Positions 1 to 64,000 of a stretch of 64,000 nt of DNA are shown piece by piece. Source of the DNA: an uncultured Chloroflexia bacterium (GTDB lineage: Bacteria > Chloroflexota > Limnocylindria > Limnocylindrales > CSP1-4); contig CAVVYR010000004.1 in the NCBI GenBank assembly GCA_963752475.1, forward strand, positions 192,001 to 256,000, given 5' to 3'. The notes under the pieces are model-generated. The model ran no database searches. It saw nothing but the letters and a program-made list of their open reading frames with translations, and was not told the origin of the DNA. A program made the translations under genes and the position numbers. Positions within the stretch are counted from its first letter, which is position 1. Every line of letters starts with the position of its first letter.

Positions 1-54
1 GTCGCGCAGATGGACGTGCGGGTCCACTGCGCCGGGTATCCGAAGGGTCGTCAC
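1..54 (-). CDS. pyrC: Dihydroorotase, N-terminal 18 codons (runs off window)
   Basis: Read manually: AGGAG RBS, then GTG at 54 giving MTTLRIPGAVDPHVHLRD. DxHVHLR metal motif, directly downstream of pyrB. Confidence 0.8.
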   Translation of the reverse strand, partial: MTTLRIPGAVDPHVHLRD

Positions 55-81
55 GGCCCGTCGCTCCTGGTGACTCGACCG

Positions 82-1143
82 CTATTCGTCGTGGGCGCCG
101 AGCACGCCGGCCAGCAGTGCCATCCGCATATACATGCCGTTCTGCATCTGGTGGAAGTAGACCGAGCGCGGGTCGTTGTCGAGGACCGCGTGATCGATCT
201 CGGTACCCATCTCGTGCTTGCGCGGCAGCGGGTGCATCAGGATGGCCTCGTCGGAGGCCCTGGCGAGGACATCGGGCGTCATCACGAAGTCGCCCGCGAT
301 GGCGTCGTAGTCGGCCACCTCCTCGAAGCGCTCCTCCTGGACACGGGTCCAGTAGATGACATCACTCTGGCCGATGACCGAGTCGAGCGAGCTCGTCTCA
401 TTGACCTCGACGCCGCGTCCCTTGACGAAATCGATGACGCTCTGCGGTGTGCGCAGCGACTCGGGCGAGACGAGGTTGATCTTCAGATCCTCGGCACCGT
501 AGAGGGCGAGGATCTTGGCCAGCGAGTGGACCGTACGACCGTGAGCGAGGTCGCCCACGAGCGTCACGGACTGGCCGTCCGCGGTGCCCTTGAAATCGAC
601 GATGGTGAAGAGGTCGAGCAGAGCCTGTGTGGGGTGCTCGCCGATGCCGTCGCCACCGCTGACCACGACCGAGCGGGTGCCGAGTCGGGTGGTCAACTGG
701 TCGAGCGCGTAGGCGGCCTCGTACGAAGAGCGGACCTCCGGATGGCGGAGCACGACGACGTCGGCATAGCTGCCGGCCGCGCGCACGGAGTCGGCCAGGT
801 TCTCACCCTTGTAGACCGAGCTGAACTTGACACCGCCGGCGGTGGCCACGACCTCGCCGCCGAGGCGGAGCATGGCCGCCTGGAAGGACATGTCGGTCCG
901 TGTGCTGGCCTCGAAGAAGAGCGTCGCCATGATGCGACGCCTGCAAAGCTTGAGTACCGACTGATCGCCTGTCCTCACTCGGGACCGAAGATCGCCGGTG
1001 ACCCGGATCAACTCATCGAGGTCCGGCCTGGCGAACTGCTCCACCGAGACGATGTGCTTCCCGGCGAGGGTGCCATCGATGGCGGGCGGGGTGAAAGCGG
1101 CAGAGCCGGTGGACACGCCGACACTGTCGAGCGCAGAGGACAT
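82..1143 (-). CDS. pyrB: Aspartate carbamoyltransferase catalytic subunit
   Basis: FFEASTRT, SSVYKGENLADS, VVLRHP, GDGIGEHPTQALLD, GDLAHGRTVHSL, TRVQEER, ILMHPLPR. Start taken at ATG 1143 (MSSALD). Confidence 0.95.
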   Translation of the reverse strand: MSSALDSVGVSTGSAAFTPPAIDGTLAGKHIVSVEQFARPDLDELIRVTGDLRSRVRTGDQSVLKLCRRRIMATLFFEASTRTDMSFQAAMLRLGGEVVATAGGVKFSSVYKGENLADSVRAAGSYADVVVLRHPEVRSSYEAAYALDQLTTRLGTRSVVVSGGDGIGEHPTQALLDLFTIVDFKGTADGQSVTLVGDLAHGRTVHSLAKILALYGAEDLKINLVSPESLRTPQSVIDFVKGRGVEVNETSSLDSVIGQSDVIYWTRVQEERFEEVADYDAIAGDFVMTPDVLARASDEAILMHPLPRKHEMGTEIDHAVLDNDPRSVYFHQMQNGMYMRMALLAGVLGAHDE

Positions 1144-1455
1144 GAGGCTATCTCCCGAGGGCACTACGGGTATGGGGATTGGGGTCCACGCAGAGTCTAT
1201 CCGACCGTTGCGTCCACGCACCACCCCACGTCTCGCATGGCGGGCGCGAGCGGAGGCCTCGAACGGCGCGCTGTTCAGCCCCTGAGCAATCTCGACCAGC
1301 ATGCGCCGGATCCTGCAGGTCTTGCTCCCCTGCTGGGCACGAGTGCCACCAATGTCCTCGGCAAGAGCAGGAATGACGGATTCGGTGTCGCACGAGCCAA
1401 GATCGCACGCCTGGTGAACATCGGGCTTGCGCCTCGCTATGGGCTTGCGCCCTCG

Positions 1456-2255
1456 CTATCGCCGGCGCACGTGGTCGGGCAGGACGGCTTCGAGCTTCGG
1501 GTAGAGCGACCTCGTTGGCCGCGATGATGGGCGCGCCCACTGAGCAGCGACTCCTCGGTGAGGAAGTCGTTCACGGTGCCACCGGCGGCTTGCACGATGG
1601 CCACGCCCGCAGCGCCGTCCCAGGAGTTGAGGTGCGACTCGATGTAGCCGATGAGCCGGCCGGCAGCGACGTAGGCCAGCGACAGCGCGCCCGAGCCCTC
1701 GCGGTAGTAGACGACGCCCTGTCGCAGCAGCGCGTCGACGATGGGTACGATCTCGTCGGCCCCGATGCGCGGGCTCATGCCGATCGAGAGCAGTCCATCG
1801 TCGAGGCTGGTGCTGTCCGAGACACGGATGGGCCGGCCGTTGAGCGTGGCCCCGTGGCCGACTCGCCCGACGAAGACCTCGTCGCGCGCGGGTGCAGCCA
1901 GGAACCCCATCTCCAGCCGGCCGCGGTGGGCGAAACCGATGGACACGCACCAGGAAGAGAGCTCCTTGAGGAACGGCTGCGTGCCGTCGATGGGATCGAC
2001 GATCCAGAGATCATCGGCAGCGGCCTTGTTGTGCCCGAACTCCTCACCGAAGAAGGCGTCGTCGGGGAAGCGCTCCTCGATGGCCCTTCGGATGAGCTGC
2101 TCGACCTCGGTATCCGCCTCCGAGACCACGTCTTGCGTGCCCTTGGAGCGAACGGTCAACGACTCCTGACCCTCGAAGTAGTGCTGCGCCAGGGCGGCCG
2201 CCTCGACGATGAGCTCCTGCCCGAAGGCGTAGCGGTCGCTCAGGGGATCGGTCAT
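1456..2255 (-). CDS. Inositol monophosphatase family protein (frameshifts near the C-terminus, probably sequencing error)
   Basis: DVVSEAD, FFGEE, WIVDPIDGT, WDGAAG. C-terminus continues in other frames (GAPIIAANE..YPKLEAVLPDHVRRR*). ATGA overlap with the ROK gene. Confidence 0.88.
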
Positions 2256-3160
2256 GCACTCTCCTCTGCCCACAGCCAGGCCGCACCACGCACGCCGCTG
2301 CTGTCGCCGTGCTTCGACTTCACGATGGGCGTGGTGAAGACGGTGGTGAAGGTGTACTGCAGGATCTCGCCCGGCAGCCGCTCATACAGCTCGTCCACGT
2401 TCGACATGCCCCCGCCGAGCACGAAGACGTCAGGGTCGAGCACGTTGACGATGACGGCCAGCCCCCGGGCCACACGGTTGATGTAGCGATCGAGGAGCCC
2501 TGCTGCGAGCGAGTCACCCGCGCGCGCAAGCTCGACGATATCGGAACCGTGGCGCCGCTCGCCGGCGGCCGCTTCGTACTGGGCCTGGAAGGCACGGCCG
2601 GAGACCCATGTCTCCATGCAGCCGTTGAGGCCGCACCAACAGCTCGGGCCCGGGAGCTCGTCCTCTTCCGGCCAGGGCAAGGGGTTGTGGCCCCAGTCAG
2701 CAGCGTTGTTGTTGGGTCCGTGGTGCGCCACTCCATCGACGGCCACACCGGCCCCCACGCCGCTGGCGAAGTTGGCGGCGTAGACCACGCGGTAGCCGGC
2801 ACCGGCGCCGTCGCGCGCCTCAGACGCGGCCAGCAGATCGGCATCATTGACAGCGCGGATCTCGCGGCCGGCGAGCGCCTCACGCAGGTCCTTCTCCACG
2901 GGCTGTCCGATCATCCAGGTGGAACTGGCGCCCTTGCCCAGCCCGGTCTCCGGGTCGATGGACCCAGGGATGCCGATACCGACGCGATCGACGCGGCCGA
3001 CCGCCGCTTCGGCACGCGAGACCATCTGCGCGATCGCCACGAGGCAGGCGGCGTAGTCCCCGCGCGGCGTGTCCACCCGCTCGCGGAAGTGCTCGACGCC
3101 CTCCGCGGTCATGGCCACGGCCTCGATCTTGGTGCCACCCCAGTCGACTCCGACAAGCAT
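2252..3160 (-). CDS. ROK family sugar kinase (fructokinase/Mak-like)
   Basis: VGVDWGGTKIE, GIGIPGS, WGHNPLPW, CWCGLNGCMETWVSG, DVFVLGGGMSNV, HGDSSGVRGAAWL. Confidence 0.92.
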   Translation of the reverse strand: MLVGVDWGGTKIEAVAMTAEGVEHFRERVDTPRGDYAACLVAIAQMVSRAEAAVGRVDRVGIGIPGSIDPETGLGKGASSTWMIGQPVEKDLREALAGREIRAVNDADLLAASEARDGAGAGYRVVYAANFASGVGAGVAVDGVAHHGPNNNAADWGHNPLPWPEEDELPGPSCWCGLNGCMETWVSGRAFQAQYEAAAGERRHGSDIVELARAGDSLAAGLLDRYINRVARGLAVIVNVLDPDVFVLGGGMSNVDELYERLPGEILQYTFTTVFTTPIVKSKHGDSSGVRGAAWLWAEESA

Positions 3161-3212
3161 GGCTCTGAGTATGCACGGTCGCGCTCCCTGAGACGGCCGT
3201 CGGACGCGAGCG

Positions 3213-3833
3213 CTAGCCGGTCCCAGGCTCCACGATCCGTAGCAGGTCGACGCTCAGCCGCTGAGCCAGGAGCCCCGGGTCGACGTCCGGCCGGCGCGCC
3301 AGCTCAGCCCCGGCGAAGACCGCCCGGTAGAGGATCCGGCCGTCCAGTTCGGGGTCGAGATCGGCCCGGAAGGCCCCGGTGGCCAGCCCTCGTCGCAGGA
3401 GGTCCGCAACGATGCCCTCAGCTCGTTCCTCGTGGGCCTGCATCGTCGCGCGCAGATCCGCGGGCAACGCGGCCGTGAGCGCACTGAGCGAAGGATGTCC
3501 GGCCCTGATCGACTCGACGGCGGCGCTCACGAGCAGCCCGAACGCAGCCCGCGGGTCGTCCTCGCTCGCGAGCTGCCGAGCCAGCTCCTCGGTCCCGACA
3601 TCGCCCAGCTCGACCATCCCGGCCAGGACGGCATCCACGTCCGGCCAGTAGTTGTAGAGCGTCTGCCGGGAGACCCCGGCGCGCGCGGCCAGCGCCGACA
3701 TCGAAAGCCCGGCGAGGCCCTCCTCGCTGACGATGTACATGGCGGCCACGAGGATGCTGGTGCGCGTGCGGCTGCGCCGTTCGCTCAGCTGCCCAGTCGC
3801 CGCCATCGTGACCGTGCCCTCGCTGTCCATCAT
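3213..3833 (-). CDS. TetR/AcrR family transcriptional regulator
   Basis: N-terminal HTH LSMSALAARAGVSRQTLYNYW. Confidence 0.92.
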   Translation of the reverse strand: MMDSEGTVTMAATGQLSERRSRTRTSILVAAMYIVSEEGLAGLSMSALAARAGVSRQTLYNYWPDVDAVLAGMVELGDVGTEELARQLASEDDPRAAFGLLVSAAVESIRAGHPSLSALTAALPADLRATMQAHEERAEGIVADLLRRGLATGAFRADLDPELDGRILYRAVFAGAELARRPDVDPGLLAQRLSVDLLRIVEPGTG

Positions 3834-4583
3834 GGCCGACGATACGCGCGAGCGGCAAGCGCCGCGAAGACGACCGTCAGCCCGACGATCCAGGCGGACG
3901 ATGCGAGCAAGAGGCGGCCCGCCGGCTCGCCGGCTGCCAGCGCCCGCGCGGTGTCGCTGACGACGGAAATCGGCTGCACCTCCGCAAACAGGCGCACCAG
4001 GTCATGCATGCCATCGGTCGGGACGAAAGCGCTCGAGGCCAGCATGAGTGGGAAAAGCCAGAACATCGAGAGCATGCCCACGGTCTCGGCGTTGCGCACC
4101 CGTGCGCCGACCCAGGCGCCGACCCAGGAGAAGGCATAGCCGAGCCCAACGACCACGATGATCATGCCCACGGCGCCGGCGAGGGACTCAGCTCGAAAGC
4201 CCATGACGTAGCCGAGCGCGATCACCAGTAGTACTCCGACCGAGTTGCGCACGGTGTCCGCCAAGGTCCGGCCGGCAATGACCGCGATCTGGCTCATCGG
4301 TAGGGAGCGAAAGCGGTCGACGACCCCGGCTGAGAGATCGAGGGCCAGGCCGGTGCCGGTCTGCTGCGCACCGTTGACGACGGTGATGACGAGCACGCCG
4401 GGCAGCAGGAACTGGAGGTAGTCGACCCCGGAGCCGGCGGCGATGACGCTGCCGAAGACGTAGTAGAAGAGCAGCAGGAAGAAGATGCCCATGATCACCG
4501 AGAAGGTGAGCTGCTCCGGCAGCCGGGCGGTGCGGATGAGGTCGCGCCGGGCGATGTTCAGGCTGTCGATGACGCCTGATCAC
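3830..4583 (-). CDS. ABC-2 type permease (DrrB-like); probable 1-nt error just after the start
   Basis: YLQFLLPGV, GVVDRFRSLPM, ASSAFVP, QPIS. The frame extends upstream as VIDSLNIARRDLIRTARLPEQL. GTG at 4583 overlaps the ATPase stop but is out of frame. Confidence 0.88.
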
Positions 4584-5572
4584 GCGGCCACCTCCTCGCT
4601 CGCCTCGGACTCCGTACCGGTCGGGCGCCCAGTAATCTCGATGAAGACGTCGTCAAGGGTTGGACGACGCAGCTGGAAATCAGCGAGGGCGATCCCGTCC
4701 TGGTCGAGTCGCCGCAGGGCCACAAGGCTCTCTTCGGTGTCGGCCACGGCCACGTGCAGGGTGCGCTCGTCGACGGCCACCGCGGTCAGCGGCTCGATGG
4801 CCGAACGTGCCGCCGGCACCTGCGCCGCGTCCGCCACGCTGACCTCGAGGACATCCCGTCCCAGACGGGTCTTGAGCTCCCGGCTGGTGCCCTCGGCCAC
4901 GACCGTGCCGTGGTCGATGATGATGATCTGGTCGGCCAGCTGGTCGGCCTCCTCGAGGTACTGGGTCGTGAGCACGACGGCAGCGCCGGCGTCGCGGATG
5001 GCGCGGATCTCGTCCCAGATGGCGGCGCGGCCGCGAGGATCGAGCCCAGTGGTGGGCTCGTCGAGGAAGATGGCCGGCGGTTCCGCGATAAGGGCCACGA
5101 CCAGATCCAGGCGGCGTCGCTCGCCCCCCGAGAGAGTCGCCGCGAGGCGACCGGCGTACGCCTCCATCCCGAAACGCTCGATGAGTTCGGCCACGCGCGC
5201 GGCGCGCCGTGGCCCAGGCAGGTGGTAGAGCCGCCCGAACAGGTCCAGGTTCTGACGCACGCTGAGCATGTCGTCCACGGCCGCACTCTGGCCAGCCAGG
5301 CCGATGCTGCCGCGGACGGCCGAGGGGTCCGTGGCGACATCGTGTCCGGCTACGCTGGCCCGGCCAGCGTCGATGGGCAACAGCGTGGTCAGCAGCTTCA
5401 CGGTGGTGGTCTTGCCAGCGCCGTTGGGACCGAGGACTCCGAGGACCGATCCAGCCGCGACGGAGAAGCTCAGACCGTCCACGGCCACGACTTTGCCGAA
5501 TCGCTTGCGCAGCTCCTCGGCCTGGATCACCGGCGATGCAAGGGCGGTGGTTGCGCGTTCGTAGGTTGACAT
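4580..5572 (-). CDS. ABC transporter ATP-binding protein (DrrA-like)
   Basis: Walker A GPNGAGKTT, LSGGERRRL, IFLDEPTTGLDP, TTQYLEEAD, RPTLDDVF. Confidence 0.95.
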   Translation of the reverse strand: MSTYERATTALASPVIQAEELRKRFGKVVAVDGLSFSVAAGSVLGVLGPNGAGKTTTVKLLTTLLPIDAGRASVAGHDVATDPSAVRGSIGLAGQSAAVDDMLSVRQNLDLFGRLYHLPGPRRAARVAELIERFGMEAYAGRLAATLSGGERRRLDLVVALIAEPPAIFLDEPTTGLDPRGRAAIWDEIRAIRDAGAAVVLTTQYLEEADQLADQIIIIDHGTVVAEGTSRELKTRLGRDVLEVSVADAAQVPAARSAIEPLTAVAVDERTLHVAVADTEESLVALRRLDQDGIALADFQLRRPTLDDVFIEITGRPTGTESEASEEVAA

Positions 5573-5607
5573 ACTGTCAATCTAGACAATGATTGACAGG
5601 TTGTCAA
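5566..5607 (-). promoter_or_regulatory. Leaderless sigma70-type promoter with two TTGACA-N3-TGTCAA palindromic operators
   Basis: Minus strand: TTGACA(5607-5602)-N17-TAGATT(5584-5579)-N6-ATG(5572). Palindromes at 5566-5580 and 5593-5607. Confidence 0.75.
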
Positions 5608-5648
5608 CCTAGGCCATCCGTTGCTGGGCACCCTAGAGTGGGTCCGAC

Positions 5649-6569
5649 ATGACCTCGCCCATCGAACGACTCCGCGTGACCGTCGTCAGCCGCACGACGG
5701 GTCTCTTCGCCCACGGCAACGACCCCATGGCGCACACCATGGACTACGCCGGCGACCCTGGGCTCTTCGGCCCCGACTCCATCACCTGGGAGGTGATGGG
5801 CGACGTCTCCGGCTTCGTGGCCGGCATCCGGGCGCTGCTTATCCAGGCCGCGCATCCGGAGGTCGTCGCCGGTGTGGCCGACCACTCGCGCTATCGCGAG
5901 GATCCGCTGGGCCGGCTGTCGCGTACGTCCGACTACGTCACCGCTACCTCCTATGGCGCGATGCCGGAGGTCGAGCAGGCCGTGCGCATCGTGCGGGCCG
6001 CCCACCGGCGTGTGGTGGGTATCTCGCATCGCGGCCTGGCCTACCGCGCCGATGACCCACCGCTGGCGGCCTGGGTCCACAACTCCCTGACCGACAGCTT
6101 CCTGGCCTGCCATCGGGCCTATGGCGCGCGCCAGCTGAGCCAGAAGGAGGCGGACCAGTTCGTCTGGGAGCAGATGCGGATCGGCCGGCTGCTCGACGCC
6201 GATCCGCTGCCTGAGACGGAGGCGGAGCTGTCTGAGTGGGTCGCCGAGCATCCCGCGGTGGGGCCGTCGCCCGGCATGCGCGAAGCCGTCGGCTTCCTGC
6301 GTCAGCCACCGCTCGACCCGGCCGTGCTGCTGGCCTACCAGGTGCTGGGCAGCGCTGCCATCGAAGTCGTGCCACCACGTATCCGGGCCGCCTTGGCGCT
6401 GAAGCCACGCCCGGGCGCGTGGCAGGTGGGTCGGGCATCCACGACCGCCATGCGCTGGGCGCTGGCGGCATCACCCCGCTGGCGTCAGGCGCTGTTGCGC
6501 GTGGGCGCGCCGGTCGACGAGCGACGCTTCAAGCAGAAGGCACCCTTCGAGACGCTGGAGAAGACATGA
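5649..6569 (+). CDS. Oxygenase MpaB/DUF2236 family protein
   Basis: GLFGPDSITWEV, RALLIQAAHPEVVAGVADHS, GRLSRT, YRADDP..AWVH. Confidence 0.88.
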   Translation: MTSPIERLRVTVVSRTTGLFAHGNDPMAHTMDYAGDPGLFGPDSITWEVMGDVSGFVAGIRALLIQAAHPEVVAGVADHSRYREDPLGRLSRTSDYVTATSYGAMPEVEQAVRIVRAAHRRVVGISHRGLAYRADDPPLAAWVHNSLTDSFLACHRAYGARQLSQKEADQFVWEQMRIGRLLDADPLPETEAELSEWVAEHPAVGPSPGMREAVGFLRQPPLDPAVLLAYQVLGSAAIEVVPPRIRAALALKPRPGAWQVGRASTTAMRWALAASPRWRQALLRVGAPVDERRFKQKAPFETLEKT

Positions 6570-7423
6570 CCGATCTGGAGCTGTACGAGACCCTGGAGCG
6601 CATCGGTCAGAAGCCGGAGGTCTACTCGCGCTACACGGTAGATGCGCTGTGGTCCTCTCCGGACATCTCCGAGATGATGCTCAGCTACCACCTCGACGGC
6701 GAACTCGATCTGGCCTCGCGGCGCATGGAGTTCATCGAGCGCTCGTTCGACTGGCTCACATCCAAGTTCGAGCTGAGCGATGGCTCACACGTCATCGACC
6801 TCGGCTGCGGGCCTGGGCTCTACGCCAACCGGCTGGCGCGTCGCGGGGCCACCGTCACCGGTGTCGACATCTCCCCACGCTCGATCGAGTACGCCCGCGA
6901 GCAGGCGGCGGCGGATGGGCTGGAGATCGACTACCGCCTCGGTGACTACCTCGAGATCGATCTCGGCTCAGGCTACGACCTGGTCACGATGATCATGTGT
7001 GACTTCTGTGCCTTCTCACCCGAGCAGCGCGGACGGATCCTGCGACGTGCCGGGGAGCTGCTGGCACCTGGCGGCGCCTTCCTCTTCGACGTCTACTCGG
7101 AGGCCTACTACGAGACGTGGGACGAGCACGTAGCCTTCGGCGAAGGGATGATGGACGGCTTCTGGTCGGCCGAGCCCTACTTCGGCTTCCTGCATACGTT
7201 CCGCTACGACGAGCAGAAGGTGGCGCTGGAGAAGTACTTCATCGTCGAGCGCGATAGGCAGACCGAGTACTTCAACTGGTTCCAGCACTACTCGCTTGCG
7301 TCGCTCACGGCGGAGGTCGAAGCGGCCGGACTGATCGTGGATGAGGCGTTCGGCGACGTCGCCGGCGAGGAGTTCGACGCTTCGCTGCCAGAATTCGCGG
7401 TGGTGGTGCGTCGGCCGGCCTAG
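6566..7423 (+). CDS. Class I SAM-dependent methyltransferase
   Basis: VIDLGCGPGLY, VTGVDISPRSIEYA. ATG 6566 overlaps the upstream stop. Confidence 0.9.
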   Translation: MTDLELYETLERIGQKPEVYSRYTVDALWSSPDISEMMLSYHLDGELDLASRRMEFIERSFDWLTSKFELSDGSHVIDLGCGPGLYANRLARRGATVTGVDISPRSIEYAREQAAADGLEIDYRLGDYLEIDLGSGYDLVTMIMCDFCAFSPEQRGRILRRAGELLAPGGAFLFDVYSEAYYETWDEHVAFGEGMMDGFWSAEPYFGFLHTFRYDEQKVALEKYFIVERDRQTEYFNWFQHYSLASLTAEVEAAGLIVDEAFGDVAGEEFDASLPEFAVVVRRPA

Positions 7424-7746
7424 TGTCCTCGGCGCAACCGCGCCAAGGCTCGCACCGAGCCCGACCAGGCGATGAAGGTCCAGCCGACGAGCAGGGCGAT
7501 GATGAGCCCGAACCAGATGGGCTCCAGTTCGGCATGCCAGGCCCAAAGGAAGACCCCCAGAGGCAGGATCGCGATCCAGGCGATGACCGCAGAGGCCATG
7601 TCGAGGCCCTCGAGCCAGGCCCACGTGTCCGCCGGCAGCGTCGACTCCGTGAAGGCGGCCAGCGCCACATAGACCCAGACGACCACGAAGACGATCGCGG
7701 CCAGGATCGGCAGCACGGTGTCGAGAAAGCGGCCAAGACGGCTCAT
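7420..7746 (-). CDS. Small membrane protein (3 TM), hypothetical
   Basis: MSRLGRFLDTVLPILAAIVFVVVWVYVALAAF...; hydrophobic segments and GC3-biased codons. Confidence 0.7.
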   Translation of the reverse strand: MSRLGRFLDTVLPILAAIVFVVVWVYVALAAFTESTLPADTWAWLEGLDMASAVIAWIAILPLGVFLWAWHAELEPIWFGLIIALLVGWTFIAWSGSVRALARLRRGH

Positions 7747-8001
7747 CGGTCGATGGTAGATCCCGCCGATGGCACGTGGAGATCGGGTCGCCACTCGCAT
7801 CGGCGCTTGCATCCCGCACTTGCGTCCGATGCAAGAGATCGATCGGCCGATCGGTTGGAATGTCCATCCCTTGCTCGGTGGTGCACGCGGCTGTCGGCAG
7901 CTTGCAGGTCCTGCAAGGAACCGGCAGAACACCAGCCGAGGCTGGCCCGGTCTTGCGCGTGATGCCAGGCCACAGCCCGCAGGCTCTCGGAGCGCCGCCT
8001 G

Positions 8002-8970
8002 TCAGATGCGATATCGCGGATGCTCTCGGTACCAATCGAGAGTCAGTGCAAGAGCATCCTCATGGGGCGTCGGGCTGGCCCCGAATGCGTCCTCGAAGCG
8101 CTCATGAGAGACGTGAAGGGGCCGCTCGAAGAGGTAGAGCATCTCGGCCACCTCGGCCGTGTCGGGCTGGAACAAGCCGAGGAACCTGATCACGCCGCCG
8201 CTGATGCGGGAGGCGCGGACCTTGGCCTCGACGCCAACGTGCTTGCCAGCGGTCACGAGCAACTCGCGGTGCGATCGAGCGGGCGCCGCGGGCAGGTGCC
8301 AGATCCGACCCAGGGCGTCCGGCTCCCGACCCAGCACCGCCAGACCCCGAGCGACGTCGTCGATGAAGGCGTAGGCATGAGGGACATCGGAGTTCCCGAT
8401 GACGTTGACGGTTCGGCCATCCATGAGCGGGTAGAAGTGCCGCTGCCCGAAGGTGGACCCGAAGGCGGAGTTGAGAGCACCAGGACCGTACAGATCCGCC
8501 GTCCGGCCGATAGCTCCCTCGAGCCGCCCCTCGCGTAGCGCGGTCATGAACGTGGCCGACATCTCGGCTCGCAACCGACCCTTGCGCGTCGCGGCGGTAG
8601 CTCCTGACTCCTCCGTCAGCTCGCCGTCTACCTGACCGTAGACATAGACGGAATCGTGATAGATGAGCCGTGCGCCGACCGCGGCCGCGGCACCGATGGC
8701 AGCGACCAAGCGAGCGGGAAAGAGCGCGTACCAGTCGACATAGTGGGCGTTGAGGAGCAGATACACGACCGATGCGTCGGCGCAGACGGCCGCCAGCGCG
8801 GCCGCGTCTGCTCCATCCACGGCTCGCGGTTCGCTGTCGGGCATGTCATAGGCCCGGTCGCCCATGATGCTCCAGAGATCGGCGTCGATCCCGACAGCCC
8901 GAAGCTGGGCCTGCAGCGACACGCCCAGCGGGCCTGCCCCAAGGATGACCTGACGCCCATCACCTCTCAC
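8002..8970 (-). CDS. NAD-dependent epimerase/dehydratase (extended SDR) family
   Basis: VILGAGPLG, VYVYG, TRKGRLRAEM, DLYGPG, HAYAFIDDVARG, WHLP. Confidence 0.88.
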   Translation of the reverse strand: MRGDGRQVILGAGPLGVSLQAQLRAVGIDADLWSIMGDRAYDMPDSEPRAVDGADAAALAAVCADASVVYLLLNAHYVDWYALFPARLVAAIGAAAAVGARLIYHDSVYVYGQVDGELTEESGATAATRKGRLRAEMSATFMTALREGRLEGAIGRTADLYGPGALNSAFGSTFGQRHFYPLMDGRTVNVIGNSDVPHAYAFIDDVARGLAVLGREPDALGRIWHLPAAPARSHRELLVTAGKHVGVEAKVRASRISGGVIRFLGLFQPDTAEVAEMLYLFERPLHVSHERFEDAFGASPTPHEDALALTLDWYREHPRYRI

Positions 8971-9186
8971 GTCTCACCTTTACATGCGCCTTGCGACCCA
9001 ACGTCTTCGGACCTAGTCTCCACGCGGGGCAATGATGCAGACCGTCTAGGGAGCCAGCAAGTGTGCTCGCAACCATGTCTGTCGACATCGAGGCGCCACC
9101 CGAGCGCGCGTGGAGTTCCTCTTCAGCTGAAGCGACTGGCTGAAGCGACGAAGGGCGCGAGGGCCCACCGGTGAAGGGGACGCTGC

Positions 9187-9660
9187 ATGACGGCACAGCG
9201 CGAACGCCCATCGAGGCTCGCCAAGCTCGGCTTCAAGGTCCCGGTTTGGCTCTATCGCGCGCATCTCGGCTTCCTCTTCGGGGGCCGGATCTTCGCCATC
9301 GTCCACCACGGCCGCAAGTCGGGGAAGCGCTACGTGTCCGGCCTGGAGGTCCTCGCCCGCCGCGGTGGCGAGCTCTTGGTCTTCTCGGCCTGGGGCACCA
9401 AGGCCGACTGGTATCGCAACATCGAAGCCGGTGGCATCGATGAGCTCTGGGACGGTCGTGCTCGCTACCCCGGGGCGGAGTTCCGCCGGCTCGAGCCAGA
9501 TGAGTCCGATGAGGTCATCGCCGCTTACGAGCGCGAGCACCACGGCACGGCGAAGCGGACGCTGCCACGGATGCTGGAGGGCTACGACTTCAGCGACGAG
9601 ATGCGGTGGGAGTTGGCCAAGGCCGGAACGATCATCGCCTTCAGACCCAAGGTGGTGTAG
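9187..9660 (+). CDS. Nitroreductase family deazaflavin (F420)-dependent oxidoreductase (DDN-like)
   Basis: PVWLYRAHLG, HHGRKSGK, WGTKADWYRNI. Confidence 0.85.
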   Translation: MTAQRERPSRLAKLGFKVPVWLYRAHLGFLFGGRIFAIVHHGRKSGKRYVSGLEVLARRGGELLVFSAWGTKADWYRNIEAGGIDELWDGRARYPGAEFRRLEPDESDEVIAAYEREHHGTAKRTLPRMLEGYDFSDEMRWELAKAGTIIAFRPKVV

Positions 9661-9788
9661 TCAGCGAGCTGGTGCCGACCGGCACCGGTTACTTCGTACC
9701 AGGGTCGAATCAGTACTTGAGGTATGGCACGGTGGGGACCTTCGGATGCACCAGGGACGGTTTGGTGCACCTCTCCACCGGAGGACCC

Positions 9789-10604
9789 ATGGCCATCAAG
9801 CGACCCGGCGGGAAGCTCAAGCGCACACTCGCGGCGGCGGTTGCGGCTGCGCTGTTGGCCGCCGCGCTGCCCGCAGGCATGACGGCCGCGGCCAAGGCCG
9901 ACGATAGCTGCAAGGTCCACAACCTGGGCAAGGGCATCGATCGCGACTCGCTTCAGAAGGCGGTACGCGCCGCCGACCCCGGAGACGCCCTGCTGGTACA
10001 AGGTCGCTGCGCCGGGCCCGCGCTCATCGACAAGGACCTCGACATCAGCTACATGGGCTGGGCTGGTGCGCCGATGCCGCTCGGCAGCCAGTACGTGGCC
10101 GAGCCGCGCGGACGTATCGTCACCGATGGCTCTGGCCCGGCGCTCGTCATCGACCCCGACGTCCCCGGACTGACCATCAATCCCGGACTCGCAGTCAAGG
10201 GCGGCATCGTCATCGGCGACGTCAAGACCTGGCACGACACACTGCCCTCGGTCATCGCCACGACCGCCGGCACCAGCCTCAGCGACTGCCACCTCCGCAA
10301 CGACGACACCGCGGTGGAGTTCGCGGCCAGCCAGGCCGCTCTCGACGCAGCGAGCGCCGGCGACGACCTGTCGATCCGCGGGACGTGTACCGGTGAGACC
10401 GTCATCGACGAGGCGGCCCGCGTTGCCGGTTGGCGTATCGCCATCTCGGCACTGACGTTGGGCGAAAAGCCTGCCGGCACCGACGACTCGGGTCCGGCCA
10501 CGCTGGAGCGGGTCACCGTCGACACCGGCGTCGACAGCCTCGTGCTCAAGGACGTGCGCATCACCAACGGCTTCAGCATCCGGGACCTGACGCCGGCGTC
10601 CTGA
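9789..10604 (+). CDS. Secreted hypothetical protein with two internal repeats
   Basis: GGAGG RBS and signal peptide. Repeats SLQKAVRAADPGDALLVQGRC and ASQAALDAASAGDDLSIRGTC resemble beta-helix N-caps. Confidence 0.7.
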   Translation: MAIKRPGGKLKRTLAAAVAAALLAAALPAGMTAAAKADDSCKVHNLGKGIDRDSLQKAVRAADPGDALLVQGRCAGPALIDKDLDISYMGWAGAPMPLGSQYVAEPRGRIVTDGSGPALVIDPDVPGLTINPGLAVKGGIVIGDVKTWHDTLPSVIATTAGTSLSDCHLRNDDTAVEFAASQAALDAASAGDDLSIRGTCTGETVIDEAARVAGWRIAISALTLGEKPAGTDDSGPATLERVTVDTGVDSLVLKDVRITNGFSIRDLTPAS

Positions 10605-10670
10605 CGAGCGACACCGGATTCGGGACCAAGAGCCCTGTCGCAGGAACCACCACGGCCGCACGCTGTGTAG

Positions 10671-11723
10671 ATGGAGAGTCTCGAACGCATCCGCGGGCTC
10701 ATCGCCGGCGAGCCCGTCGATCACCTGCCCGTCCAGCCACTCATCATGCAGTTGGCTGCGAAGCACGCCGGCCTCGGCTACAACGACTACGTCACGCACG
10801 GTGAACGCCTCGCAGAGGCGCAGCTGTCGCTAGCGCAGGAGTACGGCATCGACTGCTTGATGCAATGCTCCGATCCCGCGCGCGAGCTCATCGACATCGC
10901 GGGTGGGGACGATTCGAGCGTGGAGTGGGCCGCGACCGGTCCGGCCATCGTGGAGTCGCGAGCGCTCGTGCGTGACAAGGCCACGCTGGGCAGGCTGCGA
11001 GTCCCCGACCCCCTCGCGCCAGGCAGGATGCGGGACCGCATCGAGTCGATCGAGACCATGCGCCGGCTGGCGGGACCCGATGTCTCGGTCGTGGGCTGGG
11101 TCGAGGGGCCGCTGGCGCTCGGCGCGGAGATGCGTGGTCTCTCGATGGTGATGATGGACACCTACGAGGATCCGGGCTTCCTCGACGAGCTGTTCGACTT
11201 CACTTCCCAGGTCGCGCGGACCTACTGGAAGCCACAGGCGGAGGCCGGTGCCGACACCATCGGCATGAGCGATGCCGCAGCCTCGATGATGAGCCCGGCC
11301 CACTACGAGCGGTTCATCTTTCCGGCCCAGCTGCGCGTCGTCGAGGACATCAAGGCGACCCGACCGGACGTCCTGATCCGGCTGCACATGTGCGGCCGCA
11401 CCGACGACCTGCTGCCGCTGATGAAGGAGCTGCCGGTCGACATCTGGGAGCTCGACTTTCCCGTCGACCTGGCCCGGGCACGCGAGGTGCTGGGACCGGA
11501 GCGCGTGATCCTGGGCAACGTCAACACGGTCGAGGTCATGCTCACGGGCACACCCGATGACGTCTACGCCGCGGCAGCCGAGTGTCACCGCATCTGCGGT
11601 GCCAACCATGTCGTCGGCACCGGCTGCGAGGTCGCACCCGAGACGCCGCCGGAGAACCTGCACGCACTGGTGGCCTACGCCCGCGATCACCGGCCGAGCG
11701 ACCCCGCTCCCGCCGGCGCCTAG
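10671..11723 (+). CDS. Uroporphyrinogen decarboxylase superfamily protein (MtaA/CmuA-like)
   Basis: PVDHLPV, VGWVEGP, EAGADTIGMSD, RLHMCG, ILGNVN, VGTGCEV..ETPPENL. Confidence 0.88.
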   Translation: MESLERIRGLIAGEPVDHLPVQPLIMQLAAKHAGLGYNDYVTHGERLAEAQLSLAQEYGIDCLMQCSDPARELIDIAGGDDSSVEWAATGPAIVESRALVRDKATLGRLRVPDPLAPGRMRDRIESIETMRRLAGPDVSVVGWVEGPLALGAEMRGLSMVMMDTYEDPGFLDELFDFTSQVARTYWKPQAEAGADTIGMSDAAASMMSPAHYERFIFPAQLRVVEDIKATRPDVLIRLHMCGRTDDLLPLMKELPVDIWELDFPVDLARAREVLGPERVILGNVNTVEVMLTGTPDDVYAAAAECHRICGANHVVGTGCEVAPETPPENLHALVAYARDHRPSDPAPAGA

Positions 11724-11776
11724 CACGGCATCAGCGCCGGCAGCGCACTGCCCGGTCTGACGGCATCATTGGGGCG

Positions 11777-12259
11777 ATGAACCCGTCACCCGTCGCGCAG
11801 CCCATCGAGCCCGAAACGCCGCCCGATCCGTCGACCGTCTCGCCGGTGTGGCGTGCGGTGCTGCTCGTCGTGGGCACCGCCAGCCTGGTGCTGGGCGTCA
11901 TCGGCATCGTCCTGCCTGTCCTGCCGACCACGCCGTTCCTGCTGGTCACGGCCGCCTGCTACGCCCGCGCCTCGACGCGGCTCTACACCTGGCTGCTCGG
12001 CCAGAGGTCCCTGGGGCCGATCATCGCCGAATGGCGGCGGTCGCGTTCGTTGCCGCCCGGTGTCAAGACGCGGGCGCTCGTGGTCGTGGCCATCACGTTC
12101 ACGGTCTCGGTCATCCTCGTCGACGCGCTCGTGGTACGACTGGTCCTGATCGCCATGGGCGCCATCCTGGCCACGTTCCTCTACCGCATCCCCACGGCGC
12201 AGAAGGAACCGGCGTCGGTCACCATGGGCGCCACGCCGCCACAGGAGGAGCCCCGTTGA
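11777..12259 (+). CDS. YbaN/DUF454 family membrane protein
   Basis: LGVIGIVLPVLPTTPFLLVTAACYARAS. Confidence 0.9.
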   Translation: MNPSPVAQPIEPETPPDPSTVSPVWRAVLLVVGTASLVLGVIGIVLPVLPTTPFLLVTAACYARASTRLYTWLLGQRSLGPIIAEWRRSRSLPPGVKTRALVVVAITFTVSVILVDALVVRLVLIAMGAILATFLYRIPTAQKEPASVTMGATPPQEEPR

Positions 12260-13401
12260 GCGAGCACCGCCGCCCAGTGCTCTTCGACACCCGACGCGAC
12301 CGTCAGCTGCGTGCTGCCGGCATCCGCGCCTGGGCCATCGTGGGCATCGTGGCCGTGGCCGTGGTGGCCTACACCGCCTTCTCGACGTTCAGCACGTTCA
12401 TCCTGCCGCTCATCGTCGCGGCCGTCCTCGGCATCATCTTCGAGCCGGTGGCCTCGCTCTTCGCGCGCTTCATGCCCCGCCAGGTGGCCTCGTTGCTGGT
12501 GCTTGTCGGCATCTTCGTGCTGGCCATCGTCATCGTCGCGGTCGTCGTCATCGCCATCGTCGACCAGGGCTCGGAGATCGTGGATCAGACGCAGGCCGCT
12601 ATCGACACGGGTCGCAACTGGCTTGCTGACCAAGGCATCACGGTCGTCGTCATCGACGACGTCCAGGCCCAGTTGTCCGACTTCGTGGACGAGGTCCTGC
12701 CCGGCCTACTGTCCTACGTGCCGGGTGCCTTCTCCGGCATCAGCAGCTTCCTCGTGGGCGCGTTCATCGCGCTCTTCATCCTGTACTACGTCATCGCTGA
12801 GTGGGAGACGCTGACCAGCTGGGTCGGTTCCAACCTGGGCGTCCCACAGGACCTCGGGGAAGGCATCGTCGAGGACGCCACGCGCTCGTTCCGGGACTAC
12901 TTCTACGTGCTCACCGTCGCCAGCCTCCCGGTCGCCGGCATGGTCTGGCTGGCGGCGGTGCTGATGAGCGTGCCCTTGGGCTTCACCATCGCCCTGGTCA
13001 CGTTCGTGACCTCGTACGTGCCCTACATCGGCGCGCTCATCTCGTCGGTCTTCGCCCTGCTCATCGCCTTCGGAGCCGGCGGCATCGTGCCCGCGCTCGT
13101 CATGCTCACCGTCATCCTCGTGGCCCAGAACGTGGTCCAGCCCATCGTCCAGCGCCAGATGGAGCGCAACGCGCTGGACCTGCACCCGATCGCCGGCTTC
13201 GGTTCGACCATCATCGGCTCCGTCCTCTTCGGCATCATCGGCGCCACGCTCTCGGCCCCGTTCGTAGCCATGGCCATGCGCGTGCGCGAGCGTGTGCAAG
13301 CCTTCGAGCGCGGCGAGGTCGAGATCCCGGTCACCGGCGGCGAGACGAGCGAGGCCGAGTCGGACGAAGCCGAGGCAGAGCCGGACGTCGAGGGCGCGTA
13401 G
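12256..13401 (+). CDS. AI-2E (UPF0118) family transporter
   Basis: Multi-TM protein; SYVPYIGA, QNVVQP, LHP...LFGIIGATLSAP. TTG start overlaps the YbaN stop. Confidence 0.88.
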   Translation: MSEHRRPVLFDTRRDRQLRAAGIRAWAIVGIVAVAVVAYTAFSTFSTFILPLIVAAVLGIIFEPVASLFARFMPRQVASLLVLVGIFVLAIVIVAVVVIAIVDQGSEIVDQTQAAIDTGRNWLADQGITVVVIDDVQAQLSDFVDEVLPGLLSYVPGAFSGISSFLVGAFIALFILYYVIAEWETLTSWVGSNLGVPQDLGEGIVEDATRSFRDYFYVLTVASLPVAGMVWLAAVLMSVPLGFTIALVTFVTSYVPYIGALISSVFALLIAFGAGGIVPALVMLTVILVAQNVVQPIVQRQMERNALDLHPIAGFGSTIIGSVLFGIIGATLSAPFVAMAMRVRERVQAFERGEVEIPVTGGETSEAESDEAEAEPDVEGA

Positions 13402-13465
13402 GCCTCCGCAGCCCGAGGGCGCGACCGCGTCGTGCTCCTGCACACGGTCGCCGAACACCGAGGCC

Positions 13466-14440
13466 CTAGAAGCCCATCTCCATCACCACCGCGTCATGGC
13501 CCTCGAAGGCCGAGATGCTCGATGAGGCCGGCACGATGGCGGTCGTGCCCTTCACGAGTTCCAGGTCACCCAGTCGGACCACGCCGCGGGTGACGTTGAG
13601 CACGACAGGGCCGGGCGTCCTGGCCACAGCGCTGGTCCCGCCGTCGACGCGGTGTTCGCGCATCCAGTAGTAGTCGGTCGCGACGAGATCGCGGACACCC
13701 GGCGTCTCGGTCGTGTCGAGCGAGAAGGCGGACGGCTGATCCAGGATGATCGAAGCCATCGACTCCGCGGCATGCAACTGGCGCGGCGCGCGGCCGTATT
13801 CGACGGCCCAGTCGTAGATGCGATAGGTGGTGTCGCTGGGGGTCTGGACCTCAGCTACGAAGGTGCCCGCGCCGAGTGCATGGATGCGACCGGCCGGCAC
13901 GTGGTGGAAGGCGCCAGGAACGGCCGGCTGCTCGCCGAGGAGCGACACGATGCCCGGGGTACCCATGACCGACTCGACATCGGCCATCGTCGTGCCGGCC
14001 ACGGTGTCGAGGTAGAGCACCGCGCCTGGGTCGGCGTCGACGATGTACCAGGACTCCGTCTTGAGACGCGCCTCAGGGTGTTGGGCCACGTAGTCCTCGT
14101 GCGGGTGGACCTGGACCGAGAGGTGCTCGCGGGCGTCAAGCAGCTTGAAGAGCAGCGGGAACCGGCCCTCCCTCGTCGGCACTACGGGGCCCAGGAGGTC
14201 TTCGGTCCGCTCAGCCACGACCGTGCGCAGCTTGGCTCCGGCATACGGTCCGTCGAGCACGCCACTGCTGGGGTCGTCGACGTGAGGCACGACCTCCTGC
14301 GGCAGGTCGCAGAGCTCCCAGCTCTCGCCGATGTTCACGCCCTCGGGCAGCGTCTTGCCGTAGGCCGTCAGCCTGGTGCCGCCCCACGGGCGCTCGACGA
14401 GGACGGGATCAAGGCGGAAGGGTGCGAGCTCGGTGGTCAT
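13466..14440 (-). CDS. manA: Mannose-6-phosphate isomerase, class I
   Basis: RPWGG, IGESWE, FPLLFKLLDA, LSVQVHP, KTESWY, VPAGRIHA, EVQTPSDTTYRIYDW. Confidence 0.9.
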   Translation of the reverse strand: MTTELAPFRLDPVLVERPWGGTRLTAYGKTLPEGVNIGESWELCDLPQEVVPHVDDPSSGVLDGPYAGAKLRTVVAERTEDLLGPVVPTREGRFPLLFKLLDAREHLSVQVHPHEDYVAQHPEARLKTESWYIVDADPGAVLYLDTVAGTTMADVESVMGTPGIVSLLGEQPAVPGAFHHVPAGRIHALGAGTFVAEVQTPSDTTYRIYDWAVEYGRAPRQLHAAESMASIILDQPSAFSLDTTETPGVRDLVATDYYWMREHRVDGGTSAVARTPGPVVLNVTRGVVRLGDLELVKGTTAIVPASSSISAFEGHDAVVMEMGF

Positions 14441-14528
14441 GGCGGAAGGGCGCGAGCTCGGTCATGGCCGGTCGCTCGAGTGCTGAGGCCGGCCAAGAGC
14501 CGCAGAGACCGTCCTAGCCGCTCCGGGG

Positions 14529-21043
<6,515 letters not shown>

Positions 21044-21336
21044 CAAACCCTTCCGATCGCTTCTCGGGTTCGCGTTCCAGAACTCAGTCTCACGTCGTTG
21101 ACATGACGGTCGCTCGCGGCGCGAGCGCGGGCGGGCCTAGGGTAGCGGCTTGCGGGATATCTGTGGTCCTGAGATGAATGGTCTGCTGCGGTACGGTTCG
21201 ATAGCACCAGATCGCACCTGGGGATACATATGGGCCACGTTTTCGGCAACGTTCGGGCGCGATGTGACCTGCGGCCCTTCACGCTAGTGGCGGTGGTGGT
21301 TTAGGGTGTGCGCTCCCGACCCACGAGGAGACCCCG

Positions 21337-22443
21337 ATGGCCGACCTGTCGACTACCTTCACCGGCATCCGCTTCCCGAACCCCTTCATGCTCGCCTCGG
21401 CGCCCCCGACCGAGTCCGAGTCGAACATCCGCCGCGCCTACGACGCCGGCTGGGGTGGCGTGGTCACCAAGACCATCGGCCTGCACCAGGTCACCAACGT
21501 GCGCGGCCCCAAGACGAAGTTCCTGCGTCTTGACCACAGCGGGCGATACAAGACGATGGCCAAGCTCGGCGACTCGGCGGTGATGGCGTCGTGGAACTGG
21601 GAGCTCATCAGCGACAAGCCGCTCGACTGGTGGATCGGCAAGCTCAGCGCCATCAAGCGCGACTATCCCGACCACGTGCTGGTGGCCTCGGTCATGGCCG
21701 GATCGGGCAGCGACGAGGAGATGCGCAGCTGGCAGACGCTGGTGCAAGGGGTGCAGGACGAGGGCGTCGACGCGGTCGAGCTGAACTACAGCTGCCCGCA
21801 CATGGATCGCGACGACATGGGCTCGGGGCTGGGTAAGGACGCGGCGCTCGTCTCGACCACGACCCAGGCGGTGAAGGAGGTCGCGAGGATCCCGGTGTGG
21901 GCCAAGCTCACCCCGGCCACGGCCGACATCGCGGAGGAGGCCGGAGCTACGTTCCGCGGCGGCGCCGACGCCATCACCTCGTCCAACACGTTCCCTTCGC
22001 TGCCGCCGATCGATCCCGAGACACTCGACTTCGAGATCAACGTCGACGGCTTCGTCTCACCGGGCGGGCTGGGTGGACCGGCCATCCTGATGCAGTCGCT
22101 GGCCAAGATGGCGCAGATGACGCAGGCCTATCCCGAAGGCGCGTTCTCCGGTGTCGGTGGGATCTCGACCTGGGCCGATGCCCTCTCCTTCTTCATGCTC
22201 GGCTGCGGCACGGTACAGGTCGCGACCGCGGCCATGCTGGACAAGGCCATCGGGCCGAACGTGGTGGCTGGACTCATCGAGGGCATGGACGCCTTCCTCG
22301 ACAAGCACGCCGATCGCGGCTGGTCCACGCTCGATGACTTCCGTGGCCTGCGCCGCGACGCGATCGTGGCCCAGTCACAGATCGCTCGTCCCGAGCAGCG
22401 GGGCCAGGACCCCGAAGACGCGCGCGAGGGCTACTCGGGGTAG
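21337..22443 (+). CDS. preA: Dihydropyrimidine dehydrogenase FMN subunit (PreA/PYD1-like), without C-terminal ferredoxin domain
   Basis: NPFMLASAPPT, AGWGGVVTKT, NWELISD, ELNYSCPH, PVWAKLTP, SGVGGI, VQV.TA.M; GAGGAG RBS. Confidence 0.88.
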   Translation: MADLSTTFTGIRFPNPFMLASAPPTESESNIRRAYDAGWGGVVTKTIGLHQVTNVRGPKTKFLRLDHSGRYKTMAKLGDSAVMASWNWELISDKPLDWWIGKLSAIKRDYPDHVLVASVMAGSGSDEEMRSWQTLVQGVQDEGVDAVELNYSCPHMDRDDMGSGLGKDAALVSTTTQAVKEVARIPVWAKLTPATADIAEEAGATFRGGADAITSSNTFPSLPPIDPETLDFEINVDGFVSPGGLGGPAILMQSLAKMAQMTQAYPEGAFSGVGGISTWADALSFFMLGCGTVQVATAAMLDKAIGPNVVAGLIEGMDAFLDKHADRGWSTLDDFRGLRRDAIVAQSQIARPEQRGQDPEDAREGYSG

Positions 22444-22679
22444 GCGAGCCACTCCGCGAGAGCGTCGGCGGGTAGCGCACCGGCCGCCACCAGGATGGCG
22501 GCGACCTGATACTGCAGTGAGGCGATTGACAGGATGAGTCCACTGTCTGATGCACGTGCCGTAGCGACAGTAGACGATGAGAGCACGGTCGAGTGCTCGT
22601 GCCCCAGCCCTGCGGCGCCTGGCGCTCGTTCGGCGCCGGACCCTCGTCGCCGTCGACCACGGCGTTGTGGAGGAGGTGC

Positions 22680-23873
22680 GTGGTGGCGAGGCATCAGCCT
22701 GGAGCACGTGTCGAAGCGATATGGTGACGTTGAGGCTGTCCAGGATTTGAGTCTGGATATCGCTGATGGCGAATTCATGGTCATCGTCGGGCCGTCAGGC
22801 TGCGGCAAGACGACTGCACTGCGGCTGATCGCCGGCCTCGAACAGCCGGACACCGGTAGATGTGCGCATCGATGGCCGGCTCGCGACCGCCATCCCACCG
22901 GCCGAGCGCAACGTGGCCATGGTCTTCGAGGACTTCGCGCTGTACCCCCACATGAAGGTGCGGGACAACCTGGCCTTCCCGCTACGCGCTGCGCAAGACC
23001 CCCGCGGAGGCCATCCGGCGTCGCGTCGCCGAGGTGGCCGACGCGACCGAGATCGCGCCCGTCCTTGCGCGCAAGCCAGGTGAGCTGGCCGCGGGCGAGG
23101 CGCAGCATGTGGCGGTCGGGCACGCGGTCGTGCGTGAAGTCACGCTCGGCGTTCCTGCTCGACGACGCCCTTTCTCACCTCGACGCCCACCAGCGGCTCG
23201 AGGCGAGGGCAGAGTTGGCGCGCCTGCACCGTGAGCTTGGAGCCGACCATCGTGGCCGTGACGCACGACCAGGCGGAGGCGATGGCGATGGGAACACGGG
23301 TGGCCGTCATGGCTGACGGGGGATTGCGTCAAGTGGCCACGCCACGCTGGCTCTACGAGCGTCCGGCCGACACCTTCGTGGCCGGCTTCATCGGCAATCC
23401 GCCGATGAACCTTCTCGAGATGAGCGTGGAACCCGACGACGGCCTCCGGTCGCGGCATGGTGCGTTGACATGGCCTCTACCGAAGACTGGGCTGCTGCGC
23501 AACCTCGCCGGCAGCGAGTCGGTGGTTGTCGGCTGCCGCCCTGAGCACATCCGTGTCGGGGCGACCGCGGGCCCGGACGAGGTCGGCTTCGAGGCCACGT
23601 GCGACCTCGTCGAGTACCTCGGCCATCGCCGCCTGGTCCACCTGCACGCCGCTGACCTGCTGACTCGTGGCCTCGATCGGAACAGCCGGCGACCTGACCG
23701 CTGGCGAGGTCGTCGAGTGTGCGGTGCCGGGGGCACGGCTGCACTTCTTCGATGACTCGACCGGGCTCGCCCTCGATCCGCGCTACGATCAGCGTGTCGA
23801 GCCCAGGTCGACGCCGGGTGCAGGCGCCTGGCTGCGGACGAGCCGAGGGAAGACCGGCGCGAGGGCGCGATAG
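22680..23873 (+). CDS. MalK/MsmX-type sugar ABC ATPase (multiple frameshifts)
   Basis: Fragments in three frames: [83 protein letters not shown]. Confidence 0.8.
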
Positions 23874-25253
23874 GTCTCGAGGTAGACGGTGTGGAGTTCG
23901 TCCGCGCGCTGTCGTTGTTCGCCGCGAGGCTCTACCGTGCTCGCGATCGATACGCGCTCCTCGGCGAGCGTCTGGCACATCCGGGCCGAGTCCGGCTGCG
24001 ACCATGCCCATGAGCGCCGCCCCGGTCACACCCGCGTCGAGGTCAGCGAGCACCTCCACCGGGCGGCCACTGATATCGGCCTTGACCTGGTTCCAGAGCT
24101 GACTCCGGGCACCGCCACCTGCGACTCGGAAACCTGCGACTCGGAGGCCGGCAGCGCGCTCGCAGCCCTCGAGCAACATGCGCACGGCGTGCGCCACGCC
24201 TTCGAGCGTCGCCAGCACCATATGGCCGGCTTCGGTCGCCGTGGTCAGGCCCAGGAAGACGCCTCGGGCGTCAGGGTTCCAGTAGGGCGCCCGCTCACCT
24301 GCCAGATGCGGCAGGAACACCAGCCGCTGCGGATCGCCAGCTGCTGCCTGGGCCAGGCTCAGCGCCTCCGGCACGGACAGGCCGACCAGCCGCGCGACCC
24401 ACTCGAGCGCTGAACCTCCAGCCTGCGTGGGTCCGGCATGGACGTGCATCCCGGCGACCGGAGGGAACGACACGACCCCAGGCTCCGCAGTCGCGCTTCC
24501 CGAGGCCACGCCCACGACCTCCGAGGTGCCCGCCAGGTCGAGGGCCCGACCCTCGCGCATCAGGCCGGCGCCGAAGAAACTGCCCCACGCATCCATGCTG
24601 CCGACGGCCACGGGCACGCCACTCGGCAGGCCCACGGCGTTGCCCGGCCGCGTGCGACCAAGCTGGCTGGTCATGCTCGCGGAGTGGCGGCAGGAGCTCA
24701 GCGGCGCCGTCGACCAGGCCGAGCACGTCTTCGAGGTAGCGCCCGTCGTCGCCGACCAGGCCGACCGCGCTCAGCGGGTCCGTGGCGATCTCTCCGGTCA
24801 ACTCGGCGAGGCAGTAATCCTTTGGCAGCAACAGCCAGCGTGTGGCCGCACGCACCTCCGGCTCATGTCGCTCCAGCCATGCGAGGCGCGAGAGGGAGAA
24901 CGAGGCGTCCTTGCCAAGCTCAGCCGAGGCTTCGGCGGCGCGCACGTCCTGCCAGGTGATGGCCGGTCGCAGTGGCTCCAGGTCGGCATCGACGAAGAGA
25001 TGGGTGTTGGCCTGCGAGCAGAGCCCGACCGAGCGCAGCTCGACGTCGCCCGCAGTAGCCTGCAGCTCTGACCAGCAGGCGGCCATGGCTGCGATCCAGT
25101 CGCGCGGGTCCTGCTCGACCCACCGGTGCGTGGCCGCTGGGTGGGGTACGGATGGGACACCGTCAGCATCGGTGCGTCGCTCTCGAGCCAGAGCAAGCCG
25201 GCCTTGACCGTTGACGTGCCGACATCGAAGCCGAGCGCCGCGGCGCGTGTCAT
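23789..25253 (-). CDS. FGGY family carbohydrate kinase (xylulokinase-like; frameshifted)
   Basis: LGFDVGTSTVKA, WVEQDP, PAITWQDVRA, LLPKDY, AGTSEV, FLPHLAGERAP, GGGARSQLWNQVKAD. Confidence 0.85.
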
Positions 25254-25342
25254 CGGCCCTGCCCCACCGGCGGGACATGAATCGACCGCCGTCGGGCCTC
25301 GGTGGGAGGCATGGACGGCGGCCGTGACCGACTCCGACGAAG

Positions 25343-26296
25343 TTACTGCGCGCTCTCCGCGGTGATGAGGACGCCAGGGACCAGCACATTCGGGTCCTCC
25401 GGGTCGGTGCCCGCGAAGTGGCCGTCGATGACATCGGCCAGGGTCGAGGTGATGCGTGCCCCAGTCCTGCTCCACGGTGGCGATCCAGTTGAGATCCTTG
25501 GCTACTTCGGCCTTGGCGAAGTCGGTGCCGTCGACGCCGGTCACGAGCACCTCGTCTCGCCCGATCTCCTGCGTGGCCTGGAAGGCGCCCCAGGAGGTGG
25601 CGTCCCAGCCACCTCAGACCGCGTCGAGCTCGCCCTCGGGGTACTTGACCGGGCGGTCGAGGACCGTGGCCTTGGCGAACCTGGTGGGATCCTCGGGGCT
25701 GCCCTCGATGTACTCGATGATCTCGATGCCGTTCTCCTCGAACAGCTCGCGAGCCGTGACGGCACGCAGCCGGACCGGCTCGAACGGGTCGAAGTGGATC
25801 ATGGCCACCTGGCCCTCGCCGCCGAGCGCATCGATGATGGCCTGGGCGGAGAGCGAGCCGAGATCGCCCGGATCGGTGGTGACGTTGGCCAGCATCGGCT
25901 CGAAGACGCCGCCGGCGTCAAGCCCGAAGACGGGGACCTCCGCCTCGCCCGCGGTCGCGAGGCCTTCGCCAAGCTCCCGAGAAGGCGAGCGGCCATGACG
26001 ACATCGAAGTCTGCGACGGCCGAGGCGATCTCGCCGTTGACCGCGGCATTGTCCCGGCCGTGTCGACGAGCTTGGTGTCGTAGCCGCGATCGCGTCGCCT
26101 CGGCGATGAAGAGGTCGACCGCCTGGGTCGTGGCGGGCTGGTTGGCATAGAACGGGGTGATGACGATGATCGACTTGCCGTCCTCGCGCTCATCCGTCCT
26201 GGGCCAGTGGCGGGACCGGCCAGCGCACCGGCGGCGAGGGCGAGGGTCGCGGCGGTCATGATGATGCTGGTGCGCAGGGAACCGATCGGTGTGCAT
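25343..26296 (-). CDS. Sugar ABC transporter substrate-binding protein (RbsB-like; frameshifted)
   Basis: Fragments: signal-like TAATLALAAGALAGP, SIIVITPFYANQP, IDALGGEGQVAMI, YPEGELDAV, VTGVDG, ATVEQD, PNVLVPGVLIT. Confidence 0.75.
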
Positions 26297-26364
26297 GGCG
26301 CGCTCCTCCTCTGGTGTGGGCCGTCGAGTGTGCCCTACTTCGAGCGTAGCCGGTACAGGCCGAC

Positions 26365-27360
26365 TCAGCGCTGCGGCCGAAGCCTGGGGATCGGCGGTGG
26401 CAGCACGGCCAGCACGATGACCAGCCCGCGAGATGGCCGACTGGATGGCGTCGGGGATGTCGGTGAAGTTCGAGACCGTTGTCGATGCACGCGCAGGAGG
26501 ATCACGCCCAGCACGGTGCCCGGCAGATTGGGCCGGCCGCCGCGGAACATGGCCATGCCCGATGAAGACGGCCGCGATCGACTGCAGCATCCAGCGGCTG
26601 GGTAGCCGCGGTGTTGGCGGCGTGAGCGTGCTGGCCGACTGCAGGATGCCGGCAGCGGCGGCTCCCACGCCCACAGAGCGCGAAGGCGATGAGCCGGATG
26701 CGCTTGACGTCGATGCCGCGAGTAGCGCGAGGCCTCGGCATTGCCCCGACCGCGTACATCCTGCGGCCCAGGGTCGTGCGGTCGAGCAGGAACCAGATGG
26801 CACCGGCGATGAGCAGCGCGATCCAGACCTTGTTGGAGAGGCCCAGGGTCGAGCTGCGGGCGACCTCCACGAAGCCCTCCTCGACGAGCCCGTAGACCGT
26901 GCGGCCCTCGACGCGGAAGCGCGCGAGGTTGGTGAAGACGACGGACATGCCCAGGGTGGCGATGAAGGCGAGGACACCGAGATAGGCCACGAGGACGCCG
27001 TTGAGCAGCCCACCGAGAGGCCGACCGCGAGGCCGATGCCGATGGCCAGAGGCACGAAGCCGGGGTCCTGCGCCTCACCGCCGAGGTCGTGGTCGGTGAT
27101 GAGCGCGGCCGTGAACGAGGTCGCCAGTGCGGCCAGCCCGCCGACCGAAAGATCGAAGTCACCGACGACCATGACGACGGTCTGAGCGGCGGCCACGATG
27201 ATCAGGAACGAGACGGTGTCGAGGATGTTGACCAGCAGGTTCTGCTGGGAGAGGAAGGTGCTCGGGTAGAGCGCCCGAAGAAGGCGATGAGCACGATGAG
27301 CACGAGCTGGGCCCACGAGCGGGCGCAGGCGCCGTATGGCAGCCAGACCGCGGCGGTCAT
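26365..27360 (-). CDS. Sugar ABC transporter permease (RbsC-like; frameshifted)
   Basis: [57 protein letters not shown]. Confidence 0.82.
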
Positions 27361-28875
27361 GACGGCCCTCCCGTAGCAGACGCGCAGCAGCTCTTCTTCG
27401 CTGGCCTCGCCGTCGGCTCGAAGCGGCCGGCGATGCGACCCTCGTGCAGCACCAGGATGCGGTCACACAGGCCGATGAGCTCGACCAGCTCGGAGCTGAC
27501 CACGAGGACGGCGGTGCCCTCGGCCGCGAGCCGACGGATGAGCGCGTAGATCTGGGTCTTGGTGGTCATGTCCACGCCGCGCGTGGGCTCGTCGAGCAGC
27601 AGCACCCGCGGACGCCAGCGCCAGGAAGCGGGCGAGCACGACCTTCTGCTGGTTGCCACCCGAGAGCGTGAGCACCTCCTGCTCGAGCGAGCGGGCACGC
27701 ACATCGAGCTGGTCCCACAGCTCGCTGCGCGTGCTCGTGCTCGCGACGTGCGGCGAGGCCACGAAGCGCGCGCGACGTGCATGCTGGTCGATGACGTGGC
27801 GTTGAGGTTGCGCTCGACGCTGTCGGGGATGCAACGCCTGCGAGCGACGCTCGGGCGGCACCAGCACCACGCCCTGAGCCTGAGCGTGGCCGACGCTGCT
27901 GGGCTCGTAGGCCGACCCATCGAGTGTGAGCTCGCCAGTCTGCGCGCCGAGATGCCCCGGCCAGCGAGGCGCAGCAGCTCGCTGCGACCCGATCCGGCCA
28001 GACCGGCGACGCCCAGCACCTCGCCCGCCCGCAGCTCGAAGGACGCATCACGGATGCGGCGACCCCCGAGCTCGCGCACGCCCAGGCGTACCTCGCCCGA
28101 CTCGTTCTCGCCACTGCAGGGAAGACGGCGTCGATGGGTCGGCCGGCCATGGCTGCGATGACGCCCTCGACGCTGGTGTCGCGCAAGCTCGCCTTCGTCG
28201 ACCTTCTGGCCGTTGCGCAGGACGGTGAAGCGGTCGGCGATGCCGAAGACCTCCTCGAGCCGGTGCGAGACGTAGACGATGCCGATGCCCTTGGCCCTTG
28301 AGCCGCTCGACTGGCTCGCGAAGAGCTGAGATGGTCTCGGCATCGGTGAGCGCGGCCGTGGGCTCGTCGAGGATGAGCAGCTTCGACTCTTGCGACAGGG
28401 CGCGCGCCAGCGCCGTCATCGTCTTGCCCACCGGGGAGAGCCGATCGGCATCTTGGGTCACGTCGATGTCCTGGCCGAGCGTCTCGAAGAGCTCACGCGC
28501 CCGATCGTTGAGCTGCACGCCAGCGGACGACGCCGAGGCGCGAGGGCGTGGGCCGCCCCAGGAGCACGTTCTCGGCCACCGACAACCCGCCGACGGTCGA
28601 GAGCTCCTGGAAGAGCGTGGCCACACCGATGTGCATCGCCGCCTGCGGAGAGCCGAAGCGGAGCGCCTGCGCCGTCGATCGCGACGGAACCCTCGTCCGG
28701 CGATGACCACGCCCGAGACGATCTTGATGAGCGTCGACTTGCCCGCGCCGTTCTCGCCCAGCAGCGCGTGGACCTCGCCGGGTGCGACCTCCAGGTCGAC
28801 CGCATCGAGCACCCGCGCGTCACCGTAGGTCTTGGAGAGGCCCCGGACGTCGAGGACGGGAGCGGGAGCGGTCCC
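27357..28875 (-). CDS. Sugar ABC transporter ATP-binding protein with two ABC domains (RbsA-like; frameshifted, start codon not visible)
   Basis: [73 protein letters not shown]. Confidence 0.85.
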
Positions 28876-30231
28876 CTAGTTCCCGAGGGCGCGCAGCGGT
28901 GGCGGCACGTGGCCGCCGCGATCGACGACGCCGACGTTGGCGCGGTCCCGCACATCGATCACCGGGGCTCGACCGAGCAAGCCGCCCCAGTCGACCCAAT
29001 CGCCCGGCACGGCTCCCGGTACCGGGATCAACCGCGCAGCCGTGGTCTTGCTGTTGATGATGCCGATGGCGGCCTCGTCGGCGATGATGGCCGCGATCGT
29101 GTCAGCCGAGGTCGCGCCGGGCAGCGCGATCATGTCGAGCCCGACCGAGCAGACCGCGGTCATGGCTTCGAGCTTCTCGAGCACGAGGTGTCCGTCCGCC
29201 GCGGCGGAGGCGAAGTTGGCGTCCTCGCTGACAGGGATGAAGGCCCCCGAGAGCCCGCCGGCACGCGAGGTGGCCATGGCGCCACCCTTCTTGACCGCGT
29301 CGTTGAGCATGGCCAGCGCGACCGTGGAACCGGGGAGCCCCACGCGCTCGACGCCGATGATCTCGAGGATCTCCGCCACCGAGTCACCGGGTGTCGAGGT
29401 CGGGGCCAGCGAGATGTCCACGACCCCGAAGGCCACGCCCAGCCGGCGCGAGACCTCGCGGCCCACGTGCTCGCCGACGCGCGTGATCTTGAAGACGGTG
29501 CGCTTGACCTCCTCGGCCAGCTCCTGCAGCGGGGCCCCGGGTGGCAGCCGGCGGAGCGCGTTGGCCACCACACCCGGCCCGGAGATGCCGACCGAGATGG
29601 CCGCGTCACCCTCCCCGAAGCCATGGAAGGCGCCGGCCATGAAGGGGTTGTCGGGCACCGCGTTGGCGAAGACGACGAGCTTGGCGCAGCCGATGGCCGA
29701 TGCATCCGCGGTGCGGGCAGCGGTGTCCTTGATGACCTCGCCCATGAAGGCGACCGCGTCCATGTTGATGCCGGCGCCGGTGGTGGCCACGTTGACCGAG
29801 CCACAGACACGCCTCGTCTCCGCCAGCGCGGCCGGCAATGCCGCCATGACCTCTTCGTCGATGCGCGAGGTGTTCTTCTCCACCATCGCGCTGAAGCCAC
29901 CGATGAAGTCGACCCCGACGGTGGTGGCCGCCTCGTCGAGCGCGCGGGCCAGGTCCAGCAGCAGCTCCTGGTCCGGCCGATCGGCGACCCAGGCGACGGG
30001 CGTGACCGAGATGCGGCGGTTGACGATGGGGATGCCCGTCTCGGACGCCAGAGTGTCGGTGATGGGGATGAGATCGCCGGCCGTATCGGTGATGTGGCGG
30101 ACGACATCCTCGGGCGTCCGGCAGCCCCGCAGGTTGATGCCGAGCGTCACGGTGCGGATGTCGAGATGGTCACGACCGACCATCCCCACCGACTCGAGGA
30201 TCTCATCCATGCCCAGGGGGCCACGGGCCAT
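28876..30231 (-). CDS. DUF711/UPF0210 (PFL-like fold) protein
   Basis: LDIRTVTLGINL, GIPIVNRRISVTP, DFIGGFSA, GINMDAV, CAKLVVFANA.PDNPFMAGAFHG, LSGAFIPVSED, KLEAMTAVCSVGLDM. Confidence 0.93.
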   Translation of the reverse strand: MARGPLGMDEILESVGMVGRDHLDIRTVTLGINLRGCRTPEDVVRHITDTAGDLIPITDTLASETGIPIVNRRISVTPVAWVADRPDQELLLDLARALDEAATTVGVDFIGGFSAMVEKNTSRIDEEVMAALPAALAETRRVCGSVNVATTGAGINMDAVAFMGEVIKDTAARTADASAIGCAKLVVFANAVPDNPFMAGAFHGFGEGDAAISVGISGPGVVANALRRLPPGAPLQELAEEVKRTVFKITRVGEHVGREVSRRLGVAFGVVDISLAPTSTPGDSVAEILEIIGVERVGLPGSTVALAMLNDAVKKGGAMATSRAGGLSGAFIPVSEDANFASAAADGHLVLEKLEAMTAVCSVGLDMIALPGATSADTIAAIIADEAAIGIINSKTTAARLIPVPGAVPGDWVDWGGLLGRAPVIDVRDRANVGVVDRGGHVPPPLRALGN

Positions 30232-30252
30232 CGCTGCTGCTCCTCTGCGCCG

Positions 30253-30684
30253 CTAGATGCGGTGCATGGCCTCGTACACGGAGTAGAGGCGCACGCTGAT
30301 CTCCATGCCCAACTCCTTGCCCACGCGCTCGAGGCCGGCCACCAGGGCGTCGTAGCCGTCGGTACCGGTAAGGTCGACGACCAGCACCATCACGAACACG
30401 CCCGCAAGGATCGTCTGCGAGAGGTCGGTCACGTTGCCGTGCTGACGGGCGACCTCGCTCGCGACGGTGGCGATGATGCCCGGCTTGTCGATGCCCTGGA
30501 CGGTGATGACGACCAGGTTCTCGGCCGCTGCCGCCGCGGCGGCGCGCGACTCCTCGCCCCCGAAGCTCACGCGGTTGCGGCGCAGGTACTCGAGCGCCGA
30601 GGGTGCCAGGGTCCACCCTTCCTCGACATCGAGCACGCCGTCCTTGACGTAGGCGGCGACGTTCTCGGAGGTGATGGTGCGCAT
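30253..30684 (-). CDS. ACT domain protein (UPF0237-like) with an extra N-terminal module
   Basis: VVITVQGIDKPGIIATVA...GNVTDLSQTILAGVFVM...VYEAMHRI; canonical neighbour of DUF711. Confidence 0.88.
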   Translation of the reverse strand: MRTITSENVAAYVKDGVLDVEEGWTLAPSALEYLRRNRVSFGGEESRAAAAAAAENLVVITVQGIDKPGIIATVASEVARQHGNVTDLSQTILAGVFVMVLVVDLTGTDGYDALVAGLERVGKELGMEISVRLYSVYEAMHRI

Positions 30685-30743
30685 GTGGCAACTGTGACAT
30701 GCCCGTGGCCACGCCGCGACTCGCCTTCGGTCACCATAGGGGC

Positions 30744-31358
30744 ATGAGCGTTTTCGATGACAAGGCTGCCGAGTGGGACTCGCCAGAGCACCTCGAGCGG
30801 GCCCGAGACCTGGCCGAAAGCATCCGCCGACACATCCCGCTGACCGCGGGCATGCACGCGATCGACATCGGGGCCGGTACCGGGTCGCTCGGCCTGGAGC
30901 TGCTGGCCGACATCGACTCGGTCGTCCTGAGCGACCCGTCCGAGGGGATGATCGACGTGGCCCGCACGAAGATCGAGGCCGAGGGCATCGTGGACGCCCA
31001 GGCCATCGTCCTCGACTTCCCGTCCGATGAGCTGCCGCCGGGCGCACCCTTCGACCTGGCGGTCTCGATGATGGCACTACACCACGTCGAGGACACCGAG
31101 GCCACGCTGCGCTCGATCGATGCGGCACTGGCACCCGGTGGCTGGATCGGCCTCATCGACCTCGACAAGGAGGACGGCTCCTTCCACGACCCCGATCAGC
31201 CGGGCATCCACCACCACGGCTTCGACAGCGCCACGCTCATCGCGGCGGCCACGGCGGTGGGCTTCGTGGATGCGCGGACGCGCATCGTGTCGGCGGTCAC
31301 GCGGGAGGACGGGCGCAGCTATCCGTTGTTCCTGCTGACGGCGCGCAAGCCGGAGTAG
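30744..31358 (+). CDS. Class I SAM-dependent methyltransferase
   Basis: MSVFDDKAAEWD, AIDIGAGTG, FDLAVSMMALHHV, DLDKEDGSFH..HHGF. Confidence 0.9.
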   Translation: MSVFDDKAAEWDSPEHLERARDLAESIRRHIPLTAGMHAIDIGAGTGSLGLELLADIDSVVLSDPSEGMIDVARTKIEAEGIVDAQAIVLDFPSDELPPGAPFDLAVSMMALHHVEDTEATLRSIDAALAPGGWIGLIDLDKEDGSFHDPDQPGIHHHGFDSATLIAAATAVGFVDARTRIVSAVTREDGRSYPLFLLTARKPE

Positions 31359-31361
31359 CGG

Positions 31362-32342
31362 CTACTCCACCCCGCTGATCGCGACCTTGCCGCCGGGGCT
31401 ACCGGTCTCGACAAGGTCGACCGCGAAGCCAGCCTCCTCGAAGGGCACGGTGGTGTCGATGACCGGCCGGAGCTCCCCGGCCTCGACCATCTCGCGGATC
31501 GCATCGAGGGTCGGAGTGTCCTCGCGCGTATTCACCAAGGTCAGCTTCTGGCTCACGAAGCGGTTCATGGCCACCGCGAGGATCATGTTGAGCCCGGGCC
31601 CCAGGAAGCGATCCCCATCTCCGGCACATTGGACCAGCGTGCCGTCATCGGCCAGCACTCGGCGGATGGCTCGCGGGCCCTCAGTACCTCCAAGCTGGAA
31701 AACGAGGTCCCAGCGCCCGTCGCCCCGCGTGTAGTCGTCTCGTGTGTAGTCGATGACCTCGTCCCCGCCGAGCGAACGCACGAGCTCGACGTTGCGCGTG
31801 CTGCAGACCCCCGTCACGTGCGCGCCCCAGGCCTTCGCCATCTGGACCGCGAGCGTGCCGACGCCGCCGGACGCACCCACGATGAGCACACGTTGTCCAG
31901 CCTCGATAGTGCCTTCGTCCCTGAGCCCCTGCCAGGCCGTGGCGGCTGCGAGCGGCAGGGACGCGGCCTCCTCCCAGCTCAGGCCGGCCGGCCTTCGCGC
32001 CAGCCTGCCGTGGGGCACCGCGAGGTACTCCGCGAACGCGCCATGCTGGAAGCCGTAGACCTCGTCTCCGACCACGAAGTCATCGACATCACCGTCGCCC
32101 AAGGCCTCCACGACCCCGGCGAAGTCACCGCCGGGCACCGGGTGCTTGGGGGCACGCAGGCCACCCGGACCCAGGCGTATGAAGTAGGGATGACCCTTGA
32201 TGAAGTGCCAGTCGTAGGGATTGGCCGAGCTGGCCTTCACACGCACGAGGAGCTGCCCTTCCCCGGGCGTCGGCTTTTCGACCTCTTCGAGCTGCAGCAC
32301 CTCGCTGGCGCTGCCGAACCGGTGATGGACCATCGCCCGCAT
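31362..32342 (-). CDS. NAD(P)-dependent alcohol dehydrogenase/quinone oxidoreductase (MDR family)
   Basis: VKASSANPYD, PGGDFAGVV, GAFAEY, VLIVGASGGVG, VTGVCST, LRPVID. Confidence 0.9.
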   Translation of the reverse strand: MRAMVHHRFGSASEVLQLEEVEKPTPGEGQLLVRVKASSANPYDWHFIKGHPYFIRLGPGGLRAPKHPVPGGDFAGVVEALGDGDVDDFVVGDEVYGFQHGAFAEYLAVPHGRLARRPAGLSWEEAASLPLAAATAWQGLRDEGTIEAGQRVLIVGASGGVGTLAVQMAKAWGAHVTGVCSTRNVELVRSLGGDEVIDYTRDDYTRGDGRWDLVFQLGGTEGPRAIRRVLADDGTLVQCAGDGDRFLGPGLNMILAVAMNRFVSQKLTLVNTREDTPTLDAIREMVEAGELRPVIDTTVPFEEAGFAVDLVETGSPGGKVAISGVE

Positions 32343-32439
32343 CGGCAGGATCCTCCGTTAGCTGTGGCCTTACGTCGTAAGTCTAGAAATCTACACCGCT
32401 AGGCCGACTCGGGTCAAGCCACCTCGCTAGGCTCAGGCG

Positions 32440-33805
32440 GTGACCCCACCGTCCGCCTCCCCTGTCCCGGCGCGCGTGCTGCTGGCCCTGCCAGAGTTCC
32501 GCTCGCTGCTCGGAGCACGGGCACTGGCGGCGTTGGGCATGTCCGCCATCGCCACGGTCGTTGCGTTCCAAACGTGGGAGGTGACGGGCGACCCGCTCTC
32601 GCTCGGCCTCCTCGGGCTTGTACAAGCTATCCCGGCCCTCGGCCTGATGCTCTTCGGCGGCCATGTAGCGGACCGGCGCGACCGGCGCTCGATCATCCTC
32701 GTCACCGGCTCGATGCTGGCGCTCGGTGCGCTGGTATTGGCGCTCATCTCCACCACCGGGGCTGGAGCGTCGTTCGCGGGCATCCTCACGGTCGTCTTCA
32801 CCATCGGCGTCGCGGCGGGCTTCGAGCGACCGGCGCTGGTGGCCTTCGAGACGCAGGTCATCCCCATCGAGCACGCGACCCGTGGCGCTTCGCTCAGTGG
32901 TGGGGCCTGGACTGCCGCCGCCATCATCGGCCCGGCCTTCGGCGGGATCTCGATCGCCTTCCTGGGCATCCCGGCCACGTACCTGCTCATCGCGGTCGCG
33001 CTGGGCCTGTCGGTCCTGCTGGTGTCCCGCATCTCGCGCAAGCCGATGCCCGAGGCCGAGGTGTACGAAGGCGTGGTCAAGAGCCTCGCGGGTGGCGTGA
33101 AGTACGTGGCCCGGCACCAGGTGCTGCTGTCGGCCATGGCGCTCGACCTCTTCGCCGTCTTCTTCGGCGGCGCGATGGCGATGTTGCCGATCTACGCCAC
33201 CGACATCCTGGGCGTGGGCCCGGTCGGTCTGGGCGCCCTGCGCACGATGCCCTCCGCCGGTGCCCTGATGGCGATGCTCGCGGCAGGTCGCTGGCAACCG
33301 CGCAAGAACGCCGGTCGCATCCTGCTCGTGTGCGTGGCGCTCTTCGGCGTGGCCATGATCGTCTTCGGCCTGTCCACGGACTTCTGGCTCTCGATGGTCG
33401 CGCTCTTCGCGGCCGGACTGGTCGATGGTGTCTCGATGGTCATCCGCCTCGTCATCCTGCGCGTCGAATCGCCTGAGGCGTTGCGTGGGCGGATCGCCTC
33501 CGTCAACCACGTATTCATCGGCGCCTCCAACGAACTGGGAGCCTTCGAGAGCGGCGTGGCGGCCTCGATAATGGGCGTCGTGCCCAGCGTCGTCTTCGGG
33601 GGCATCGTGACCCTCGTGGTCGTCAGCGGTGTAGCGGTCTTCGCGCCACAGCTGCGCAGAGCTCGACCTCGGCGAGCGGCTGATCGAGGGCCCGGGTGTC
33701 CAGCCCATGGCCACGGCAGCAGCTGGTGCCTCCAACATCGCTGCCGCGGAAGTCGACCCTGGGCTCGAGCCGGCGGGCGAACGGACCGAGCGACGGGACG
33801 AGTGA
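32440..33805 (+). CDS. MFS transporter (DHA3/EntS-like; frameshift at ~33660)
   Basis: GHVADRRDRR, LDLFAVFFGGA.AMLPIYA.DIL, LRGRIASVN.VFIGASNELGAFESG. C-terminus continues LDLGERLIEG...RRDE* in the shifted frame. Confidence 0.88.
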
Positions 33806-33851
33806 CGTCTGGCTCTGGCATCAGCGCGTGTCTTGCCCGAGCCTGCACGGC

Positions 33852-34367
33852 ATGACCCGACCGACTTCTCGCATCGAGCTGCTCGAGCGTTCGGCGACCG
33901 AGTTCGAAGCGCTGCTCGACGCGGTCGAGGCCCTCGAGCCCCGGCTGCGAACCGGTCCGTCCGACTATCCGCGTGGCTCGGTCAAGGACATGCTCGCCCA
34001 TCTCGATGCGTGGCACCGGATGCTCCTCCAGTGGGAGCGGATCGGGCGCACCGGCGAGATCGCGCAGATGCCGGCGCCGGGCTTCACCTGGAAGACCACG
34101 CCCGAGCTGAACATGAGGATCCACGAGCGCCACATCGACGACTCGTGGGAGGACGTGGTGGTGAGCTTGCGCGAGTCGCATGCGCAGGTTCGGGCGGTCA
34201 TCGCGAGCTACGGCGATGACGAGCTGTTCGAGAAGAAGCGCTATCGCTGGACGGGCTCGACCTCGGTCGGCAGCTACGCGGTCTCGGCCACCACGAGCCA
34301 CTACGACTGGGCCATGAAGCACCTGAAGCGTTCGCTGAAGGCGTGGGCAGCTGGAGCTGCGAGCTAG
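33852..34367 (+). CDS. ClbS/DfsB family four-helix bundle protein (DUF1706, DinB superfamily)
   Basis: SVKDMLAHLDAWH, PAPGFTWK, ELFEKKRYRWTG, SATTSHYDWA. Confidence 0.88.
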   Translation: MTRPTSRIELLERSATEFEALLDAVEALEPRLRTGPSDYPRGSVKDMLAHLDAWHRMLLQWERIGRTGEIAQMPAPGFTWKTTPELNMRIHERHIDDSWEDVVVSLRESHAQVRAVIASYGDDELFEKKRYRWTGSTSVGSYAVSATTSHYDWAMKHLKRSLKAWAAGAAS

Positions 34368-34524
34368 GCAGCTGAGTCCCGAACGGTCAAACCCGCCCGG
34401 AGGGTCACTGAGCGAAGCACTGCTTTCTCGCCTGATCACCCGAAGGGGCGAGTCGAAACGTGAAGCCACGCCCCTTCTCGGGCCAGCACTTCTCCCGGTG
34501 ACCCGCCACGCGGGCAGCGGCTGA

Positions 34525-35187
34525 CTAGGCTTCGTCCTCCATGTCCTCGTCCTCGGACATGTCGTCGTCACTCATGTCGTCCGACATCTCGTCGTCCATG
34601 TCGTCGCTCATGGAGTCGTCGTCCATGGCCATGTCGTCGCCACTCATCTCGTCGTCCATGGCCATGCCGTCGTGCATGCCCATTTCGCCGGTCTGGAGCA
34701 CAGTGACCTGCACGTCGGTCGTGCCATCGCCGTTGTCGGTCAGCCAGGCGATGCCGGCGTAGCCGGAGGCATCGACCGGGCTGATGCCCACGAGGAAGCT
34801 GCCGTCGACGTCATGGCCGCCGATCGAGCCGCAGGCGAGGATGGTGCCCAGATCGTCGGCGCTCTGGTGGACCATGATCGAGTGGTCCGCGGCAAGGATG
34901 TCGGTCAGCGCTAGGTCGACCGTCGAGAGGCCGATGTCGACGTGCGTGTGGGACTCCGCGCCCGCGGCCTCGTTGCCGACCACGCCGACGTCTGAGAGGC
35001 CCACGACCACGTCGCCGGGCATCGAGCAATCGCCTGCGTGGATGTGTGAGGGGTGGGGCTCCATCGAGCCCATCATCATGTCGTCGCCCGACATCTCGTC
35101 GGACGTGTCCTCCTGTGCCAGCGCGCTCGCGGGGGCCAGCGCCAGGGCCAGCATCGCGGCAGCGCCGATAGCCGTTGTTCGTCGCAT
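34525..35187 (-). CDS. Secreted HPxHIH-motif protein with Met/Asp-rich segments
   Basis: Signal peptide; HPSHIHAGDCSMPG, HSIMVHQS...ACGSIGG; tail GMHDGMAMDDEMSGDDMAMDDDSMSDDMDDEM. Confidence 0.8.
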   Translation of the reverse strand: MRRTTAIGAAAMLALALAPASALAQEDTSDEMSGDDMMMGSMEPHPSHIHAGDCSMPGDVVVGLSDVGVVGNEAAGAESHTHVDIGLSTVDLALTDILAADHSIMVHQSADDLGTILACGSIGGHDVDGSFLVGISPVDASGYAGIAWLTDNGDGTTDVQVTVLQTGEMGMHDGMAMDDEMSGDDMAMDDDSMSDDMDDEMSDDMSDDDMSEDEDMEDEA

Positions 35188-35311
35188 GGATCCTTCTCCT
35201 CTGCCTGTGGCAGCCGCTGGATGCGACCGCACGCCGGCGAGGATGGGCAACCCCCGTGACACGGCAACGAAGGTTGCGTGACGGCTCGATGACCGTTCCG
35301 TGACGCGCCCG

Positions 35312-35600
35312 CTATCCCCGTTGTGGGCGAGTGCGCCTGCCGTTGAGCATGGTGCCGATGAAGGTGTAGCGCACGACCAGCTGGTAGAGGATGAGCAGGA
35401 TCACGCACGTCGTGAGCACGATGAGCCCGAACTTCAGCACGGCCGGCAGGTCCCAGGTCCGCACCCACGCCTGCAGCGCGATGACCAACGTCAGGTGCGT
35501 CAAGTACATCCAGTAGGCGGAGTCGGAGAGGTAGCGGACCCAGTAGCGCTCGCGCGAGAGGAACGCGCGGAAGAGGCCCAGCCGCCCGCGAGCCCATGAC
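35312..35600 (-). pseudogene. C-terminal remnant of an OpgC/MdoC-like acyltransferase-3 gene
   Basis: GLFRAF...VRYLSDSAYWMYLTHL...YQLVVRYTFIGTMLNGRR; no N-terminal ~280 aa upstream. Confidence 0.7.
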
Positions 35601-35757
35601 ACTAGGCCGGAGCGGCGGCAACGCGACGGGCCGTTGGTCACCACTCATCGACGAGATAGCTCCTGGCGTGGCGGGTACGCGAAGCAGCGACGCGTTGGTC
35701 GGGCCGGGCCGGGCCGCGATGGGCACCTGATGCGAGAGCCAGCCATACCCAGCGGCC

Positions 35758-35800
35758 GGAAACGAAACGACCCCCTGCCCGTCTGGCGGGAGGGGGTCGT
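35758..35800 (-). terminator. Intrinsic terminator for the DUF6325 operon
   Basis: Stem ACGACCCCCT(35767-35776)/AGGGGGTCGT(35791-35800), followed by TTCGTTTCC on the minus strand. Confidence 0.7.
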
Positions 35801-35832
35801 ACCGAGGTGGTGATGCTTCGCGGCGGTCTGCG

Positions 35833-35991
35833 CTAGACGCGGCGGCGACGGCGACCCGGTGAGGTGACGACGGCGGCCTTGGCTACCGGCTTCGGACCTG
35901 GCGAGGCGACGACCGCTGCCTTGGCCACCGGCGAGGGGCCAGGCTTGGCGACGACCGCTGCCTTGGCGGCCCGGGAGTGTCTCATCGGCAT
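35833..35991 (-). CDS. 52-aa basic repeat peptide (absent from ORF track)
   Basis: AAGGAG RBS; MPMRHSRAAKAAVVAKPGPSPVAKAAVVASPGPKPVAKAAVVTSPGRRRRRV*; starts 1 nt after the DUF6325 stop. Confidence 0.75.
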   Translation of the reverse strand: MPMRHSRAAKAAVVAKPGPSPVAKAAVVASPGPKPVAKAAVVTSPGRRRRRV

Positions 35992-35992
35992 A

Positions 35993-36451
35993 TCAGACTC
36001 CTTCGGTTTCGGCCGCTTCGTCCGCCTCGATGGCGGCGATGAGGGCCTGGGTGGGGATGCGTCCGTCAGCTACTAGTTGGCCACCGGCGTGACGGATGGC
36101 TGAGGCAAAGGGTGCGGCCCACAGGTTCTCGTAGACGACGATCCCGGCCACGCTGTCAGGCGTCATGGCCTCTGCGAGAGTGACGACGTCGTCGGCCGCC
36201 AGCGTCTCGGCCAGATCGGCCTCGATCCGCATCAGGTCGTCCGCGTCGGACATGTCCTCGAGCTCGATGGCGTCGAGGGAACCGTCTTCATTCTTGACCA
36301 GAACGAGCAGGTCCATGAGGCGGATGGTGCCGGCGTCATGGAGCTTGAGCAGCTCGGCTAGGCCCTCCCCGGTGAAGTTGGTCTGGCCCGCGGGAAACTC
36401 CACGACGAGGTAGTCGATGGGACCCATTTCATCTAGTGGTCTCTCGGTCAT
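35993..36451 (-). CDS. DUF6325 (DUF1269-like) family protein
   Basis: GGAGG RBS; MGPIDYLVVEFP, GTIRLMDLLVLVK, VYENLWAAPFASAIR.AGGQLVADGRIP. Confidence 0.85.
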   Translation of the reverse strand: MTERPLDEMGPIDYLVVEFPAGQTNFTGEGLAELLKLHDAGTIRLMDLLVLVKNEDGSLDAIELEDMSDADDLMRIEADLAETLAADDVVTLAEAMTPDSVAGIVVYENLWAAPFASAIRHAGGQLVADGRIPTQALIAAIEADEAAETEGV

Positions 36452-36553
36452 GATCCTCCGATCGGTTGCGTCTGTTGAGTCGGTCACAAGCGTACTCTGC
36501 CGCGGCCTCGACTCATCGTCCGAAACGAGTGAAATGGTGGGTGCTGCAGCCCT

Positions 36554-37231
36554 TCAGCGGCGACGAAGCAGGCGGCAGATCGCACTACCGGCCAGCACGG
36601 TCAGACCCAGGTTCAGCGACTGCCTCCAGACCCAGCCGTGTCCGCCGGGATCGTCCGGACCGGCCTCGATCCTGCTGCCGTCGACGGTGTCGAGCCGAAC
36701 CAGCGGCACGAACGAGGCCCCCTGCAGGATGCGCTCATCGGTCGAGAGCGGCGGGAAGCAGCCGAGCGCCAGACCGGGCAGGGCCATCGAGCGCGCCAGC
36801 GGCGGGATGACGCGTGCTCGCACCTCAGGGTCCGGCACGTCCTGAGCCCTGGCCTCGATCGACTCGCGAGCGGGCAGCCGCAGGTGAACGTGTGGATCGG
36901 CCAGGACGTTGCGATACCACTGGGTCTTGGGGCCGTAGCCGGCGAGGACCCAGGCCGCACCGTCCATGACGATGTAGCCGAGTGGCGCCTCACGAGGCAG
37001 ACCGGAGCGACGGCCCTTCGTGGTCAGCAGGCACTGCCAGCCGGCCACGGGGCTGCCGACCCACGCCGACAAGCCGGCGCGATGCATCGGACCGATGAGG
37101 TAGCGGTTGGCGAGCAGGAAGGCCGAGTAGCTGGCATCGGCGATCGACTTGGTGATGCCGCTCAGCTCCGGCGGCGGTGTCATCTCTCCGGGGTGGGCGA
37201 CCGGCGCCTCCCCCTGTGGCGCGTTCGTCAT
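36554..37231 (-). CDS. Nitroreductase family deazaflavin-dependent oxidoreductase (DDN-like) with C-terminal membrane tail
   Basis: LLTTKGRRSGLPREAPL, AGYGPKTQWYRNVLADPHV. Confidence 0.8.
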   Translation of the reverse strand: MTNAPQGEAPVAHPGEMTPPPELSGITKSIADASYSAFLLANRYLIGPMHRAGLSAWVGSPVAGWQCLLTTKGRRSGLPREAPLGYIVMDGAAWVLAGYGPKTQWYRNVLADPHVHLRLPARESIEARAQDVPDPEVRARVIPPLARSMALPGLALGCFPPLSTDERILQGASFVPLVRLDTVDGSRIEAGPDDPGGHGWVWRQSLNLGLTVLAGSAICRLLRRR

Positions 37232-37328
37232 GTCGATAGTCTGCGCCAGGGTTCCAACGGTCACGAGAGCCCGACTTCCTGTAGGCGATGGGTAATCGCG
37301 ATACCCTCGAGCGACGCAGGAGGGATCG

Positions 37329-38734
<1,406 letters not shown>

Positions 38735-38744
38735 GAGGCCATCG

Positions 38745-39629
38745 ATGCCGCTGGCGATGCCCGGTCGGACGAAGGATGCGGTGGTGGTCGTGGCCGCCGA
38801 TTCAGAGTGGCGCTCCGGCGTGGAAGCCTTCCTGCGCGGCGTGGGCGCGGACGACGATCGAGCCAGGTATCACCTCAATGTGCTGGACCAGCGAGCTGCC
38901 GGGCGCATGTCATGGGTCTCGCAGTTCGCCGATCGCACGCTCTCGAACGGGCGACCGATGCCGGCCAGCCGCGCCTATGCCGAGTCGTTGGTGAAGGAAG
39001 GAACGTTGCCGCTCTACGACGCGGACGGCTGGTTCTTCAGCGTGGACCTGCACAATCCCGGCAACGAGGCGGCCGTGCCTTGGTACGACGAGCAGGTCGT
39101 GGAGCTGGCCATCGTGGCCGATGTGGGCGCGTTCCGAGGCGGGTCATACACCGCCGGCGGCGCCGATGCCGCGATGTCCGACCGGGCCGTGCACGGCGCA
39201 CGCCTGGGTGAGCTGGTGGCAGCCTTGGCCGAGTCGACCGAAGCACTGTTCGCCTACGCCGATATCGACTCGACCGGTGCGCGTGTGACCGAGGCCTCGA
39301 AGCCAAGCTCCGTGGTGCATCCAGGGCCCGACACGCTCACCCCGCCCGACTTCCTGTGGTCGATCACCGTCTGGGGCCCGGGGCTGCTCGACGACGAGCT
39401 GGCGTCTCGCCTGGACCGTGTGCAGCTGGAGCCGGCGCATCTCTCGCGCGTCGATCCGCACGTCCGTCCGCACGTGCACCTGGAGCAACGGAGGCTGGAG
39501 TACGGCGGCCGGATGCTGCAGTACCGCTTCCTCTTCGGCTCGGAGCTGCGCAACGAACGCGCACACATCGACACGCCCCTCGCGGAGCAGCTGGGCCTGC
39601 GCTCGACGAACCTGCAGTTCCGGACCTGA
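38745..39629 (+). CDS. Hypothetical protein
   Basis: AGGAGG RBS overlapping the asnS stop; 294-aa ORF with coding-like codon usage. The ORF-track fusion with asnS is a frameshift artefact. Confidence 0.75.
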
Positions 39630-39649
39630 CCAAGGGCCGCACGGACGAT

Positions 39650-39748
39650 GCCCCGGACGGCTGCGAGCGCTACGTCGGGAGCATCTGGAGCGCGTGGGCC
39701 CAGCACCACGACACCGTCGAGGCCTGGGTCCGACCCTTCACTCCCTGA
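39650..39748 (+). pseudogene. Possible C-terminal remnant of a DUF5946-like gene
   Basis: DGCERYVGSIWSAWAQHHDTVEAWVRPFTP*; the W..W..HH..V..W pattern is recalled from that family. Confidence 0.4.
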
Positions 39749-39771
39749 GGTGCGCCGCAGCCGGCCACCCT

Positions 39772-40140
39772 ACCCACGGAGTGGGTCACTGGGCGAAGCA
39801 CGGGACCGAATCGGGTTGAGGACAAGCCGATCGACCCATCGGACGGGTGAGATGACGGAGGACGGGCGGATCTACCCAACGGACGGGTGAATCGGCGGAG
39901 CACTTGGCCCGGTGACCCAAGGGGTGGGTAGGTCACGAACGGCTCGGCCTGGCGACCCATGGGGTTGGGTAGGCGAGCCTCGAGTGGAGCCACCCGAGGC
40001 CAAGGAAGGCGGGTAGGCGAGCCACAGCTGGCGAGGCTGGCGGACAAGGGTCGACCCCGGGTGCAGAGGCGGAGCACCCGGGGCCGGGACGAAGGGGAGT
40101 GGGTGGCCCCGGGTGTCGAGGGGGGTGAACACCCGGGGCC
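39772..40140. repeat. Array of short palindromes ACCC-N7/8-GGGT (39772, 39834, 39874, 39915, 39955), then two CCCCGGGTG...CACCCGGGG hairpins
   Basis: Read directly; last four units spaced 40, 41 and 40 bp with non-identical linkers. Confidence 0.65.
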
Positions 40141-40212
40141 GGGGAGGAGAAAGAGGTCGTCCGGGCCCGACCCCAGGGAGGGGGGATGGAGCCAGGCCCG
40201 GACGGGATGGTT

Positions 40213-42756
40213 CTAGCGGGGTCGGGCCTGCGACTGGATACCACCAGCGCTGAGGACCGGGATGGCCTCGCCCTCGGGCTCCTGCTCGGAGCGCTCGGAA
40301 CGACGGGCGTAGATGACCAGCATCGACGGCAGCACCAGCACCGAGACGAGCGCCGAGCCGACGATCGCGACGAGGGTGAGCCAGCCCAGCTGCTGGAAGG
40401 GGATGAGCGAAGACTGCGTGAGGATGGCGAAGCCGAGGCTGGTGGTGAGCGCCGAGGCCAGCAGCGCGGAGCCGGTGGACTGCAGCGTGCGGGTCACCGC
40501 CACATCGATGCTCCTGCCCTCGCGCAGGAACTCCTGGAAGCGATGCGTGACGTGGATGGTGTAGTCGACGCCGACGCCGATGACGACCGCGGCCAGGGTG
40601 GCCGTGACCGGTCCGAACTCGAAGCCCGCGATGACCATGAAGGCGTACAGGAGGATGACCACGCCACCGACCGGCAGGATGGTCAGCAGGCCGAGCAACG
40701 GGCGGCGGTCAGAGACGAAGTAGTTGAGCATGAGCAGCGCGCCGGCGCCGAGCAGGGCCAGGATGAGGCTCTGGAGCTGGGTGATCGAGGTGGACTCGAC
40801 CACGGCCGCGTCGATGATCTGCGTGGAGGTCGCGATCGACGCCGCCCCGAAGGCAGCCTCGAGAGCAGCGGCCAGACCGAGCGCACCGTCGGAACCGGCC
40901 TGCGTGGTGAAGGTGTAGAGGGAAGCCTCGGGCGTGTAGACCGCGGCCAGCGCCTCGGGGGCGGCGGAACGCACGGTCTCGAGGATGGCGGCCACGTCGG
41001 TGCCGGCCGGAGCCTGGAGGGAGGAGTCGAGGCCGGCAGCCGCGACGGCAGCCGCGACGGTCGGGTCGAACTCCGGCGAGCCCTCGGTCGCCAGCGAGGC
41101 CACGAGGTCGGGCGCGGACTCGACCAGCGGGGCGCCATCGATGGCCACGACATCGTCGAGCTGCCCGGCAGCCGCGGTCGCAGCGACGGCGGCGTTCCAG
41201 ACGGCGGGCTCGGCCAGGTTGCCCTCGACGAGGACGCTGGTGGTCTCGCCGAGGCCGCCATCGAAGCGCTCCTCGAGCTCGACCGCGGCGGCGCGGACGG
41301 CCGCACCCTCCGGCACGAAGTCGAGGAAGCTGAAGCCGGTGCGCAGGTTGGTAGCGGTCAGGGCCGCACCCACCAGCACCAGGCCGGCCAGGCCCACAGC
41401 AGCCCAGGGGGCACGGCGCGGGATGACGGCGGTGGCGCCGGTGAGGCGATCGATCCAGCTGCGGTCGGTGGTGGCGAAGGCCTCTACAGGGAGCTTCTCG
41501 CCCTTCTCGGCGCGGCGGTCCAGCAGCACACGCGCGGCCGGGAAGAGCAGGTTGGCGTAGAGGAAGGCGGCGCCGATGCCGACCGCGGCGAGCACACCGA
41601 AGGTCAGCAGTGCGGTCGAGCCGGCGAAGACGTTGGTCAGGAAGCCGAAGGCGGTCGTCAGCGCCGAGAGCACCAGTGCGCCACCGACGATGCGGCCGCT
41701 GCGGGACATGGCCTTCTCGACCGACTCCCCTGCCCCGAGGCCCTTGCGGTAGGCCGAGTTGAGGTGGATGACGTAGTCGACGCCGAGGCCGACGAGCAGG
41801 ATCGAGACGATGGAGCTGGGTCCGGAGACATTGCCGATGATGCCCAGGCCGTCGGGGCCAAGGAGCACGGCCATGCCGTCGGTGGTCGTGATGGCGAACA
41901 TGACCACGAGCAGGGCCAGCAGCGTGTCAGCGACGGTGCGACGCACGCGCTGGAAGCGGCGCATGGGCGCGGCGGTCCAGAAGACGAAGAGCAGGGCCAG
42001 GCCGATGATGCCGATGGCGCTGAAGAGCAGGAGCGGGATCTCGAAGGCGGACTCTTCGCCCGACTGGAAGATGAGGGAGACGGAGAAGGGAAGGGCGTCC
42101 ACGCCGGCGAAGGAGGCCGACTGGAGGGCGGCATCGAACTCGCCCTGGAGCGACGCCAGCTGCTCGAAGGCGGCGGTGTCCTCGGGGGTCTCGAAGAAGG
42201 CCAGCATGAGGCCCGCGGGAGCGGCTGTGCCCTCCTCGAGGTTGCCCTCGAAGAGACCGTTGAGCAGTTCCGCCTGGGCTGGCGGCGCGAAAGCGAGACC
42301 GGTCTCCAGGAGCGCCTTGACCTCGGCGTCGGTGGTGGGGGCGGGCGCGCCATTGGTGATGGCGAGCTCGACGGGAGACATGAAGGAGGAGATGGCGCCG
42401 ATGCCTGGCTGCTCCACGAGGAAGTCGGTCAGGCGCACGCCGTCCACCTCGACGGCCTGCAGGGTCTCGACGACCGTGTTGGCAGCCTCGAGGCCGGCGG
42501 TGCTGACGATGTCGCCGGACTCTGCGACGAGCACGACCTGCAGCGGCTGTACCGCGGATTCCTCACCGAACAGCGCCTCGATGCGCTCCGAGGCGGTGAT
42601 GGCCGGATCCTCAGGTGCGAACTCGGAGCTGTCGTTCGACATCTCGGGGCGCCCCATGGCGCTGAGCCCGATGGCGACCGCCAGCACCGCGATGATCGCG
42701 AGCCACGGCCGCCGAGTCGTAAAGCGAGCGAGACCGCTCGCGATCCATTCGAACAT
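40213..42756 (-). CDS. MMPL/RND family transporter
   Basis: Two TM-loop-5TM halves; LLVGLGVDYVIH and VIGVGVDYTIHVTHRF; SALTT.GF. Confidence 0.92.
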   Translation of the reverse strand: MFEWIASGLARFTTRRPWLAIIAVLAVAIGLSAMGRPEMSNDSSEFAPEDPAITASERIEALFGEESAVQPLQVVLVAESGDIVSTAGLEAANTVVETLQAVEVDGVRLTDFLVEQPGIGAISSFMSPVELAITNGAPAPTTDAEVKALLETGLAFAPPAQAELLNGLFEGNLEEGTAAPAGLMLAFFETPEDTAAFEQLASLQGEFDAALQSASFAGVDALPFSVSLIFQSGEESAFEIPLLLFSAIGIIGLALLFVFWTAAPMRRFQRVRRTVADTLLALLVVMFAITTTDGMAVLLGPDGLGIIGNVSGPSSIVSILLVGLGVDYVIHLNSAYRKGLGAGESVEKAMSRSGRIVGGALVLSALTTAFGFLTNVFAGSTALLTFGVLAAVGIGAAFLYANLLFPAARVLLDRRAEKGEKLPVEAFATTDRSWIDRLTGATAVIPRRAPWAAVGLAGLVLVGAALTATNLRTGFSFLDFVPEGAAVRAAAVELEERFDGGLGETTSVLVEGNLAEPAVWNAAVAATAAAGQLDDVVAIDGAPLVESAPDLVASLATEGSPEFDPTVAAAVAAAGLDSSLQAPAGTDVAAILETVRSAAPEALAAVYTPEASLYTFTTQAGSDGALGLAAALEAAFGAASIATSTQIIDAAVVESTSITQLQSLILALLGAGALLMLNYFVSDRRPLLGLLTILPVGGVVILLYAFMVIAGFEFGPVTATLAAVVIGVGVDYTIHVTHRFQEFLREGRSIDVAVTRTLQSTGSALLASALTTSLGFAILTQSSLIPFQQLGWLTLVAIVGSALVSVLVLPSMLVIYARRSERSEQEPEGEAIPVLSAGGIQSQARPR

Positions 42757-42794
42757 GTGATGTCCCCTTCTCAGTCCGTCTCTGTACTCAGTGT

Positions 42795-42849
42795 GTCTAC
42801 TGTTTGTCTAGGCTTTGTCGAAGTATAGGGACCGCCACAGAGTTGTCAA
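42795..42849 (-). promoter_or_regulatory. Sigma70-type promoter for the MMPL gene with downstream GACA direct repeats
   Basis: TTGACA(42849-42844)-N16-TATACT(42827-42822), then TCGACAAAGCC TAGACAAACAG TAGACACACTG. Confidence 0.65.
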
Positions 42850-42878
42850 GGGGAAGTGGGACACCACACCGGCGAGCC

Positions 42879-44160
42879 TTAGAGAGCGGGACGGCGCTCC
42901 GGTTCGGAGATGGTCAGAGCTGCGATCCCGATGACGATCGGGATAGCCACGAGCACGAGCGCCGCGGGGCCGAAACCACCGAGGGCTTCGCTCGGGATCG
43001 AGAGCGCGACCGGGCCGATCGACGAGGCCGCTACCGCGACGAGGGCTGCGACACCCTGGATGGATCCGATATGCCCCAGTCCGAACCAGCGTGGCAGCAG
43101 GGTCGCCACGAGCGGACGACCAGCACCAGCCGCAGCACCCAGGACGACCGCGTAGACCAGGATCATCGGGCCCGGACTCAGCTGCGCGGCGAGGAGGAGA
43201 CTCAGCGTCAGCAGCACCATCGAGGTCATGAGCAGGAAGCGGGCGGCGGCACGGTCGGCCAATGCACCCATGACCAGGCTGGCGACGAGCGTGCCCAGTA
43301 CCTGGGGCAGGAACATGGCCGCCGCCTCGGTCACGCTCAGGCCCTGGTCGCCGAGCAGCGAGATCTGGTGGAAGTTCAGCGCGGTCACCAGCATCGAGGT
43401 CGCGCCGATCACGAGGCTCAGCACCCAGAAGCGTGGCTGGCTCAAGGCCTCGCGGCGCGTGAGCGAGACGGCAAGCAGAGGTGGCGGGTCCGACGGGTGC
43501 GGTGCGGGATCACCGTCCGGGTACTGGCCCACATCCGATGGCCGATCGATGATGCCGAAGCGCGCGATCGGCACCACCACCAGCCAGATGGCGAACCCCG
43601 ACAGGATCCAGCTGACACGCCAGTCGAACAGGCCGATCGACGCACCCAGGATGATCGGCGTCAGCGACATCAGGACGGCCGTGGCCGTGGTCGCGATGCC
43701 GAAGGCCAAGCCTCGACGGCGCTCGAACCAGGGCGTGATGGCGAGGGTGCTGACCAACTGTAGCGAGCCCTGTCCCATCCAGCGGATGAGGGTGAAGCCG
43801 ACGATCAGCGTGATGAACCCCTGGACGCCGCTCATCACCAGCAGGCCCAGGCCGAACCCGAGCCCGATGAAGGTCATGGCCCGCCGTGCGCCGATGCGGT
43901 CGATACGGCGCCCGACCGGGAGCAGCGCGATGGCGCCGGCCATCGTGCCGATGAGATACGCCAGCGACAGCTCGGAGCGCGTCAAGCCGAGCGTCTCGAT
44001 CATGGGGTCGACGAAGACCGAGACACCGACCGTCTGGCCGGGGCCGGTGAGCGCGCCCGTGATCGTCGCGAGCAGGACGATGCGCCAGCCGACGAAGTCG
44101 CGCCAGCCCAGCGACGCGCGCGGATTCGTGGGGTTCGTAGTGGAATCGTGGATCGGGCGC
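42879..44160 (-). CDS. MFS transporter (start uncertain)
   Basis: The frame extends upstream as GWRIVLLATITGALTGPGQTVGVSVFVDPMIETLGLTRS; GRRIDRIGAR, WFERRRGLA, GALADR. Confidence 0.88.
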
Positions 44161-44323
44161 TCTCCATCCCGCAGACCTGGCTTCGGTCGTCTGCGGAGCG
44201 CCGGTCGACACGTCTACGCCCAGACTCTAGCCCACGACGACGCCCCTGACCTCATGGCCCTGATGGTTCAGTGCCTCCGCCAGGCTGGAGCCGGGCAGCG
44301 TCGATCGTCGCGTCGCCCGGTCG

Positions 44324-44971
44324 CTACTCGCCTCGATCGAGCACAGGGATGGCATCGACCTCGTCGTGCGTGGTGTCGAGCACGATCACGTTCTCAGCGA
44401 TGTCCTGTACCCGATCGATCGGTATGGCACGGCGATGACGCAGGAGCCCACCATCCTCCACCACGATGTGCGACGGTTGGCCCTGGTCGGTGGTCACGAT
44501 GCGGTCCAGCCGCCCGATCTCGTGGCGGTCGGAGGCGAAGACCGGGACTCCAGCCTCCAACGCTGTCAGGCGGTCGGAGATGGTCCGCTCGCGGACCGGT
44601 ACGAGCTCGGCGCCGGCGACGGGCATGGTCTCACCGAGCGGGCCACTCCAGGGCATAGCGACACGAACGCCGCGTCCGTCCGAGCCAGCCGCCCGATCGG
44701 CTTCATCGAGTGGCACGTAGTACTGCTCGATGAAGGGCGATAGGTCATCGAGGCCGACCTCCTGTCGCAGGTTGATGCGTTGCGGAGTCGCCGTCGCGAT
44801 GTCGGCGATGGGCACCAGCCGGTCCTCCGTGAAGAGGATGCCCTTGCGCACGACCACGTGTGAGACCGTGCGAGTGCTCGGGTCGAGGATGATCCGCCCG
44901 ACCGTACCCACGTGTCGGTCCCCGGCGGTGTAGACGTCCGTGTCGTTCGTGATGTCCAGCATCGTCGCCAC
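44324..44971 (-). CDS. Tandem PRC-barrel domain protein
   Basis: DVYTAGDRHVGTVGRIILDP..VSHVVVRKG and VFASDRHEIGRLDRIV..PSHIVV. Confidence 0.82.
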   Translation of the reverse strand: MATMLDITNDTDVYTAGDRHVGTVGRIILDPSTRTVSHVVVRKGILFTEDRLVPIADIATATPQRINLRQEVGLDDLSPFIEQYYVPLDEADRAAGSDGRGVRVAMPWSGPLGETMPVAGAELVPVRERTISDRLTALEAGVPVFASDRHEIGRLDRIVTTDQGQPSHIVVEDGGLLRHRRAIPIDRVQDIAENVIVLDTTHDEVDAIPVLDRGE

Positions 44972-44976
44972 CGGAG

Positions 44977-45471
44977 TCAGGAACGGGTCGTCGTGGCGTG
45001 GTTGTGCGCATCGACCGGGTGGGCCATCCGGCGAGCTCGCATGGTCGCCTCGAGGTACTGCTGCAGTCGATCGAGGTTGTCCGCCACGGCCGCCCGCACT
45101 CGAGGCGCCGCCAGCGGCGTGAGCAGCCGAACCGGTCCCTTGGGCTCCACGTGGGCGACGTGATGGAGGCGGGTCCCTTCGGGCGTCTCCTCGAGTCGGA
45201 ACTCGAGATCGCCGACGAAGTCGCCGAAGTCACCGTGCAGAGCGAACCGGCGATCGGGCTCGTGCTCGGTGACCTGGACCTCCTCGATGGCCGGCCTGGG
45301 GTCCGCGCGACGAAGCAGGAAACGGCTGCCCTTGCGCACATCACCGTCGCTGAGGGGCCGTGCTGACTCGATGGCCGGGTTCCACGCGGGGATCACCTCG
45401 GGCCGCCGGAGCATGGCGAAGACCGTGCGTCGTGGCAATCGGATGAGTCGGCTGATGCTGTGGTCGATCAT
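44977..45471 (-). CDS. SRPBCC (polyketide cyclase/START-like) family protein
   Basis: SRLIRLPRRTVFAML..PEVIPAWNP, VTEHEPDRRF, LEETPEGTRL, NLDRLQQYLE. Confidence 0.82.
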   Translation of the reverse strand: MIDHSISRLIRLPRRTVFAMLRRPEVIPAWNPAIESARPLSDGDVRKGSRFLLRRADPRPAIEEVQVTEHEPDRRFALHGDFGDFVGDLEFRLEETPEGTRLHHVAHVEPKGPVRLLTPLAAPRVRAAVADNLDRLQQYLEATMRARRMAHPVDAHNHATTTRS

Positions 45472-45789
45472 GGCTTGGGTGGCCTCCTGGGTAGCGGGGT
45501 CGGGGCCCGGCAGCGAATGCCGAGCGGCGTCCATGGTCCGGGCGACACCGCCACAGACGCACCCCCATCGGGCGCGAACGCGTTACAGCCCCATATCGAA
45601 GCGCCCACAGACGCGACAGCAGGCCGGACGCCCAGATGCAACGCGCCTGTAATGCCCTCACGGGATTCGACGCGCGCATCTGCATGTCACCGACGATCAC
45701 CATCGGCTCTGCCGGAGACGTCGCGGTCCTGCCGTGGCGCGTCTCCGACAAGGCGCGATCGACCACCCTGAACGGAGGAGTGAAGAACC

Positions 45790-46086
45790 ATGCTGACCAT
45801 CACGCCCACGGCCGCGGACATCCTGGCGAAGACCCGCACGCAGAAGGGCGCCCCCGATGCCTACTGCGTCCGCTTCTATGCCACCGAGGAAGATGCCTCT
45901 GGCCGGACCCGACTGGCCTTTGCGTTCGTCGATTTGCCCAAGGCTGAGGACACCGTCATCGATGGCGCCGCCATCGATGCCTATGTCGCCCCTGATGTCG
46001 ACCGACTGATCGGCGACGTGACGGTGGACGTCAAGCAGGAGGCTGACGAGATGGGGCTCGTGGTCCGACGGTCCACGCAGTCCTGA
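45790..46086 (+). CDS. HesB/IscA-like small protein lacking the CxC motif
   Basis: GGAGGAG RBS; MLTITPTAADIL, P..EDTVI, YVAPDVDRLIGDVTVD. Confidence 0.7.
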   Translation: MLTITPTAADILAKTRTQKGAPDAYCVRFYATEEDASGRTRLAFAFVDLPKAEDTVIDGAAIDAYVAPDVDRLIGDVTVDVKQEADEMGLVVRRSTQS

Positions 46087-46189
46087 CAGCGGATCACCAT
46101 CCCAGGGTCGCGGCAGGGGGTCAGGAGGAGGCCCTGCCGCGACCGACGACTGGACAGCGACGGGTAGCCCAAGCACTCGGAGGAGGCAG

Positions 46190-46633
46190 ATGGACGAGCA
46201 GCGAACGATGAACGGCCGAGATCGAGTCCTCACAGCAGGACGCGCCATCGGCTGCCTGGCCCTGCTGTTGTCGCTGGCCGTGATCGTCGCCGCGTGCGGG
46301 AATGGCGGCGAGGAAGACGCTGCGGCGGATGTGCCCGAGGAGACGGACGCGCCCGCGGCTCTTGAGGACGCCCCCGCCGATGAGGCCCCCGCCGATGAGA
46401 CCCCCGCCGATGAGGCTGACGACGCCGTGCCCGAAGCGATCGCTGACCTCGCCAGCGAGACCGGCTCCGCGACCGTGACCATCGGGGATGAGACGTACGA
46501 GTTCTCGCTCGCTGGAACGAAGGCGGTCGGCGGGACGACCTATGTGGGGCGCTGCGAAACGCTCTTCGGGATGATCATCGGCAGCGGCTACGTCACCGAT
46601 GAGCGCGACATCACCGTGGACATGGAAGTCTAG
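46190..46633 (+). CDS. Lipoprotein with acidic PADE repeats
   Basis: GGAGGAGG RBS; lipobox LAVIVAA-C-GNGG; low-complexity linker. Confidence 0.72.
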   Translation: MDEQRTMNGRDRVLTAGRAIGCLALLLSLAVIVAACGNGGEEDAAADVPEETDAPAALEDAPADEAPADETPADEADDAVPEAIADLASETGSATVTIGDETYEFSLAGTKAVGGTTYVGRCETLFGMIIGSGYVTDERDITVDMEV

Positions 46634-46719
46634 AAGGGGCGTAGATCCCTTTGAGTCGTCCCGCGAGTAGTGGCCCGACTTGGCGATGGGCACTCCACGG
46701 CACGCGATCGGTGCAATGG

Positions 46720-49700
46720 TCAACCGACCTCGGGGAACTCGCGCTCGGCGGTCTTCTGGACGTCCGCGATGGCGGCGAACGAGCCACGCAGCAGCTCACG
46801 CTGCATCGCCGTCAGAGATGACAACTCCACCACGGAGGTCGGCTCACGCCCGGCGCGCACGTCCTCGAGCTGCGCCTGCAGGCGCAGGCCCATGAGGAAG
46901 TCGTAGGCATCGGTGATCTCTTCGAGGCTCCCCGCCGGCAGCAGCTGGCGATCGGCGAGCGCGATGATGCGGTCCATCGTGTGCGTGGCCACGATCCGCT
47001 GCCGCTCGGCGTAGACGCGAGCGAAAGCCACGATCGGCTGCAGCGCGTCCTTGAGATCGAACTTGCCGCTCGACTCGGAAGCCCCACCGAGGTAGATGTT
47101 CCCAGGCAGCCGCAGCGGCGGCCGGAACGAGAGCGCGTTGCGAGCCAGCAGGAACTGCACGCCCCGCTGCTCGGGCAGGGTGGCATGGACGTGCCGCCGC
47201 AACTCGCCGACCAGCGCGGCGTCACCCCGGATGAGCCGGAAGTCGAGGAAGATCGAGAGGTCGGTCAGGTCCTGCGCTTCGGCGTGCCGGAGCCAGGCGT
47301 CGTACGTCTCGATCCAGCTGGCCAGCGAGCGGCACCACTTGGCGTCGCCGGCCATGACCTGCCCGCGACACTCGGGGTAGCCCGCGGTGGCCAGCCCCTC
47401 ACCGACCCGTCGACCGAGCTCGAGGAACCACGACTGCAGCTCGTCCGCATCGGCCTCCTCGGGCAGGTCGTAGACCAACCCGGAGTCCTGGTCGCTGATG
47501 AGGTGGACCTCCCCCCTGCCCTGGCTGCCGAGTGCGAGCCAGGCGAAGGGCGCCGGCGCCGGTCCCATCGCCTCGAGCGCCAGCTCCAGGATCCGCACCG
47601 TGGCGGCATCGAAGACCGAGGTCAGCGTGCTGTTGACCGGGCGCGGCTTGGACGTCGAGCTCAGCAGGGTCGCCGCCAGCGAGACCGTGCGCTCGCACCG
47701 GCGCGCGACCTCCTCGACCGACGAAGCCCGCCCGATGTCCCGGAGTACCACCAGCGGCGCATAGCGCGGTGAGCGGATCAGCGCTTCCTTGTCGACGACG
47801 GCGGTGATGGCACCCGACGCGTCCTCCACCGCCAGATGCTTGACCCCGGCCGTCTCCATGTGCAGCAACGCCTCGTACACCGGCGCGCTCTGCGGCAAGC
47901 GGATGAGCGGTGCGGTCATGACGGTCTCGACCGGGTCGTCGACGGCCTTGCCCGCGGCCACGACGCGCGAGCGGATGTCGTGGTCGGTGACGATGCCGAT
48001 GGGTGCCCCGGAGCCGCTGGCCACGAGCGCTGCCGTGGCCCCGTGCTCGGTCATCGTGGTGGCCACGTCGCCCAGCCGCTCCTCCATGGGCACGACGATG
48101 GGCTCCACGCCCAGGGCCTCGATCGATTCGTGCAGGAAGAGCAACGAGGCCCGCAGCTGCTGGACCTCACGATCGGCCGCGCCGCCACGAGCGGCGGTCA
48201 CGTCAACCAGCAGGCCATCGATCCAGGCCGGCTCGTCCTCTTCATCGCGGATGAGCACGCCCGACAGCAGCACCGACCGCGGGCCTGACGGTGTGTCGAT
48301 GGCCAGGAACTGGTCGCGCACCTCACCCGTATCGAGCAACCGTCGGTAGGCACGCGCGTACTCGTCGGAGCTGGCGAAGCAATCGGCCAGGGCCAGCTGC
48401 CCCCCCTCCTCCACGGCCACCAGCGCGAGCAGCTCCCGCGCGGCCGGACTCAAGTCCACGAACACACCGCGTCTCGCGGCCACCGCCCGGAAGACCCCGA
48501 CCGATGAGCCGATGGCAGAGGCGTCCGAGCGGGCCGTCGCCGCCGCCGTCACGTCGCGGGCCAGCAGGATGTGGCCGGTCTGATCGCCGAACTCGACGGG
48601 CTCCAGCGTCAGCACGCACTCCACCGTCGAACCGTCCGAACGCGTCAGCAGGCCCTCGCGTGCGACGCCCAGCACGGCCGACTCGTGATCACCGTCATCG
48701 AGCAGCTCCCAGAGGGCCTCGTTGCCCTCGCGCGGCAGCACATCGACCGGCTCCAGGAAGTCCAGTTGTCGCGATCCGTATCCGAGCAGCTCGAGGAACG
48801 TGGGGTTGGCATATCGCAGGCGCCCATCGACCACGAGCAATGTGCCCTCCGACGTGGCCTCGACGAGAGCGTGATAGCGCGCGTTCGAGTCTCGCAGCCG
48901 CTCCACGCCCTCCTCGCGCCGACGCTCGATACGCAGCGACTGCTGCAGCACGAAGGCCAGCAGCAGGGCGATGACACCGCTGATGGCGAGGGCGGCCAGG
49001 AGCAGGTTCCGCTCGATGCGCTCGATCTCGGCCTGCACGTCATCGACGTACATGCCCGTGCCGATGACCCAATCCCAAGGCTCGAAGCCCTTGACGTACG
49101 ACTCCTTCGGCTCCAGCCGCTGGACATCGTCGAAGCGCTGGAAGACGTAGCCGACGTAGCCCTCGTCCTGCTCGTCGACGAGCTCCGCGAACTGGACGAA
49201 GATGGGCTCGCCGCGCGGGTCGGTGTAGTCGGAGATGTCCTCGCCCTCGAGGTCCGGCCGATACGGGTGCATGACCATCGTGGGCTCGGCATCCTGGATC
49301 CAGAAGTAGTCGAGCCGGTCCTCCCCGTAACGCAGCTCCGAGACCACGCCGGCGGCCGCCGCCTGCGCCTCCTCGCGGGTGAGGGTGCCGGCCCGTTCGT
49401 CGGCCTCATAGGCGGCGAGCACGCTCCAGGCCGAGTTCGTGAGCTCGCGGATCATCTCCCGCTTGCGCTCGACGAGCGACTCCTCGAACGAGGGCAGGAT
49501 CAGGCCCCAGAAGGCGATGAGGAAGAGCGCCAGCGCGGCCACCGCCGGGAGCACCACGCGCAGGACGAAGGGGCGACGACTGAGGCCTCCGGGGCTCCCC
49601 GGGGGCTCGGCCGAGGCAGGAGCGGCGGGGTCCCCGTCGCCCGGCGAGACCTTCGACGCCAGGCCCGGCCCATCGAGCACGGCCGCGCGGAATCGGACCC

Positions 49701-50394
49701 AGTCCTCGTGGGGCATCTCGATCCCCAGGGCCTCGCTACCGAGCCCGCGAACGGCGTGGTAGTCGGTGCCGCCGCTGACGAGGAGGTCGTGTCTGGCCGC
49801 CAGCGTACGGAGGGCCTCACGCTCCCCGGGCTCGAACTCTTCGTAGACCGCCTCGATACCGTCGAGCCCCTTGGCGCGCAGCTCGAGCACGAAGCGCTCA
49901 AGGTCGGCGATATCGCGTTCGTAGACGAGTGGGTGGGCCAGGAAGACCTTGCCGCCGGCACGGTGCAACAGGTCGATGGCGTCGCCGATCTCGAGACGAC
50001 CGTCAGGAGCGGCGCTGCCGTTCTCGTGGTGGTCGCCGCGGGTGCCCGCCGCCCGGATGGAGCCCTCGATGGACTGGGTGTCGGTCGAGCGATGAGCGCG
50101 GATCGAGGCCAGCGTCGCGGTGAGGTCGGGGTACTCGGGATCGAAGCCGTAGGCCACGAGGTGGATGACCCGCCCATCGTGCTGCGTCGTCAGCTCGATG
50201 CCCGGGAGGGAGGCCACACCTCGCGCGTCGAGCGCGTCACGGAACTCGGGCCAGCCAGCGATCGTGTCGTGGTCGCAGAGCGCCGCGAAGCGCACGCCGG
50301 CTTCGGCCAATCGCTTGGCCAGGGCAGCCGGTGCTAGCGCGCCATCGGAGTGGAGCGTGTGCGCGTGCAGGTTGAGGAAGACGCCGTCAGCCAT
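46720..50394 (-). CDS. PHP phosphoesterase - TM - Cache - TM - PAS - CBS pair - DUF294 nucleotidyltransferase - DUF294_C fusion protein
   Basis: PHP: NLHAHTLHSDG, LCDHDT, GIELT, FLAHP, LDGIE, GGTDYH. Cache: LRYG..DYFWI...MVMHP..P.LEG, KESYVKGFEPWDWVIGTGMY. PAS: YANPTFLELLGY. CBS: GIVTDHDI, VMTAP. NTase: WLALGSQGRGE...SDQDSGL, GYPECRGQVMA, IFLDFR; FDLK..LQPIV.FAR. Confidence 0.9.
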   Translation of the reverse strand: MADGVFLNLHAHTLHSDGALAPAALAKRLAEAGVRFAALCDHDTIAGWPEFRDALDARGVASLPGIELTTQHDGRVIHLVAYGFDPEYPDLTATLASIRAHRSTDTQSIEGSIRAAGTRGDHHENGSAAPDGRLEIGDAIDLLHRAGGKVFLAHPLVYERDIADLERFVLELRAKGLDGIEAVYEEFEPGEREALRTLAARHDLLVSGGTDYHAVRGLGSEALGIEMPHEDWVRFRAAVLDGPGLASKVSPGDGDPAAPASAEPPGSPGGLSRRPFVLRVVLPAVAALALFLIAFWGLILPSFEESLVERKREMIRELTNSAWSVLAAYEADERAGTLTREEAQAAAAGVVSELRYGEDRLDYFWIQDAEPTMVMHPYRPDLEGEDISDYTDPRGEPIFVQFAELVDEQDEGYVGYVFQRFDDVQRLEPKESYVKGFEPWDWVIGTGMYVDDVQAEIERIERNLLLAALAISGVIALLLAFVLQQSLRIERRREEGVERLRDSNARYHALVEATSEGTLLVVDGRLRYANPTFLELLGYGSRQLDFLEPVDVLPREGNEALWELLDDGDHESAVLGVAREGLLTRSDGSTVECVLTLEPVEFGDQTGHILLARDVTAAATARSDASAIGSSVGVFRAVAARRGVFVDLSPAARELLALVAVEEGGQLALADCFASSDEYARAYRRLLDTGEVRDQFLAIDTPSGPRSVLLSGVLIRDEEDEPAWIDGLLVDVTAARGGAADREVQQLRASLLFLHESIEALGVEPIVVPMEERLGDVATTMTEHGATAALVASGSGAPIGIVTDHDIRSRVVAAGKAVDDPVETVMTAPLIRLPQSAPVYEALLHMETAGVKHLAVEDASGAITAVVDKEALIRSPRYAPLVVLRDIGRASSVEEVARRCERTVSLAATLLSSTSKPRPVNSTLTSVFDAATVRILELALEAMGPAPAPFAWLALGSQGRGEVHLISDQDSGLVYDLPEEADADELQSWFLELGRRVGEGLATAGYPECRGQVMAGDAKWCRSLASWIETYDAWLRHAEAQDLTDLSIFLDFRLIRGDAALVGELRRHVHATLPEQRGVQFLLARNALSFRPPLRLPGNIYLGGASESSGKFDLKDALQPIVAFARVYAERQRIVATHTMDRIIALADRQLLPAGSLEEITDAYDFLMGLRLQAQLEDVRAGREPTSVVELSSLTAMQRELLRGSFAAIADVQKTAEREFPEVG

Positions 50395-50469
50395 GGTCCC
50401 GAGGATGAGGCTCAGGTGCGCTGCAGCCTGGGGCTAGGTCCACTCGGCCCCAACGCACGGGACCGAGTA

Positions 50470-52203
50470 TCAGCGCACACGCACGCGGATGGGCTCGCTG
50501 TCGGCCGGCCAGCGGTCGGTCGTACCGGGATAGCTCACCACGATGTCGTATCGGCCGGGCCCCAGCTCTCGCAGGGAAGCGGCGAAGCGCCCGTCCGCGT
50601 CGGTCGTCACCGTGCGCAGTGACACCGGACGCGTCGCGAACCAGATGTTCTCGCGCTGCGTCTCCTGACCGCTTTGGTCGAAGAAGATGAGTGAGACGTA
50701 GCCCGAACCAAGTGCCTTCGCCGGCACGTCGAGCGTGGCTGCGAACTCGAACCTGGCGCCCGACCGGACCTTGAAGCGCGCGCCGTCGACCATGAGGGTC
50801 TCATGAGGTTTGGCCTTGATGCGCATCGCGGGCCCGTCCTCGTTGGTCACGGCACTGGCCACCCCACTGCCGTAGGACCCCCAGCTGTCGAGGCCGCGCG
50901 AGAAGCGCGCGTTGGGCACCCTGTTCTTGCCCGTGCCCTCCTTGTAGCTGACCTCGGAGATGCGCACATCGACCGGTGATGGCGTTCCGCCCTCGGTGTT
51001 GGCTCGGACCGCGATGAGCGCCTTCCTCGCCGCTTCGGGCACGACACCGCTGAAGCGATGGCGCTGCCTGGCCCTGCCGATGGGCTCAGCCGTCAGGGTG
51101 AGGCGTTCACCGGCCACCGGCAGGTCGGCGGTGGTCGCCATCCGGCCCTCGATGCGCATGGCCTGGATGGCCCGGGCCTTGAGCGCGGTCCGCTCGCCGA
51201 AGTACTGCTTCACGCGTCCGCTCGAGGTGTTCAGGTCGTCGTCCGGGAGGGTCCGGTCGGGCTGGCTGTGCCACGACCACAGGCCGGCCATCTGCGGCGT
51301 CCCGCCATGCACCTGCTCGTACCTCACCGCGTGTGCCATCTGCTGTTCGAGCCACGTGTCGTTCTGCCGCGAGTCCTCGCTGCCCAGGTAGAGCATGCCG
51401 AAGGGGACCCCACGTGCATCGGCGAGGGCTTCGATCGCCATCACGCGCTCCGGCCAGTCCTCGATGCGCCAGTCGACATCGATGTTGAGGAACGCGAGGG
51501 GCTCTCCCGTTCGCGCCTCCCATGTGTCCAGCCAGGTGGCGAAGTCACGCTCGGAGAGGTAGAGATGGCTGACGACCGGCTCGATCGACCCGACCGCGAT
51601 GCCCGGGAAGTACCGCCGCACCTCCCCGACCCAGGCCCAGACCTCATCGACCACCTCCTCTACGGTGTACCCGCAGGCACGGAGGCCAGCGTAGACGTGC
51701 CCGTTGGCGAAGGGCTGGTCGAGGGTGAGGTAGTCGAGCCGCCCACCCAGCCGGTGGATGCGCTCGATCTCGATGAGGTCGTACGGCCCCTCCATCGACT
51801 CCCGGTGGTCGCACACATCAGCGCCCTTCCAGGTCAATGGCTCCACCTCCAGCCCGAGCGGCAACTCGTGCTCGTCCAGCCAGGCGAACAGCTCGCGCAG
51901 CTGCTCGTCGGTCGCGCTGTAGCGGAACATCCAGGCGTGCATATGGAAGGCGTCGATCTGCTGAGCGACCTCCCGCCAGGGCGCATCGTCCGCCCACAGG
52001 TCCCAGTAGTCGTCCGCGCCATCTGGCAACGGGTAGTGGGAGATCTCGTCCGGCAGCGGTGGGACCGGCTGATATGAGACGAACGGCGCGTCCGAGAAGT
52101 CGAGCGCTTCATCCTCCTCCACCTGCGCCACGGCCGGCACCGCGACCGATGAACCGAGCAGGACCGTGGCGACCAGCGCCATGAGCGACCGCGTCTTGAC
52201 CAT
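50470..52203 (-). CDS. Secreted hypothetical protein: TIM-barrel/glycosidase-like N-domain, carbohydrate-binding-like and Ig-like C-domains
   Basis: AAGGAG RBS and signal peptide; LDQPF, VGSIEP, FLNIDVDW, WSWHSQP; NRVPNARFSRGLDSW; TVTTDADGRF...PGRYDIVVSYPG. Confidence 0.7.
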   Translation of the reverse strand: MVKTRSLMALVATVLLGSSVAVPAVAQVEEDEALDFSDAPFVSYQPVPPLPDEISHYPLPDGADDYWDLWADDAPWREVAQQIDAFHMHAWMFRYSATDEQLRELFAWLDEHELPLGLEVEPLTWKGADVCDHRESMEGPYDLIEIERIHRLGGRLDYLTLDQPFANGHVYAGLRACGYTVEEVVDEVWAWVGEVRRYFPGIAVGSIEPVVSHLYLSERDFATWLDTWEARTGEPLAFLNIDVDWRIEDWPERVMAIEALADARGVPFGMLYLGSEDSRQNDTWLEQQMAHAVRYEQVHGGTPQMAGLWSWHSQPDRTLPDDDLNTSSGRVKQYFGERTALKARAIQAMRIEGRMATTADLPVAGERLTLTAEPIGRARQRHRFSGVVPEAARKALIAVRANTEGGTPSPVDVRISEVSYKEGTGKNRVPNARFSRGLDSWGSYGSGVASAVTNEDGPAMRIKAKPHETLMVDGARFKVRSGARFEFAATLDVPAKALGSGYVSLIFFDQSGQETQRENIWFATRPVSLRTVTTDADGRFAASLRELGPGRYDIVVSYPGTTDRWPADSEPIRVRVR

Positions 52204-52295
52204 CGCGCTCTCCTTCGTGCCACGGCCGGGGCGACCGAGGAGCGCCAAACACTAGCGAGCAGGTGCCAGAACGACAACCGGGCGGCCGACCGTCG

Positions 52296-52334
52296 CCGAC
52301 AGCGGACTGAAAGCACCGACAGCGGACTGAAAGC
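52296..52334. repeat. Perfect 19-bp direct repeat CCGACAGCGGACTGAAAGC x2 in a divergent promoter region
   Basis: Copies at 52296-52314 and 52316-52334. Confidence 0.85.
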
Positions 52335-52506
52335 GCTCCCAACCGCACCGATGGACCGGAGTGGGCCAGACCGGCCCATCCGGTTCGGGGCCACATGGCC
52401 CTATCAGCGCCCGTCGGCGCAGGCGTTAGGTGGAGTCATCACCGCGCGACACGCAGGCGGCTCGCCGGCCGTCCGTGACGCGGGGTTGATTCGTGAGGGA
52501 GCACGA

Positions 52507-53040
52507 ATGACTACCGTGACGGAGACCACGGACGGGGGGATGGTGGACCAGGATTCCCTCGATCGCATCATCGCTTCACAGGCTGGTCGACCGGGTGCCC
52601 TGCTGGGCATCCTGCAACGGCTCCAGGAACAGAGCCAGAACAAGTACCTGCCGATGGGCACGCTCGAGTACGTGGCCAAGCGCACCGGCATCCCCCAGTC
52701 GCAGGTCTTCTCCGTCGCGTCCTTCTACTCCCTCTTCAACCTCGAACCGCAGGGCGACCACATCGTGGCCATCTGCCGCGGCACGGCCTGCCACACCCGC
52801 GGCTCGCGCCCGCTGCTGCAGCGTGTGAAGCTGCAGCTGGGCCTGCGTGACGCCGGCATCGACGCCGACAAGGTCAGCCTGACCACGCCGGACCTCGGCT
52901 TCACCGTGCGCACGGTGGCTTGCTTCGGACAGTGCGCGCTGGCGCCGGTGGTCGAAGTCGACCACGCCATCCGCGGACACGTCACCGAACAGGCCCTCAT
53001 CCGCGAGGTCGAGACACTCCGAAAGCGAGGCGGCCGATGA
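52507..53040 (+). CDS. hoxE: NuoE/HoxE-like [2Fe-2S] subunit
   Basis: VASFYSLF, ICRGTACH, VACFGQCALAPVV. Confidence 0.9.
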   Translation: MTTVTETTDGGMVDQDSLDRIIASQAGRPGALLGILQRLQEQSQNKYLPMGTLEYVAKRTGIPQSQVFSVASFYSLFNLEPQGDHIVAICRGTACHTRGSRPLLQRVKLQLGLRDAGIDADKVSLTTPDLGFTVRTVACFGQCALAPVVEVDHAIRGHVTEQALIREVETLRKRGGR

Positions 53041-56000
53041 GGATCGCCGATCTCGCCGAGTTCAACGCCGTCCGCGAAACCGGCCTGGCCAAGCTCACGC
53101 CCGATCGTCCGCGCATCGCGGTGGGCATGGGCACCTGCGGGAGCGGGAACGGCGCCGAAGGCGTTCACACCGCCTTCAAGTCGGCCATCGAGGCCCGGGG
53201 CCTGGATATCTCGCTCGCGCCCGTCGGCTGCTTCGGCTTCTGCGCCGAGGAACCCATCGTCAACGTCTGGGTGCCCGGCCAGCCGCTGCTCATGCTGAGG
53301 CGCGTCCAGCCCGAGCACGTCGACCACATCCTGGAGGCCGTCGAGCGCGGCGTGCTCCCGACCGCCGAGCTCATCCTGTGCAAGATCGAGGAGTGGGACC
53401 ATCTCACCGGGCACGTGCGCTACGGCACCGGCTACGAAGACATCCCGTCCTGGGACGAGATCCCCTTCTTCGAGGGCCAGCTGAAGATCGCCCTGCGCAA
53501 CTGCGGCCTCATCAGCCCTGACGACATCGAGGAGTACATCGCGGTCGGCGGCTACCAGGCGCTGTACAAGGTATTGATCGATGACAACCCCGCGGGCGTC
53601 GTGGAGTCGATCAAGGCAGCCAAGCTGCGCGGTCGCGGCGGCGCCGGCTTCCTGACCGGTATCAAGTGGGAGTTCCTGGCCAAGGCCCCGGGCCCGGAGA
53701 AGTACCTCATCTGCAACGCGGACGAGGGCGATCCCGGCGCCTACATGAACCGCAACGAGATCGAGTCGGACCCGCACGCGCTGATCGAGGGCATGGTCAT
53801 CGCGGGCTACGCCACCGGTGCCAGCAACGGCATCATCTATGTCCGCGCCGAGTACCCCATCGCGGTCATGCGCCTGGAGCGCGCAGTGGCTCAGGCTCGG
53901 GCCTACGGCATCGTGGGCACGGACGTCATGGGTCGTGGCTTCGACTTCGACATCCAGATCGTCGAGGGTGCGGGAGCCTTCGTCTGCGGCGAGGAGACCG
54001 CGCTCATCGCCTCGCTCGAGGGCAAGGCCGGCCGGCCTCGGCCGCGTCCGCCGTTCCCGGCCCAGAAGGGCCTCTACGGCAAGCCCACCAACATCAACAA
54101 CGTCGAGACCTGGTACAACGTCGCGCCCATCGTAGCCAAGGGAGCTGCCTGGTTCAGCGACACCGGCTCGGCCAAGAGTGCCGGCACCAAGGTCTTCTCG
54201 CTGGTCGGCAAGGTCAGGAACACGGGCCTCGTCGAGATGCCCCTGGGGACCCCGCTATCCAAGTTCATCTACGACGTCGGCGGCGGCGCCCCGGGTGGAC
54301 GCGAGATCAAGGCCGTGCAGACGGGCGGACCGTCCGGTGGCTGCATCCCGATCGACCTCTTCGACACCCCGGTCGACTACGAGACGCTGGCCCAGCTGGG
54401 CTCGATCATGGGCTCGGGCGGCATGGTCGTGCTGGACGAAGACAACTGCATGGTCGACGTCGCCCGCTACTTCGTGGAGTTCACCCACTCCGAGTCGTGC
54501 GGCAAGTGCGTGCCCTGTCGCGTAGGCCTCGACAAGGCCCTGGCTATGCTCGACGGTTTCACCCACGGCACGGCCACGCTCGAGGACCTCGACGCCCTCG
54601 ACGAGCTCTGTCGCATGACTCGCGACATGAGCCTCTGCGCCCTTGGCGGGAGCGCACCAAACCCGGTGCTCACGAGCCTGCGGCACTTCCGCCACGAGTT
54701 CGAGGACCACGTCCTCGCGAAGCGCTGTCGTGCCGGTGTCTGCGAGGACCTCGCACTCAGCCCGTGCGAGAACTCGTGCCCGCTGCACATGAACATCCCG
54801 CGCTTCCTGCAGTTGTACAAGGAGGATCGACTCGAGGAGGCCTTCCTGTCCGTGGTGCTGGACAACCCGCTGCCGGCCTCGACCGGTCGCGTCTGCCAGC
54901 ATCCTTGTGACGATCGCTGCCGGCGCGAGGCCATCGACGAAGCCGTGAACATGCGCGAGGTCCATCGCGCCATCGCCGACCAGGTCTACCTGACCGACCG
55001 CTTCGAGCCCCTCGTGGCCCGAGTGCTCGAACAGAAGATGCCGGCCAGCGGCAAGCACGTCGCGGTCGTCGGCGCCGGCCCGACCGGCCTCACCTTCGCC
55101 TACTACATGGCCCTGCGCGGCCACGAGGTCACCTGCTTCGACTCTCGGCCGGCCGCCGGCGGCATGCTCCGCTACGCCCTGCCCGAGTACCGCCTGCCAC
55201 AGGCTGTGCTGGACAAGGAGATCGAGCTCATCGAGCGCACCGGTGTCACGTTCCGCTTCGGCGTCGAGGTCGGAAAGGACGTCAGCCTCAACGAGGTCGA
55301 CGAGGAGTTCGACGCCGTGTTCCTTTCGATCGGCACCTGGAAGGAAGCCTGGGTCCACCTCGCCGGAACCGAGTTGACCGGCGTCGTCCCGGCACTCCCC
55401 TTCCTCGAGTCCATGGCCCGCGAGGAGGATGTTCCGGTGGGCCGCAACGTCGTGGTCATCGGTGGCGGCAACGCGGCCGTCGACTCGGCCCGGTCCGCCC
55501 GCCGCCTGGGCGCTGACGTGACCATCGTCTATCGCCGCGAGCGCAAGGACATGCCGGCCATCGAGGAAGAGGTCGTGGCGGCTGAGCACGAGGGCGCGAA
55601 GATCGCCTATCTGCAGGCGCCCAACCGCATCATCGGCAACGCCGAGGGGAAGGTCCGGGCCATCGAGGTCGAGCGCACGCGCCCCGGTGAGTTCGACGAG
55701 TCTGGCCGACGCCGACCGGTCCCGACCGGCGAGATCATGCGCATCGAGTGCGACACCGTGATCCTCGCGGTCGGCGAGCGTGTCGACCCCGACTTCGCCG
55801 ATGCCTCCGGGCTGCGGCTCAACGACGACGAGGAGACCCTCGAGGTCGACCGCTACTCGCTCGAGACCAGCCGTGACCGCTTCTACGCCGGTGGCGACCT
55901 CATCACCGGCGCTTCGAACGTCTCGAACGCCATGGGCATCGGCAAGAAGGCCGCGCGCAACATCGACCGGCGCCTGATGGACCGGCTCACGCCCAGCGTG

Positions 56001-56192
56001 CTGCCCGAGTTCATCTACCAGATGGAGCCACCCGATCCACCCGCGGAGGGCGGCCGCAACACCCCTGCCGAGCTCCCGGCCGACGAGCGGGTCCGCTCGT
56101 ACGCCGAGGTCTCGACCGGGTTCACACCCCAGGTCGCGCTCGACGAGGCGCACCGCTGCCTGCGCTGCGACATCCGCAGTGTCGAGTCCTAG
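53037..56192 (+). CDS. hoxF: NuoF/HoxF diaphorase subunit fused to a GltD/NfnB-like FAD-NAD(P)H oxidoreductase
   Basis: N-terminal thioredoxin-like FeS (GTCG..GCFGFC); LRGRGGAGF, NADEGDPGAYMNR, GAGAFVCGEETAL, GGPSGG, ESCGKCVPCR; then PCENSCP, GRVCQHPC..RC, VVGAGPTG, VIGGGNAA, YRR, AGGD, EAHRCLRC. Confidence 0.92.
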   Translation: MRIADLAEFNAVRETGLAKLTPDRPRIAVGMGTCGSGNGAEGVHTAFKSAIEARGLDISLAPVGCFGFCAEEPIVNVWVPGQPLLMLRRVQPEHVDHILEAVERGVLPTAELILCKIEEWDHLTGHVRYGTGYEDIPSWDEIPFFEGQLKIALRNCGLISPDDIEEYIAVGGYQALYKVLIDDNPAGVVESIKAAKLRGRGGAGFLTGIKWEFLAKAPGPEKYLICNADEGDPGAYMNRNEIESDPHALIEGMVIAGYATGASNGIIYVRAEYPIAVMRLERAVAQARAYGIVGTDVMGRGFDFDIQIVEGAGAFVCGEETALIASLEGKAGRPRPRPPFPAQKGLYGKPTNINNVETWYNVAPIVAKGAAWFSDTGSAKSAGTKVFSLVGKVRNTGLVEMPLGTPLSKFIYDVGGGAPGGREIKAVQTGGPSGGCIPIDLFDTPVDYETLAQLGSIMGSGGMVVLDEDNCMVDVARYFVEFTHSESCGKCVPCRVGLDKALAMLDGFTHGTATLEDLDALDELCRMTRDMSLCALGGSAPNPVLTSLRHFRHEFEDHVLAKRCRAGVCEDLALSPCENSCPLHMNIPRFLQLYKEDRLEEAFLSVVLDNPLPASTGRVCQHPCDDRCRREAIDEAVNMREVHRAIADQVYLTDRFEPLVARVLEQKMPASGKHVAVVGAGPTGLTFAYYMALRGHEVTCFDSRPAAGGMLRYALPEYRLPQAVLDKEIELIERTGVTFRFGVEVGKDVSLNEVDEEFDAVFLSIGTWKEAWVHLAGTELTGVVPALPFLESMAREEDVPVGRNVVVIGGGNAAVDSARSARRLGADVTIVYRRERKDMPAIEEEVVAAEHEGAKIAYLQAPNRIIGNAEGKVRAIEVERTRPGEFDESGRRRPVPTGEIMRIECDTVILAVGERVDPDFADASGLRLNDDEETLEVDRYSLETSRDRFYAGGDLITGASNVSNAMGIGKKAARNIDRRLMDRLTPSVLPEFIYQMEPPDPPAEGGRNTPAELPADERVRSYAEVSTGFTPQVALDEAHRCLRCDIRSVES

Positions 56193-56201
56193 GAGGCCGT
56201 C

Positions 56202-56909
56202 GTGAACGACAAGGTCATGGTCCGTATCGACGGTGAGGTGATCTCGGCCACCGCGGGACAGAGCGTCCTCCAGGTCGCGCGGGAGAACGGCAAGTACATC
56301 CCGTCCCTCTGCTACATGGAGGGGATCTCGCCACAGGGCTCCTGTCGTCTGTGCATGATCGAGGTGCAGGGCGCCAAGAAGCTGCAACCTGCCTGCACGA
56401 CACCGGTGTCGGAAGGCTTGGCGGTGACGACCCACACCGCGCAGCTCGCGGGCTACCGCAAGATGGCCCTGGAGTTGCTCTTCGCCGAACGCAACCACAT
56501 CTGCGCGGTGTGCGTCAGCTCCGGGCACTGCGAGCTGCAGTCGCTGGCGCAGGAGCACGGCATGACCAACACGCGCTTCGACTACAGCTTCCCCAACTAC
56601 ACGCCTGACACCTCGCACCCGCGCTACGTCTTCGACCCCAACCGCTGCGTGCTCTGCGCTCGCTGCGTGCGCACCTGTGCCGAGATCGAGGGCGCACACG
56701 TGTGGGACATCGCCGGACGAGGCGTGGCCTCCGGACCGGTGACGGAGCTGCAACGACCGTGGGGTGAAGCGATGAGCTGTACCAGCTGCGGCAAGTGTGT
56801 CCAGGCCTGTCCGACCGGCGCGCTGGCCGAGAAGGGCTGGGCCGTGGAGGAGATGACCAAGCAGAAGAGCGTCGTGAGCACCCTCGACACCATGCGCAGG
56901 GGCCAGTGA
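56202..56909 (+). CDS. hoxU: HoxU (NuoG N-terminal-like) FeS subunit
   Basis: IPSLC, GSCRLC, PAC, RNHICAVC.SSGHCELQ, RCVLCARCVRTC, CTSCGKCVQACPTGAL. Confidence 0.93.
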   Translation: MNDKVMVRIDGEVISATAGQSVLQVARENGKYIPSLCYMEGISPQGSCRLCMIEVQGAKKLQPACTTPVSEGLAVTTHTAQLAGYRKMALELLFAERNHICAVCVSSGHCELQSLAQEHGMTNTRFDYSFPNYTPDTSHPRYVFDPNRCVLCARCVRTCAEIEGAHVWDIAGRGVASGPVTELQRPWGEAMSCTSCGKCVQACPTGALAEKGWAVEEMTKQKSVVSTLDTMRRGQ

Positions 56910-57451
56910 TGGAACAGGAAGTGCAGAAGGCCACGATCGGGACCTGCTGGCTCGACGGCTGCTCCGGCTGTCACATGTCGCTGCTGGACATGGACGAAGC
57001 CATCGTCGACGTGCTGGCCAAGGCCGACATCGTGTTCGGCCCGCTCGTCGATGCCCAGGAGTGGCCCGAGGGCGTCGACGTCGCGGTCATCGAGGGTGCG
57101 GTGTCGAGCCAGGATGACCTCGATCTCTTGACCGAGGCTCGTGAACGCTCGTCGATCGTGGTGGCTCTGGGCGACTGCGCAGTCACCGGCAACGTGCCCA
57201 CGATGCGCAACGGCATCCCCACGCGCTCGCTGCTCGAACAGATCTACGTCGACTCGGTCGACGAGCAGCCGCAGATCCCCACCGTCGGGGTGCCGCCGCT
57301 GCTCAAGCAGGCAGAGCCGCTCCAGGCCCACGTCAAGGTCGATGTCCACGTGCCGGGCTGCCCGCCCAGTGCCGAGTCGATCCTCTACGTCATCAGTGAG
57401 CTACTGGAGGGCCGCGTGCCCGACCTCGGCTCGAAGCAGCGATTCGGCTAG
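56909..57451 (+). CDS. hoxY: [NiFe] hydrogenase small subunit HoxY
   Basis: WLDGCSGCHMS, IEGAV, ALGDCAVTGNVP, VPGCPP; short single-cluster type. Confidence 0.93.
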   Translation: MEQEVQKATIGTCWLDGCSGCHMSLLDMDEAIVDVLAKADIVFGPLVDAQEWPEGVDVAVIEGAVSSQDDLDLLTEARERSSIVVALGDCAVTGNVPTMRNGIPTRSLLEQIYVDSVDEQPQIPTVGVPPLLKQAEPLQAHVKVDVHVPGCPPSAESILYVISELLEGRVPDLGSKQRFG

Positions 57452-57461
57452 GAGGCCGAGC

Positions 57462-58883
57462 ATGGCGACGATCAACATCCCCCACGTCTCGCGCATCGAG
57501 GGTCATGCCTCCATCACCATCGACCTCGACGAATCCGGGAACGTGGCCGACACGCAGTTCTCGGTCACCCAGATCCGTGGCTTCGAGAAGTTCGTGGCCG
57601 GCCGGCCGTACTACGAGATGCCCTCCATCACCGCGCGCATCTGTGGCATCTGCCCGGTGTCGCACCTGCTGGCCTCGTCCAAGGCGTGTGATGAGATCAT
57701 GGCCGTGCGCGTCCCGCCGACCGCGGCCAAGCTGCGCGAGCTGCTGCACATGGCGCAGATCGTGCAGTCACACGCGCTCTCCTTCTTCCATCTGTCCGCG
57801 CCCGATCTGCTGCTGGGCATGGACTACGACCCCAAGCTGCGCAACGTGGCCGGGCTGCTGGCCAAGCACCCGGCGGTGGTGCAGGACGGCGTGCGGCTAC
57901 GGAAGTTCGGCCAGCAGGTCATCGAACGCCTGGGTCGCGAGCGCGTGCATCCCTCGTGGACCGTGCCCGGTGGCGTGAACTCCGAGCTCGATCCCCAGGC
58001 TCGCGAGAAGACCCTCGAGGAATGGGACGAAGCGCTGGACATCGTGCAGCGCACCCTGGAGCTGTGGAAGGGCACCATCAATTCCTTCCCCGAGGAGGTC
58101 GCCACCTTCTCGAACTTCCCCTCGATGTTCTGCGGCACGGTCTCGCCCGATGGCGATCTCGAGCTGTACGACGGGACGCTGCGCTTCCGTGACGCGGCCG
58201 GCGAGATCGTGGCCGACCACATCGAAGCGGCCGACTACGCCACCTACATCGGCGAAGCGACGATGCGGGACTCGTACCTGAAGGCGCCGTACTACAAGCC
58301 GTTGGGCCTCGATGAAGGCGTCTACCGCGTGGGGCCGATGGCGCGCCTCAACGTCTGCGACCGGATCTCGACACCCCTGGCCGATGCCGAGCTGCAGGAG
58401 CTGCGCCAGCGGCTAGGCCGCGTGGTGCCGAGCAGCTTCCACAATCACTACGCCCGGCTCATCGAAGCCCTCTACGGGCTGGAGCGCATGAAGCAGCTGC
58501 TCGAAGATCCCAGGATCCTCGACACCAAGGTGCGCGCACACGCCGGGGTCAACGACCTCGAGGGCGTGGGCATCATCGAGGCTCCTCGAGGCACGCTCAT
58601 CCACCACTACAAGGTCAATGACGACGGGGCCATGACCTGGGCCAACCTCATCGTCGCGACCGGGCACAACAACCTGGCCATCCGACGGGGCGTGCACGAC
58701 GTGGCCACTCACTTCATCGACGGCAAGGAGATCCGGGAGGGCGCGGTCAACCGCGTCTCGGCCATCGTCCGCGCCTTCGACCCGTGCCTCTCGTGCTCGA
58801 CACACCAACTGGGACAGGCCGCCATCGTGATGACGCTGCGGGGCCCCGACGGTGAGGTCCTCGACGAAAAGGGCACCGTCTAG
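57462..58883 (+). CDS. hoxH: [NiFe] hydrogenase large subunit HoxH (group 3d-like)
   Basis: SRIEGH, RGFEKF, L1 [21 protein letters not shown]2 [10 protein letters not shown] plus a 25-aa cleavable tail. Confidence 0.95.
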
Positions 58884-59254
58884 GCCCGATCGGGCGGCTG
58901 CTCACCCCGTGAGCGATCTCGACACATCTGCGCCCAGACCTGCCGTTCTTGCTCGTCCGGTGGACATGGGCGACAGCGGTGCTCACGCCGTGGGCAGAAC
59001 CTGACGATCTGCCGTCATCCAGGTCGAGATCGCCCACTCGGTGAGCAACCGGCGTGGGCGCCGGTCTAGACCCGTTCGTCCGCCGAGGATGCGGGCGCCC
59101 AAAGGTCGACCTGCGGGAGTCCTTCGATACCCAGCGTCTGTGACAACTCGCCGCAGTGGTAGGCCTCGTGAGCGGATCGTCGGAGTCGGCATGCGGGCAT
59201 GATGCGCACCGTCGTGATCGGACCGCCAGCCGGAGCGACCTCCGTCGCTGAGCG

Positions 59255-59800
59255 CTACAAGGTCTCGAGCGCCTGTCCCACGGTCAGGGCCTGGCTGAAG
59301 ACGCTGCTGGCGGCGGTCACGTTGCTGACCTTGTCGTCCACGTAGGTGATGTCGCGGCTCCCGGCCTGCTGCTGTGCGAAGCGGAAGGCCTCGAACTCGG
59401 GCTTCACATGTCCGATCGCATCCGAGACGTAGACCCGCTCGAACCGGCCGTCCAGTCCATAGCGAGCGAGGCGTGCCTGAAGCCAGTCGGTACGGTGGTT
59501 GCTGAGGAGCCAGATCGTCGCATCCGATCGCTGGACCCAGTCGAAGAGCGGCCCGGTCGCATAGCGCTCCTCCAGCTCGGCCGTAAGCGTCTCGCTGTCC
59601 GACCCCGGCGCGAACGTCTGCCACAGCTCCTCGACGCTCATCCGGCCCAGCCAGAACCGCTGACGGAGCCGCCCGTGCCAGGTCGCCACCGCCTCCCTTC
59701 GGTCCTGCCCGTTGCGCTCCGCGAGGTCGGCGATGAACGGCACCAGCGGGTTGGTGAAGATGACGCCGTGAACGTCGAGGACGATGAGGCGCTCAGACAT
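59255..59800 (-). CDS. HAD family hydrolase/phosphatase
   Basis: IVLDVHGVI, LLSNH, GHVKPE, YVDDKVSNV. Confidence 0.85.
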   Translation of the reverse strand: MSERLIVLDVHGVIFTNPLVPFIADLAERNGQDRREAVATWHGRLRQRFWLGRMSVEELWQTFAPGSDSETLTAELEERYATGPLFDWVQRSDATIWLLSNHRTDWLQARLARYGLDGRFERVYVSDAIGHVKPEFEAFRFAQQQAGSRDITYVDDKVSNVTAASSVFSQALTVGQALETL

Positions 59801-60710
59801 CGGTCTCGGGCTGCGAATTGGTGGCCCGCACGATCTCGTCCACGATCGACTGCGTCAGCTCGCCCAGGCCGGCCGGCGAGACGGTGGGTACGTCGTTGGC
59901 CTCGGCCGCGTCGATGAGATGGTCCTGGATGGCCCGGATGGTGGGGAACTCGGCCAGGCCACGGTGCCCGCCACGTAGTGGCTCCACGCGAGCGCGATGG
60001 GTCAGGCGTTCGCGGTGCAGGTGCTCGTCGGGTTCGATGATCGCCCGCTCGATGACGATGGGACTCGTCGGGTGCGTCGACATGACTCGAGTCAGGTAGC
60101 CGGGCAGGGCATGGATACCCTCGACCAAGCTCGGCGTCTGCTCCACGCACAGCCGTGTCACGACGGCGGCAGTGGCCGCGGCGACCGAGCTGCACTGGCG
60201 GTCGAAGCCCGTGAACGGATCTCTGGCCGAGAGGTCGATGAGCTGGAACGAGGAGGCGTGCAGCTCGGGTAGGACGGTATCGGGGATGACCGTGCGCAGG
60301 ACCTCGCGGATGGTATCGGTAGTCACGATGCGAGTGATCTCGAGGCGCATCGCAAGGCGGGTGGCGACGGTCGACTTGCCCACCCCGGGGGCACCAGCGA
60401 TGGCCACCACCACCGGCCGCTGGACGCGCTTCGCGTGACGCCACGCTCGCCAGCGCGAGGCCACCACCGGGCCCGCCCGCTCCTCGAGCATGACGCTGGC
60501 GCGCTCGACGAGGTCGTCGGCTTCGATCTCCGTGCGTCCGTCAGCTCGCAGCTCGTCGTAGAGCGCGGTCGCGAGCAGGTACGCCTCGGCCGTGGCCAAG
60601 CCCGTAGCGAGCAGGCTCGTGGCCATGATCCCGCGGGAGAATGGCAGGCGCGAGCCGGCTCGGTCGTGGACCACGAGGTGGCGGTCATCGGGCACGAGGT
60701 CGCGGGGCAC
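59793..60710 (-). CDS. 2-phosphoglycerate kinase-like protein (ATP-cone + P-loop)
   Basis: LPFSRGIMATSL (ATP-cone), IAGAPGVGKST, VTTDTIREVLR, LHASSF, LVEGIH, IRAIQDHL. Confidence 0.85.
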   Translation of the reverse strand: MPRDLVPDDRHLVVHDRAGSRLPFSRGIMATSLLATGLATAEAYLLATALYDELRADGRTEIEADDLVERASVMLEERAGPVVASRWRAWRHAKRVQRPVVVAIAGAPGVGKSTVATRLAMRLEITRIVTTDTIREVLRTVIPDTVLPELHASSFQLIDLSARDPFTGFDRQCSSVAAATAAVVTRLCVEQTPSLVEGIHALPGYLTRVMSTHPTSPIVIERAIIEPDEHLHRERLTHRARVEPLRGGHRGLAEFPTIRAIQDHLIDAAEANDVPTVSPAGLGELTQSIVDEIVRATNSQPETDV

Positions 60711-60931
60711 GGCTCCTCCGTCGTTGACACGCGCTCACGAAACGGCGCGTGGTCATGGCCGGCGAGCGTAGCGTCACGATGACGTCAGCCTGATGACGGC
60801 GTCACTCCGGTCGGCGGTGAACGAGCGCTGCATCCTTGCCACACAACCGGTCAGATTCGCCCGCTGCGCGGCAGACAGAGCCCTGCACAAGGCGGCCAAC
60901 GGAACGCTGTACGGTCGGGAAGTACGCGGCC

Positions 60932-61053
60932 TGCAATGCCTTGAAACCTGCTCGTAATGCGCTCACCTGAGGCTGCGTCACACCAAACCGCTCCGGCGAT
61001 CGGTCAGATCGGCCGCCAGCACGGACCGGAAGCGCATCAGGAAGGAACGAGCG
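60932..61053 (+). promoter_or_regulatory. Conserved upstream element, copy 1 (TGnAAn boxes plus leader)
   Basis: Aligns with 62714-62832; TGCAAT 60932, TGAAAC 60942, CGTAAT 60953. Confidence 0.7.
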
Positions 61054-62640
61054 ATGCGAACGAGACTGATCCCCACCAGTCTGCTGGCCCTGAGCCTGAC
61101 AGTCGCCCTCCCGGCGGCAGCAGCAGCACAGGATGACGCCAGCGACCCCGACGGAGTGGCCTTCTTCACGGGCACGATCGGCGACTCCACACTGGCGGAG
61201 CCACCGACCGAGGAATTCACTGACGGCGGCGTCGTCGTTCGTGGCCTGGTCTGGGTCGACACACCGGTGGAGGCGACCGACCCGCGCTTCGACGGCACGC
61301 TCTCGCGTGAGATGAACATCGATGTCCACTTCCTGAGCGATATCGAGGACATCACCGTCCAGTCCACCGCCTACCTGCTCGAGAACGAGGCCGGCTCGTG
61401 GGCCGGAACCGCCACGTCTCTCACCCACGGCGGACGCGACATCGAGCGGGAAGACGCCACGGACGTCGACACCGTCATCCTCACTGGCTCCGGTGACTAC
61501 GAGGGTCTCAGCGCTTACGTCCTGACCGACTGGACCGAGGAGCCCACGGCATTCGAAGCGGCCATCTTTGCTGGCGAGATGCCACCATTCCCCGAGCCCT
61601 TCGTGGCTGGCGAAGCACCGACGGGCCATGCAGCCGGTAGCCTGGCCGAGATCGACGCGCTCCTGACCGAGGACGTGGTCGGTGACGCCCCGGGCGCCGT
61701 GACCGCCCTGGCGATCCGCGACGGCGAGACCCTCGCGAGCGCCGCCGGCAGCGCCAATTCGAACGGTAGCCCGGTGAGCGTGGACACGGCATTCCGTGTG
61801 GGCAGCATCTCCAAGTCGTTCACCGCCACGATGGTGATGCAGTTGGTCGACGAGGGCCTCGTGGACCTCGATGAGCCGCTGTCCACCTACCTGCCCGATA
61901 CCCGGGTCGGCGGCGACGTCACGATCCGGCAGCTGCTCTCCCACACCAGTGGGGTCGCCAGCTACACCGATCAGGACGGCTACTTCGACTCGCTGTTGGC
62001 CGACGTGACTCGAACGTACTCGTACGACGAGATCATCGATGTCGTCGCCGACGTACCGCACGAGGAGCCGGGCGGCGACTTCAGCTACTCGAACACGAAC
62101 TACATCCTGCTCGGTCAGCTCATCGAGACGGTCGGTGGGGATGACCTGGAGACAGCGCTGCAGACGCGCATCGTCGAGCCGGCGGGCCTGCAGTCGACGA
62201 CGTTCGGACTCGACGCCGAGAGCTTGCCCGAAGACTTCGCGGCACCGTGGTTCGAGGACGTGTTCGTTGGCGATCCCGAGGCCGACTACGAGGCCTTCTC
62301 CTCGTCCGCCTGGTCAGCTGGTGCGCTGGTCTCGAGCGCGAGCGACCTGGCGCTGTTCACGGACGCACTCTTCGCGGGCACCCTCGTCTCCGAGGATGCC
62401 CTTGCCCAGATGCTCGATGTCGGGCCAGAGGGCTACGGCCTGGGCATCGGCACCATGCCCCCAGGTTCCGAGCCGGGTGCCTTCTACGGCCACAACGGAT
62501 CGATCCACGGGTACAACGCCTTCCTGGCCGCTGACCCCGACACGGGCGACACGGTGGTCGTGCTCTCCAGCGTCCTGGACCAGGACCCCTGGTGGGCGTT
62601 CGAGGCCATCCTCGACGGTGGCTCGGCCAGCGAGGGCTGA
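61054..62640 (+). CDS. Secreted serine hydrolase (beta-lactamase/PBP-like, S12) with an extra N-terminal domain
   Basis: Signal peptide; FRVGSISKSF (SxxK), IRQLLSHTSG, FSYSNTNY (YxN), YGHNGS. Confidence 0.9.
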   Translation: MRTRLIPTSLLALSLTVALPAAAAAQDDASDPDGVAFFTGTIGDSTLAEPPTEEFTDGGVVVRGLVWVDTPVEATDPRFDGTLSREMNIDVHFLSDIEDITVQSTAYLLENEAGSWAGTATSLTHGGRDIEREDATDVDTVILTGSGDYEGLSAYVLTDWTEEPTAFEAAIFAGEMPPFPEPFVAGEAPTGHAAGSLAEIDALLTEDVVGDAPGAVTALAIRDGETLASAAGSANSNGSPVSVDTAFRVGSISKSFTATMVMQLVDEGLVDLDEPLSTYLPDTRVGGDVTIRQLLSHTSGVASYTDQDGYFDSLLADVTRTYSYDEIIDVVADVPHEEPGGDFSYSNTNYILLGQLIETVGGDDLETALQTRIVEPAGLQSTTFGLDAESLPEDFAAPWFEDVFVGDPEADYEAFSSSAWSAGALVSSASDLALFTDALFAGTLVSEDALAQMLDVGPEGYGLGIGTMPPGSEPGAFYGHNGSIHGYNAFLAADPDTGDTVVVLSSVLDQDPWWAFEAILDGGSASEG

Positions 62641-62665
62641 ACGGGCTTCCCGTCAGCGGAGACAG

Positions 62666-62697
62666 GCGCCCGGCCAGACAGGTCGGGCGCTTTCTTT
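62666..62697 (+). terminator. Intrinsic terminator
   Basis: GCGCCCGGCC-AGACA-GGTCGGGCGC followed by TTTCTTT. Confidence 0.75.
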
Positions 62698-62713
62698 GCC
62701 TCTGTGAGCGTCC

Positions 62714-62832
62714 TGCCATGCCTTGAAACCTGCTTGTAACGCCCTCGTCCGAGGCTGCGCATCACCAACCGCTCCGGCGAACGGCCAGATCGGCCGACAG
62801 GACGGACCGGCACATCCAGAAAGGGATGAACG
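62714..62832 (+). promoter_or_regulatory. Conserved upstream element, copy 2
   Basis: TGCCAT 62714, TGAAAC 62724, TGTAAC 62735; CCGCTCCGGCGA..CGGCCAGATCGGCCG..ACGGACCGG shared with copy 1. Confidence 0.7.
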
Positions 62833-63408
62833 ATGCGCATGCGAACCCTCCCCATCAGCCTGCTGACCCTGAGCCTGGCCCTCGCGGGCACGACGGCCGC
62901 GGTGGCCCAGGACGACGCCGACCTCGAGCCCGAGGTCGCCTACTCCAGCGGTTCCATCAGCGGCGAGCCTGCCGGCTTCGTCGACGGGACCGAAGAGCTG
63001 ACCGATGGTCTACGCCAGGCAGCGGGTTGGTCGGTGGTCGGCATCCCCATCGAGATGGACGACCCGCGTGTCTCGGGCCAGCTGACCTTCGTGGCCAACG
63101 GATCAGGCCAGGACTTCGACGACGGCTTCGCCAAGATCGAGTCGAAGTCGTATCGGCTGGAGAACGAGGATGGCGCCTGGACCGGCTCCGGCGACGCGAT
63201 CGTGGCGGTCACGGAAGACGCACCACTGATGGACCTCGAGACCGCGGTCCTCGTTGGCGACGGTGAGTACGAGGGACTCCTGGCCTTCTTCTTCGCTGAA
63301 TTCGGTGCGGACGAGCGGACGTTCGAGATCGTCGTCATCGAAGGCGAGCGCCCGCCAGTGCCCGACCCCGTGTCTGCCACGGCCGTCGAGGACGTCGCCA
63401 CCTCCTGA
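62833..63408 (+). CDS. Secreted hypothetical protein, paralog of the N-terminal domain of 61054-62640
   Basis: Shared LIPTSLLALSL/LPISLLTLSL, TEE.TDG, P.E..DPR..G.L, Y.LENE.G.W.G, L.G.G.YEGL.A, FE..I..GE.PP.P.P. Confidence 0.85.
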   Translation: MRMRTLPISLLTLSLALAGTTAAVAQDDADLEPEVAYSSGSISGEPAGFVDGTEELTDGLRQAAGWSVVGIPIEMDDPRVSGQLTFVANGSGQDFDDGFAKIESKSYRLENEDGAWTGSGDAIVAVTEDAPLMDLETAVLVGDGEYEGLLAFFFAEFGADERTFEIVVIEGERPPVPDPVSATAVEDVATS

Positions 63409-63521
63409 CCCGGGATCGATCCTCCTCGCCATCGGGCTCGGCCACACGGTCGGGCCCGATGCGCGTTCGCCCCATCGGGCTTGAAAGGTGCCTGTAATGT
63501 CACACCGTGACAGTGCACGAT

Positions 63522-64000
63522 ATGAAGCACGCGGAGGACATGGCGCCGGCTCGGGCATGCCCGTGCATCCGCATCTTCGGCGGCGTGGGTGTCGAGGCCG
63601 TCGACGGCCCCCTCAGCATCGGTGGTCCGCGGCAGCGGCGCCTGCTGGCACTGCTCGCCCTGCGCGTCGGCACGGTCGTGGACATCGACTGGCTGGCCGA
63701 ATACCTGTGGGACGACGAGGACCGGCCCGAGGCCACAGCCCCCTCGCTGCGAACGTACGTCTCGCGCCTGCGCTCGGCCTTCCCCACGTCCGCTCGCGAG
63801 TGGATCGTCACCGAGCCCGAGGGCTACCGATTGGCCGCGCCGCCCGAGGCCGTCGAGCACCTACGCTTCGGGCTCCTGCGCGCCGAGGCCACGGCCGCCC
63901 GCAAGCGCGGCGACCACCTCACGGCCGAGCGACGGCTGAACCAGGCCCTCGAGCTCTGGCGTGGCGAGCCCTTCCGTGAGCTGGCCGACCTGGAGCCGGC
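63522..64000 (+). CDS. AfsR/SARP (OmpR-type wHTH + BTAD) transcriptional regulator, N-terminal part (runs off window)
   Basis: Read manually: CIRIFGGV...IGGPRQRRLLALLAL..GTVVDIDWLAEYLWD..P.....LRTYVSRLR...IVTEPEGYRL...ALELWRGEPF. Alternative start at 63540. Confidence 0.9.
   Translation, partial: MKHAEDMAPARACPCIRIFGGVGVEAVDGPLSIGGPRQRRLLALLALRVGTVVDIDWLAEYLWDDEDRPEATAPSLRTYVSRLRSAFPTSAREWIVTEPEGYRLAAPPEAVEHLRFGLLRAEATAARKRGDHLTAERRLNQALELWRGEPFRELADLEP

Follow-up and report, generated by a model that had tools for sequence, protein, structure and literature searches.

Canonical COG2905 proteins, the closest described relatives of the receptor examined here, consist of a cNMP-binding domain, a CBS pair, DUF294, and DUF294_C, are accompanied by an adjacent RNase_T/DnaQ-like exonuclease, and are found in or beside acetate-permease loci, as in the case of P. 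fluorescens Pflu5625 and the P. aeruginosa PA3232–PA3235 cluster (accessible sections of PMC5715377 and PMC9765439). The literature searched contained no biochemical datum on any DUF294 enzyme and no characterized protein of PHP–Cache–PAS–CBS–DUF294 architecture, in agreement, on the latter point, with the initial annotation of this DNA. PA3233 and PA3232 presumably have the canonical COG2905 domain make-up with its exonuclease. Among other nucleotidyltransferases (NTases), GlnE (AT/AR) and GlnD (NTase/HD) each combine addition and removal of the modifying group within a single system. The receptor described below is a variant of the already known, biochemically uncharacterized COG2905-type kind.

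In the window (the whole 64,000-nucleotide stretch of DNA analyzed), the receptor gene lies on the minus strand, and the ORF listing and its translation gave an ATG start and a single stop-free frame of 1224 aa, as first read. Its features are as follows.

46720..50394, minus strand: whole gene, 1224 codons plus stop; full-length homologues present
49660..50394, minus strand: N-terminal, cytoplasmic PHP phosphoesterase domain, aa 1–245; RNase AM/TrpH-like, insertion subdomain shortened
49570..49659, minus strand: Pro/Gly/Ala-rich linker between PHP and TM1, aa 246–275, from the sequence, the family consensus, and a drop in pLDDT
49492..49569, minus strand: TM1, aa ~276–301, from the hydropathy scan
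49009..49485, minus strand: extracytoplasmic sCache_2 sensor, aa 304–462, with a C2/C3-carboxylate-type pocket (Y363, W365, H376, F399, Y416, F418, K430)
48937..49005, minus strand: TM2, aa ~464–486, followed by an Arg-rich stretch, from the hydropathy scan
48535..48882, minus strand: PAS domain 1, aa 505–620, from Pfam (PAS) and NCBIfam
48187..48486, minus strand: PAS domain 2, aa 637–736, from Pfam (PAS_4)
47749..48105, minus strand: CBS pair, aa 764–882, from Pfam; CBS-pair structures match with Z 13–18
47278..47685, minus strand: DUF294 nucleotidyltransferase core, aa 904–1039, from Pfam; G956-S957, D968, and D970, with D1051 just past the Pfam match
46735..47151, minus strand: DUF294_C helical domain, aa 1082–1220, from Pfam; within the GlnE/DrrA structural alignments

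The domain order originally proposed (PHP–TM–sCache_2–TM–PAS–PAS–CBS–DUF294–DUF294_C) was borne out by Pfam, NCBIfam, and the hydropathy scan. In Pfam, the PHP match (aa 9–79) scored 29.4 bits against a cut-off of 26.4, sCache_2 (aa 309–462) scored 128.5 bits, DUF294 (PF03445) 127.3 against 21, and DUF294_C (PF10335), which is described as the GlnE/GlnD-type C-terminal domain in the accessible part of PMC3710099, 118.7 against 22.5. The cNMP-binding domain PF00027, which the canonical relatives carry, had no Pfam match in the 1224-aa protein. The scan yielded exactly two hydrophobic segments, at ~276–301 and 464–486, one on either side of the Cache domain, which places the PHP and NTase domains on the same side of the membrane, as had been claimed. 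Across the family, the linker between PHP and TM1 lacks a majority consensus, which makes a flexible tether probable; the pLDDT of the structure model drops to 66 from residue 250 on. It is virtually certain that this is a real gene with this architecture.

The fusion is not confined to this contig. Among 80 loci, the best species-level matches in genome contigs, 66 encode the same layout as a single ORF of 1194–1317 aa; these are mostly from Chloroflexota, with about ten further phylum or class labels. A stop or frameshift separating PHP from the receptor, raised at the outset as a possible flaw, is absent here and in those 66. As for the other 14 loci, a contig end truncates nine matches in all (L055, L065, L078, L081, L082, L096, L098, L102, and L106), one of which, L096, still belongs to the 66 with the 1194 aa of ORF that it retains; L036, L064, L067, L072, and L111 have shorter or interrupted ORFs, the open frame of L080 is longer than this size class, and P0125 and P0127+P0023 are also split copies. 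Of 120 listed database clusters of ~1200 aa, 114 include the PHP family and all include DUF294, and homologues with as little as 36% identity, assigned to many phyla, still have the fusion with all its metal ligands. In the window's own family, 23 genomes were sampled and none had a match at E ≤ 1e-50. The architecture is neither rare nor unique, being widespread across many phyla and also existing in split and alternative-partner forms.

Both catalytic centers are conserved across the family. The PHP motifs are intact, as originally read (H10-A-H12, D41-H42-D43, E67, H78/H154, and D211-Y-H213), and the nine ligands of the trinuclear site (H10, H12, D17, H42, E67, H78, H154, D211, and H213), which align to H13, H15, D20, H45, E72, H83, H198, D255, and H257 of RNase AM, are kept in 65–66 of the 66 homologues. 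In NCBIfam, the N-terminal 215 aa match TrpH-type PHP enzymes over their full length, although the two best models, 3',5'-nucleoside bisphosphate phosphatase (119.5 bits) and RNase RNM (107.4 bits), remained below their equivalog cut-offs of 400 and 375. The model of the domain (pLDDT 91) resembles the solved structures 9etk (Z 26.8) and 3o0f (Z 26.4); the protein tyrosine phosphatases Cps4B (Z 9.7) and YwqE (Z 9.4) also match, giving the PHP fold a protein-acting precedent. Of the arginines of the RNase AM 5'-phosphate pocket (R107, R110, and R141), only the first is kept, as R102, with D105 at the position of R110; V157 takes the place of RNase AM R201, and the insertion subdomain that bears R141 and the stacking F161 in RNase AM is reduced from ~57 to ~18 residues. 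With this pocket mostly absent, the substrate of the PHP domain is not readable from homology.

The NTase half has the Pol-beta-type motif, G956-S957...E962...D968-Q-D970, with a third carboxylate at D1051, and its intactness had likewise been recognized at first reading; G956, S957, E962, D968, and D1051 are kept in all 66 homologues and D970 in 65. In the structure model, aa 874–1221 superimpose on GlnE 1v4a with Z 26.2 (rmsd 3.3, 317 aligned residues), on GlnE 3k7d with Z 25.8, and on DrrA 6yx5 with Z 25.1, at 12–16% identity over these alignments; the next structural matches are CBS pairs (Z ≤ 17.7), and Foldseek concurs. The modeled NTase half shares the GlnE/DrrA fold in both its core and its helical substrate-binding domain, over ~300 residues, whereas the sequence scores fall below the cut-offs of Pfam GlnE (13 bits against 24), GlnD_UR_UTase (14.2 against 21), and NCBIfam PRK14109 (18.6 against 625).

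The initial suggestion of a carboxylate-type Cache domain was strengthened by the sequence search of solved structures, which matched 5g4y (E 1.8e-31) and 4k08 (E 3.5e-29). The ligand-contact residues given for PscD in the accessible part of PMC5062169 (Y90, W92, H103, F126, Y143, W145, and K156) align, in order, to Y363, W365, H376, F399, Y416, F418, and K430, all seven positions being matched. Six of the seven are identical, here and in all 66 homologues, and the seventh (PscD W145) is F418 here and in one homologue and W in 65 of the 66. Judging from these matches, the Cache domain is of the carboxylate-binding type, and carboxylate sensing is quite probable.

Of the 68 related loci whose upstream sequence exceeds 2300 nt, 56 have an SSS symporter gene immediately upstream in the same orientation, and in 49 of the 68 DUF485 comes before it; the NCBIfam models that score highest on the symporter are MctC (431 bits) and ActP (382 bits). 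In the window, the upstream gene encodes a 592-aa secreted protein and the DUF485–symporter pair is not there. The DUF485/ActP-type operon is missing from the window's clade (L033, L035, L036, L037, L064, and L067), and the genome's single ActP-like gene sits on a different contig. The hydrogenase link suggested earlier is correct as to position, as hydrogenase-type genes start at 52351, ~2 kb upstream of the receptor gene, but the operon is not a conserved neighbor in related loci, the usual one being DUF485 with the ActP-like symporter.

The hydrolase partner is exchangeable. An RNase_T gene lies immediately downstream in four of six canonical cNMP–CBS–DUF294 loci from the same phylum, whereas tblastn with four partner proteins as queries found no RNase_T/DEDDh gene by any of 81 fusion loci. 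A family search of the ORFs neighboring the receptor gene found no DEDDh gene, and the sole RNase_T match in the genome falls within a 909-aa frame of a different contig. In P0368 and L173, which have the same receptor layout, RNase_T occupies the N-terminal position of PHP, and the original proposal that PHP replaces the exonuclease partner is well supported by these loci. A survey of the receptor family in metagenomes covered 80 loci. PHP is fused in 12 and encoded just upstream in three, overlapping in L139 and as separate genes right before PHP-less receptors in L143 and L201; RNase_T is fused in one and an upstream gene in two. A ~250-aa calcineurin-like phosphoesterase gene adjoins the receptor in 43 loci and an AP_endonuc_2-type TIM-barrel gene in six. 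No hydrolase was seen in 13 of these 80 loci, nine of which have no flank on one side, and four of eight inspected non-receptor DUF294 loci (L117, L118, L133, and L134) have no adjacent RNase_T gene. Partnering with a hydrolase is nearly constant, not universal. The RNase_T, calcineurin-like, and separate-gene forms in sister lineages make PHP one of several interchangeable hydrolase partners, and it is quite probably the functional equivalent of the DEDDh and metallophosphoesterase partners. Such interchangeability supports a coupled cycle in which a nucleotide would be added and removed.

As the best explanation of the whole, we tentatively propose a carboxylate-gated GlnE/DrrA-type writer combined with a PHP eraser on a protein target. 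The protein would be a two-pass membrane receptor, with an outward sCache_2 domain whose ligand is a short monocarboxylate such as acetate, glycolate, propionate, or pyruvate. From there, the signal would pass from TM2 through the two PAS domains and the CBS pair, which probably binds adenine nucleotides, to the GlnE/DrrA-type NTase, which would most likely attach an NMP to a hydroxyl of the target. The N-terminal PHP domain, on its flexible linker before TM1, would be a built-in hydrolase taking the nucleotide off, so that a ligand-regulated writer would work against a constitutively tethered eraser. With a DUF485 and ActP/MctC-like symporter operon in most relatives, the likely output would be control of monocarboxylate uptake or use, and the transporter itself may be the target. 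Growth on acetate was barely affected when pflu5625, which encodes a canonical homologue, was deleted (accessible part of PMC5715377), and this counts against the proposal. So do the mostly missing RNase AM pocket, the loci without a hydrolase partner, the absence of the ActP-type operon from the window's clade, and the lack of matches in the 23 family genomes. That the modified substrate is a protein is plausible and far from assured. Possible but somewhat doubtful is the wider class that would follow: a protein nucleotidylylation cycle gated by an external ligand, in which a GlnE-like writer and a tethered or adjacent PHP, DEDDh, or calcineurin-like eraser oppose each other and directly switch a monocarboxylate symporter or its partner on and off as acetate outside the cell and adenylate charge inside it change. 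If it exists, it would be a class of transmembrane signaling other than kinases, cyclases, and chemoreceptors.

An unlikely alternative is that RNA or a short oligonucleotide is the substrate of the receptor. The NTase would extend a 3' end (for example that of a tRNA, a small RNA, or an operon transcript) or build a short oligomer, the PHP, DEDDh, or metallophosphoesterase partner would trim the product, and the symporter operon would thereby be controlled post-transcriptionally. Those partners that have known relatives are nucleases: RNase_T belongs to the 3'–5' exonucleases, and the PHP domain is nearest to RNase AM, a 5'–3' exoribonuclease and diribonuclease (PMC11528712, accessible part). 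Nucleic acids and short oligoribonucleotides are the known substrates of DEDDh exonucleases and of RNase AM (accessible parts of PMC11528712 and PMC9410882), so that RNA or an oligonucleotide is favored here over a protein. However, the closest solved NTase folds (GlnE and DrrA, Z 25–26) all belong to protein (de)AMPylating enzymes, Pfam and NCBIfam detected no RNA-binding domain, the RNase AM 5'-phosphate pocket is not kept, and Rfam found no RNA family in the window.

Another alternative, already considered at first reading, is rather improbable: the NTase would synthesize a small nucleotide messenger, such as a dinucleotide (linear or cyclic) or an acyl-adenylate-like NMP–metabolite adduct, that the fused or adjacent hydrolase degrades, in the manner of GGDEF/EAL. 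RNase AM does hydrolyze small nucleotides or dinucleotides (PMC11528712, accessible part). The variety of hydrolase folds recalls that of second-messenger phosphodiesterases. Calcineurin-like phosphoesterases and DEDDh enzymes (Orn) include members that cleave small nucleotides or dinucleotides. Against this, to our knowledge no GlnE/DrrA-type NTase makes a free messenger, and the loci contain no conserved effector or receptor gene for a small signal, the recurrent genes being the symporter, DUF485/DUF4212, and the hydrolase.

It is very unlikely that PHP is unrelated to the NTase, as a housekeeping pAp phosphatase or nanoRNase attached by chance or as a degenerate ligand-binding module. Such a role would suit the identity of the best NCBIfam models and the apparently flexible linker, through which the Cache domain need not regulate PHP, but the scores are far under the equivalog cut-offs, fusion and metal ligands are retained in distant homologues, other hydrolases fill the same position or an adjacent gene in sister lineages, and separate PHP genes precede PHP-less receptors. 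That the long ORF arose by mis-assembly or two-gene read-through is scarcely credible, because, despite the split copies on a few related MAG contigs, the frame is unbroken here, recurs in the 66 independent loci, and has counterparts in the listed clusters.

Compared with known systems, the proposed writer–eraser receptor has in common with COG2905 the CBS–DUF294–DUF294_C output (29–34% identity over aa ~750–1220), the association with acetyl-CoA synthetase genes and with SSS symporters of the DUF485/ActP type or other types, and the pairing with a hydrolase. It differs in that TM–sCache_2–TM–PAS–PAS replaces the cytoplasmic cNMP-binding input, making it a transmembrane receptor, and in that PHP is fused at the N-terminus instead of a separate DEDDh gene. 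With GlnE, GlnD, and the AMPylation domain of Legionella DrrA (SidM), it shares the NTase core, the C-terminal helical fold, and the G-S...D-x-D motif and, with GlnE and GlnD, a predicted pairing of adding and removing activities; unlike GlnE and GlnD, it lacks a second NTase domain and an HD domain, and its input domains differ. The PHP domain has the (beta/alpha)7 barrel and nine metal ligands of RNase AM (YciV/TrpH), of the 3',5'-nucleoside bisphosphate phosphatase Cv1693, and of B. adolescentis 3e0f/3o0f (E 1e-26 to 2e-22 against their sequences), but, unlike RNase AM and Cv1693, it is membrane-tethered and receptor-fused, has a shortened insertion, and keeps one of three pocket arginines. 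The ~150-residue sCache_2 domain, a predicted carboxylate sensor, resembles those of PscD (5G4Y/5G4Z), Adeh_3718 (4K08), and McpP, but its output is PAS–PAS–CBS–NTase, not an MCP signaling domain. What is new in this locus and its relatives is the match to a PscD-type pocket, the linkage to DUF485 and a symporter, the GlnE/DrrA fold, and the interchangeable hydrolase partners.

The gene at 46720..50394 on the minus strand begins with ATG and runs for 1224 codons in a single unbroken frame, as seen in both the ORF listing and the translation of the window. Pfam assigned the following domains to its product:

aa 9–79, PHP
aa 309–462, sCache_2
aa 505–620 and 637–736, two PAS regions
aa 764–882, CBS pair
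aa 904–1039, DUF294
aa 1082–1220, DUF294_C

The unbroken 1224-aa ORF and this domain order agree with the initial annotation, and every PHP and nucleotidyltransferase (NTase) motif quoted there was found in the translated protein. A hydropathy scan detected only two hydrophobic segments, at approximately residues 276–301 and 464–486, with Arg-rich stretches preceding the first and following the second. As in sCache_2 chemoreceptors, the Cache domain is predicted to face outward and PHP and the PAS–CBS–NTase arm are both predicted to be cytoplasmic; the proposal that two TMs place PHP and NTase on the same side thus stands, as the two segments bracket the Cache domain. A simple scan found no sigma-70-like promoter and no terminator beside the gene, and Rfam detected no RNA family anywhere in the window.

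Scanning one genome for each prokaryotic species yielded 579 confirmed stretches, of which the best 80 were kept as loci. In 66 of these 80, the receptor was encoded by a single ORF of 1194–1317 aa, and the stop or frameshift near 49600 that had been regarded as fatal to the fusion was absent from these loci and from the window. Because the frame is unbroken here and the ORF is single at these 66 loci, we rejected a frameshift or artefact as the origin of the fusion. In the 90%-cluster protein database, 244 of 8000 scored candidates matched; the 120 listed matches were 939–1277 aa long, with identities of 87% to 47% and coverage of approximately 100%, and contained DUF294 in all cases and PHP in 114. 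The labels of the best 80 of the 579 loci were mostly Chloroflexota (Limnocylindrales, Anaerolineae, Ktedonobacterales, and Thermoflexales), and the taxonomic spread raised in the initial annotation extended to many other phylum or class labels: at 36–44% identity, these were Armatimonadota, Omnitrophota, Lentisphaerales, Kiritimatiellia, Verrucomicrobia, NC10, Sumerlaeota, Acidobacteriota, Spirochaetaceae, and delta-proteobacterial MAGs. The PHP–receptor–DUF294 architecture is therefore widespread, not unique. The phylogenetic distribution of the full-length form is patchy: among 401 evenly sampled genomes of the window's phylum it was found in just two, the window's own and one other (G061, 53% identity), and a match at E <= 1e-50 was lacking from all 23 genomes sampled from the family to which the window belongs. 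The window's genome contains no second DUF294 gene. Contig ends cut nine matches among the best 80 of the 579 loci, and interrupted receptor copies were found at five (L036, L064, L067, L072, and L111). On these MAG contigs, and in the database proteins P0125 and P0127+P0023, the receptor gene reads as two parts, with PHP apart from the rest, as either a sequencing frameshift or a true split would give.

The Cache domain matched solved sensors (5g4y, E = 1.8e-31; 4k08, E = 3.5e-29). The ligands reported for PscD are glycolate, acetate, propionate, and pyruvate, which are bound via Y90, H103, Y143, and K156 in a pocket lined by W92, W145, and F126 (Brewster et al. 2016, PMC5062169). Six of these seven contact residues were identical in all 66 homologues, and the remaining position, 418 in the fusion protein, was W in 65 of 66 and F in the fusion protein and one homologue. 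This similarity, together with the retained PscD contacts, makes a short monocarboxylate the predicted ligand of the fusion receptor, and the earlier view of the Cache domain as a carboxylate-type input holds on the same grounds.

To describe the gene neighbourhood, ORFs of the 80 loci were clustered, and context was counted over the 68 loci with >2300 nt of upstream sequence. A protein of approximately 631 aa was encoded immediately upstream on the same strand at 56 of the 68, mostly with gaps of 3–230 nt, and was preceded by a protein of approximately 100 aa at 49. The larger is an SSF-family symporter (best NCBIfam models MctC, 431 bits, and ActP, 382 bits, both under cut-off) and the smaller is a DUF485 protein. 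The SSF/ActP match of the symporter is interrupted, roughly at residues 195–355, by an approximately 150-residue insert (L046:6103–7998, L071:2337–4238, L101:6056–7954, and relatives), which may serve as a contact or target site. The DUF485–symporter pair was absent from the window's clade (L033, L035, L036, L037, L064, and L067) and from six Armatimonadota, Kiritimatiellia, or Sumerlaeota loci. The only ActP-like gene of the window's genome is on another contig, and its product may lack the insert, given its length of 555 aa. The genes around the receptor in the window include the following:

50470–52248, minus strand, 592-aa secreted protein, encoded upstream in the same direction as the receptor, 75 nt away
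40213–42756, minus strand, MMPL/RND-type transporter, 4 kb downstream of the receptor gene
52351..53040, plus strand, NuoE-like 2Fe-2S protein, first gene of a hydrogenase-type row (52351–58883)
52920..56192, plus strand, 1090-aa frame, NuoF-like FMN + 4Fe-4S joined to GltD-like Fer4_20 + Pyr_redox_2
56202..56909, plus strand, NuoG-like Fe-S protein of the same row
57141..58883, plus strand, NiFe large subunit of the same row

The secreted protein, whose family matches were only weak Ig-like/CarboxypepD_reg at the C-terminus, is common to the window and L033 (57% identity). The MMPL transporter directly follows the receptor gene at L033:11800–14364, L035:11756–14377, and L037:11550–13345; in the window, small genes (lipoprotein-like, SRPBCC, PRC-barrel, and MFS) separate the two. 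The hydrogenase operon had earlier been noted as lying 2 kb away, but its NuoE/NuoF/NuoG-like and NiFe large-subunit genes were not among the recurring neighbour clusters of related loci, and a link to it was rejected. The NuoF–GltD fusion is possibly noteworthy by itself. Elsewhere in the window, a 766-aa frame (37329–39629, plus strand) joins an OB anticodon-binding domain to a class II (D/K/N) tRNA-synthetase core, with the match confined to residues 21–286 and a long unassigned remainder beyond.

The hydrolase accompanying the NTase varied among relatives. Of six canonical cNMP-CBS-DUF294 loci from the window's phylum, four carried an RNase_T gene directly downstream, and SSS symporter or acetyl-CoA synthetase genes adjoined three of them, whereas tblastn with four canonical-locus exonucleases as queries matched none of the 81 fusion loci, the window included, in line with the suspicion that genomes with the fusion lack the adjacent DEDDh gene. 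The window's genome has one RNase_T match only, within a 909-aa frame elsewhere. There were also counter-examples to a constant partner: among eight non-receptor DUF294 loci, four (L117, L118, L133, and L134) had no adjacent RNase_T gene; a RecJ gene beside the canonical L117 was set aside as probably housekeeping. When aa 1–500 were searched exhaustively against 1.84 billion representatives, approximately 80 rows matched PHP and Cache jointly, followed by many proteins of about 957–975 aa beginning at TM1; all seven of those checked were sCache_2–PAS–PAS–CBS–DUF294–DUF294_C without PHP. One protein (P0368, 1070 aa) carried RNase_T at residues 24–207 ahead of the same receptor layout. A metagenome scan using 16 PHP-less receptors as queries then gave 80 loci, which were sorted by hydrolase partner:

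PHP fused, 12 of 80
PHP ORF just upstream, 3 of 80 (L143, L201, L139)
RNase_T fused, 1 of 80 (L173:1872–5444, 1191 aa, domain at the N-terminus)
RNase_T gene upstream, 2 of 80 (L135, L176)
calcineurin-like phosphoesterase gene adjacent, ~250 aa, 43 of 80
AP_endonuc_2/xylose-isomerase-like TIM-barrel gene, 271–301 aa, 6 of 80 (L136, L145, L163, L205, L207, L209)
no hydrolase seen, 13 of 80, nine of them without flank on one side

The separate PHP genes of L143 and L201 were 32% identical to the fusion's PHP, and the PHP ORF of L139 overlaps the start of the receptor. Seven representatives of the calcineurin-like neighbours were verified by Pfam. The AP_endonuc_2-type gene, directly downstream on the opposite strand, replaces the phosphoesterase neighbour; among solved structures it is nearest to MJ1311, itself uncharacterised, and sugar epimerases score weakly. 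It may not be a phosphoesterase and was tallied apart. In a FastTree phylogeny built from the C-terminal 470 residues of 129 receptors, the type of partner changed at least seven times, compared with approximately 45 with shuffled labels, a result that, because relatives share labels, describes a few partner switches and nothing further. Taken together, the canonical, fused, and adjacent partners indicate that the NTase is nearly always accompanied by an enzyme that cleaves phosphoesters and whose fold can be exchanged, and that the fusion's PHP is one version of this exchangeable partner. The idea that PHP takes the place of the usual exonuclease is upheld by the lack of tblastn matches at the 81 loci and by RNase_T at PHP's position in P0368 and L173. 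A precedent for PHP/DEDDh equivalence is RNase AM, whose diribonuclease activity can stand in for that of Orn, a DEDDh enzyme (PMC11528712). That PHP, RNase_T, and calcineurin-like partners substitute for one another shows that cleavage of phosphodiesters is part of what the DUF294 receptor system does. Separately, a conserved protein of approximately 405–411 aa without a Pfam match occurred at 24 of the 80 metagenome loci (L145:1271–2488, L150:5348–6565, L207:2201–3433, and others), often just ahead of a DUF4212-containing protein and an SSS symporter.

NCBIfam widened the PHP match to residues 7–215, and its best models were 3',5'-nucleoside bisphosphate phosphatase (119.5 bits) and RNase RNM (107.4 bits), neither of which comes near its equivalog cut-off (400 and 375, respectively). 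The PHP model (aa 1–262, pLDDT 91.0) had V. cholerae RNase AM as its closest match (9etk, Z 26.8), with the B. adolescentis PHP protein 3o0f just behind (Z 26.4), followed by polymerase PHP domains (Z 14–17) and the PHP-fold tyrosine phosphatases Cps4B (Z 9.7) and YwqE (Z 9.4). Metal ligands, R201, and a 5'-phosphate pocket of R107/R110/R141 with F161 are named for RNase AM (PMC9410882). In the alignment, all of the metal ligands are present in the fusion's PHP, whereas in the pocket only R102 corresponds (to R107), with D105 at R110; V157 occupies the position of R201, and the insertion subdomain shrinks from approximately 57 residues to approximately 18. With these ligands retained and these pocket residues altered, the catalytic machinery is kept and the substrate pocket remodelled. 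The 30-residue Pro/Gly-rich linker between PHP and TM1 lacks a consensus across the family and is modelled with low confidence, which suggests that PHP is a tethered hydrolase and not an allosterically controlled one. A search for shorter proteins carrying other outputs on the PHP–Cache module returned only same-family fragments and then standalone TrpH-like proteins (<=35% identity), and the one Cache hybrid histidine kinase checked from the representative search (P0364) had no PHP.

Each of the nine metal ligands of PHP was conserved in 65–66 of the 66 full-length ORFs, as were the NTase residues G956, S957, E962, D968, and D1051 (66 of 66) and D970 (65 of 66); both domains are therefore under selection as enzymes. 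When an NTase model (aa 740–1224, built from 64 sequences, pLDDT 86.8) was searched against 48,161 solved chains, its residues 874–1221 resembled both GlnE NTase domains (1v4a, Z 26.2, rmsd 3.3 A, 317 aligned; 3k7d, Z 25.8) and the DrrA AMPylation domain (6yx5, Z 25.1); the next matches were CBS pairs, none above Z 17.7, and Foldseek concurred. All three of these structural relatives AMPylate or de-AMPylate a tyrosine in a protein, and for that reason we place protein nucleotidylylation first. The initial interpretation is thus supported in part. The mechanism we consider most likely is one in which an acetate-type ligand at the receptor would gate GlnE-like nucleotidyl transfer, the tethered PHP hydrolase would oppose that transfer, and the system would, in most lineages, be tied to monocarboxylate uptake. 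The complete version, with a protein as the modified substrate, is put forward tentatively. Action on RNA or an oligonucleotide seems unlikely to us, and a small messenger as the substrate less likely still.

DUF294/COG2905 enzymes are widespread and are present in acetate regulons of well-studied bacteria; to our knowledge, they have had no known substrate for over twenty years. Whole-word literature searches for DUF294, PF03445, COG2905, and PF10335 returned no biochemical study, consistent with the earlier statement that no characterised protein has such an architecture, and a search combining PHP, Cache, nucleotidyltransferase, CBS, and ActP returned only PMC5715377. In that report, the cAMP-binding/CBS/NTase protein Pflu5625 is a member of the CrbS/R acetate regulon, and its deletion had a negligible effect on growth (PMC5715377). 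The PA3232–PA3235 ActP cluster was increased approximately 16-fold on propionate (PMC9765439), and COG2905 was cofit with a DUF4212-SSS symporter, for the expression of which Price et al. speculated that it is needed (10.1101/072470). The receptor forms make the DUF294 problem easier to attack: they predict a short monocarboxylate as the input ligand, place the writer and hydrolase on one polypeptide, and supply co-transcribed DUF485 and ActP-like proteins as candidate targets. Should protein nucleotidylylation prove to be the true activity, transmembrane signalling in bacteria would gain a new type of output, and de-AMPylases or de-UMPylases a new family; an RNA or small-nucleotide substrate would instead point to a new membrane-controlled tailing/trimming or messenger system.

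Among known systems, DUF294_C has been grouped with the C-terminal domains of GlnD/GlnE (PMC3710099). The fusion protein is by sequence a member of neither GlnE nor GlnD; its NTase half has a fold in common with GlnE.

Follow-up and report, generated by a model that had tools for sequence, protein, structure and literature searches.

The bifurcating [NiFe] hydrogenase NiFe-HydABCSL of Acetomicrobium mobile (PDB 7T2R/7T30; PMC8880783) has a five-subunit layout in which HydB carries a ferredoxin-type B3/B4 end and reduces ferredoxin. In StnABC/NfnABC (Nfn-Bfu; PDB 8OH5, 9BOV, 9N5U; PMC10482914, PMC11829005, PMC12018979), which contain no hydrogenase, NuoE-, NuoF- and NuoG-like parts are combined with an NfnL-like FAD/NADPH unit that lies within the A (NuoG-like) subunit as an insertion and supplies the mid-potential chain, B keeping B3/B4 for ferredoxin; the FAD of this module was shown to be non-bifurcating (PMC10482914, PMC12018979), and in BfuB the B3/B4 domain is attached just after the Zn hinge (PMC12018979). 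The HoxF of canonical HoxEFUYH enzymes (group 3d type; solved relative 5XF9, the SH of H. thermoluteolus) ends right past this hinge and has one flavin.

Two papers of 2024 describe B subunits with a different end. As far as their account of 'Sub-type I' BfuABC (group A3 [FeFe]) goes, Zheng & Huang (mSystems, PMC11406978) offer a genomic description only, of a BfuB with DPD_II (Fer4_20) and FAD/NAD(P) domains in place of B3/B4; the same account regards the HoxF of Hydrogenedentota, of group 3d, as non-bifurcating and short of two clusters. Greening et al. (Cell, PMC11216029), in what they say of archaeal hybrid [FeFe]/[NiFe] hydrogenases, present HydB-GltA, a NuoF-like diaphorase with a glutamate-synthase-like domain, in a complex together with a group 3 [NiFe] large subunit.

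The window, i.e., the whole stretch of 64,000 nucleotides analysed here, contains at 52507-58883 on the + strand an intact, tightly packed hoxE-hoxF-hoxU-hoxY-hoxH operon. All five frames are open and have matching Pfam domains, so the HoxEFUYH-type [NiFe] hydrogenase proposed in the initial annotation stands. Its features are as follows:

52507..53040, + strand: hoxE, 177 aa, NuoE/BfuC-like, with the four Cys of [2Fe-2S] cluster C1 (Pfam 2Fe-2S_thioredx, E 3e-36)
53037..56192, + strand: fused hoxF, 1051-aa flavoprotein with a NuoF/BfuB-type half and an NfnL/GltD-type half
53037..53366, + strand: HoxF residues 1-110, thioredoxin-like domain at the B5 position, three Cys (C34, C65, C69)
53454..54713, + strand: HoxF residues 140-559, NuoF core with FMN/NAD(H) site, SLBB and four-helix bundle with [4Fe-4S] B1
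54447..54743, + strand: Zn (B2) hinge, ligands C471, (T509), H558, C564, C569
54765..54986, + strand: HoxF residues 577-650, Fer4_20 region (Pfam) within the NfnL-like unit
55056..55937, + strand: HoxF residues 674-967, FAD site GAGPTG and second Rossmann fold GGGNAA ... YRR (Pfam Pyr_redox_2)
56145..56171, + strand: HoxF residues 1037-1045, C-terminal E..RCLRCD motif, predicted closure of the distal cluster
56202..56909, + strand: hoxU, 235 aa, conduit with [2Fe-2S] and three [4Fe-4S] (Pfam Fer2_4, NADH-G_4Fe-4S_3, Fer4_Nqo3)
56906..57451, + strand: hoxY, 181 aa, [NiFe] hydrogenase small subunit (Pfam Oxidored_q6, E 1e-31)
57465..58883, + strand: hoxH, 472 aa, [NiFe] large subunit (Pfam NiFeSe_Hases)

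The stop codon region of hoxE overlaps the start of hoxF by 4 nt, and hoxU overlaps hoxY by 4 nt; gaps of 9 nt and 13 nt separate hoxF from hoxU and hoxY from hoxH. HoxE scores 114.8 bits against the NCBIfam HoxE model, under its cut-off of 224, and HoxU scores 341.6 bits against NF005745, over its cut-off of 333. The C1 ligands of HoxE (C90, C95, C139, C143) are invariant across 29/29 aligned HoxE. HoxH has a ten-residue motif and DPCLSCSTH, with a C-terminal extension of 25 residues beyond the His, and its PDB matches are, in order, 7t2r_D (E 1e-154), 5xf9_D (E 2e-117) and 5odc_F (E 3e-108).

The hoxF translation runs to 1051 residues with no internal stop and comprises a thioredoxin-like N-domain, a NuoF FMN/[4Fe-4S] core and a complete NfnL/GltD-like unit, in the order first described; the motifs then quoted (GDPGAYM, GGPSG, VVGAGPTG, GGGNAA, YRR) are each found in it. 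Pfam places Complex1_51K at 192-363 (E 1e-44), SLBB at 387-435, NADH_4Fe-4S at 474-558 (E 4e-30), Fer4_20 at 561-650 (E 2e-20) and Pyr_redox_2 at 674-967 (E 1e-28), and the AF2 model has a mean pLDDT of 89.5 and a pTM of 0.82. Conservation was counted over alignment A1 (44 rows). The N-terminal thioredoxin-like FeS domain of the earlier description is present but with three cysteines, not four: in alignments to 7t2r_B and 9n5u_B the first Cys position is Gly, and conservation is 40/44 for G30, 42/44 for C34 and 43/44 for both C65 and C69. In the alignment the VGM..C pattern also occurs in T. sibiricus NfnB, which holds Zn at this site (PMC12018979).

All four B1 ligands (C488, C491, C494, C534) are invariant (44/44), as are C471, H558, C564 and C569 of the Zn hinge, the ligands of which were mapped by hand onto A. 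mobile C438, C476, H525, C531 and C536 (PMC9304861); T509 is found in 31/44. C577, the first Cys of the NfnL-like unit, sits 8 residues past C569, the last Zn ligand. The FAD-proximal cluster is predicted to be held by C581, C620, C624 and H643, mapped onto Csac NfnA C108, C147, C151 and K170 (PMC11829005), and the distal cluster probably by C577, C628, C1041 and C1044. All seven of these cysteines, C1041 and C1044 included, are invariant in A1 (44/44), and position 643 is His in 39/44. Within the second Rossmann fold, which is predicted to bind NADP(H), G809, G811, A814 and R834 are each kept in 44/44 and R833 in 42/44; GxGxxA has been read as NADP(H)-specific (PMC7483475). Pfam detects no ferredoxin-type Fer4 dicluster domain anywhere in HoxF, in agreement with the claim that the 2x[4Fe-4S] end of HydB is absent; because the GltD-like unit puts two [4Fe-4S] sites of its own at that position, the domain is better called replaced than absent.

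An assembly or frameshift artefact that had merged two genes would have undone the initial annotation. The source genome is metagenome-assembled (88.8% complete, 5.8% contaminated), yet the best 120 database relatives of HoxF, from many contigs and sources and 77-91% identical, are all fused (119 of 1049-1058 aa, one of 1010 aa), the best 80 loci in other species genomes show the same fusion wherever the contig extends far enough, and ligands from both halves and from the far C-terminus are invariant. We thus rejected the artefact as extremely improbable. A HoxF relative is encoded in at least 600 species genomes. The search for NuoF-GltD fusions that had been suggested also revealed varied partners: among the best 80 loci, the catalytic partner is an [FeFe] hydrogenase in 15, and in another 15 an E-F-U trio with the fused F, HoxU retained, has no adjoining hydrogenase genes.

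For the NuoF half and HoxH alike, the nearest proteins are those of bifurcating A. mobile NiFe-HydABCSL and the B subunits of NfnABC/Stn. The NuoF core scores 610 bits against 7t2r_B (E 3e-182), 605 against 9n5u_B and 586 against 9bov_B, a ranking that Foldseek reproduces for this half, and HoxH scores 519 bits against 7t2r_D (A. mobile) vs 396 against 5xf9_D of the non-bifurcating SH. In a FastTree phylogeny of the NuoF core, which has local support only and in which outgroup rows did not fall outside, the 39 fused proteins, [FeFe]-linked members among them, fall into a single group with a support of 100; its adjoining rows are mostly ferredoxin-tailed B subunits, canonical short HoxF being placed elsewhere. 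Thus, of the original view of a group 3d Hox enzyme with an added module, the HoxEFUYH layout is retained, but a simple canonical add-on does not fit the best scores of core and HoxH. From its sequence, the operon product is best explained as a soluble [NiFe] hydrogenase that has five subunits and belongs to the Bfu/HydABCSL lineage. Elsewhere, the same genome has a canonical hoxEFUYH whose HoxF is short (locus G000:C6; HoxF 48% and HoxH 53% identical to the fused-operon proteins), which makes the fused enzyme a second hydrogenase, distinct from the canonical one.

The NfnL-like unit is nearest to the NfnA/StnC module (E 2e-107 to 7e-95), followed by NfnL (5jca_L, E 3e-93; 4ylf_B, E 2e-77; Foldseek TM of 0.82 on target to 5jca_L). 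The E..RCLRCD motif is common to StnC and Csac NfnA, past their NfnL-like module; alignments to 9bov_A and 8oh5_C reach query 486-488 of 492, RCLxC included, whereas the NfnL alignments do not cover this tail.

We tentatively propose, at somewhat under an even chance, that the fused enzyme is ferredoxin-free and couples H2 to both NAD(H) and NADP(H). HoxH would split H2, and HoxY and HoxU would carry electrons to a B1-FMN-C1 centre built jointly by HoxF and HoxE, with FMN as the NAD(H) site. In known bifurcating relatives, the E/C subunit has a swinging [2Fe-2S] domain that passes low-potential electrons to the C-terminal 2x[4Fe-4S] domain, where ferredoxin is reduced; in HoxF the NfnL-like unit, with two [4Fe-4S], FAD and an NADP(H) site, would substitute for that domain, so that NADP(H) would take the place of ferredoxin. 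The reaction would be 2 H2 + NAD+ + NADP+ <-> NADH + NADPH + 2 H+, in which downhill NAD+ reduction would pay for uphill NADP+ reduction; in reverse, NADH and NADPH would jointly drive H2 release. Our analysis establishes the gene, its domains and conserved ligands, and the family with its distribution; we infer the NADP specificity, the position of the NfnL-like unit in the complex, the path from C1 through the distal cluster to FAD, and the energetic coupling itself.

Several lines of evidence favor coupling: the closeness of core and HoxH to proven bifurcating enzymes in bits and in Foldseek, the retention of all ligands of B1, the Zn hinge and C1, the joining of the unit at the BfuB B3/B4 attachment point, the single fused clade with its mostly ferredoxin-tailed neighbours, the likeness of the unit to the NADPH-input module of NfnABC/Stn with GxGxxA and YRR kept in 42-44 of 44 rows, and the presence of a separate canonical hydrogenase. 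Energetics agree: with E' values of -280 mV for NAD, -380 mV for NADP and -414 mV for H2 at 1 bar (PMC9304861 Table 1), Nernst arithmetic puts the coupled equilibrium near 145 Pa H2, vs about 7 kPa if NADP is the sole acceptor and about 3 Pa if it is NAD. We also reason that, with no gate on the wire joining the two nucleotide sites, the enzyme would be a free transhydrogenase and the NADPH/NADH gap would collapse. Counted against coupling are the stand-alone trios, which a pure H2/NAD/NADP scheme leaves unexplained, the local-only support and outgroup placement of the tree, and the Zn-hinge His/Cys motif and HoxE, which occur also in canonical short HoxF systems with no C-terminal domain and are thus no proof of bifurcation.

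Those shared hallmarks leave room for both sites to lie on one Fe-S wire with no bifurcation, H2 reducing NAD+ or NADP+ independently, either being oxidised, and NADPH:NAD+ transhydrogenase activity appearing besides, a reading that we consider possible but rather unlikely. The domains alone demand nothing beyond it, canonical short HoxF with HoxE has no known bifurcation, and the stand-alone trios could be simple transhydrogenases; those trios, however, retain a HoxU that a two-site transhydrogenase would not need, the core is placed among ferredoxin-tailed, Bfu-type B subunits, and the unit is joined at the gated C-terminal hinge rather than to the HoxU-type chain. Soluble uncoupled H2:NADP+ enzymes of a different build, those of group 3b, already exist, which also counts against it. 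Were the distal cluster in contact with HoxU instead of HoxE C1, NADP(H) would just be tied into the main chain. Also in favor of the uncoupled reading, the homologous FAD of Stn/NfnABC is a plain entry to a cluster chain (PMC10482914, PMC12018979).

The nearness of the unit to that non-bifurcating module also makes a bifurcating FAD the less likely version. NfnSL-type bifurcation, in which the FAD of the GltD-like unit would split the NADPH electron pair, high-potential to NAD+ at FMN and low-potential to H+ or ferredoxin, was the boldest version of the initial annotation and is also a suggestion of Zheng & Huang, who, as far as the [FeFe] form is concerned, raise a possible second 'FAD' bifurcation centre (PMC11406978). 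Homology to NfnL argues for it, and the suggested alignment with NfnB did reveal the Arg that shields FAD N5 there (R201, here R719, 44/44). But this Arg is kept in StnC (as R239) and in Tsi NfnA, 4-6 A from N5 of a non-bifurcating FAD, the unit is nearer to these modules than to NfnL (tail included), the non-Cys cluster ligand is His rather than the Glu of NfnL, and neither Pfam nor the neighbouring genes revealed an NfnS-like partner gene in the operon; we judge this version improbable. Equally doubtful is that the unit serves as a docking or reducing site for something other than the NADP(H) pool, whether ferredoxin or flavodoxin at the clusters, or a partner such as a glutamate synthase large subunit or polysulfide. 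Greening et al., in what they say of archaeal HydB, expect ferredoxin and not NADP at the GltA domain (PMC11216029), which speaks against our proposal as well; in NfnSL, ferredoxin is reached through the two clusters of NfnL (PMC10482914), and GltD-family proteins serve many partners (PMC5736913). Yet the second Rossmann fold is full and conserved, and no gltB-like or sulfur-related gene adjoins the operon or turned up in the genes inspected downstream at 12 related loci.

Fusion of an NADH-binding subunit to a predicted NADPH-binding flavin unit may link H2 to the cell's two main electron carriers. The novelty first suggested for this architecture does not hold, since a fused B subunit of this kind had been reported from genomes in 2024 in the accounts cited of [FeFe] (PMC11406978) and archaeal hybrid hydrogenases (PMC11216029); by its sequence relatives, the design is widespread, serving [NiFe] and [FeFe] hydrogenases plus stand-alone E-F-U trios. 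Canonical HoxEFUYH (G000:C6; Acidobacteriaceae L090-L092) shares the E-F-U-Y-H order, the Zn-hinge motif, a HoxU that clears the NCBIfam cut-off here, and HoxY and HoxH at 52-55% identity; its HoxF has a four-Cys N-domain against three Cys here, and the 482 extra residues here are predicted to hold FAD and two clusters and to bind NADP(H). A. mobile HydABCSL, which among solved structures matches the NuoF half and HoxH best, also has a separate NuoE-like subunit, the Zn/B2 hinge ligands, an N-terminal Trx-like domain and a five-subunit layout, but its HydB ends in B3/B4 instead of the NfnL-like FAD/NADP(H) unit and has four Cys in the N-domain, and its HydA is long and HydA-like where HoxU has 235 aa. 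NfnSL (NfnAB) and the GltD/DPD family (PDB 5JCA, 4YLF, 6S6S, 1H7X) match the C-terminal unit in fold and cofactor set; NfnS is missing here, and the first Cys pair of the distal cluster seems to be supplied by the C-terminus rather than the N-terminus. The unit of Stn/NfnABC is the most similar, RCLxC tail included, but there the FAD-proximal cluster has Lys in place of His, and here the unit sits on the B subunit in the B3/B4 place. The archaeal hybrids, as described, differ in being archaeal and in having two catalytic sites and a subunit in which HydA and HyhS are fused (PMC11216029), and Sub-type I BfuABC, within the same limit, has the same fused B subunit but [FeFe] HydA as its partner, where this operon has HoxU and [NiFe] HoxYH.

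The window carries, between 52507 and 58883 on the + strand, five open genes whose neighbours overlap by 4 nt or stand 9-13 nt apart, as in a co-translated operon:

52507-53040, + strand: hoxE, 177 aa, Pfam 2Fe-2S_thioredx (PF01257)
53037-56192, + strand: hoxF, 1051 aa, a single frame without a stop
56202-56909, + strand: hoxU, 235 aa, Pfam Fer2_4, NADH-G_4Fe-4S_3 and Fer4_Nqo3
56906-57451, + strand: hoxY, 181 aa, Pfam Oxidored_q6
57465-58883, + strand: hoxH, 472 aa, Pfam NiFeSe_Hases

The hoxH product has the motifs of a group 3 (Hox-type) [NiFe] large subunit, i.e., an N-terminal RxCGxCxxxH and a C-terminal DPCLSCSTH (DPCxxCxxH type) that align with the large subunits of the A. mobile NiFe-HydABCSL (7t2r_D) and of SH (5xf9_D), and it ends in a C-terminal extension of 25 residues. 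Used as a proxy for the HydDB class, its solved matches rank A. mobile HydL (519 bits) before SH HoxH (396) and MvhA (366). HoxU scores above the NCBIfam HoxU cut-off (NF005745, 341.6 bits against 333), and HoxE, in which the cluster cysteines are invariant among the aligned HoxE sequences, matches Pfam PF01257 and scores below the NCBIfam HoxE cut-off (NF005747, 114.8 bits against 224). A Pfam search of the genes downstream of hoxF (hoxU, hoxY and hoxH) found no Fe_hyd_lg_C domain, and a scan of 52100-59400 gave no promoter-like and two terminator-like sites, which is not above shuffled sequence. Two frames on the - strand diverge from the operon: a 1224-aa sensor-like protein with PHP, Cache, PAS, CBS and DUF294 nucleotidyltransferase domains (46720-50394), and a 592-aa frame without a Pfam match (50470-52248).

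The initial annotation described HoxF as a 1051-aa protein in which a NuoF part is followed by a GltD-like unit; the single open frame and the Pfam domains bear this out, and every motif that it quoted is found in the translation. In residues of HoxF, the domains are:

192-363: Complex1_51K (PF01512)
387-435: SLBB (PF10531)
474-558: NADH_4Fe-4S (PF10589)
561-650: Fer4_20
674-967: Pyr_redox_2

The annotation had also held that the 2x[4Fe-4S] domain of HydB is absent at its position, and indeed HoxF has no Fer4-type dicluster match at E values up to 0.01. At the place of this ferredoxin-type domain, after the Zn hinge, stands the Fer4_20 of the NfnL-like unit.

If the fusion were a product of assembly or frameshift, the case named in advance as its refutation, the same long frame would not recur among relatives. 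We reject this explanation because the best 120 relatives are all 1010-1058 aa long and the best 80 loci are fused. The proteins come from a search of a 5.8-billion-protein collection in which 8000 candidates were scored: among the best 120 of these, 119 have 1049-1058 aa and one has 1010 aa, identity is 77-91% over 97-100% of the query, and the named sources are Limnocylindrales, Chloroflexota or Anaerolineae metagenome-assembled genomes. A scan of one genome per species found a relative in at least 600 genomes (600 of 601 stretches), and the best 80 of these at least 600 loci are all fused as far as their contigs extend. These 80 belong mostly to Acidobacteriota, but also to Chloroflexota, Alpha- and Betaproteobacteria, Polyangiaceae, Hydrogenedentota, Omnitrophota, Bacteroidota, Spirochaetota, Verrucomicrobiota and Dehalococcoidia. 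Of the representatives in a library clustered at 50% identity, 42,865 match at E values up to 0.001, and several distinct full-length fused clusters stand among the best 150.

The surroundings of the fused gene follow a few patterns among the same best 80 of at least 600 loci. The hoxE gene lies directly upstream in 76, the other four beginning at a contig edge, and 73 have a HoxU-like gene on the downstream side, with the remaining seven stopping at an edge. NuoF-GltD fusions beside hoxUYH, which the annotation had proposed to seek, do occur: hoxY and hoxH follow at 38 loci, and 12 are too short to tell. At 15 loci the U-like part is the N-terminus of a 585-590-aa [FeFe] HydA (confirmed by Pfam in all three tested), and at another 15 there is an E-F*-U trio (F* being the fused protein) that lacks a neighbouring hydrogenase gene over 3 kb or more. 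These trios, all acidobacterial, are L012, L014, L016-L020, L022, L031, L036, L037, L047, L049, L054 and L064; in five of five tested, accA and unrelated genes come after the trio. Each of the five trio-only genomes searched has a HoxH relative elsewhere (identity 53-55%), and the three such loci cut out are all canonical hoxEFUYH operons with a short HoxF, which has the His/Cys hinge motif and ends right after it. Because the trios keep HoxU, a third partner is to be expected.

Two loci depart from the usual gene order. In a Hydrogenedentota genome (L043), hoxE-F*-U comes after hoxY and hoxH, and behind hoxU stands a gene for a HycI-type maturation protease (11050-11586). In a Dehalococcoidia metagenome-assembled genome (L075, 10022-11974), the HoxU-like part and a molybdopterin oxidoreductase domain make up one 650-aa protein, and hoxY and hoxH come downstream of it; this fusion stands after a separately evolved NuoF-GltD fusion.

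The two halves of HoxF have different best matches. The best solved match of the NuoF half (residues 1-560) is HydB of the electron-bifurcating A. mobile NiFe-HydABCSL (7t2r_B, E 3e-182), followed by NfnB of T. sibiricus (9n5u_B) and of C. saccharolyticus (9bov_B), HydB of bifurcating [FeFe] hydrogenases and StnB, while formate dehydrogenase FdsB and complex I NuoF are far weaker. For this half, Foldseek with the AF2 model of HoxF agrees. The GltD half (560-1051) is closest to the NfnL-like module in NfnA of C. saccharolyticus (E 2e-107) and T. sibiricus (1e-97) and in S. ovata StnC (7e-95), ahead of NfnL of NfnSL (3e-93 to 2e-77), GltD (about 1e-52) and DPD (2e-36), and the alignments with NfnA and StnC are the only ones to extend along the C-terminal tail as far as RCLxC. 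In Foldseek the halves were aligned separately, so that the agreement has no bearing on how they pack.

Cofactor ligands were placed by homology. With the alignment to 7t2r_B mapped by hand onto the residues named in PMC9304861 and PMC12018979, the Zn (B2) hinge ligands correspond to C471, T509, H558, C564 and C569, and those of cluster B1 to C488, C491, C494 and C534. The thioredoxin-like N-terminal domain has three cysteines and a glycine at the first position; a similar site in T. sibiricus NfnB holds Zn instead of a cluster (PMC12018979). In the GltD half, where the proximal cluster of C. saccharolyticus NfnA is bound by C108, C147, C151 and K170 (PMC11829005), homology predicts the FAD-proximal cluster at C581, C620, C624 and H643, and the distal cluster would probably be held by C577, C628, C1041 and C1044.

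To this picture an alignment of 44 fused proteins (the query, three matches of the protein search, five library representatives and 35 of the 80 loci, picked for a single full-length match and a spread of context) adds a measure of conservation. The B1 ligands, the Zn ligands C471, H558, C564 and C569, the seven cysteines of the NfnL unit, and R719, G809, G811, A814 and R834 are invariant in all 44, R833 is kept in 42, and the position of T509 is Thr in 31, Cys in five, Ser in five and Ala in three. Residue 643 is His in 39, Lys in P0123 and L075, and Glu in the divergent representatives P0132, P0135 and P0148. Because the same ligand position is Lys in Stn/NfnABC and Glu in NfnSL, His at 643 is a signature of the fused family, and this odd ligand makes a convenient target for mutagenesis.

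A FastTree of the NuoF core was built from 135 rows: the 44 fused proteins, 86 of the other 145 representatives, three acidobacterial short HoxF and two complex-I-type sequences; 57 representatives that were fragments or lacked the hinge motif were left out. Its supports are local only, and it is unrooted since the two complex-I-type rows, the intended outgroup, fell inside. In this unrooted tree a branch with support 100 sets 39 fused proteins apart. Within them, 11 of the 12 rows labelled [FeFe]-linked cluster with support 95 (for L080 the label comes solely from its cut U part being low in identity), the [NiFe]-linked and trio-only rows cluster with support 99, and the seven trio-only rows form a single nested group, also with support 99. 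Seven other fused representatives and L075 fall outside the group of 39, which suggests that similar NuoF-NfnL fusions arose more than once. The closest rows outside the fused group are mostly ferredoxin-tailed B subunits, and the acidobacterial short HoxF are placed elsewhere. A simple addition of the unit onto a short HoxF is the less likely history, given that the neighbours of the fused clade are mostly ferredoxin-tailed, with modest support of 81-97. Three library representatives (P0146, P0189 and P0219) are NuoF-NfnL fusions with about 120 further C-terminal residues; in P0219 these hold a Fer4_7 dicluster domain (999-1054), so that its NfnL unit is inserted ahead of the ferredoxin-type domain and has not replaced it.

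The genome of the window (4.25 Mb in 38 contigs, 88.8% complete, 5.8% contaminated) encodes further hydrogenases. A second, canonical hoxE-F-U-Y-H lies on contig C6 (G000:C6:204159-208933; L096 159-4933), with a HycI-type protease gene downstream; its HoxF is short and 48% identical to residues 33-569 of the fused HoxF, and its HoxH is 53% identical to that of the window. No maturation protease gene was found beside the fused operon in this 88.8% complete genome, in which HycI-type genes occur only beside the other hydrogenases. Three near-identical [NiFe] large subunits (C8:228672, C23:25641 and C24:30305; L081-L083) have MvhA as best solved match (5odc_F, E 9e-119), and two of them adjoin HycI proteases; equal-scoring copies in a genome contaminated to 5.8% could reflect redundant assembly or variation between strains. 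GltD/NfnL-like modules matching through the RCLxC tail also lie inside 856-922-aa frames at C8:455202-458299, where the module adjoins a NuoF-like gene, at C4:24954-26381 and at C6:732747-734159, and possibly belong to Stn/NfnABC-like or formate-dehydrogenase-linked systems.

Contigs of three RNA libraries from three studies match hoxE, both halves of hoxF, hoxU, hoxY and hoxH with 0-2 differences per 151-265 nt; none of the RNA contigs listed spans the NuoF/NfnL junction near 54714, DNA carry-over is possible, and stretches without RNA matches carry no weight. At most, the matches hint at transcription of close relatives in sediments and salt marshes.

To our knowledge, all known Bfu-type bifurcating enzymes use ferredoxin as the low-potential partner, and they are regarded as tools of strict anaerobes. 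In the fused hydrogenase, NADP(H) would take over the role of ferredoxin: the B1-FMN-C1 centre of a [NiFe] hydrogenase would split the electrons of H2, passing them downhill to NAD+ and uphill to NADP+, with the NfnL-like unit and its family-specific His-ligated cluster as the low-potential arm. In the solved relatives, bifurcation is placed at this centre, the NuoE-like C1 domain swings to bring low-potential electrons to B3/B4 and then to ferredoxin, and the Zn hinge bears the C-terminal B3/B4 domain (PMC11829005, PMC12018979). The first cysteine of the NfnL unit of HoxF lies 8 residues past the last Zn ligand, so the distal NfnL cluster would be expected near the position of B3. From the physiological potentials of NAD (-280 mV), NADP (-380 mV) and H2 (-414 mV at 1 bar; PMC9304861 Table 1), Nernst arithmetic puts the equilibrium of the coupled reaction, 2 H2 + NAD+ + NADP+ <-> NADH + NADPH + 2 H+, at about 145 Pa H2, against about 7 kPa with NADP+ alone and about 3 Pa with NAD+ alone; the three pressures taken together fit a mid-potential donor between two acceptors.

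We put this coupled H2/NAD/NADP reading forward tentatively, as one that may well prove wrong: it is weakened because canonical Hox enzymes likewise have the hinge and HoxE, and because the trio-only operons need a third partner. That it would be the first ferredoxin-independent bifurcation of the Bfu type, with H2 electrons split between NAD+ and NADP+, is a doubtful claim, if a conceivable one. An uncoupled dual-cofactor enzyme we consider rather unlikely. The alignment of the GltD part that had been recommended for the arginine at the bifurcating FAD finds it as R719, the counterpart of NfnB R201 and StnC R239, kept in 44 of 44. Bifurcation centred on this FAD would be improbable. A role other than with NADP for the NfnL/GltD-like unit, whose best solved matches are NfnA and StnC, stands only a slim chance.

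If the coupled reading is true, Acidobacteriota, Chloroflexota and other abundant bacteria of soil, sediment and freshwater could make NADPH from H2 at levels of roughly 100 Pa and, in reverse, vent NADH and NADPH as H2, low-potential ferredoxin being unnecessary. Coupling would make a direct connection between the H2 pool and the balance of NADH and NADPH, and would add a new pair of substrates to the Bfu mechanism, in a family that is large (at least 600 species genomes in many phyla) and occurs with [NiFe] hydrogenases, with [FeFe] hydrogenases and without a hydrogenase. Surveys that file fused enzymes as ordinary NAD-linked group 3d or as bifurcating A3 would misjudge their cofactor use even in the uncoupled case.

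Related proteins have come up in earlier work. Among group A3 [FeFe] hydrogenases, Zheng & Huang 2024 (PMC11406978) describe a BfuB of 'sub-type I', which has a DPD_II and a FAD/NAD(P) domain in place of B3/B4, and postulate a new bifurcating mechanism for it; Greening et al. 2024 (PMC11216029) describe a GltA domain on HydB of archaeal hybrid hydrogenases, where they expect ferredoxin. The HydDB paper (PMC5037454) has a classification rule 'GltD but not NuoF', which hints at earlier sightings of NuoF-GltD proteins. Schut et al. 2022 (PMC9304861) took the ferredoxin-type dicluster domain as the defining feature of BfuB, so that their search would miss the fused form, and their main text is without the words GltD, NfnB, fused or fusion. 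In PMC open access and bioRxiv we found no paper on the HoxEFUYH/[NiFe]-linked fused form, which the supplements of PMC9304861 and PMC11406978 may list. The feature of the window is real, intact and widespread: it is the [NiFe]-linked form of a fused B subunit so far noted in genomes.

The fused enzyme compares with the known systems as follows. Canonical HoxF of group 3d HoxEFUYH has about 530-600 aa and one FMN, whereas the HoxF of the window has 1051 aa with Fer4_20 and a FAD/NAD(P) unit. StnABC/NfnABC carry the NfnL-like unit in the A subunit, B3/B4 in the B subunit and Lys as the fourth ligand of cluster A7; here the unit is on the B subunit, B3/B4 is absent and residue 643 is His (His in 39 and Lys in two of 44). 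NfnSL has a PyrK-like FAD/[2Fe-2S] partner, NfnS, and Glu on the proximal cluster, in contrast to His643, and no NfnS-like gene was found in the operon or among its neighbouring genes. With the Bfu family (PMC9304861) the window HoxF shares the NuoF FMN, SLBB and NuoF 4Fe-4S domains of BfuB, but not its C-terminal ferredoxin-type dicluster (IPR017896; B3, B4); the conserved B2/Zn His and Cys are kept, as they are in short canonical HoxF, and so are not exclusive, and HoxE and HoxU are the counterparts of the [2Fe-2S] subunit BfuC and of the BfuA-type [2Fe-2S]/[4Fe-4S] subunit. As in the sub-type I BfuB of PMC11406978, B3/B4 is swapped for DPD_II and a FAD/NAD(P) domain, and the window HoxF falls in the same clade as the [FeFe]-linked fused B subunits, but the partner in sub-type I BfuABC is a group A3 [FeFe] HydA with an H-cluster, whereas here the partners are hoxU, hoxY and hoxH.
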